DNA of 37,282 nucleotides, from contig NC_068996.1 in assembly GCF_001194135.2 (NCBI RefSeq), forward strand, positions 38,386,681 through 38,423,962, read 5' to 3'. Both the position numbers and the translations under genes were made by a program. The notes under the pieces were generated by a model. It was given only the letters and a program-made list of their open reading frames with translations, searched no databases and was not told where the DNA came from. Below, piece by piece: positions 1 through 37,282 of the stretch. Source of the stretch: Octopus bimaculoides (Eukaryota). How positions within the stretch are numbered: the first letter of the stretch is position 1; each line of letters begins with the position of its first letter.

Positions 1-47
<47 letters not shown>

Positions 48-321
48 CACGTGCACACACACACACAGAAGCAAGGATATATTTCAAATACGTGCATAAG
101 TGCGAGACCTTTCACTTTCTATGCAGAAAGCCACATAAAATATAAAAATATAGCACTGGATTAGCTATCGGCAATATAAAGTAGAAGAAAAACGAAAGCA
201 ATAAATATACTTTCTGAAAGACCAAGATTGTAATGAAATATGACTAAGACATAAATCGTAAACAACAACAGCTACTACTACTACTGCTGCTGCTACTGCT
301 GCTGCTACTGTTACGATAAAA

Positions 322-1070
322 TTATTATTATTTGATGAAAACTCTCAGTTTATTTTGTCGGGTATGATGGAAAGTCTCACCTGTTCACAGCCAGTAGACT
401 GAGGTAACACTTGTTTACTGATTATTCCTCAAGTTTCTTGCGCGTATCTCTTGCAGTTCCAAGCAATGATGGTTTCGTAGGTGTTCCATATTTACATTTG
501 TGTCAGTCTTTTTGAGCCATGTTGGTAGTTGAGAGCTGATACTTCCAATCTCACCAATTACTATTGACGTCACGTTCACTCTCTTCATAGAACATAACCT
601 TAATATTTCCGAGTTCAAACCATCATGGATGTTCAGTATTTCTTCTTTCTCTTTGATCCTGTTGTCACTGGGACATACTATATCGATTACCATGCAAGTT
701 GTTTTTTTTTTCTTTTCTGCTCACCACAACAGTGCCATGTTAGCGATGTCTGATCTGATGGTCACACTGAATTATTGTATCCCACAGGATTTTGTAGTTT
801 TCTTTCTCAGTAACTCCTTTTCGGATTTCATCATACCCACGTCTTTGCTCTTTGCAGGTCGTGATTCCCACAGAGCTTCCAATGGATCATTCTTGCCACA
901 TTGTCATGTCATTTTTGTAATCGCGTTTGCCAATTTCTAGCATTTGCTAACGATGTGCCACACCGTTTCACCCCTCTCACCACGCATACTCTTTTTGTTG
1001 CTCTAGTTTGTGTTGTCAGTTCGTCTTTAAATGCTGTCCTTCTGTCACACATATAAGTGCTTCTGAGAAC
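322..1070 (-). mobile_element. 5'-truncated, frameshifted R4/Dong-like non-LTR retrotransposon (zinc knuckle, REL endonuclease, 3'UTR, (TAA)n tail)
   Basis: Minus-strand frames give ALIC..QHLKTN, GERGETVWHIVSKC, HDNVARMIHWKLCG and MVIDIVCPSDNRIKEKE...VIGEIGSIS.QLPTWLKK...MEHL. Ends in (TAA)n at about 322-331. Confidence 0.85.
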
Positions 1071-2226
1071 TGTATTAAATCTAAAAATCATGTTTCTACA
1101 TCGGAGGTTGAACTACATTTAACATTACTATAGTAGTTTACAATGTCTGCCTCAGCACGAGTTTTGTTGTTGATGTTATTGCTAACTTCAAAATTATTTG
1201 TTAGATTCTCCAACATATTTTTTTCTGTTAAATGTTCTTTTAACTATTCGCGATTTGTGGAAGATTAGGACAGAGACGATTATGTTACTAACTGTATATT
1301 TTAGAGCTTTCTAATCTTTTTCTAGTGCGGTTATATTTATCTATTTCATATGACAAGTGCATACATTGCTGCCGGTGGGAAGAATCGGGTCTTTGGTACT
1401 CTGCTACTTTGTCAGTACCTGTCTATATGAACAAAGAAGAAAGATTCTTCTGACACGTCACTGTCAATCCTTTATCTTTCAGTGGATTTGTTTCAAGTAC
1501 GGAAACTCCATATTAGTAAAAATGTTTACTTTCAAACTTTTTTCAGTTCTTATATTCGACAAAACAATTTTTGGTATGGTTGTTTACACGCATGCGTATG
1601 TGTGCTTATAGAAGTGACAGAGGGAGAGAGAGAGAGGGAGAGAGAGAGGGACAGAGAGAGGGAGAGAGAGGGAGAGANNNNNNNNNNNNNNNNNNNNNNN
1701 NNNNNNNNNNNNNNNNNNNNNNNNNNNNNNNNNNNNNNNNNNNNNNNNNNNNNNNNNNNNNNNNNNNNNNNNNNNNNNNNNNNNNNNNNNNNNNNNNNNN
1801 NNNNNNNNNNNNNNNNNNNNNNNNNNNNNNNNNNNNNNNNNNNNNNNNNNNNNNNNNNNNNNNNNNNNNNNNNNNNNNNNNNNNNNNNNNNNNNNNNNNN
1901 NNNNNNNNNNNNNNNNNNNNNNNNNNNNNNNNNNNNNNNNNNNNNNNNNNNNNNNNNNNNNNNNNNNNNNNNNNNNNNNNNNNNNNNNNNNNNNNNNNNN
2001 NNNNNNNNNNNNNNNNNNNNNNNNNNNNNNNNNNNNNNNNNNNNNNNNNNNNNNNNNNNNNNNNNNNNNNNNNNNNNNNNNNNNNNNNNNNNNNNNNNNN
2101 NNNNNNNNNNNNNNNNNNNCTTTATGTTTGTTTTCGCTGCTGTTACATTCAATTGAACTTTTGTGAGGAAAAAAGAGAGAATATTATCTATCTGCTAATA
2201 ATAACCATTCCAGACTGAAGTTAAAC

Positions 2227-2227
2227 A

Positions 2228-2284
<57 letters not shown>

Positions 2285-2425
2285 TCAAAATAAATTTCTA
2301 AAATGTCTGAAATGATCAAGATTCTTCACTCCATGCCAGGAAGGAGATCCATGATAATGATGATGATAATGAAATTAATAATAATAATAAAATTAATAAA
2401 GATAATAATAATAATAATAATAATG

Positions 2426-2495
<70 letters not shown>

Positions 2496-2505
2496 TAACA
2501 ATAAT
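2227..2505. repeat. (AAT)n / (GAT)n microsatellites
   Basis: Long pure TAA runs at about 2227-2284 and 2350-2505. Confidence 0.97.
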
Positions 2506-2942
2506 AGTTTCAAACTGTAATTGAACAAAAGAATAAAATTTATAAGAAACTATGTTTACAGATCAACATTAATATTTTACAAAACCTCAAAAGCAGATTT
2601 TCACACTTTCGTATATATATATATTATTAGGTAGAAAAAACAAAAACAAGGTAAAAAGAAAACAAAATTTTAAATAGAAAGTCAAAACAACAGCAACACA
2701 CACACACACAAAGAAAGAGCTAATATTCAAAAACAGAGTTTGAAAATAACAACAGCAGCATGAATTGCTGTAGCGAAAATTTGTATCTCTGTTGTCACTT
2801 CAAACTGAAATATCGCAATTAAAAGTTCATCATCACTGAGAGACTTTTATTAAAGACGAATAAAAAATAGGGGAGGATATACAGCGTTGCTAGGCAAGAA
2901 TGGTAGATAACTTGAAACAGACGTCTGGTGTATGTGTAAATG

Positions 2943-2944
2943 TA

Positions 2945-2979
<35 letters not shown>

Positions 2980-3216
2980 NNNNNNNNNNNNNNNNNNNNN
3001 NNNNNNNNNNNNNNNNNNNNNNNNNNNNNNNNNNNNNNNNNNNNNNNNNNNNNNNNNNNNNNNNNNNNNNNNNNNNNNNNNNNNNNNNNNNNNNNNNNNN
3101 NNNNNNNNNNNNNNNNNNNNNNNNNNNNNNNNNNTATATATATATGTCTATCTATAAATAGGTATATATATGTATATATATCTGTATATATATATGTATG
3201 TACATATATATATATA

Positions 3217-3271
<55 letters not shown>

Positions 3272-3293
3272 AATATATATATATATGTATATA

Positions 3294-3329
<36 letters not shown>

Positions 3330-3560
3330 ATATATAAAAACATATACATGTATGTATATATTTATATACACCACGTATAAATAAATGTAATTATATACAA
3401 GCAGAAGACTGCTGTGAGAGCAAATGCACGTGTGTGTGTATACATATATACACATTGTAACTATATATAAAAGGTATAAATATATATTTATAAAATTAAT
3501 ATTTATACTTACAATATACGCATACACATGCACGCGCATTTATGCATGTATGTATGTTTG
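2943..3560. repeat. (TATC)n and degenerate (AT)n/(GT)n microsatellite block around an N gap
   Basis: Seen directly. Confidence 0.95.
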
Positions 3561-3659
3561 TGTGTGTGTATGCAACAACAGATTTTGCAATATTGATTGA
3601 TGGCAATAGCAGTAACAATATCAATAACTAGAATACACAGTTATTCAATACATGAATAA

Positions 3660-3849
3660 TAATATGTAACAAATACAATAATAATAATAATAACAACAAC
3701 AACAATAATTATAACACTAACAACAACAACAACAACAACAACAATAATAACAACAACAAGATGATGAAGAAGAAGAAGAAACAACAACGACAATAATAAT
3801 TATAACAAAAATAACTCTTTCTGAAGTATTAGAAGGAGTAGTAGCAAAA

Positions 3850-3887
<38 letters not shown>

Positions 3888-3903
3888 AGCAGTAGCAAAA
3901 ATT

Positions 3904-3981
<78 letters not shown>

Positions 3982-4150
3982 GTTGATGATAATAATGATG
4001 ATGTTGATGATGATATTTGGGATGGTGGGTGTGATATTGGTTGCTGCCGCGATTGTCGTGGTAGCCATGCTTTCGAAGATGGTGGTGGTCGTGGTGGTGG
4101 TTGTAGTTGTGGCGGCGGCGACGGCGGTGGCGGCGGCGGCAGCGGCGGCG
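3660..4150. repeat. Compound trinucleotide array (AAT, AAC, GAA, TAG, CAG, GAT, GGT, GCG)
   Basis: Consecutive runs of different triplets. Source of the poly-Ala, poly-Val and poly-Leu pseudo-ORFs. Confidence 0.95.
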
Positions 4151-4368
4151 TTGGTTACGGTGGACCGAGGATATTATAGAAATTGATGTAAATATGTAAA
4201 TAATAGAAATTGCCAGAATAAATACATAGACAACAACACGAAATCATTGTTAATGCGTGCCTGAAGGTGTAATAGATATCTCAAGGCCAAACATTAACTC
4301 ACACAAATGCATATTGGCCCCGCGAGGAAGGGGTGCACAAGAATTTTTTTTACAAAAATATAAAGATA

Positions 4369-5228
4369 NNNNNNNNNNNNNNNNNNNNNNNNNNNNNNNN
4401 NNNNNNNNNNNNNNNNNNNNNNNNNNNNNNNNNNNNNNNNNNNNNNNNNNNNNNNNNNNNNNNNNNNNNNNNNNNNNNNNNNNNNNNNNNNNNNNNNNNN
4501 NNNNNNNNNNNNNNNNNNNNNNNNNNNNNNNNNNNNNNNNNNNNNNNNNNNNNNNNNNNNNNNNNNNNNNNNNNNNNNNNNNNNNNNNNNNNNNNNNNNN
4601 NNNNNNNNNNNNNNNNNNNNNNNNNNNNNNNNNNNNNNNNNNNNNNNNNNNNNNNNNNNNNNNNNNNNNNNNNNNNNNNNNNNNNNNNNNNNNNNNNNNN
4701 NNNNNNNNNNNNNNNNNNNNNNNNNNNNNNNNNNNNNNNNNNNNNNNNNNNNNNNNNNNNNNNNNNNNNNNNNNNNNNNNNNNNNNNNNNNNNNNNNNNN
4801 NNNNNNNNNNNNNNNNNNNNNNNNNNNNNNNNNNNNNNNNNNNNNNNNNNNNNNNNNNNNNNNNNNNNNNNNNNNNNNNNNNNNNNNNNNNNNNNNNNNN
4901 NNNNNNNNNNNNNNNNNNNNNNNNNNNNNNNNNNNNNNNNNNNNNNNNNNNNNNNNNNNNNNNNNNNNNNNNNNNNNNNNNNNNNNNNNNNNNNNNNNNN
5001 NNNNNNNNNNNNNNNNNNNNNNNNNNNNNNNNNNNNNNNNNNNNNNNNNNNNNNNNNNNNNNNNNNNNNNNNNNNNNNNNNNNNNNNNNNNNNNNNNNNN
5101 NNNNNNNNNNNNNNNNNNNNNNNNNNNNNNNNNNNNNNNNNNNNNNNNNNNNNNNNNNNNNNNNNNNNNNNNNNNNNNNNNNNNNNNNNNNNNNNNNNNN
5201 NNNNNNNNNNNNNNNNNNNNNNNNNNNN
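4369..5228. other. Assembly gap (largest; others at 1678-2119, 2980-3134, 8622-8631, 9373-9393, 10773-10937, 27182-27191, 32511-32520)
   Basis: N runs, nearly all adjacent to simple repeats. Confidence 1.
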
Positions 5229-5323
<95 letters not shown>

Positions 5324-6730
5324 CATACATATATGCATTCATACATGGATGCATACAGACATACATACATGCATACGTGCAAACATACATACATGCACAT
5401 GTATACGTGTATGTATATATATGTCTTCTGGCGTTTATTTTCTTTTCAGCCTTCTCACCTCGTTTCCTCTCATTCTCCAACTATTTCTCGGTCTCTCTCT
5501 TCATCTCTTTCTATTATCACACCCAATATTTTGCCAACGTCGTAATATATATATAACTTATTTAAAGCTTTTATCATAATTTTTCCCCTTCATTCATGAA
5601 ATTTTTGAAAATTTTCATTGCCATATTTTTATAAGATTTTTGATATTGACATTTAAAAAAATTCAGCAATATACTATAATTAAATAATTAAATATAGCTC
5701 TTAATGGGATACCATAGAAAAAAAGAAGAGAAAAAAAGAAAAAATTGGCTGTCAAAACAATCAATGCGTTGCCTGAAGAAAGTCTTTTATAAGTGATATA
5801 TGACTCAAAATTCCCTCAGCCATATTTCTTCATTTTTAAATTTATTTGTCGCTTTATATATATATCCACCGATATCGCATTTTCAAATATTATAGACGTA
5901 CTTACGTACCCATCATCAATACCTTTAATATGCACTTCATATTTTTAAATATATATGTAAAAACTAAAATATTGAAAAGAAACCATGTAAATGGTCAAAA
6001 GTAGGAAAAAAAAAAATTTAAATAACGGATGTTATTTCCAACTGGTCTTTTGCTAACGGCTAAATGTTTCTCATTCTACTTTATTCTGTTATGTTTTATT
6101 TATGTTATATTATAATTCCAATACGCTATATTATATTATATTATATTATATTTATTATATTATATTATGTCGCATTATATTGTGTGAGTGTTGTATCGTT
6201 GAGGCAAAATATTGCTAATCTAAATTTGCAATATTGCTTAGAGTGCCTATGAACTTATGTCACTTCACTTGCTACTCAAACGAACGGTTTTCGGCTGACT
6301 GAAGTTTACCGCCTGAAGAAGGAACAGGTAGAGGAAGCTGAGTGGCTTCCACCACCAGAACTATTATCATTGTCACTTCCTCCGTCCCCGAAACGCAAGG
6401 AAAAAATTGCAACTTTGGAAATTAGGGAAAGAGCCAGTAAGGGTACAGATATTTCCATCATATTTTGTTGTCTTCTAGGTTCAGCATCAGTAATGACGGA
6501 GTTAGTCTACCAACCGAAAAGCTAACTGCAGCCCACATATGTGTTTTGGAAGCGGAAGACTTATAGGATTTTGCAAAAATCGGCCCCCATGTAGCTGTAT
6601 TCTTTAAACAAAGCAACCCAGCCTTAAATTCCAGAATACATTAAATGAGACACGAATGTTTCGGGAGAGAATTTACTGATATTTATAAAAAGACGTATAA
6701 AAACCCATTTCGAAAATGGTGAATACCATC

Positions 6731-6768
<38 letters not shown>

Positions 6769-7099
6769 TTTAGAAGATCATTACACCAGTAGTAAAAACA
6801 TGCAATTGTCCTATTTTGCTGCTTTTTTATTCGCCGACTGGTTAACTATTCAACCAATTATCTAATCGATCACTTAGTTAATAATTTGATTAGTCAATCA
6901 ATCATACATATCCGTCGAAGTCTTTTCGTCTCCATTTGTGACCTCTTCAATGACATGCTCTCTCACCTTCTGCGTGTATCTTTTTATGAACATACGTTTT
7001 ACTACATTTTATTAAATGACATCTTAATCCGTGAGACCTTAGAATTTTTTTCACGGATTCCACTTTAGGAGATGCTGAGAAACACTATTGATACGTCCA

Positions 7100-7500
7100 A
7101 ATGAACACCTTACGGCATGCGTAAACATTCCGTTATGAATCGTAATACATGGATGAAAGTAAGACAGTCCGCATTCAAACGTCTGCAATCCCCCATCGGA
7201 TGAAAATCTGAATCCCCTTTGCGTGCCAAATGAAGAGGAGATGCCCAAGGGCTAATGTAGGGGCGAATAAGGCCGAGCTGAAGCATATGCACAAACTCAG
7301 ATCGAGCCTTTTTGAACAGATCAGGGGCGAGTCGCCGTGGACGCGAAAAAACGGGTGGTCCAGAAGTAGTGATATAATGGCGAGTCGAGTGTGTGACTTT
7401 GACTGATCTGAAAGTTGGATCCACCAGCACTGAGAAAAAAGCCAAAAAGAGAGTGGAACTGATCTCCAGCAGTTGCGGCAAAATGAGATCTCGCCTGCAA
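7100..7500 (-). mobile_element. Gypsy/Ty3 LTR retrotransposon pol fragment (RT N-terminus), degenerate
   Basis: ORF 7110-7481 contains HYITTSGPPVFSRPRRLAPD...EFVHMLQLGLIRPYISPWASPLHLARKGDSDFHPMGDCRRLNA, the typical Gypsy PWASP / GDYRRLN block. No LTRs seen. Confidence 0.9.
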
Positions 7501-8074
7501 AGATTATTTAAGGAAAAGACAACAACATTTTCCCTCTCATTCTTGTCACGCTGACACCGAGCAAGACTTCGAAGTCAGGAACTCGCAGTGGACTTTTGTC
7601 CCGCTGTGATACCAGAGGTTATTGAGCCTCACGTGTATGGGAGAGAGGGCTAACTACGTACTGCTGTGCAGATGATCACTGAAAGCAAACCCCTTGTACG
7701 AAGCACCTGTGAATAAATGATTCTTGAATTTACTCCTACTGAGAATTTCATTCTTCGCATTTCTAGTTCCTTGAATCAGCATGAAAATTATAATGGAAGA
7801 AGAAGATTCCCTAAAAGTATCATAAAACCTTTCTGCCATTATAAAACGGCTTCTACTGTCGTTATCTCTCCATGTTCGTAGAAGGTCAACGAAATAGCCG
7901 TTATACGGTTTTTCGGCTTACCAAACTTTCAAACTTACATCGATTCCGTCTCGGCCCTCTTATCTTTGACTCAGTAGAAAATAAAGGTTGTAACAGCTGG
8001 AGATAAAATGTCCAGTATGAGCACTAGGATGATACTGATCCTTGTCCGAAGACAAAACGTTTACCAGTAGCAAG

Positions 8075-8430
8075 AATGTATGTATGTATGTATGTATGTA
8101 TGTATGTATGTATGTATGTATGTATATGTGCAGATTTGTATGTTTACTTCATGTCTCTATTCTCATACATATAGTTACATATCTAGACATGCTCATATGT
8201 ATTTAAAAGATAAACTTCTGGAAAGTTTTACAGATTTTTACAGTTCCAGTGGTGGATTGAATTTGTAGTCTTCGAATTAAATTTCTACTTTCTGGTTTTA
8301 AGAAGCTTAATTTCACAAGATCGGTATTTAGGCAGTGTGTTACTTATCGCAGTTCCCCAGTAATTACAGGTATAAACATCAACTTATAATCTGGATAGAA
8401 TAACTGCAGATTTCTCAGTAGCTCAGCGGG
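8075..8430 (-). mobile_element. 3' end of a REL-endonuclease non-LTR retrotransposon (R4/NeSL-like group)
   Basis: Minus frame reads AELLRNLQLFYPDYKLMFIPVITGELR*VTHCLNTDLVKLSFLKPESRNLIRRLQIQSTTGTVKICKTFQKFIF* (stop 8203-8205), followed by a short UTR and (CATA)n. Confidence 0.7.
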
Positions 8431-8551
8431 CTATGAGGTGCTGTGCAATCCTTTTTGGATCCCAAATTTTAGGTTGTGCAATATATATAAAAATATGTAT
8501 GTATGTATGTATGTAAGTATGTATCTATCTATCTATCTCCCTCTCTCCCTT

Positions 8552-8621
<70 letters not shown>

Positions 8622-9129
8622 NNNNNNNNNNTATATATATATATATGATGTAATATATTTTAATATAAGATATATACATATGTATATGTATGTATATAGC
8701 ATGTGTTTACGCGGGTTTTATGAACGTATATACACCATGGTAGTAGAAATGTATGACAACAGTGGGGAAACAAAGAAAAATGAGAATGAAATGTCACGAA
8801 ATTTAACCGGTAGTGCTTTGCTATATTGCATATCCAACATTCTTAACAAAGTCCTCTATTCCATACCAAAATTCCAACCAAAATTACTTTATCCGATTCA
8901 TTAACTTTAACCGATGAGCCGCTGTGTCTCCACCGGAAGTTTATCTTTCAGCATGTTTGCGCCATTCCAATAACTTCTTTGTTCTTAGCACAAAATACGC
9001 CATCATCTATCCTTCTCTACAAACTTCAGAAGACAGCTGCATTCCTAATGCTTTCTTCCTTATCCCTTGATCCTAAATACGTTAATTTCCTACCGTATAT
9101 GTCCATTGAGTAGGTTGAGATAGCAAAAT

Positions 9130-9132
9130 GGA

Positions 9133-9169
<37 letters not shown>

Positions 9170-9170
9170 C

Positions 9171-9201
<31 letters not shown>

Positions 9202-9326
9202 CCTATCTATCTACTATTTACTTTTCCATTTATCTAACCATCCATGTATATGCGTGTGTATGTATACACACACACACACACACGTATATATACATAAATG
9301 TATATGTATATAACATGTATATACAT

Positions 9327-9372
<46 letters not shown>

Positions 9373-9420
9373 NNNNNNNNNNNNNNNNNNNNNATATATA
9401 TATATATATATAATTACTGT
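9130..9420. repeat. (TATC)n, (AC)n and (AT)n microsatellites
   Basis: Seen directly. Confidence 0.95.
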
Positions 9421-10504
9421 CACAAACAAATATATATATATAGTCATGCATTAGCACAGATATATACATATATATTTACATCCATGCATATACATACATA
9501 CGTATATATGTGTGTGCGTGCTCCCGTGCGCGTATGTGCGCATGTGTGTATAGTTCAAATTTGTACAAAAAACAACGCAAAAGACAAGTCAGGTGAAAAA
9601 ACAACGAACAAAATATATTATATTCAAATTACGATGAACGTAAACAAACAAACGAAGTTTGCTCTTAGAAGCTTTGAGATGTCTTAGAAAGTTAAAGAAG
9701 TGATTTTAAATGCTCAAACTGCACAATAGGGGTAGCTTATCCTGTTCAGGCTATATTATTAGCATCATCCTGCGTTTGAGAATTTAAAATCACTTCTTTA
9801 AAGTATATTAAGTTGACGTTTAGGGAAATTGAGATATCTCAAGAAAAAAGCCATGTTATTTAAGAAATTCGCTACGCTATTACGTGGTACACGGCTCGCT
9901 CACAATACCAGGCACTTTGGGAAAAGACCTTCTTGGTTTGCCTCGATTTACTAATGCTTGAGATTTGAATTTTGGTGACCCGTTGTTTATCGTACGGACC
10001 ACACTTGCCAGTGATTTCTCATACGGTTGTTTGCTGTTGTTGGAAATGTGCTGGGTTTAAAGAAGGTAGCGTCCAATGTTGGTTTAGCACAGCGCGGCCA
10101 AACCACCCACACTGATATACATGCAAACGCATACACAGAAATACACACACACACACACACACATACACACACGGAAGTACACAGACATACTCGTACAGAT
10201 ACACACAGTCGTAAAAACGCAGTCACTCACACACACACTCTCTCTCTCACACACATTCTCTCTCTCACACACACTCTCTCACTCTCACACACACTCTCTC
10301 TCACACACACACACATGTATACAAACAACAATTGACATACACAAACGCACACACGCAGTTATACAGACACCCACTCATGCACACACGCAAACACAGATAT
10401 ACACACGCATATATATAGGTTTTAAATTTTGGCACAAGGCCGGCATGTTTGAGCGAGGATGTAATTCGATGCTACTAGTAAGGTTACCAGTTCCCCACCT
10501 TCAC

Positions 10505-11112
10505 AATAATCCTTTCTACTAAAGGCACAAAACAGGAAATTTGTTGGGAGAAGGTAAGTCAGTCACATCGACCCCATTATTTCACTGGTAATTAATTTAT
10601 CGACCCCGAAAGGATGAAAGGCGAAGTCGACCTCGGCGGAATTTGAACTCAGAATGTAACGACGGGCGAAATATCGCTAAACATTTTGGCCGGCGTGCTA
10701 ACGATTCTTTTATCCTCTAGGGGCAAGGTTCAAAATTTTTGTGGGAGGGGCCAGTCGATCAGATCGATCCAGNNNNNNNNNNNNNNNNNNNNNNNNNNNN
10801 NNNNNNNNNNNNNNNNNNNNNNNNNNNNNNNNNNNNNNNNNNNNNNNNNNNNNNNNNNNNNNNNNNNNNNNNNNNNNNNNNNNNNNNNNNNNNNNNNNNN
10901 NNNNNNNNNNNNNNNNNNNNNNNNNNNNNNNNNNNNNAAAGGCACAAGAAACTGTTGGGGAGGGGGCTAGTCGATAACATCGACCCCAGTGCATAACTGG
11001 TATTTATTTCATCGACCCCAAAAGGAGGAAAAGCAAATTCGAGCTCGGCGGAATTTGAACTCAGAATGTAAGGGTGGACGAAATGCCACCAAGCATTTCG
11101 TCCGGTGTGCTG
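10505..11112 (-). mobile_element. tRNA-derived SINE family A, 2-3 tandem copies interrupted by an N gap
   Basis: Reverse complement shows the B box GAGTTCAAATTCC and the body GTCGAC.TTGCCTTTCATCCTTTCGGGGTCGATAAATT (recalled as Meta-domain-like), with an (ATT)n tail. Confidence 0.85.
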
Positions 11113-11231
11113 CCTCTTTGGCTCGGCCAGAATCATCAGGTAAATATTAAATAGTTGAAAAGAACGGACAGCATAGTTACGTAGGCTGCAGGCAGCCAAA
11201 CCGCTAGACATGCAAGAGTCCAGGAGTCACG

Positions 11232-11448
11232 CAACTACCAACATGGCTCAAATAGATTGCTACAAACGTAAAGGTTGAACACCTACAAAAATCAGAATTG
11301 CTTGGAACTGCAAGAATACTTCGCAGGGTTCTTGATGCAGGACCAGTAAACAAGTGTCACCTTAATCTGCGGGCTATGGACAGCTGGCAATTCCCATCAT
11401 ACCCAGCAAAATAAGCAGTGAATTTTCATATAATAATAATGATAATAA
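11232..11448 (+). mobile_element. Second R4/Dong-like 3' end, same family as 322-1070
   Basis: QLPTWLK*IATNVKVEHLQKSELLGTARILRRVL, then a UTR (cagtaaacaagtgtcacct...ccatcataccc...aaaataa) shared with the 322-1070 copy, and a (TAA)n tail. Confidence 0.85.
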
Positions 11449-11663
11449 TCCTTTCTACTGGAGGCACAAGGCCTGAAATTTGTGGGGAGGGGCATGGTCG
11501 ATTACATCGACGCCAGTGTTTCACTGGTACTTAAATTTATCGACCCCGAAAGGATGAAAGGCAAAGTCGACATCAGTGGAATTTGAACTCAGAACGTAGC
11601 GACGAGCAAAATACCACAAGCATTTTCTACCAGCGTGCTAACGATTCTGCTAGCTCACCGTCT
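11445..11663 (-). mobile_element. SINE family A copy
   Basis: Full head-to-tail match to the other family A copies. Confidence 0.85.
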
Positions 11664-11680
11664 AATAATAAACAATAATC

Positions 11681-12072
11681 GTGGAGGCGCAATAGCCCAA
11701 CGGTTAGGGCAGCGCACTCGCGGTCATAGGATCGTGGTTTCGATTCCTAGACCGGGCGTTGTGAGTGTTTATTGAGCGAAAACACCTAAAGCTCCACGAC
11801 GCTGAGGCAGGATATGAAAGTGAACCCTGCTGTATTCTTTCACCACAACTTTCTCTCACTCTTTCTTCCTGTTTCTGTTGTACCTGTATTTCAAATGGCC
11901 AGCCTTGTTACTCCCTGTATCACGCTGAATCTCCCTGATAATTACATTAAGGGTACACGTGTCTGTGGAGTGCTCAGCCACTTGCACGTTAATTTCACGA
12001 GCAGGCTGTTCCGTTGATTGGATCAACTGGAACCCTCGTCGTCGTAACTGATGGAGTGCCATGAATACACAA
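11681..12072 (+). mobile_element. tRNA(Arg)-like SINE family C
   Basis: Head GTGGAGGCGCAATAGCCCAACGGTTAGGGCAGCG...GTTTCGATTCC with A and B boxes. Colinear with 16356-16738. Flanked by aacaataat repeats (possible TSD). Confidence 0.85.
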
Positions 12073-12077
12073 CAACA

Positions 12078-12287
12078 ATAATGGTCTCAATTTTTATCAC
12101 GTGGGCAGCAATTTTGGTGGAGGGGATGAATTGATTAGTGTTCAACTGGTACTTTAATTTATCGACCTCTAAAGGATGAAAAGCAAAGTCGACCTCGGTG
12201 GAATTCGAACTAAGAACGTAGCGACGGGAAAAATACCGCTAAGCATTTCGCCCAGTGTGCTAACGATTCTGCCATCTCGCCGCCTTA
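12078..12287 (-). mobile_element. SINE family A copy
   Basis: Same head, B box and body as the other A copies. Confidence 0.85.
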
Positions 12288-12309
12288 TAATAAACAATAA
12301 TAATAATTA

Positions 12310-12502
12310 CGGAGATGTACTTGCATAGCAAGTGACCTGATCTGAGATCGTGTGCTGGAACCAAAACAACTGCAGCGTGGAAGGTGTATATAAACCATTT
12401 AAAATAACACACAAAATCCGTTAGATTCACTTCAACATTTAAATTTAATTTGTCAAAATATTTTCGTCGCTTTGAGACCGCGACCTGTTCACTGACAAAA
12501 TT
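12310..12502 (-). mobile_element. About 190-bp Penelope-pLTR/retrozyme-like unit carrying a hammerhead-like motif, embedded in (AAT)n
   Basis: Minimal type I hammerhead fold at its minus-strand 5' end, followed by an A-rich AAATTAAA signal. Flanked on both sides by (AAT)n. The Penelope assignment is inferred from architecture only. Confidence 0.45.
12447..12502 (-). ncRNA. Putative minimal type I hammerhead ribozyme (G3-C8 variant)
   Basis: Helix I UUUGUCA/UGACAAA, core GUGAACA plus an extra G, helix II GUCGC/GCGAC, GAAA, and self-complementary helix III AAUAUU. Confidence 0.55.
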
Positions 12503-12516
12503 CTGTGCTGCATCAC

Positions 12517-12561
<45 letters not shown>

Positions 12562-13049
12562 TAATAATCCATTCTACTATAGTTACAAGGCCTTACTATT
12601 CTACCAGCTTGCCACCTTCCGCACGCATATATATTAAAAGACACTCAATCTCTCTCTCACACACACACACACACACACGCACACTCATACTGACATATGT
12701 ACGAGTGAGTACGCATGAGCATGGGCAATGCTGTATACATGTCACTATTAATCTTTACATCAGTAAAGACGTAATTTAGCTGCAGTGCTCATCGAAATAG
12801 TTTGCGGTAGTACTCCAGCATGGCCACACGGCAATGGCTAACCAGTAAGGGAATAAAAAAAAAATAATGCGTTTATTCCTAAGACTATTCTTGTGTGTGT
12901 TTATCAAAATTATTTACTCTCCATCTATCTTTTCGATCTACCATTGCAACCAAACAATTATATACGAAAGCTAGTTACCTGCAAAACTTCAGGCGACTTT
13001 TCCTCATTCTCTCATCCGTCCATTCCATACATCTGCCTGTCTGTACACA

Positions 13050-13566
13050 CGCACATACGCGAGCACACATACATACCTACATACATACATACATACATAC
13101 ATACATACACACGCACGCACGTGCACAAACACAGACACACACACATACTCACTCGTACACATACTCACTCGTACACATACTCACTCACACACATATGTAT
13201 ATATACATACACATATGTGAGCGTGCGTACTTGATTGTGTGTGCGCGTCTGTATATATACATATGTATGTGTGTGTGTGTGTGTGTGTGTGTTCTCTGTT
13301 AGGTATGTATATATATATGTATTCTTTACACGCATGCTTATACACAGACACACATACATACATGCATACATACATACATACATACATACATACATAAATA
13401 CATGCGTACATGCATAAATACATACGTACATACATAAATACATACATACATACATACATATATACATAAATACATATATACATACATACATTAATACATA
13501 CATACATAAATACATACAAAAATACATACATACATACATACATAAATACATACATAAATACATACA

Positions 13567-13598
<32 letters not shown>

Positions 13599-13600
13599 CT
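13050..13600. repeat. (ACAT)n/(ATAA)n compound tetranucleotide block with (GT)n
   Basis: Seen directly. Confidence 0.95.
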
Positions 13601-13935
13601 CTCCCAACCACACAATTATACACTTCACCGCACATCACTGCACTTTTCTAATGGCTCTTAGAAAAGCATGGACATTCTAATTTCCGAAAAATCTCAGATT
13701 TCGACTCTATGTACAAAAACAACTTTAATTTTGTCCTAATGTCTGCTTCATTCCACAAACATAATTTCTAATCCCTGTCAATCCTTCTTTATTTTGCTTA
13801 CATTACCAGTGTGTTGTAGAAAATGTTTCATGACGATAAACAAAGACAAGGGATCGGTCTTCTTGTTTACACATCGAGAGACTGCCCTTTCTGGCAGCTG
13901 CTTGTCTAAACCCGGATCCCTGTAAACCTGTACAG

Positions 13936-14259
13936 CAGTGCTTCTCAACGAAGGTCCGTACGATCTCGGAGTGGGGTCCATGTAAAATGTTGTGAGGTCC
14001 ACGCAAGCAAAATAGTAAATTTTGAATCCACAGTTACATACTTAGGGCCCATGAAAAAATTTCGTTATAGATGTTTTTTATTGCAAGAGACAGCAAGATT
14101 TCTTTTCTCTAATGATTTCATAGTTCAACCCACAGAAGTTAATGTGTGAAAAGCAAAATAGGAATTTTGAAAGAAGTATCTATAAAGCTAGTTTTGAAAA
14201 ATCGGTTATAGTAATGGATGGGGCCCATGGATGAAAAAAAAAACAGTTGAGGACCACTG
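13936..14259. mobile_element. Non-autonomous hAT (Charlie-like) MITE
   Basis: TIRs CAGTGCTTCTCAAC and GTTGAGGACCACTG. Flanks ctgtacag / ctgcttag are an imperfect 8-bp TSD. Interior shared with 29690-30031. Confidence 0.75.
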
Positions 14260-14475
14260 CTGCTTAGCCTTCGCGGTAAAGCTTTCGTGTTCCCAACCAT
14301 TTGATTCCTGTTTCGATCTCGCTGCGTACTATCTTATACAAGTGTCTTCGACTGAAGCCTGTTGTTGAAGAATGCCTTTTTTTATGTTTTGGTCAAAGAA
14401 CTGCGAAGTGCCCATGTCACTGGAAAGTACTAGACCAGCGGATAATGAGAAATATTTCTTTCTAATTTTTGTCAC

Positions 14476-15142
14476 AAGGTCACCAGTTTTGAGGGGAAGG
14501 ATAAGATTTATTACATCAACCCTATACGTGGCAGGTACTTTATTTTATCTACTCCGAAAGATGAAAGGCAAAGTCGACGTAGGTGAGGTTCGAACTCAGA
14601 ACGTAAAGTCTGAAGAAATGCTGCTAAGCATTATGTCCAACGTCCTAAACAGTTTACCATTAAGCCGATTAAAGAATTATTTGTACTCTAGTTACTAGGC
14701 CTTGAAAATTTGGGGGTAAGGGGGTTAGTTGATTACATCAACCCCAGTGCGTAACTGGTACTTATTTCATCCACTCTGAAAGGATGAAAGGCAAAGTCGA
14801 CCTCAGGCGGAATTTGAACTCAGAACGTAGTGGTAGACGAAATACCGCTAAGCATTTCGCCCGGCGTGCTAACGATTCTGCCAGCTCGTCACCTTAAGCC
14901 GCTTAAATAAGGAATAATCCTTTCTATTGGAGACACAGGGCCTCAAATTTGGTGAGGAGGGGACTAGTCGAGTTCATCGACCCCCATCCATCCCGTGTTT
15001 CACTGGTACTTAACTTATCGACTCCGAAAGAATGAAAAGCAAAATCGACCTCGGTGGAATTTGAACTCAGAAAGTAAAGACAGCTGAAATAACGCTAAGC
15101 ATTTCTCCCGCCGTGCTAACGACTCTACCAGCTCGCCGTCTT
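14476..15142 (-). mobile_element. Three tandem SINE family A copies
   Basis: Units at about 14476-14659, 14690-14893 and 14912-15142, each with B box and body, with a period of about 235-250 bp. Confidence 0.85.
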
Positions 15143-15539
15143 TAGCCGCTTTAATAATGAATAATTATTAATGGCCCAGATCGGGAAATAAAATTCAAAC
15201 GTGAATTGCTGGTAACAATTGCTTCGATCTTATTACAACCCAACTTAATGTCAGTAAATGGAGAAAGAGTTCCTGAAACGTCTCATTTCGTTGGTTTACC
15301 ACAACCAGCACATATTTTCTACATTCGAACCTGCAAGAGAAGAGGATGCGTCATTAGATATAAGTTAGTAGGGCAGCGTTTCGAAGCGATACCAACGACC
15401 ACGGGTTCCTCGTCTTGCATGGTAGTTGGATTTCATTAGGAATCTAACGCGCTAGAAATACCAGCTAATTTCTTCTCAAATTATACTATGTTAAAAATTA
15501 AAAAAATACTTCTTGGATATCTTTGATATTATAACCCTA

Positions 15540-15862
15540 GAAGGCGCATGGCTCAGTGGTTAGAGCGTCGAGCTTACGATCGTGAGTTCGTGTCCCGGAC
15601 CGGGCTGCGTGTTGTGTTCTGGAGCAAGACACTTTATTTCACGTTGCTCCAGTTCACTCAGCTGTAGAAATGAGTTGCGATGTCACCGGTGCCAAGCTGT
15701 ATCGGCCCCTTTGCATTTCCTTTGGATAACATTGGTGGCGTGGAGAGGGGAGGCTGGTATACATGGGTGACTGCTGGTCTTCCATAAACAACCTTGCTCG
15801 GACTTGTGCCTGGGAGAGCAACTTTCTAGGTGCAATCTCATGGTCAGTCATGAAGGGGGTTT
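15540..15862 (+). mobile_element. tRNA-derived SINE family D
   Basis: Head GGCGCATGGCTCAGTGGTTAGAGCG (A box), then a CORE-like GTTCTGGAGCAAGACACTT...TTGCTCCAGTTCACTCAGCTGTAGAAATGAGT segment. Confidence 0.75.
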
Positions 15863-16109
15863 CAGCAATAATCCTAGAAAGATTTATACGTGAAAAGTAA
15901 CAAGTCCCGGTTCGCGTGACTTTGAATGCATTTAATCATGAGGCAACTCAATTTGTGATGTACTGTAGCATGTGCTTTTAATTTTGGTTGAGCCTTAGGA
16001 CTCATAAGGCCGGTTACCCTGTTTCAATGGTGTCTACGTGATCTGGATCACAACATTTCCCCCTGAACTGGAAGCTCGTCTGTTGCAGACTACAAAACGG
16101 ACAATTTTT

Positions 16110-16296
16110 GAGAAAAGAGAAGACAAGTTGATTACATGGATCCCAGCAGTTGACTAATGCTTTATTCTAATGACCCAGGAGAGATGAAGAACGAACTTGG
16201 CTTCGGTAGAATTCAAACTCAGAACGCAAAGAGCCGAAAGAAATGCCGCTAAGCACTTCGTTCGACGTACTAACGATTCTGCAAGTTCACTGCGTT
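16110..16296 (-). mobile_element. Diverged SINE family A copy
   Basis: gaattcaaactcagaacg...ccgctaagcacttcg...ctaacgattctgc matches the family A head. Confidence 0.75.
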
Positions 16297-16355
16297 AAAC
16301 AAACACTAAACAAGAAAAACTGAAACATCAAAGCATAGTGCTTTAGGAGATCACC

Positions 16356-16738
16356 GTGGAGGTGCGATGGCCCAGTGGTTAGGGCAGCGAACTCGCAGTC
16401 GCAGGATGTGGTTTCGATTCCTAGACCAGGCGTTGTGAGTGTTTATTGAGCGAAAATACCTAAAATGCTCTACGAGGCTCCAGTAGGGGTTAGTGGCGAA
16501 CCCTGCTGTACTCTTTTACCACAATTTTCTCTCACTCTTTCTTCCTATTTCTGTTGTACCTGTATATCAAAGGGCCAGCCTTGTCACACTCTATGACACG
16601 CTGAATCTCCCCGATAACTACGTTAAGGGTACATGTGTCTGTGGAGTGCTCAGCCACTTGCACGTTAATTTCACGAGCAAGCTGTTCCGTTTATCGGATC
16701 AACTGGAAACATCGTCGTCGTAACCGACGGAGAACCAC
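16356..16738 (+). mobile_element. SINE family C with 12-bp TSD
   Basis: Colinear with 11681-12072. Flanked by taggagatcacc (16344-16355) and taggagattacc (16739-16750). Confidence 0.88.
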
Positions 16739-16949
16739 TAGGAGATTACCTGTACAGTTACCAGCTTTAATTTCAGACCGAGAGGATTGATTTAAATGCT
16801 TGTAATGCTAACTCGTCCCAGCTAAAGCTACCGAAGGGCAAGTCGTTACATTAAACCGGTTGATATGGAATTACTGATTAGATAGAGAGATGTTTGGTAA
16901 TTTTCTCAGTGAATAAGGTGTTAACTGCTGCTTGAGCAAACTCTGCCAC

Positions 16950-17135
16950 CGATTGGTAAACGATGTTGCTTTGTTCATGTCCTCGCAACTAAGCGGTTCG
17001 CAAATGAGACGGTTAGAATAAGGACCGGACTTAAAAATAAGTGGTGGGGGCTGATTTGTTCCACTAAACTCTTGAAGGTGGGGCCCCAGCAAGGCTGTAG
17101 CCCAGTGAATGAAACCAGTAATCGATAAAAGATAT
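16950..17135 (+). mobile_element. Old 3'-half fragment of SINE family B
   Basis: Diverged match to ...gtaacttagcggttcggcaaaagagaccgatagaataag...ccagcatggcc of family B. Confidence 0.6.
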
Positions 17136-17169
17136 ATATCAACTAATATATATACACAGCGAGGATATA

Positions 17170-17551
17170 TATGCTTCTTTGCTTGTTTCAGTCATTTGAC
17201 TGCGGTCATGTTGGAGCACCGCCTTTAGTCGAATAAATCGACCCCAATACTTATTCTATGGAAGCCTAGTACTTTTGCCGAACCGCTAGGTTACGGGGAC
17301 GTAAACACACCACCATCGGTTGTCAAGCGATGTTGGGTGGGGGAGACAAACACGGACACACATATATATACATATATATATATATACGACGGGCTTCTTT
17401 CAGTTTCCGTCTACCAAATCCACTCACAAGGCTTTGGTCGGCCCGAGGCTATAGTAGAAGACACTTGCCCAAGGTGCCACGCAGTGGGACTGAACCCGAA
17501 AATCATGTAATTGGTAAGCAAGCTACTTACCACACAGCCACTCCTGCGCCT
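17170..17551 (-). mobile_element. Full-length CORE-type SINE family B
   Basis: Reverse complement reads AGGCGCAGGAGTGGCTGTGTGGTAAGTAGC...GGTTCAGTCCCACTGCGTGGCACCTTGGGCAAGTGTC (A/B boxes plus MIR-CORE-like CCTTGGGCAAGT), with an internal (AT)n and a conserved tail. Confidence 0.88.
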
Positions 17552-17649
17552 AAGTACTTTTCCTTCAGAGTGATAGGTAGGTTGTATGCTGCTTGTGTGC
17601 GAGTGTGATGCTATATAGCAGCTACACATGGGCTTTTAATGCAGCAAAT

Positions 17650-18010
17650 TTGTGGAAACAATAAAGATATGAAGTGACTGTGCTTCACTACATGTGTCAT
17701 GTTGGAGTGCATGATCAACAATGTACAAATGACCTGAGAGAAAAACTGAATATAATAGGAATCAAATGAAGTGAGAGAGAAATCTGTGCTCTTACTGGCA
17801 TATGGTACACGTGGAGGATGATTGTTGCATAAAAAGATAAGAAATGTTTAAAGTGGATGATACTTGCAGTAGAGAGAGAAACCATGTTTGACTCTGACTG
17901 AAGTAATGAAGAATGATCTTTGTTGCATGTCTTGAAGGGGATGATAAGGGGCCATGTTGATTGATAATGCACAATCCTAGAGAAGACTTGACTACCTGCA
18001 TAAGCTTGGC
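17650..18010 (+). mobile_element. Decayed RTE LINE ORF2 C-terminal fragment
   Basis: Broken frames give ..VHDQQCTNDLREKLNIIGI..HMVHVEDDCCIK..KVDDTCSR.., matching the RTE C-terminus (LREKL..RGI..GHV.RM.ED.C.KK..VEG.C.RGRP). Confidence 0.6.
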
Positions 18011-18249
18011 AAAGCATTAAAATGAGGTAATGATGGCGGCTGAGATATATATTATAGATTTAGGGACCACAGGAGCTAAGAGGATTTGAAACCGAATTCA
18101 CATTTTCATTAATTGACAAATAAATTTCCGGTCTTTTGTTTTCTCTTCTCTGCACTTGGATATTTATGTGAATGACTTGACCTCTTAGACAACATTATAA
18201 TCAAATAAATAAAAGGCTATCTTCATAATTAATATTGTTCTTCATTCAT

Positions 18250-18608
18250 TCATTTCTCCAATGCATCATCATCATCAGTCAAACTTTATTGTTACTTTTG
18301 ACTTCTTTTCCGAATATGTCATTACATTGTATGTATATGTGTGTGTACATGAGTGCATGTATGTTTGTATTTCTTTGTCTTGACATTGTGTGATAGTTGT
18401 ATGTAAATGATTCTCACTGTCATACAAGCAGTGTCATTCATTTCCATTATTCTGCAAAAACATGTCTAACCATGATGAAATATTACTTTGCTTGGAAACG
18501 GATGAGGGTTAGTGACAGAAAAGGCATCTGATTGTAAAAAACCTGTTGCAGTATAACTCTGTCTGACCCATGCATGCATGGAAAACTAGTCATTAAAGCA
18601 ATGATAAT
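18250..18608 (+). mobile_element. Decayed SINE-like element with RTE-type 3' tail
   Basis: gggttagtgacagaaaaggcatc...gacccatgcatgcatggaaaac...ttaaagcaatgataataa parallels the RTE 3'UTR seen elsewhere in the window. Confidence 0.5.
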
Positions 18609-18946
18609 AACCTGGGCATTCACCTATTGCTACTTATCAAGTTGTAATCTGCTGTCCTTCTTGCCTTTTCTGTACCTTCTCATCTTTCTACATTGTCTTA
18701 GTTACCATGCCTTACCACTTACGAAACAAGAGGACAGAAATACTCAATCCCCTTCTCTATCACTACTCCTCTCTCTTTGATCTTTCCATAGCATGATGTT
18801 TGAGTAATGAGAAATTACAGTGAATTGAAACTGTTAGTATTCTTTGTATCTGTCATCCATTTACTTTCCTGTGCTGTTCACTTATCACCCCATCACCTTC
18901 AGACAAACACTTTTATTGACACACATTAACTTCTTTCCACCTAACA

Positions 18947-19279
18947 TTGCCAGTACCGCCTGACTGGCCTTTGTAGGATTTTCGAGCGAGGTCGTTGCCA
19001 GTGCCACTGGACTGGATCCTGTGCAGGTGGCACATAAAATACACCAGTTTGAGCATGGCTGTTGCCAGTACCGCCTGACTGGCCTTCGTGCGGGTGACAC
19101 GTAAAAGCACCCACTACACTCTCGGAGTGGTTGGCGTTAGGAAGGGCATCCAGCTGTAGAAACTCTGCCAAATCAGATTGGAGACTGGTGAAGCCATCTG
19201 GTTTCACCAGTCCTCAGTCAAATTGTCCAACCCATGCTAGCATGGAAAGCGGACGTTAAACGATGATGATGATGATGAT
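18947..19279 (+). mobile_element. Young 5'-truncated RTE 3'UTR with hairpin modules and (GAT)n tail
   Basis: GGTTGGCGTTAGGAAGGGCATCCAGCTGTAGAAAC...GCATGGAAAGCGGACGTTAAAC(GAT)n. Near-identical to the reverse complement of 25587-26058. Confidence 0.85.
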
Positions 19280-19759
19280 TAACATCTACTTCTCTTCTAC
19301 TGATAGCTGCCACTTATCCCAAAGTTAGTCATTGTTGACATCCCTCACTCTTACTTATGATTACTTGCCACAGCCCTTTTTCACAACTCCAATACTCATT
19401 CCCTCTTTTACCTGCAAACATGTAAACCTGCATTTAGTGTTTCTCTCCATTATTCTGTGCCATTACTGCCTCTCTCATTACACTATGTTTACTACCTCTC
19501 CCCATTGCTCTTCTAGCATTCTCTATCCTGTCTCCTTCCTCCACTACACTCACCACAATCACTGACTTCTGTCAATCATATTCTCCCTCTTTCCTAAGTT
19601 TGTCTTCTGCAATTGCCATCTCTTCTAGTCATTCTATCGGTCATTTATTAATTATGTACCAGTAATATATTTGTGTCAAGTCTTTTAGCTACCACCTTTT
19701 TCTCTCTACACATTTTCCCTTGACAAAAGAAAGCAATTATATTTTCTCATATATTTCAG

Positions 19760-19957
19760 TTTTACAACCAGAAGAATATACTGCTTCAGAGTAAAGTACA
19801 AGAAATTCTTGTTTCACTGTTCCGCTTGCATGGAATGGTAAGAATACAAACACCTTTACTCATGCCGCAAAATAAAGTACATGAATTAAGCAGTGACTCA
19901 CCAATGACTGTTATGGACCAACAAGGACAGTTACTCTGTCTGCCAAATAATCTAAGG
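19760..19957 (+). CDS. EIF2AK4: GCN2 (eIF2-alpha kinase 4) internal exon, start of HisRS-like domain
   Basis: tttcag acceptor, 198 nt, phase 0/0, donor AGG|gtaaga. Translates to FYNQKNILLQSKVQEILVSLFRLHGMVRIQTPLLMPQNKVHELSSDSPMTVMDQQGQLLCLPNNLR, matching the recalled human GCN2 segment IFKRHGAVQLCTPLLLP...FMDHSGMLVMLPFDLR. Confidence 0.9.
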
Positions 19958-20729
19958 GTAAGATCCTAAGTATTTCATTTGAAAAAAAAAAAAACGTTTT
20001 AAAATTTGGTTTACAGTCATTCAATATTTTCAATCAAGAGTTTCTACTGACTAAGTTGACATGGTTATTGTTGTTCAACACCAAGTAAACCTGTGTGAAG
20101 CTAAATTGTTCATAGAGTGGGTTCTTCCATTTTTAAGATGGAGGGATTCGATTGTTTGAGCAAGAATTGACTTCTGTTTGTAGCAGATCAAATAGCTGCA
20201 TGGAGGTTCCCCCCATTAGCTCATTCCCATGGTAGATACGATTCTCTACTTTGAGAGACATGCAGTGCAGCTGAAGAATGTTAAATTTATATCCAAAATT
20301 TATCTTAACATGGATAAGAAAGGGGATAGTGTAATTAATTTCTCTCAGAAATGGACTAAAAGGACACTATCTTTGAAAAAGTTAGTGTGCTACTGCCCTG
20401 TAACTATCTTTCTTCGTGGAATATCTAGTACTTTTATGTCACATCCATTGCACTTTTACAACTGGATAAAATGGTCTAATTAGTAGAAGTTAGATTTCCT
20501 TTACTTTTAAATCAAGTTACCAAAATTGTTTATTGTCAACTCTTAGAGCTACTAAATATTAATATCAAGTTTATTGTAATATCTATCAGAAAGGGTTCCA
20601 TTAAGCAAAGTAAATGGATGCAAAATAAATTAAACAGTACTTTTAAAAATTTCACTTCAACTTTTTAAAAGTGAATAATTTTGTAAAAATTTTTTTTGTT
20701 AGAAAATTTCTGTTAGATAAATTTGAGTA

Positions 20730-21146
20730 ATTAATATTTAAATCGGTTATATCTAGCCCAAATATTCTACCTGTTTTATGTTCAAACCAGCCAAATCTGG
20801 CCTCCCACATCCACTCCACAATGTTATTCTAAAAGTAAACAACCACATCATCAAAATTTTGAAGCTACGAGATAATGCATGATTAATTTAAACCAATGTG
20901 AATAGATAGATTTGACAGAATAATTTGAATGCTAAAGGCTTAAAACAAGACATATCTGACCCAAATATTCTACTCATGTTTGAACTGGTCAGATGCATCC
21001 TCTCAACACCTAACCTACAATCACATTCCAAAAACAATCACATCATCAAAATCTTGAAGCTACAAGATAATGCGTAACTAATTCAAAACAACGTGAATAA
21101 ATAAGTGTTACATTTGACAGAGTAATCCTAAGTGTGAAAGGATTAA
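20730..21146. mobile_element. Tandem pair of piggyBac-like (TTAA) MITEs
   Basis: Two approximately 200-bp units ending aatgctaaaggcTTAA (20943) and aagtgtgaaaggaTTAA (21146). Same family as 28398-28821. Confidence 0.65.
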
Positions 21147-21847
21147 ATATATTTTGTTTGACAAAGTATTTCATACTTGGGTGTCTAATCTTTTTATTTC
21201 TCATAACTGAAAATAATAGAATGAATTCAGCAGAATACCTGAAAAGCCTTCTTTTCTCTTAGACAAAGAGTTTGTTCTGAATCATCTGATTCATCCTCTC
21301 TCCACAATATTTAAACTTAATCAAACTCATGAACTTTACTGCATAAATTTTGCTGAGATCACCAGTTTCCTTGAACTATATTTTTTAAGAATAGTATTTT
21401 CTCCTGTCTAAAGAGTACAAAACAATTACTGCAGAAAGGTTTAAAAGCATAAGTATGTGATTAATCGACTACAATGATAATCCTATTTGTGGATGTTTAA
21501 GAAGTTTGTTTCTTAATCATAAGATCCAGGTTCAATCTAACTTTATGGCATCTTATATGCAAATGTCTTTTTTTATTATTGCCTCGAGTCAACCCAAGTC
21601 TTATAAATGTGAGTAATCAGAAATGTGTGGAAACTCATCAGCTTCATTGTACATGTAAATCGAATACAGTTTTGTGATGCACTGTTATGCTGATTCTGTT
21701 TGTGAATTATGCCAAGGGTACACATGTCTGTGGAATGCTCAGCCATTTACGCACCAATTTCACTGAAAAGTTAATCCAGTCAACTGAATCCTATCCTCAC
21801 CATCAAAACTGGCAGATTCATTTACTTACCCTGCCCCACTCTCTCTT

Positions 21848-22227
21848 AAAGTGGAGGGAAGTTGTGGAAGAGGAAGACCCAGGAAGACATAGTAAGGAGT
21901 ACTGAAGGCTGATCTGAAAATGCTGAGCCTTAGGAAGGAGATGACAGAGGACCGGGATATGTAGCACATTGCTGTACTCAAGAAGACCTGCCCACCACAA
22001 CAGAATTGAGATTCTAAAAAGGCATCACATGAAAAGCATTGGTATGGGTGCTGGTGCCATGTAAAAAACACTCTGTAAAGTGGTTGGCACTAGGAAGTGC
22101 ATCCAGCTGTAGAAACAAAGGCCAAAACAGACTATGGAACTTGGTGCAGCCTTCAGCATTGCCAGTTCCTGTCAAGCCATCCGCCTCATGCCAGCATGGA
22201 AAACGGACATTAAATGTTGATGATGAT
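21848..22227 (+). mobile_element. RTE LINE 3' end (ORF2 C-terminus, 3'UTR and (GAT)n)
   Basis: KVEGSCGRGRPRKT**GVLKADLKMLSLRKEMTEDRDM*HIAVLKKT, then ggtgccatgtaaaaaacac...ggttggcactaggaagtgcatccagctgtagaaac...catggaaaacggacattaaatg(tga)n. Confidence 0.85.
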
Positions 22228-23257
22228 ACACTAACACATACATACTTACATAAATATGTGTATATGTGAGTGTGTATGTTTACATATTTATATGTGTATG
22301 CATGTAGATAGAGATATAATCCAAGTCGTGCCCTCTTGAAGCACATGCTTATTCCAGTACTTCAAAATTGTATGTAGGTGTTATATTTGTGTGAAGTATG
22401 CATAAGATTGAAAAATACTGGAAAATATTTTTTGTAGAGTAATTACATATCAAAACAGAAGATTGGAAAAAATTTTTGGTATTATTTATTCAACATTACA
22501 CATGTTTTCTATAGGAATATGCCTTTGCATGTCTGCCTATGCGTATAAGAGAGAGTATAAATGTGTGTTCGTGTGTCTATATATACAGATGCTTAAAGTA
22601 TTGCATTGTTTTTTGTATATATTAATGACCGTTGTATGTGAGAGAAAATACATTTTGTTATTCTTAAACTGTATCTCTGTGTCCATGGTTAGAAATTCAT
22701 TTTATATAAATGTATCATCTTAACACAAATTTTGATTCATTTATTTAATCTGCGTAAGAGTAGTTTTATCTTAATATAGGTGCATGTGTAAGTATAAACA
22801 TTTGTAACAATGTACAAAATTTATACAACATACAGAGTCTGTCAAAATAATGTATACACATTTCAGGAAAGGAAAAATCTGTATAAATATTTAACTTGTA
22901 TAAGTAGCTCTATAAATATAGATACCTCTTTCGATGTTTTATCAAATTGTGATAACACTGAATAAATTGTGTGTTTCTATGTGTTTGATGATATATATCA
23001 GTATTTATGTGTAATGTATTATGTATGATATATTTGTGCATGTATATAGATATATGTGTTTGCTCATATATAAGTTGATATATGTGTCTATGTAGCTATG
23101 TGTTTATATGTGAGTGTGTATATATAAATATACATGTGTGTAAGTGTGAATATGTTTGTATAAGTGTATATATGTGTGTTTATATGTATATAGAAATACA
23201 TGTCTTATTTTGTATATGTATATGCAAGTGTGTTGTGTATATATGTATATATGTATC

Positions 23258-23612
23258 ACCATCTTCATCATCATCATTTAATGTCCATTTTCTGTGCTGG
23301 CATGGATTGGACGGTTTGACTGAAAACTGGTAAGCTGGAGAGCTACACCAGGTTCCAGTCTAATTTGGCATGGTTTTTATGGCTGGATGTCCTTTCTAAT
23401 GCCAACCACTCCAAGAGTGTAGTGCGTGCATTTTATGTATTAGTTATGTAACACCAGCATTGGCCATGACTACAATCTCACTTGGTGTGATGGGTCTTCT
23501 TAAGCACGTCACTTGTCACTACCTCCATGAGGCCCAATGTTTGAAGGGTGCTCTTTTTGTGCCACCAGCAGGGTGCCACTTATGCGACACTGGCATCGGG
23601 TACAACTACTGT
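23258..23612 (-). mobile_element. RTE-derived 3' end with upstream module
   Basis: (CAT)n tail on the + strand, ggatgtcctttctaatgccaacc, an ORF2-end remnant and one hairpin module. Confidence 0.75.
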
Positions 23613-23790
23613 TTCATATGTATGTGTATGAATATGTTATATATACACACACACATATATAAATAGATAAATATGTGTATGTGCATATATGTGTTTATGT
23701 TCATATGTATTTGAATATAAGTGTGTGTGTATGTGTGTATCTATTTAAATGTACATATACGTGTGTGTATATCTATATATATCTGCGTCT

Positions 23791-24340
23791 TCATCATCAT
23801 CATCATCATCATCATCATCTTCTAGCGTCCGTTGTCCATGCTGGCATGAGTCGGACAGTTTGACCAGGCTGCAGCAGACCCCAGTCTGATTTGGCATGGT
23901 TTCTACACCTAGATGCCCTTCATAATGTCAACCACTCCAAGAGTGTAATGGGTGCTTTTACATGCCACCAGCACAGGTGCCATTTGCATGACACCAATAT
24001 CTGCCACGACTAAGATTTTACTTGGCTTGATGGGTGTTCTCAAGCATGGCATACTGCCAAAGGTCTCAGTCACTAGTCATTGCCTCCATGAAGTCAACAC
24101 ATGAAGGATGCTTTTTACATGCCACCAGTACAGGTGCCAGTTACGTGACACTGGCATAGGCAACATTGCCTACATGAGGTCCAACAGTCAAAAGGTGCAT
24201 TTTACATGCCACCGGCACAGGTGCCAGTTACAGGACACTAGCATAGCCACATTGTCTCTGTGAGGCCCAATGCTTGACAGGTATTTTTTATGTGCCACTG
24301 ACATAGGTAGCAGTTGCTGCTGTGAGGCCCAATGCTTGAT
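23791..24340 (-). mobile_element. RTE-derived 3' end with tandem upstream modules
   Basis: (CAT)n tail, RTE 3'UTR, an ORF2-end remnant (EAMTSD*DLWQYAMLENTHQAK*) and 3-4 modules of about 75-80 bp. Confidence 0.75.
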
Positions 24341-24834
24341 ATACATACATAAACATAAATGTGTATGTGTGTACACTTATTACGTCAATCTCTTTTCTAT
24401 ATTACTCTCTTTTCTATATTACTAGTTTTGTTATTTCTTCTCCCCTCCAACTATCTATAGGACTCTTGATTACTAACTATATATAAAGGCTTCATTGAAC
24501 TGTAAATTTTGTATTACTCATGTATAGAAAACTTGTGAGAAATTTTACTGTACAGGAAAATTTGTTGTAAGGTACTATATGGACAATGATAAGGTGTATA
24601 TCTCAAACTAACAAAAATAAATGATAACAGGTTTTATAAAAGCATTAAATAGGCAAGTTTTTATCAACATCAGACATTAAAAAAAATGTGATGAGTCATT
24701 TAAAATGAAATTTTTTATGGTGAATTTTCCTTTGGAAAAATTTTCTATAATCTGTTTAATTCTCTGTCTGAAGAATTTCTAATCAGAGATATTTTAGATG
24801 TTTTTCCTGCATGTAGAGCTTTGTAACTTCTGTG

Positions 24835-24913
24835 GCAAGTGCCTTCTACTATAGCCTCGGGCTGACCAAAGCCTTGCAAGTGGAAACTGAAAGAAGCCCA
24901 CCATATATACATG

Positions 24914-24966
<53 letters not shown>

Positions 24967-25164
24967 TACCCCACCATCACTTGACAACCGATGCTGGTGT
25001 GTTTAAATCTCTGTAACCTAGTGGTTCAGCAAAACAGACTGATAGAATAAGTACTAGGCTTACAAACAATAAGTCCTGGAGCGAGTGGTTCAACTAAAGG
25101 TGGTGATCCAAGATGGCCACAGTCAAATGACAACCAAGTAAAAGGGTTAAGAGAGAGTAAAAGA

Positions 25165-25165
<1 letters not shown>
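24835..25165 (+). mobile_element. 5'-truncated SINE family B
   Basis: ggcaagtgccttctactatagcctcgggctgaccaaagcc through the family tail. Confidence 0.8.
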
Positions 25166-25204
<39 letters not shown>

Positions 25205-25206
<2 letters not shown>

Positions 25207-25500
25207 TGTAAATTATAATAATGGTATTTATATAAGCTTAAAGCTTATACCAATTACTGTGCAATGACTAAAAAAAATAGTCTAATAATAGGACATATGA
25301 GCCCTTGACAGAAAAAAGTAGGTTTTCCCATTTCCCATCCATGTGAGTCTCAAAGGGTTCAAATCCCATGCAGATGGGAAAGCCTACTTCTTTCTGTTGA
25401 GGTCTTATATGCCCCATTATTAGACTATTTTCCTTAATCATTGCATGGTGATTGCTATAAGCCTTAAGCTTGTATAAATACCATTATTATTATTTACAGG
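25205..25500. mobile_element. About 296-bp foldback (palindromic) MITE
   Basis: Arms of about 120 bp (CCTGTAAATTATAATAATGGTATTTAT... / ...ATAAATACCATTATTATTATTTACAGG) pair along their length around a central spacer of about 50 nt. Confidence 0.8.
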
Positions 25501-25586
25501 ACTGTAAAACTCAGCACCATATAACAAAACCATTTGCATATATATATTTATTAATGATATGTATATATATATATATATATATATAT

Positions 25587-26058
25587 CATCATCATCATCA
25601 TCATCATCATCATCGTTTAACGTCCGCTTTCCATGCTAGCATGGGTTGGACGATTTGACTGAGGACTGGTGCAACCGGATGGCAACACCAGGCTCCAATC
25701 TAATTTGGCAGAGTTTCTACAGCTGGATGCCCTTCCTAACGCCAACCACTCAGAGAGTGTAGTGGGTGCTTTTACATGTCACCCGCACGAAAACGGCCAC
25801 GCTCGAAATGGTGTCTTTTATGTGCCACCCGCACAAGAGCCAGTCCAGGGGCACTGGCAACGATCTCGCTCGAAAACCCTACGAGGCCAGTCAGGCAGTA
25901 CTGGCAACGGTCACGCTCAGGATGGTACATCTTATGTGCCACCCGCACAAGAGCCAGTCCAGGGGCACTGGCAACGATCTCACTTGGCTTGCCGGGTCTT
26001 CTCACGCACAGCACATTTCCAAAGGTCTCGGTCAGTAGTCATCGCCTCGGTGAGGCCC
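25587..26058 (-). mobile_element. Young 5'-truncated RTE LINE with 15-bp TSD
   Basis: Minus frame GLTEAMTTDRDLWKCAVREKTRQAK*, then a modular 3'UTR and (GAT)n tail. TSD atttattaatgatat at 25546-25560 and 26059-26073. Confidence 0.88.
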
Positions 26059-26111
26059 ATTTATTAATGATATATATGTATTTATTTATTGTATATATAT
26101 ATATTAATAAC

Positions 26112-26512
26112 AGGTGCAGGTGTGGCTGTATGGTAAGTAGCTTGCTTACCAACCACACAGTTCTGGCTTCAGTCCCACTGTGGCACCTTGGGCAAGTGTC
26201 TTCGACTATAGCCTTGGGCTGACCAAAGCCTTGTGAGTGGATTTGGTAGATAGAAATTGAAAGAAGCCTGTCATATATATATATATATTTATATATATAA
26301 GTATATGTGTTTGTCTGCCTTTGTACCCCTGCCATTGCTTGACAACTGATGTTTGTTTGTTTACGTCACTGTGACTTAGCAGTTTGGCTAAGAGACTTAT
26401 AGAATAAGTACTAGGCTTACAAAGAATAAGTTCTGGGGTTGGTTTGTTCAACTAAAAACGGTGCTCCAGCATGGCCACAGTCAAATGACAGAAACAAATA
26501 ACAGAATAAAAA
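26112..26512 (+). mobile_element. SINE family B, CpG-decayed
   Basis: Full-length match to the reverse complement of 17170-17551, with CG>TG/CA changes. Confidence 0.88.
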
Positions 26513-26540
26513 ATTATTAATAATAATAATAATGATAATC

Positions 26541-27168
26541 ATCATCATCATCATCATCATCGTTTAACATCCACTTTCCATGCTAGCATGAGTTGAACGA
26601 TTTGACAGGACTGGTGAAACCAGATGGCTACACCAGGCTCCAATCTGATTTGGCAGAGTTTCTACAGCTGGATGCCCTTCCGAACACCAACCAGTGTGAG
26701 AGTGTAGTGGGTGCTATTACGTACCACCAGCACGAAGGCCAGTCAGGTGGTACTGGCAACAACCACACTCAAAATAGTGTATTTTACGTGCTACCTGCAC
26801 AGGAGCCAGTCCAGGGGCACTGGCAACGACTTCGCTCGAATGTTTTTTCATGTGCAAGTAAGGTGACGCTAGTAACGATCACGCTCAAATGGCTATTTAC
26901 GTGCCACTGGCACAGAAGCCAGACAGCTGCTCTGGCAATGATCATGCTTGGACGGTGCTCTTAGCGCTCCACTGGTACAGGTGCCATCACGATTTTGATT
27001 TTACTTGCTCCAACAGGTCTTCGCAACCTGAGTTTAGTATCCAATGAAGGAGAGGCTGGCATGGGTGCCAGTCGTTGAATTTGGTTCGATTTCGATTTCA
27101 CTTGCCTCAACAGGTCTTTGCAAGCGCAGTTTAGTGTCCAATGAAGGAAAGGTACACATAAGTGGGCA
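26541..27168 (-). mobile_element. RTE-derived 3' end with extended modular UTR
   Basis: (CAT)n tail, RTE 3'UTR, GCCAGT..ACTGGC hairpin modules, and two copies of an ORF2-stop-like segment (gaagacctgttgaggcaagtgaaatcg). Confidence 0.8.
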
Positions 27169-27229
27169 TTTATTTATTAATNNNNNNNNNNATATATATA
27201 GATATATATATATATATAGAGAGAGAGAG

Positions 27230-27556
27230 AGGTGCAGGAGTGGCTGTGTGGTAAGTAGCTTTCTTAGCAACCACTTGGTTCTAGGTTCAGTCCCACTGCA
27301 TGGCACCTTAGGCAAGTGTCTTCTACTCTTGCCTCGAGGTGACCAAAGCTTTGTGAGTGAATTTAGTAGATGGAAACTGAAAGAAGCCCATCGTATACAT
27401 ATATATATATGTATGTATGTATATGTTTGTGTGTCAATGTTTGTCCCCACAACATCGCTTGACAACCGATGCTGGTGTGTTTACATCCATGTAACTTAGC
27501 AGTCTGGCAAAAGAGAGTGATAGAATAAGTCAAATGACTGAAACAAATAAAAGAAT
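27230..27556 (+). mobile_element. SINE family B with an internal deletion in the tail
   Basis: Head, CORE-like segment and (AT)n middle are present. The tail jumps from gatagaataag to tcaaatgactg. Confidence 0.85.
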
Positions 27557-27557
27557 A

Positions 27558-28215
27558 TATCAAAGTCAGTGAAAAGTAAGCAGCGTTTTGAACCATGAAG
27601 AATTTGTGCTGGATTTTTGCAGAGTTTTGAATTTGTTTTAAACAAATTTTTTTGCAATTATCTGATAATACAGACAGACTTGCTCAAATGCATCAATAAA
27701 TTAACATTGATGTTTTTTTCACCGTTGTTACAATTATCTGTCAAAGCGCAATATTTGAGCAATTTTGCTATTCAGCTTCAGAAAAGAATGTAAAGCAGCT
27801 GAAACTGCTCGTGATATCAATGAAATGTTTGGTGACGAAATGACCAGTGAGTGGTCAGCTTGAAAATGGTTTAAACGACTTTTCAGTGGAGACCTGAGTC
27901 TTAAAGATTGTGAGCATAGTGAATACCCATCTGTCATCGATGACGGTCAATTAAAGACCGTCATTGAGAAAGATCCACGTAAAACCACTCAAGAACTTCA
28001 AGTTAGCCAGAAAACTGCTTGCAACCATTTGCATGTGATCAGAAAATCAAGAAAGCTCAACAAATGGGTATCACATGATTTGAATGAAAATCAGAAAATG
28101 CACAGATATGAAATTTGCTCGTTGCTTCTTCTCTGTAACCAGACTGATCCATTTCTCAACCATATTGTTACTTGTGATAAAAAGTGGATTCTGTAAATAA
28201 TAAAAGACGTTCTTA
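27558..28215 (+). mobile_element. Mariner transposon remnant (left TIR-like end plus N-terminal transposase pseudogene)
   Basis: AILLFSFRKECKAAETARDINEMFG...KWFKRLFSGDLSLKD...IEKDPRKTTQEL...LNKWVSHDLNENQK...DPFLNHIVTCDKKWIL contains the WVPHEL and TGDEKW-like mariner motifs. TIR-like tatcaaagtcagtgaaaagtaagcagcgtttt at the start. Confidence 0.88.
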
Positions 28216-28397
28216 AAAAAAAATAAAAGTATTGTTCTTGCTATTCAAAAATCTAAGACCAGTTCAAACCATTCACCCCTAAATAACAATGTTAAAAGAA
28301 CTATTTCAAGATGATGATCAGTAATTTCAAGCAATTCTTTCAAAAAATACCAAGAGCAGAAATATATTCCTATTGAAAAATATACTTTGCAGAACTA

Positions 28398-28821
28398 TTA
28401 TCCCTTTGGCATTTAAAACAGCCATATCCAGCCCAAATATTCTAACTGTGTTTTTGTTGAAACTGACTGGATCCTGTCTCTCACACTTATTCTACAATCA
28501 CATCTTCAAAATCTCAAAGCTACAAGATAATATGTGATTAATTCAAAACAATGTGAATAAATAAGCATTACATTTGACAGTATAATCTGAATGCTAAAGG
28601 GTTAAATCAGCCACAACCAGCTCAAATATTCTATCTTTTTTATGTTGAAACTGGCCAGATCCAGCCTCTTACACTTACCCTACAATGTTAATCTAAAAAT
28701 AAACAATCCCATCTTTAAAATCTTGAAGCCACAAGATAATACATGATTAATTTTTTTTTTTTTTAAATGTGAATAAATCAACATTACATTTGACAAAGTA
28801 ATTTGAATGTTAAACGATTAA
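28398..28821. mobile_element. Tandem pair of piggyBac-like (TTAA) MITEs
   Basis: ttatCCCTTTGGCATT...AATGCTAAAGGGttaa (28605), then a second body ending aatgttaaacgattaa (28821). Confidence 0.72.
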
Positions 28822-29200
28822 GGTAGACACTTAAAAAAAAAGTAAAGAAAAAGAAAAGGCAGCTATGTCATGTCATGGTAGTGTACTTAGTTATGTTTCT
28901 TGAATAGTAGCTTTTTAGTTAATCAGCTAGCATGGGAAAAGCAAACATTTAACTAAATCTGATGTTTTGCTAATACAATTAATGATAATAACAGTTAATG
29001 ATGGAGCTGATGCTGGCATTGAAACATGATTATCTTCTGCTTTACATTAACGTTCTTTCAGGAATGAAACAAGTTCCATTAGGCTGTATATTTCACTCTA
29101 CATACTCTGTACATTTTACATTTTCTGTTCTGTAGTTTTGGCAAAACATCACTAGATGAATAATTCTCAGTAACTTTCTTCAATTATTTTATTTTCTAAG

Positions 29201-29349
29201 GTTCCCTTTGCTAGATACGTGAAACGTAAACGCATTCAAAATTTGAAGTGTTATAATATTGACAGAGTCTTCCATGTAAAGTTACCTGGGTTACAACCTA
29301 AAGAAGTTATTGAATGCAGTGTAGATATTGTAACACCTTCAAAGGAAAG
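29201..29349 (+). CDS. EIF2AK4: GCN2 internal exon, HisRS-like motif 2 region
   Basis: ttttctaag acceptor, 149 nt, phase 0/2, donor AG|gtaagg. Translates to VPFARYVKRKRIQNLKCYNIDRVFHVKLPGLQPKEVIECSVDIVTPSKE, versus human IPFARYVARNNILNLKRYCIERVFRPRKLDRFHPKELLECAFDIVT. In frame with the previous exon. Confidence 0.92.
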
Positions 29350-29689
29350 GTAAGGTCTGATTTATTCCCAAGTCTTTCTTCTTGGGTAGTTAGAATGATG
29401 CACATGTGAGATTTTAACTTTGTTTTTTTCAGTACAGTTTGTGAGTAGTGTGATACTTAAGTATATGGTGTCTAAAGGCATGTTGTGTTTGGAGAGGGGC
29501 ATGTGAGGATTAGTGTTATCAAGGCTAATTCTAAAGTTTTTCAGGCTGTGCATAGAATAATGATGCTACTTCACTCAGACTTTTAGTGGAATTTAAAATT
29601 GCTCAGTTTCCAGATTCTGGAGATTAGGCAGTGTTGGGTACAAGTAGCTTGTGAGTGCAGTGATTTCTTCAGGTGTTTGAAACAAATAT

Positions 29690-30031
29690 AACCCCTGGGG
29701 GTCATTGCAAGCAAAGTAGTAAATTGGGGATCCACAGTAGTATTTTAAGGGTCCATGATATAATTTTGCTTCTGATATATTTATTGCAAGAAACAGCTAG
29801 GTTTCCTTCTTTAATGTTTTACATAGTTCAATGTTTCCAGCTACTGAAACACATTTTCTCAGAGAGTGCTATTGCAAACTTATACAAGTGAACATGTGAA
29901 AAACAAAAATAGGAATTTTGAAAGAAGTTTCTATAAAACTAGTTTTTAAACATAGAATGGCTATGTGGATCCACCAGAATAAAATAGTAATCAAAGGAGT
30001 CCATAGATAAAAAAATGGTTGAGAATCTCTG
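29690..30031. mobile_element. hAT-Charlie MITE, same family as 13936-14259
   Basis: Shared interior (ataggaattttgaaagaagt..ctataaa.ctagtttt). Right TIR gttgagaatctctg followed by gtctagat, a Charlie-type NTCTAGAN site. Confidence 0.7.
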
Positions 30032-30463
30032 GTCTAGATGGACTGTATATACTTTATATTTGTATTCTTGTCTTGTTTAATGAAAGCATTTGTTTGATGT
30101 GCATTTGTTATCAAGAGTTGTTATTATGATGTGAGGCATGGCCATTGTTAAGTTTATCTTCTGCACATTTCTGTCATTGGACTATGATTAAGGGCCATGC
30201 TGGAGTACTGCCTTGAAGGGTCTTCAACTTTGTAGAGTAGAAGGCCCCACCAACAATTGGGTCCCACATTTCCTAGCACTGGCCCTGCATGTACGCGGAC
30301 TTCTATATCTGTATCTATGTATCTGTTTATATAAACAATTATGATTATTCTTGTAGTTATGTATACAAATTTGTTTATATATGCAACTATCACCATTCTG
30401 AATATCATTGTCATCACCACCACCACCACCACCTTTAAATTTTTTTTTTTTTTTCAATTTCAG

Positions 30464-30530
30464 TTCTTTTCCTGAAGGAGAACTATTATATATTCTTCAA
30501 AATGTGATAAGTAAATTTCCTATATTACGT
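30464..30530 (+). CDS. EIF2AK4: GCN2 internal exon
   Basis: Poly-T tract plus tttcag acceptor, 67 nt, phase 2/0, donor |gtaagt. Translates to (S)SFPEGELLYILQNVISKFPILR, versus human SFLPTAEIIYTIYEIIQEFPALQ. Phase matches the preceding donor. Confidence 0.88.
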
Positions 30531-30734
30531 GTAAGTTCATTATTATTTTACAACGTTTTATGCATTTGTATGTATGTATGTGTATGTAAACCATAACAAA
30601 ACAGAAAAAATTGGTATCTAACATAAACCAAAAACTGAGTGGTAAAAATATGCGTGTGCATGTTTGAAGAGCGATAAGTGATATCATAATGGAGAGATCC
30701 ATCCATGATAAAAGGAGAAAGTGTTGGATGATTG

Positions 30735-31510
30735 GGGTGTTTTATTCTTCTTTTTACTTGTTTTAGTCATTGGGCTGTAACCATACTGGGGCACTGCCTT
30801 GAAAGATTTAGTCTAACAGATCAACCCCAGTACTTACTGTTTCTTAAGCCTGGTGCTTATTCTGTAGATATCTTTTGCCAAACTGCTAAGTTAAAGAAAA
30901 GTAAACATAGGTGCAGGCATGGCTATGTGGTAAGAAGCTTGCTTCTCAGCGACGTGGTTCCGGGTCCAGTCCCACTGTGTGGCACCTTGGGCAAGTGTCT
31001 TCTACTATAGCCTTGGGCTGATCAAAGCCTTGTGAGTGGATTTGGCAGATGGAAACTGAAAGAAGCCCATTGTATATATATATATGTATGTATTTATTTG
31101 TGTGTGTGTGTGTGTGTCTGTGTTTGTCCCCCTGCCATAACTTGACAACCGATGCTGGTGTGTTTATGTCTCCATAACTTAGCATTTTGGCAAAAGAGAC
31201 TGATAGAATAAGTATTAGGCTTTCAAAGAATAAGTCCAGGGTTGACTCTAAGGCTGTGCTCCAGCATGGCCACAATTAAACATATATTAAACAATTAAAC
31301 AATTAAAAGAATAAAAGGATAAAACAATACCAAAACTGGTTGTCAGGCAATGGTGGAAGATAAACACAAATACACAAACACACATATATATATTCAGCAG
31401 GCTTCTTTCAGTTTCTGTCTACCAAATCCACTCACAAGGCTTTGGTTGGTTTGAGGCTATAGTAGAAGACACTTGCTGAAGGTGTGCCATGCACTTGGAC
31501 TGAACCATGC
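30735..31510. mobile_element. Nested SINE family B: a + copy (30909-31320) inserted into a - copy
   Basis: The minus-copy tail lies at 30735-30906 and its remaining body and head at 31325-31510, bracketing a full + copy. Confidence 0.75.
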
Positions 31511-31630
31511 CTATGTCTGTTTATATATTTTTTTTAATCATTTGAAGAGATATCATGATATCATACCTATGATTGTCATAGGTATTTCTTAGACTGGTAA
31601 GCTCAGTTTTTTTAAAATTGTAGTCTAGAA

Positions 31631-31810
31631 CAGTGCTCCAAAACCGGTATGTCACTGGTGTGCCATGAGACGATGCTAGGTGTGCCACAGTATAAGCTGA
31701 ATATAATTTCTTTTCCCTATACTTTTAGTTATATTTTTAGTTCAGGTATGCTGCTGAATTTTGCAATGAATATAAGTGTACCACAAGTGGAAAAAATTTG
31801 CATAGCACTG
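31631..31810. mobile_element. 180-bp hAT-Charlie MITE with TSD
   Basis: CAGTGCTCCAAA...TTTGCATAGCACTG termini, flanked by gtctagaa (31623-31630) and gtcaagaa (31811-31818). Confidence 0.8.
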
Positions 31811-32181
31811 GTCAAGAAGAAGGGGTTTCCATGACACTTTCCAGAGTTTCAAGACTGGAGATATATAAAATGAAGGAGTTATCCTTAGATTGGAGGGAGA
31901 TGCGGCCTGAATGCTTGAAACAAAATTGATTCTGCTAAAGGCATCAAAGGTGGTGATGTTAAACTGCCCACCAAAAAACAAGAATAGTTCTTCTCACATA
32001 TTTCCACACTATTTCTTCTCTACCAATTTTTACTAATATGGCTTTGGTTGACCTGGAGCTATAGTCAACTGAATGCTGCACAGTAGGATCAAATCCAAAA
32101 TCACAATAAAATCAAAGTTGTGAAGTAAATTTCTTGGCAATGTAGCCATGTGTGTTAGCTATTAGTTTATATTAAGTATGA

Positions 32182-32392
32182 AAGGCAACAAACTGGCAGA
32201 GATGTTAGCTCGCCAGGCAAAATGCTTAGCAATATTTATGTTCTGAGTTCAAATTCTGCCGAGGTTAACTTTGCTTTTCATCCTTTCAGGGTCAATAAAT
32301 TAAGTTCCAGTATATGCACTGAGGTCAATCTAATCGACTGGTCCCCTCCCCTAAAATTTTGGGCCTTGTGCCTGGAGTAGAAAAGAATATTA
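32182..32392 (+). mobile_element. SINE family A, CpG-decayed
   Basis: Head aaggcaacaaactggcag, B box gagttcaaattc and body gaggttaactttgcttttcatcctttcagggtcaataaat. Confidence 0.82.
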
Positions 32393-32759
32393 AGAATATT
32401 AATGTAAAATTTGAATGAAATCGGTTGGATAGTTCTTGAGTTTTAGTGATGCACAAATACAGACAGTCAGACAGATTCACATTCTCAGTTTATATATATA
32501 TATATATATANNNNNNNNNNAACCTTGGGAGAGGCATTATGCCGGTAATAAACACACGCACTGGTTCAGTCCTTTATTAATTTATATAGTTTTTTGTTAA
32601 ATTATTTCATTGCACTCTTGCAATCTTTTCAGTAACTTGTCTCTCCACTTCCATTTATTTCAACACACGTATCCACATCAAGAATCTTGCACACGAAATA
32701 CACATACGAAATATATATATATACTTTATTATTATTAAAGCTGCAATGACGTTTTGCAA

Positions 32760-33960
32760 ACAACTTGCACATGCAAGTACTACCAGTTGAGAACTCTGCA
32801 CACTGGAAGCCAGCAAGTGTATGGGGTCATCAGGAGAGAATGGGTGTTGTTTCGGGGCTTACCTCTCGATGGCATCAATGTACACCAATCTCACTGATAT
32901 GAGGCCCCACTTGCTAGATCAACTGGTTATCAAATAAAGCTCAATATTCCTCTAGCCTTCGCTCATCATCTCTTTTATAACCAAATCCAGTGACTAGCCT
33001 TTACCACTGTAGTTTGGATATTGGTCATGGTGGTATTTACTTTACAATGAGTTAGGTCTAACGATAACAACAGTTGTCTCACACTGTGTCCAACAGACAC
33101 CCTACATATGACTTCGATTGGAAAATGCTCCGCTTTCCAGCCTGTGTATGCACATTCCTTGAGAAGGTTTATATAACGGTCAATCTTTCGAACCCAAGTG
33201 GCATCCATGTTATCTTCATGAAGAACTGTTAACTCAACTAGATTCACACCACATTAAAATGTCCAGTTTTTTTGTAACTGGGATGGGAAAGACTCCCTGG
33301 CACCCTGGTAAATCTGCAGTGACCTCCCAATAGCCGTTCCACTTTTCATCACTCACAGGAAGTTTGTTGTTCTTCTTGAAACGGATCCGCTGTCCTGAGT
33401 GCGCGAAGATAATGAAATCTTTAGTTGGTACTTTCAACGTTTTGTTTTCACTGTTGTTGAGATCAATTTGGTTCTTTATAGCATTGAAGATAACCTTAAG
33501 GACCAGGTTGTGTCCCCATGTATACCTGTTCAATGCTAATGAACAGTTGGAAAGAATATATTTCAGTGTTCCGACCTTTCCACATTTGCATATATCATTC
33601 TCTGAGACGTTCCATCTTACTAGATTTGCAGGTAATGGCAAAACATCATAGGATGACTGAATCACAAAACTTAGCCGAGATGTGGTTTACCTCCATATCT
33701 TATTTTCCTCTCAACAACATGTTCCTCCCATCTCGTCATCTGTCCTTGTTGAATGCATTGGATCAAATGAAGCTCTCTTCTATCTGCTTCCCTCGTTTTG
33801 ATGCTGTTGCTAACAACAGATCTGCATTCACTCTGCATCATACTTGCAAACGGTCTGAACCGATCTACCCCAAAACCAAGTCCCTTCTAATGAATTTGCA
33901 TCACAAAAGTATCACAATAAACTGCTATTCGGAGTTTCATGTTTCCGTTCATCGGACAGT
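32760..33960 (-). mobile_element. 5'-truncated HERO-clade non-LTR retrotransposon (zinc knuckle, REL endonuclease, structured 3'UTR)
   Basis: QQGQMTRWEEHVVERKI; IQSSYDVLPLPANLVRW...CKCGKVGTLKYILSNC...RYTWGHNLVL; LVELTVLHED...RKIDRY...GWKAEHFPIEVICR...ASHWIWL. These match recalled HERO motifs (SVYDVLPSP.NL..W, RY.WRHD.VL, ELTVPWE, GW.....VEVGCRG, ASRWLWL). Contains frameshifts. Confidence 0.85.
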
Positions 33961-34279
33961 TTAGTGTCCAACGAACAGGAACATGAAACTCTGAGTAGCA
34001 GTTTTTTTTTGTGTTGTTTTTGCAGCTTTAATAATAATAAAGCATATTACTCTACTTCTGGTATTTGAGTACTATTTTTTCCAACCCTGTTTCACATTTA
34101 TGTGTTTACCTTGGTAAATGACTGAAACAAAAAAAAAAATATATATATCATGATTTTAGCTTTTTGAAATTATTATTTTTGTAAGGGTAGAATTACAGGC
34201 TCTATCTTAAAATTTGTGTTCAAATTTCATCATTTTGGTAAGTTTGGAATTCTATAACCAGAGCAATAATATTTATCCC

Positions 34280-34760
34280 CACTTAAACATGGATATTCTG
34301 TTAGAACAAACTATACTGTGATAGATACCACGAGAGAAACTCTCATATTGTCTTTTAGTGCAAAATGCATTCTCGTTTATATCACTAGCAGGGGAGATAA
34401 ATCCCCACGACCTCCAGCACCAAGACTAGCAGATCACACAGTTTTGACCTTCCCTGGTCTTATCGATGATGGATGCGAGACTGCTAGAGACAACAGCAAT
34501 TCATCTCCATGCCAGTACATGCACTGGTGTCGTGATTAGCCATTGAGCTTGTTAAAAAATATATATATTAACAACAGAGGCAATATCAATACCAATGATA
34601 TCTTCACTTAAATGTGGATGTTCTGTAGGAACAAACTATACTGCAAAAATAACCACGAGAGAAACTCCCATATTAGCATTTGGTGCAAAATGCATTCTTG
34701 TTTATATCACTAGCAGGGGAGATAAATCCCCACCGTCTCCAGTGCCAAGACCCCTTGATC
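34280..34760. repeat. Diverged tandem duplication, two units of about 155 bp with a 325-bp period
   Basis: cacttaaa..gga..ttctgt..gaacaaactatactg...accacgagagaaactc.catatt... occurs at 34280 and 34605, with an identical 34-nt core. Confidence 0.85.
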
Positions 34761-35011
34761 ATTTAGATTATTGGGTCTTTTTGCATCACTGCCTCATTGT
34801 TCTAATTGCCTTTTCTTCCTGATGTTTCCCTTTCTCTTATTATTTGCTTACATCCTCTCAATAAATCAGACAGACAATGTTATTTACTTTGAGAATGAAT
34901 GTATTATTGTATCAAGTTTTATGTTCAAATTTTTTCCTGGTTTTGAGTTTATTATCCCCTTTTCAGAGATCTTGTTGTTTAGTGGAATATATTAAATATA
35001 TGTCCTCACAT

Positions 35012-35171
35012 AGGTACATCATGGCTGTGTGGTAAAAGGTTTGCTTCCTAACCACATGGTTCCAGGTTTAGTCTCGCTGCATGGCACCTTGGGCATGTGT
35101 CTTCTACTATAGCCTTAAGCTTACCAAAGCCTTGTGAGTGCATTTGGTCGATGGAAAATGAAAAGAGGTCT

Positions 35172-35252
<81 letters not shown>

Positions 35253-35505
35253 CACACACACACATATAATGTATAGGTATGTATGTGTCTTTATGTCTGT
35301 GTTTGTAACCCACCACAACATGACAAGCAGTGTTGGTGTGTTTACATCCCTGTTACTTAGTAGTTCAGCAAAAGAGACCAATAGAACAAGCACCGAGTCA
35401 GAAACATAAAATAAGTACTGAATTCAATTCGTTCAATGGAAAATCTTTTAAGGTGGTGCCCCTGCATAGCTGCAGTCTAATGACTGAAAAAAGTAAAAGA
35501 TAAAA
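35012..35505 (+). mobile_element. SINE family B with expanded internal (AT)n, CpG-decayed
   Basis: Head, CORE-like segment, about 75 bp of (AT)n and the family tail. Confidence 0.82.
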
Positions 35506-35585
35506 GAAAGAAAGTGAGGTTTGTACCATTGAAAAGAAGTTTTAAATGTTTATGCGATATTTATTACTTTATCTTTTTAATCTAG

Positions 35586-35705
35586 CAACAGGAAAAGAAC
35601 TGTACATTCATTGTAAACCATGCGTTACTTCTTCGATCATTTTTACTTCACTGTAACATAGAGGAAGAACAACACAGAGAATTTTTCAAGATGGTTGAAA
35701 AACAG
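35586..35705 (+). CDS. EIF2AK4: GCN2 internal exon (alternative in-frame acceptor at 35592)
   Basis: tctttttaatctag acceptor, phase 0/0, donor CAG|gtagga. Translates to (QQ)EKNCTFIVNHALLLRSFLLHCNIEEEQHREFFKMVEKQ, versus human ERNYSIYLNHTMLLKAILLHCGIPEDK. Confidence 0.88.
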
Positions 35706-35739
35706 GTAGGATTGTCAAACTATTGTTGTTGTCATTGAC

Positions 35740-35832
35740 TTCATCATCATCATCATCATCACCATCATCATCATCACCATCATCATCGTCATCACCATCA
35801 TCATCATCACAACCACCACCACCACCACCACC

Positions 35833-35866
<34 letters not shown>

Positions 35867-35870
35867 TCAT
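35740..35870. repeat. (CAT)n/(CAC)n microsatellite just inside the intron after the 35705 donor
   Basis: Seen directly. Confidence 0.95.
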
Positions 35871-36236
35871 TTTTATATTGTTTTAATGTCTTTCTTTATA
35901 AATACCTGTAATGCAGCATCTTTCATTGTATCTAACTCACAATATATCAACTCAAGCCAGTGAAGGAGCTTCAACATAGACATTGAACTGCTAAAAGCAG
36001 CCAGATCTTCCTACTGTAAGACATGTTTAAGAAGCCCTTCTTCCCAACCATGTGATCTTGGGTTCAGTCCCACTGCATGACACCTAACATTAACAACCTT
36101 GAAGAGTGTCCAGGGTACTTTTTTTTCATGACACTGGCACCATTGAGATCACCATGTAAGTTAAAAGACAAACATCAAAACCCCTTGACTTAGTAGAGAG
36201 GGAGGTGGCTTTATGCTAGTTGTTGAAGGATTAGGA

Positions 36237-36912
36237 CAGTGGTTCACAACTGGGGCGTCCACATAGGATTTTGTTAAAATTTATCTGCAATGATATTGAT
36301 TATACTTCTAAGGCAAGCTGGTAGAAACGTTAGCACACTGGGCAAAATGCTTAGCGGTATTTCATCTATCTTTATGGTCTGAGTTCAAATTCCACTGAGG
36401 CCAACTGTGCCTTTCATCCTTTTGGGGTCGATAAATTAAGTATCATTTGCGTACTGGGGTTGATCTAATCGACTGGCTCCTCACTAAAAATTTCAGGCCT
36501 TGTGCCTAGAGTAGAAAACAATGTATACTTTACATCCAAATGTTAAAGGCGGTGAGCTGGCAGAAACGTTAGCATGCTGGGTGAAATGCTTAGCGGTATT
36601 TTCTGAGTTCAAATTCCACTGAGGTTGACTTTGCCTTTCATCCTTTCGGGGTTAATAAATTAAGTACCAGTTGCGTGCTGGGGTCGATGTAATTGACTGG
36701 CCCCCTCCCCAAAAATTTTGGGCCTTGTGCCTAGAGTAGAAAAGAATATTGATTATATTTTTACAATACACAAAACATTTCAACAATTTTTTTAATACAG
36801 TTCCTAATAATATTTAATTATAAAAATATAATTGGATTTTATTAAAACATCAATTAGCTGTTGGAGTCCAGTAGAGTAAAATAGGAATGAAAGGGGCTCA
36901 GAGGTAAAAAGA
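36237..36912. mobile_element. hAT-like MITE interrupted by two + strand SINE A copies (36311-36520, 36545-36748)
   Basis: Left TIR cagtggttcacaac and two complete family A bodies in tandem. The right TIR is lost at a SINE B head. Confidence 0.6.
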
Positions 36913-36913
36913 T

Positions 36914-36952
36914 AGGCACAGGAGTGGCTGTGTGGTAAGTAGCTTGCTTACC
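36914..36952 (+). mobile_element. Truncated SINE family B head
   Basis: aggcacaggagtggctgtgtggtaagtagcttgcttacc, then abruptly unrelated sequence. Confidence 0.75.
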
Positions 36953-37282
36953 GAAAGGACATGTTTATTGTCGCTCTGGCTTCACGTCGCTGAATGCCAG
37001 CGTCGTGAATTTTTGACGTACAACTACAGATAAGACTTTTGTGTTGTTGGGATTTAGTGGGGGTTTGTTGCTCATGTTTATTTTTATGTCGAACAAGAAA
37101 TCTCCACTGAATTCCACGCATTTGTCTCCCTGTGGTTGTGCTTAAAGTCTCACTTAGCGGTGAGAAGAGTGTTTTGGAGGTATCGCTCCTCCAAAAATTG
37201 TGAACTCAATTTGTAAAAGTTTGTTGTCTTCAAATCATGATTTGAAAACTACAAATAAATATTGTGAACTTTGTTTAAAAAA

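What the first reader, a model, noticed from the sequence alone, without database searches (positions are those of the whole stretch)
29249..29275. GCN2 motif-2 arginine is encoded as His (CAT), one A-to-I edit from Arg
Seen: the exon reads LKCYNIDRVFHVK where human reads LKRYCIERVFRPR. H is CAT (29273-29275) and C is TGT (29249-29251); both are CpG-transition neighbours of CGT (Arg). The preceding exon has LPNNLR (AAT AAT, 19946-19951) where LP(F/Y)DL is usual. Established: the m2 residues (yeast Y1119/R1120) are needed for uncharged-tRNA binding and activation, and coleoids recode proteins by A-to-I editing. Inference: either this GCN2 copy has lost or altered tRNA sensing (relaxed paralog), or editing at A29274 (CAU>CIU, His>Arg) and A19949 (AAU>IAU, Asn>Asp) restores the consensus and acts as an editing-controlled switch on the amino-acid starvation sensor. 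The Cys cannot be restored by A-to-I editing.
Basis: partly seen in the sequence, partly recalled or inferred. Interest (0 to 1): 0.75.

Follow-up and report, generated by a model that had tools for sequence, protein, structure and literature searches.

The report
Octopus GCN2 lost a regulatory latch
The octopus amino-acid-starvation sensor kinase GCN2 really does encode histidine where almost all other species have a key arginine, but this looks like a fixed, selectively kept remodelling of a two-residue "latch" shared with cuttlefish, not an RNA-editing switch.

Summary
The window holds four exons of an Octopus GCN2 (EIF2AK4) HisRS-like domain. The motif-2 Arg (yeast R1120) is His (CAT 29273-29275). 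A conserved upstream Arg is Cys (TGT 29249-29251). The usual [F/Y/H]-Asp reads Asn-Asn (19946-19951).

The editing-switch reading is not supported, though RNA could not be examined. All three codons are identical in O. sinensis and O. vulgaris. Exons A+B differ from those species by 8 synonymous and 0 nonsynonymous changes, so this is not a relaxed copy. Cuttlefish GCN2 has Ile (ATT) at the same position, which editing cannot turn into Arg, and it shares Asn-Asn. Four non-cephalopod molluscs have Arg.

The first Asn sits at yeast Y1092. That residue is the cation-pi partner of R1120 in the fungal crystal structure, and Y1092C suppresses motif-2 mutations in yeast. Across 150 GCN2 representatives, loss of the aromatic and loss of the Arg go together.

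The best reading is that coleoids lost both halves of this latch, so the Arg became dispensable. Coleoid GCN2 models also show no detectable pseudokinase domain. This is a new variant of a known kinase, of moderate interest. The functional consequence is inferred, not shown.

The parts
19760..19957 (+). GCN2 exon A (start of the HisRS-like domain): FYNQKNILLQSKVQEILVSLFRLHGMVRIQTPLLMPQNKVHELSSDSPMTVMDQQGQLLCLPNNLR
   Evidence: The AG acceptor is at 19758-19759 and the GT donor at 19958-19959. The peptide is identical to O. vulgaris/O. sinensis GCN2 aa 637-702. It carries 5 synonymous and 0 nonsynonymous differences from O. sinensis.
19946..19951 (+). AAT AAT = Asn-Asn at the positions of yeast Y1092 and D1093 (the aromatic partner of the motif-2 Arg, and the Asp next to it)
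   Evidence: Numbering comes from the alignment to 9f58_A. The codons are the same in O. sinensis and O. vulgaris and in Sepia pharaonis. NN occurs in 5 of the rows counted, against YD/HD/FD in 98.
29201..29349 (+). GCN2 exon B (motif 2): VPFARYVKRKRIQNLKCYNIDRVFHVKLPGLQPKEVIECSVDIVTPSKE plus AG of a split Ser codon
   Evidence: Searches give the sequence and translation. The GT donor is at 29350-29351. The peptide is identical to O. vulgaris aa 703-751. It carries 3 synonymous and 0 nonsynonymous differences from O. sinensis.
29249..29251 (+). TGT = Cys where 145 of 150 GCN2 representatives have Arg (LK[R]Y)
   Evidence: Sepia has CGA (Arg) here. Yeast and another fungal Gcn2 (9bf3_A) have Gln here, so this Arg is not universal.
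29270..29275 (+). TTC CAT = Phe-His at the positions of yeast Y1119/R1120 (motif 2, 'm2')
   Evidence: CAT is present in all three Octopus genomes. Sepia has TTT ATT = Phe-Ile. In the AF2 model the His ends strand E92-102.
30464..30530 (+).
   Evidence: Found by tblastn with O. vulgaris GCN2, with splice sites read. It has 3 amino-acid differences from O. vulgaris.
35592..35705 (+). GCN2 exon C: EKNCTFIVNHALLLRSFLLHCNIEEEQHREFFKMVEKQ
   Evidence: It has 2 synonymous and 2 nonsynonymous differences from O. sinensis.
29242..29348 (+). Exonic RNA hairpin. The arms 29242-29260 and 29330-29348 form about 19 bp with one bulge. The loop region contains the His codon.
   Evidence: The MFE fold is stable in the exon, spliced and pre-mRNA contexts. 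Exon B has z = -2.8 (1 of 200 shuffles) and the O. sinensis exon z = -2.0. The hairpin is absent in Sepia (z = +1.6). A29274 is unpaired in the MFE, with P(paired) 0.31.

Best explanation
These are exons of the Octopus GCN2 (EIF2AK4) gene, probably from O. bimaculoides. They encode the start of the HisRS-like regulatory pseudoenzyme domain.

In coleoid cephalopods both members of a contact pair in the pseudo-active site have been replaced in the genome. One member is the aromatic residue equivalent to yeast Y1092. The other is the motif-2 arginine equivalent to yeast R1120. Octopus reads Asn...His and cuttlefish reads Asn...Ile.

The proposed history is as follows. The aromatic-Asp dipeptide became Asn-Asn in the coleoid ancestor. 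This is a natural analogue of the yeast Y1092C allele, which suppresses motif-2 mutations and de-represses the kinase. After that the arginine was no longer needed. It drifted independently to His (CGT to CAT) in the octopus line and to Ile in the cuttlefish line.

The resulting sequence is now kept by purifying selection. The domain still folds like a GCN2 HisRS-like domain.

I infer that coleoid GCN2 is regulated with a weakened or absent Y1092-R1120 latch. That would mean less dependence on the motif-2 arginine, and possibly easier activation. The genomically encoded His form would be the working protein.

Shown here: the sequence states, their fixation, the selection, the retained fold, and the covariation of the two positions. 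Inferred: the order of events and the effect on tRNA sensing and kinase activation.
For: Identity and register:
- PDB phmmer best hit is GCN2 8t7t_A (E 3e-22).
- The exon A+B peptide is identical to O. vulgaris CAI9734436.1 and O. sinensis XP_036367432.1, both annotated as GCN2.
- Yeast numbering comes from the 9f58_A alignment.

Fixation and selection:
- CAT, TGT and AAT AAT are identical in three Octopus genomes.
- Exons A+B show Sd 8 and Nd 0 over 72 synonymous and 273 nonsynonymous sites (p 3e-6). Introns differ by about 6-8%.

Cuttlefish and outgroups:
- Cuttlefish reads LANNLK ... RIFIGK, with ATT at the Arg position and AAT AAT at the NN position.
- Bivalves Sinanodonta and Mya, gastropods Plakobranchus and Lymnaea, a nemertean, a hemichordate, a sea urchin and Nematostella all have aromatic/Leu-Asp and Arg.

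Published structure and genetics:
- In the C. thermophilum crystal structure R1120 makes a cation-pi contact with F1090 (= Sc Y1092). Y1092C activates Gcn2 even over the m2 substitutions (PMC11363354).
- Y1092C was isolated as an intragenic suppressor of gcn2-m2. Alone it is constitutively active. The triple suppressor combination that includes it does not restore tRNA binding (PMC4335047).

Covariation over 150 representatives:
- Aromatic and Arg 109; aromatic and non-Arg 11 (6 of them Lys); non-aromatic and Arg 9; non-aromatic and non-Arg 21. Odds ratio 23, p 4e-11.
- After collapsing to 74 similarity clusters: odds ratio 12, p 2.6e-5.

Conserved columns and fold:
- Of 29 highly conserved catalytic-domain columns, the m2 Arg is one of only two lost in both Octopus and Sepia.
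- Fold retained: AF2 pLDDT 83, pTM 0.80. The best Foldseek hit is the human GCN2 HisRS-like domain, TM 0.81.
Against: - No functional data exist for any cephalopod GCN2.
- The covariation test is not phylogenetically rigorous. It fades to OR 4, p 0.07 when collapsed to 31 clusters.
- Nine representatives keep the Arg without the aromatic and five lose it with the aromatic kept, so the coupling is not absolute.
- Only two coleoid lineages (Octopus and Sepia) were available. Nautilus, squids and other octopods are missing, so the order of events is conjecture.
- In mammals motif 2 is also needed for P-stalk activation (PMC11363354). Its loss could mean real loss of responsiveness rather than a bypass.
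- Asn is not Cys, so equivalence with the yeast Y1092C allele is assumed.
- RNA editing at A29274 was not examined and would change the picture if it were high.
- I could not search an octopus genome for a second, canonical GCN2 copy.
Confidence: 0.55

Rival explanations
1. Restorative A-to-I editing. ADAR converts CAU to CIU (His to Arg) at 29274 and AAU to IAU (Asn to Asp) at 19949 in a regulated fraction of transcripts. Editing level would then set how much tRNA-responsive GCN2 is made. This is the first reader's switch, and it matches the 'harm-permitting/restorative' class of Jiang and Zhang.
For: - Both changes are chemically possible, by the codon table.
- CGT to CAT is a G-to-A substitution, the type the harm-permitting model predicts at edited sites (PMC6881472).
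- Exon B contains an Octopus-specific hairpin of about 19 bp surrounding the His codon (z -2.8), which could recruit ADAR.
- The A of AAT AAT is conserved between Octopus and Sepia.
Against: - Sepia has ATT at the Arg position, so no coleoid-wide requirement for Arg in the mRNA exists.
- Editing cannot restore the aromatic partner (AAU gives D, S or G), the Cys, or the octopus HisB changes GGNYA. An edited protein would still lack the latch.
- A29274 lies in a 3-nt internal loop (P paired 0.31), not in the stem, and has a 5' C and a 3' U. From general knowledge of ADAR preferences, this is a poor context.
- Median restorative editing levels in coleoids are below 2.5% (PMC6881472).
- His and Gln are the default transition products of CGN Arg codons, so being 'one edit from Arg' is expected by mutation alone.
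- No GCN2 entry was found in the editing-site supplements that could be searched. These are far from complete.
Confidence: 0.05
2. Functional decay. Coleoid GCN2 has lost uncharged-tRNA sensing altogether. The HisRS-like domain survives only as a dimerisation or scaffold module. The His, Cys and Asn-Asn changes are part of a general erosion of the regulatory domain.
For: - Octopus has lost 6 and Sepia 7 of 29 highly conserved catalytic-domain columns, against a mean of 2.1 (sd 1.6) in 82 other GCN2s.
- The HisB motif GGRYD reads GGNYA in Octopus.
- Pfam finds no pseudokinase domain and no HGTP_anticodon2 match in Octopus or Sepia, but finds both in a bivalve.
- tblastn finds no pseudokinase exons in either locus.
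- Octopus and Sepia are only 39% identical in this domain.
Against: - Exons A+B are under strong purifying selection within Octopus (Nd 0 against Sd 8).
- 23 of the 29 conserved columns are retained, including the residue equivalent to H1054 of the ABD-CD interface.
- The fold is predicted with confidence and is closest to human GCN2.
- The region after the catalytic-like domain still aligns end to end with canonical GCN2.
- Selection on a scaffold role would also give low dN/dS, so this rival is weakened but not excluded.
Confidence: 0.2
3. Near-neutral replacement. His at the motif-2 position is functionally adequate, being a partly cationic, planar side chain. Octopus GCN2 would then sense tRNA in the ordinary way, and nothing special happens here.
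For: - His is the second most common residue at this position: Octopus plus 12 other representative clusters out of 150. These include a wasp (Fopius arisanus) and a nematode (Romanomermis), and Lys occurs in 10 more.
- The rest of motif 2 (KxYxIxRVF) is intact.
Against: - Most His-bearing lineages have also lost the aromatic partner. This argues that His is tolerated only in a changed context, not that it is equivalent to Arg.
- Sepia has Ile, which is not cationic.
- None of the His-bearing GCN2s has been tested functionally.
Confidence: 0.18

Closest known systems
Canonical GCN2 / EIF2AK4 (yeast Gcn2; human GCN2, PDB 8t7t HisRS-like domain)
   Same: Orthologous gene. The Octopus orthologues have an RWD domain, an active-looking kinase domain (HRDLKPGN, DFG), a HisRS-like domain and a C-terminal region. 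The predicted fold is closest to the human GCN2 HisRS-like domain (TM 0.81). Most of motif 2 and the residue equivalent to H1054 are kept.
   Different: - The motif-2 Arg is His.
- Its aromatic partner and the adjacent Asp are Asn-Asn.
- The conserved Arg at the start of the motif-2 strand is Cys.
- HisB reads GGNYA instead of GGRYD.
- No pseudokinase domain is detectable.
- The anticodon-binding-like part is not recognised by Pfam.
- The protein is about 1200 aa instead of about 1650.
Yeast gcn2-m2 (Y1119L/R1120L) combined with its intragenic suppressor Y1092C (GCN2c), from Lageix et al. 2015 and the 2024 C. thermophilum structure paper
   Same: The same two structural positions are altered together: the motif-2 Arg and the aromatic that stacks on it. 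In yeast this combination restores kinase function without restoring tRNA binding.
   Different: The residues differ: Asn and His/Ile here, against Cys and Leu in yeast. The coleoid case is natural and fixed, not a laboratory allele. It keeps the motif-2 aromatic (Phe). No phenotype is known.
Restorative ('harm-permitting') A-to-I recoding sites of coleoids (Jiang and Zhang 2019)
   Same: A G-to-A substitution at a conserved nonsynonymous site in a coleoid gene, where A-to-I editing would recreate the ancestral amino acid.
   Different: No editing has been observed here. The orthologous cuttlefish codon is not editable to Arg. The adenosine is not in the duplex part of the local hairpin.
Authentic class II histidyl-tRNA synthetase (human HisRS, PDB 4g84 and 4phc)
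   Same: Same fold and recognisable motif 2. Exons A+B align to HisRS at E 3e-10.
   Different: It is part of a kinase gene. The invariant motif-2 Arg that binds ATP and the HisB Arg/Asp are missing, so it cannot be an enzyme.

Membership tests
GCN2 / EIF2AK4 | HisRS-like domain that follows a protein kinase domain in the same polypeptide | tested here: met
   The window exons are identical or near-identical to aa 637-812 of O. vulgaris/O. sinensis GCN2. Pfam finds RWD, Pkinase and tRNA-synt_His in that protein. The best PDB sequence hit is GCN2 8t7t_A. Foldseek's best hit is 8t7t_A, TM 0.81. The kinase exons themselves are not in the window.
GCN2 / EIF2AK4 | Motif 2 aromatic-Arg (yeast Y1119/R1120) needed for tRNA binding and activation | tested here: not met
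   Octopus reads Phe-His (TTC CAT 29270-29275) and Sepia reads Phe-Ile. Arg is present in 119 of 150 representatives.
GCN2 / EIF2AK4 | Pseudokinase domain between the RWD and kinase domains | tested here: not met
   Pfam finds a single kinase domain in the Octopus and Sepia proteins, against two in a bivalve. tblastn with bivalve and nemertean GCN2 finds nothing for residues of about 150-600 in the O. sinensis and Sepia loci. Four independent gene models agree. This lies outside the window.
GCN2 / EIF2AK4 | HisB motif GGRYD, shared by HisRS and GCN2 | tested here: not met
   O. vulgaris/O. sinensis read GGNYA (N935, A937). Sepia reads GGRFD. This lies outside the window.
GCN2 / EIF2AK4 | Anticodon-binding-like domain and C-terminal ribosome-binding/dimerisation domain | tested here: inconclusive
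   There is no Pfam HGTP_anticodon2 hit. However, Octopus aa 637-1201 aligns end to end with canonical GCN2 C-terminal halves at 26-28% identity.
GCN2 / EIF2AK4 | Activation by uncharged tRNA or the ribosomal P-stalk, and phosphorylation of eIF2-alpha | not testable with these tools
   This needs biochemistry or genetics.
ADAR A-to-I recoding site | A-to-G mismatch between RNA and genomic DNA at the site | not testable with these tools
   No RNA reads were available. No GCN2 entry was found in the editing supplements that could be searched. No transcript-derived octopus fragments were found in the protein collections.
ADAR A-to-I recoding site | The adenosine lies within a double-stranded RNA structure | tested here: inconclusive
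   A significant hairpin of about 19 bp spans 29242-29348 (z -2.8). A29274 lies in an internal loop inside it, with P(paired) 0.31. A19949 has P(paired) 0.42-0.61.
ADAR A-to-I recoding site | The editable adenosine is conserved in other coleoids (for conserved, functional sites) | tested here: not met
   The Sepia pharaonis codon is ATT (Ile), and editing would give Val, not Arg. The adenosines of AAT AAT are conserved.
Authentic histidyl-tRNA synthetase | Catalytic motif-2 Arg, HisA/HisB residues, and a free-standing enzyme | tested here: not met
   The motif-2 Arg and the HisB Arg/Asp are absent, and the exons belong to a kinase gene.

The most novel reading that the evidence does not exclude
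Coleoid cephalopods carry a naturally rewired amino-acid-starvation sensor. Three changes define it: loss of the Y1092-R1120 latch (a natural counterpart of a yeast m2-plus-suppressor double mutant), loss of the pseudokinase domain, and a fast-evolving tRNA-binding domain. As a result GCN2 would be activated by a different logic from that in yeast and mammals. It might be more constitutive, or driven by ribosome or P-stalk signals rather than by tRNA contacts at motif 2. The covariation of the two positions across eukaryotes would then be the first comparative evidence that the crystallographic cation-pi latch is a general regulatory element of GCN2. A minor add-on is that low-level His-to-Arg editing in neurons produces a second isoform.
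Probability: 0.3. Interest if true: 0.65.

Novelty: new variant of a known kind. Interest (0 to 1): 0.45.

Why it matters
[quoted passage not shown] How its HisRS-like domain turns tRNA or ribosome signals into kinase activation is still debated.

Motif 2 has been the standard loss-of-function handle for 30 years. Here is a whole animal clade whose GCN2 lacks the motif-2 arginine and also lacks the residue that stacks on it. Yet the sequence is under strong purifying selection.

Across eukaryotes the two positions tend to be lost together. This gives an evolutionary test of the latch proposed from the fungal crystal structure and from yeast suppressor genetics. It also points to simple experiments, namely Y1092N/R1120H alleles and octopus-yeast domain swaps.

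For cephalopod biology, it shows that a core stress-sensing kinase has been structurally pared down.

For the scan itself there is a caution. 'One A-to-I edit from the consensus' is the default outcome of CpG transitions at Arg codons, and it should not by itself flag an editing switch.

Tried and rejected
- The first homologous-protein search, with exons A+B, found nothing. A second search with a 7-sequence profile returned only proteins under about 600 aa and no cephalopod fragments. That index seems not to reach full-length GCN2. The un-indexed representative search was what worked.
- A first attempt to place the missing exon between B and C assumed phase 0 and gave a false candidate at 29712-29825. 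The real exon B2 (30464-30530) came from tblastn with the O. vulgaris protein. My first models of exon B (end 29350) and exon C (start 35586) were each wrong by a few bases and were corrected.
- I used a human GCN2 sequence recalled from memory, only as a tblastn lead. Everything taken from it was re-derived from database proteins.
- I looked for published editing calls in GCN2. Liscovitch-Brauer 2017 is not held. The supplements of Shoshan 2021 and Zhang 2023 do not mention E2AK4, EIF2AK4 or GCN2. Full-text searches for GCN2 or EIF2AK4 with octopus, cephalopod or RNA editing gave only irrelevant papers.
- Pfam found nothing in the long intronic ORFs.
- I considered that the His might fall in an alternative register, with the Arg deleted and the His aligned to the variable next position. 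The indel is downstream, and the residue directly after the motif-2 aromatic is His in every alignment and in the AF2 strand. Either register leaves no Arg.
- I considered a pseudogene or relaxed duplicate, and rejected it on dN/dS.
- The residue numbers printed are one too low. One search gives the correct ones.
Full report
**What is in the window**

On the + strand the window carries four coding exons of a GCN2 (EIF2AK4) gene:
- Exon A, 19760-19957.
- Exon B, 29201-29349.
- Exon C, 35592-35705.

The splice sites were read directly from the sequence. The spliced peptide is FYNQKN...LPNNLR|VPFARYVKRKRIQNLKCYNIDRVFHVK...SKE|SSFPEGELLYILQNVISKFPILR|EKNCTF...VEKQ.

A phmmer search of exons A+B against all PDB chains gives GCN2 (8t7t_A) as the best hit, E 3e-22. 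Human HisRS follows at E 3e-10.

An un-indexed HMMER search of 1.84 billion representative proteins found a 1201-aa protein, P0001. It contains the exon A and B peptides without a single difference. Its cluster holds O. vulgaris CAI9734436.1, O. sinensis XP_036367432.1 and a truncated O. bimaculoides model, XP_052829452.1.

The window differs from O. sinensis and O. vulgaris by about 6-8% in introns. It also differs by five amino acids in exons B2 and C. It therefore comes from another Octopus species, most likely O. bimaculoides. That species' RefSeq model stops exactly at the exon before exon A.

- CAT at 29273-29275 encodes the His of RVFHVK.
- TGT at 29249-29251 encodes the Cys of LKCYN.
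- AAT AAT at 19946-19951 encodes the Asn-Asn of LPNNLR.

HMMER aligns these without gaps to LKRYCIERVFRP and LPFDLR of mammalian GCN2, and to KRYHIAKVYRR of HisRS.

I counted along the full-length yeast chain 9f58_A. This puts yeast Y1119/R1120 on the octopus Phe/His, which validates the numbering. It puts yeast Y1092/D1093 on the two Asn.

An AlphaFold2 model of the O. vulgaris domain (17-sequence alignment, pLDDT 83, pTM 0.80) places the His as the last residue of the first motif-2 beta-strand. That is where class II synthetases and GCN2 carry the Arg.

The model's best structural match is the human GCN2 HisRS-like domain (TM 0.81). Yeast and Chaetomium Gcn2 come next, then HisRS.

**How unusual the states are**

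I counted the columns in the 150 best representatives, one per 50%-identity cluster. The tallies also include the window's own peptide as an extra row.
- Motif-2 position: Arg in 119, His in 14 (Octopus plus 12 other representatives), Lys in 10, and a scatter of Gln, Thr, Ile, Phe, Ser and Asn.
- Cys position: Arg in 145, and Cys only in Octopus.
- Asn-Asn position: the dipeptide is Tyr/His/Phe-Asp in 98 and Asn-Asn in 5.

All named outgroups have Arg and an x-Asp dipeptide. They are:
- the bivalves Sinanodonta woodiana and Mya arenaria;
- the gastropods Plakobranchus ocellatus and Lymnaea stagnalis;
- a nemertean, a hemichordate, a sea urchin and Nematostella.

The octopus states are therefore derived.

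**Not a relaxed copy**

I fetched the orthologous loci of O. sinensis (L001), O. vulgaris (L003) and the cuttlefish Sepia (Acanthosepion) pharaonis (L002).

CAT, TGT and AAT AAT are identical in all three Octopus genomes. Exons A+B differ from O. sinensis by 8 nucleotides, and all 8 are synonymous. There are 72 synonymous and 273 nonsynonymous sites. The chance that all eight are synonymous under neutrality is about 4e-6, and pS is 0.11.

Exons B2+C are much less constrained, with pN/pS about 0.5-0.7.

The part of the protein that carries the odd residues is thus under strong purifying selection within Octopus.

**The cuttlefish comparison**

Sepia GCN2 reads LANNLK ... LKRYNIDRIFIGK. In its genome the motif-2 position is ATT (Ile). 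The Cys position is CGA (Arg). The dipeptide is AAT AAT, as in Octopus.

A-to-I editing of AUU gives Val, never Arg. The motif-2 Arg is therefore absent from both major coleoid lineages, and in one of them it is beyond the reach of editing. Asn-Asn looks like a shared, older change.

Of 29 catalytic-domain columns that are at least 85% conserved in 82 other GCN2s, Octopus has lost 6 and Sepia 7. The others lose 2.1 on average (sd 1.6). The lost columns are largely different in the two animals. The motif-2 Arg is one of only two lost in both (correct residue numbers are).

**What the second position is**

The first Asn occupies the position of yeast Y1092.

The 2024 crystal structures of the Chaetomium Gcn2 HisRS-like domain show a cation-pi contact between motif-2 R1120 and F1090. 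F1090 is the counterpart of yeast Y1092. The authors note that Y1092C activates Gcn2 even over the Y1119L/R1120L substitutions. They suggest that the contact restrains activation (PMC11363354).

Lageix et al. isolated Y1092C as an intragenic suppressor of gcn2-m2. They showed that Y1092C alone is constitutively active. They also showed that the triple suppressor combination that includes it does not restore tRNA binding (PMC4335047).

Coleoids have thus changed both partners of this pair.

**Covariation across eukaryotes**

I tested whether the two positions go together across the 150 representatives:

| Y1092 position | R1120 position | Count |
|---|---|---|
| aromatic | Arg | 109 |
| aromatic | not Arg | 11 (6 are Lys) |
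| non-aromatic | Arg | 9 |
| non-aromatic | not Arg | 21 |

The odds ratio is 23, p 4e-11.

Related sequences inflate this figure. After collapsing to 74 similarity clusters the odds ratio is 12 (p 2.6e-5). With 31 clusters it is 4 (p 0.07).

Most of the other His-bearing lineages have also lost the aromatic. These are Val, Ser and Thr lineages and a protist-like Glu-Asp...His clade. The association is suggestive to strong, but it is not phylogenetically rigorous.

**Best explanation**

The His is a genomically fixed, selectively maintained state in a GCN2 whose Y1092-R1120 latch has been dismantled.

The simplest history has two steps. The aromatic-Asp pair became Asn-Asn in the coleoid ancestor, which made the Arg dispensable, as the yeast suppressor genetics would predict. 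The Arg then changed independently, by a CpG transition to CAT in the octopus line and to Ile in the cuttlefish line.

The sequence facts, the selection, the retained fold and the covariation are shown here. The order of events and the consequence for tRNA sensing and kinase control are inferences.

**The editing switch**

I could not look at RNA, so editing is not excluded. The evidence available argues against a switch:
- The cuttlefish codon is not editable to Arg.
- Editing could at most restore the Arg and the Asp. It could not restore the aromatic partner, the Cys, or the octopus-specific GGNYA in place of GGRYD.
- A29274 has a 5' C and a 3' U, and it lies in a 3-nt internal loop with pairing probability 0.31.
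- Published median levels of restorative editing in coleoids are below 2.5% (PMC6881472).
- His and Gln are the ordinary transition products of CGN Arg codons. Any such substitution is automatically 'one A-to-I edit from Arg'.

One point favours the idea. Exon B contains a significant, Octopus-specific hairpin of about 19 bp (29242-29260 pairing with 29330-29348). It has z -2.8 in the window and -2.0 in O. sinensis, and it is absent in Sepia at +1.6. It encloses the His codon and could be an ADAR substrate. If anything in this exon is edited, the adenosines in the stem are better candidates. They lie in the codons of K-C-Y-N-I and D-I-V-T-P-S-K.

**Other rivals**

General decay of tRNA sensing fits several observations:
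- many conserved residues are lost;
- the pseudokinase domain is missing;
- Pfam does not recognise an anticodon-binding-like domain.

It fits less well with dN = 0 in these exons and with a confidently predicted GCN2-like fold.

A near-neutral Arg-to-His replacement fits the recurrence of His in other lineages. It does not explain why His usually comes with loss of the aromatic, or why Sepia has Ile.

**Comparison with what is known**

The gene is a GCN2 orthologue, so it is not a new kind of system. It fails several features usually treated as defining: the motif-2 Arg, the pseudokinase domain, and in Octopus the HisB motif.

I found no paper that discusses cephalopod GCN2. The recent pseudokinase paper I checked makes no mention of molluscs.

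I rate it a new variant of a known kind. It is of moderate interest to people working on GCN2 regulation, mainly because of the natural 'm2 plus suppressor' configuration and the cross-eukaryote covariation. The specific headline of the finding, an editing-controlled switch, is unlikely.

Noticed in passing
window 29242-29260 pairing with 29330-29348 (exon B): An exonic hairpin of about 19 bp with one bulge, formed by the codons for LKCYNI and DIVTPSK. It is significantly stable in Octopus (z -2.8, and -2.0 in O. sinensis) and absent from the Sepia exon (z +1.6). The octopus-specific Arg-to-Cys change (CGN to TGT) lies in the 5' arm and improves pairing. The hairpin is a possible ADAR substrate or other RNA element.
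   Followed up: partly
Outside the window: O. vulgaris/O. sinensis GCN2 proteins (P0001, P0153), Sepia P0002, loci L001 and L002: Coleoid GCN2 has RWD, one kinase domain and a HisRS-like domain only. No pseudokinase domain is found by Pfam or by tblastn of the loci with bivalve or nemertean GCN2. The protein is about 1200 aa against about 1650-1700 in other animals. Pfam also gives no HGTP_anticodon2 hit.
   Followed up: partly
Outside the window: O. vulgaris GCN2 aa 933-937: The HisB motif GGRYD, described as shared by HisRS and GCN2, reads GGNYA in Octopus. It reads GGRFD in Sepia.
   Followed up: partly
window 1-18980: This part is not collinear with the O. sinensis GCN2 locus, whereas 18981-36913 is collinear with L001 52258-67270. 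The exon that precedes exon A (about 1.9 kb upstream in O. sinensis) is absent from the window. This stretch is full of N runs and simple repeats. It is either a large insertion or an assembly join. It probably explains why the O. bimaculoides RefSeq model (686 aa) ends just before the HisRS-like domain.
   Followed up: partly
window 30464-30530 and 35592-35705 (exons B2 and C): These exons are much less constrained than exons A and B. They carry 5 amino-acid differences from O. vulgaris in 61 residues, with pN/pS about 0.5-0.7. Two of the differences are A/G differences (Ser/Asn at AGT/AAT and Lys/Arg at AAA/AGA) between genomes.
   Followed up: partly
L002 63976-64135 against window 19958-29200: The intron between exons A and B is 160 bp in Sepia pharaonis and 9.2 kb in Octopus. 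The Sepia gene model P0002 ends in sequence that looks like a retrotransposon endonuclease, so its C-terminus is probably a mis-annotation.
   Followed up: no
window 2354-2506, 3135-3368, 13344-13596, 35740-35870: Long microsatellites: (ATA)n, (TA)n, (ACAT)n and, just after exon C, (CAT)n/(CAC)n. There are also 1673 N in several gaps. This is typical repeat-rich octopus intronic DNA.
   Followed up: no
Representatives P0091, P0096, P0120, P0125, P0126, P0128, P0145 (metagenome/Logan, unnamed): A clade of GCN2-like proteins has LLPEDL[TC] ... KRYDIDRV[FYH]H. It carries His at the motif-2 Arg position and Glu instead of the aromatic partner. The organisms are unknown, perhaps protists. It is a second, independent example of the paired loss.
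   Followed up: no
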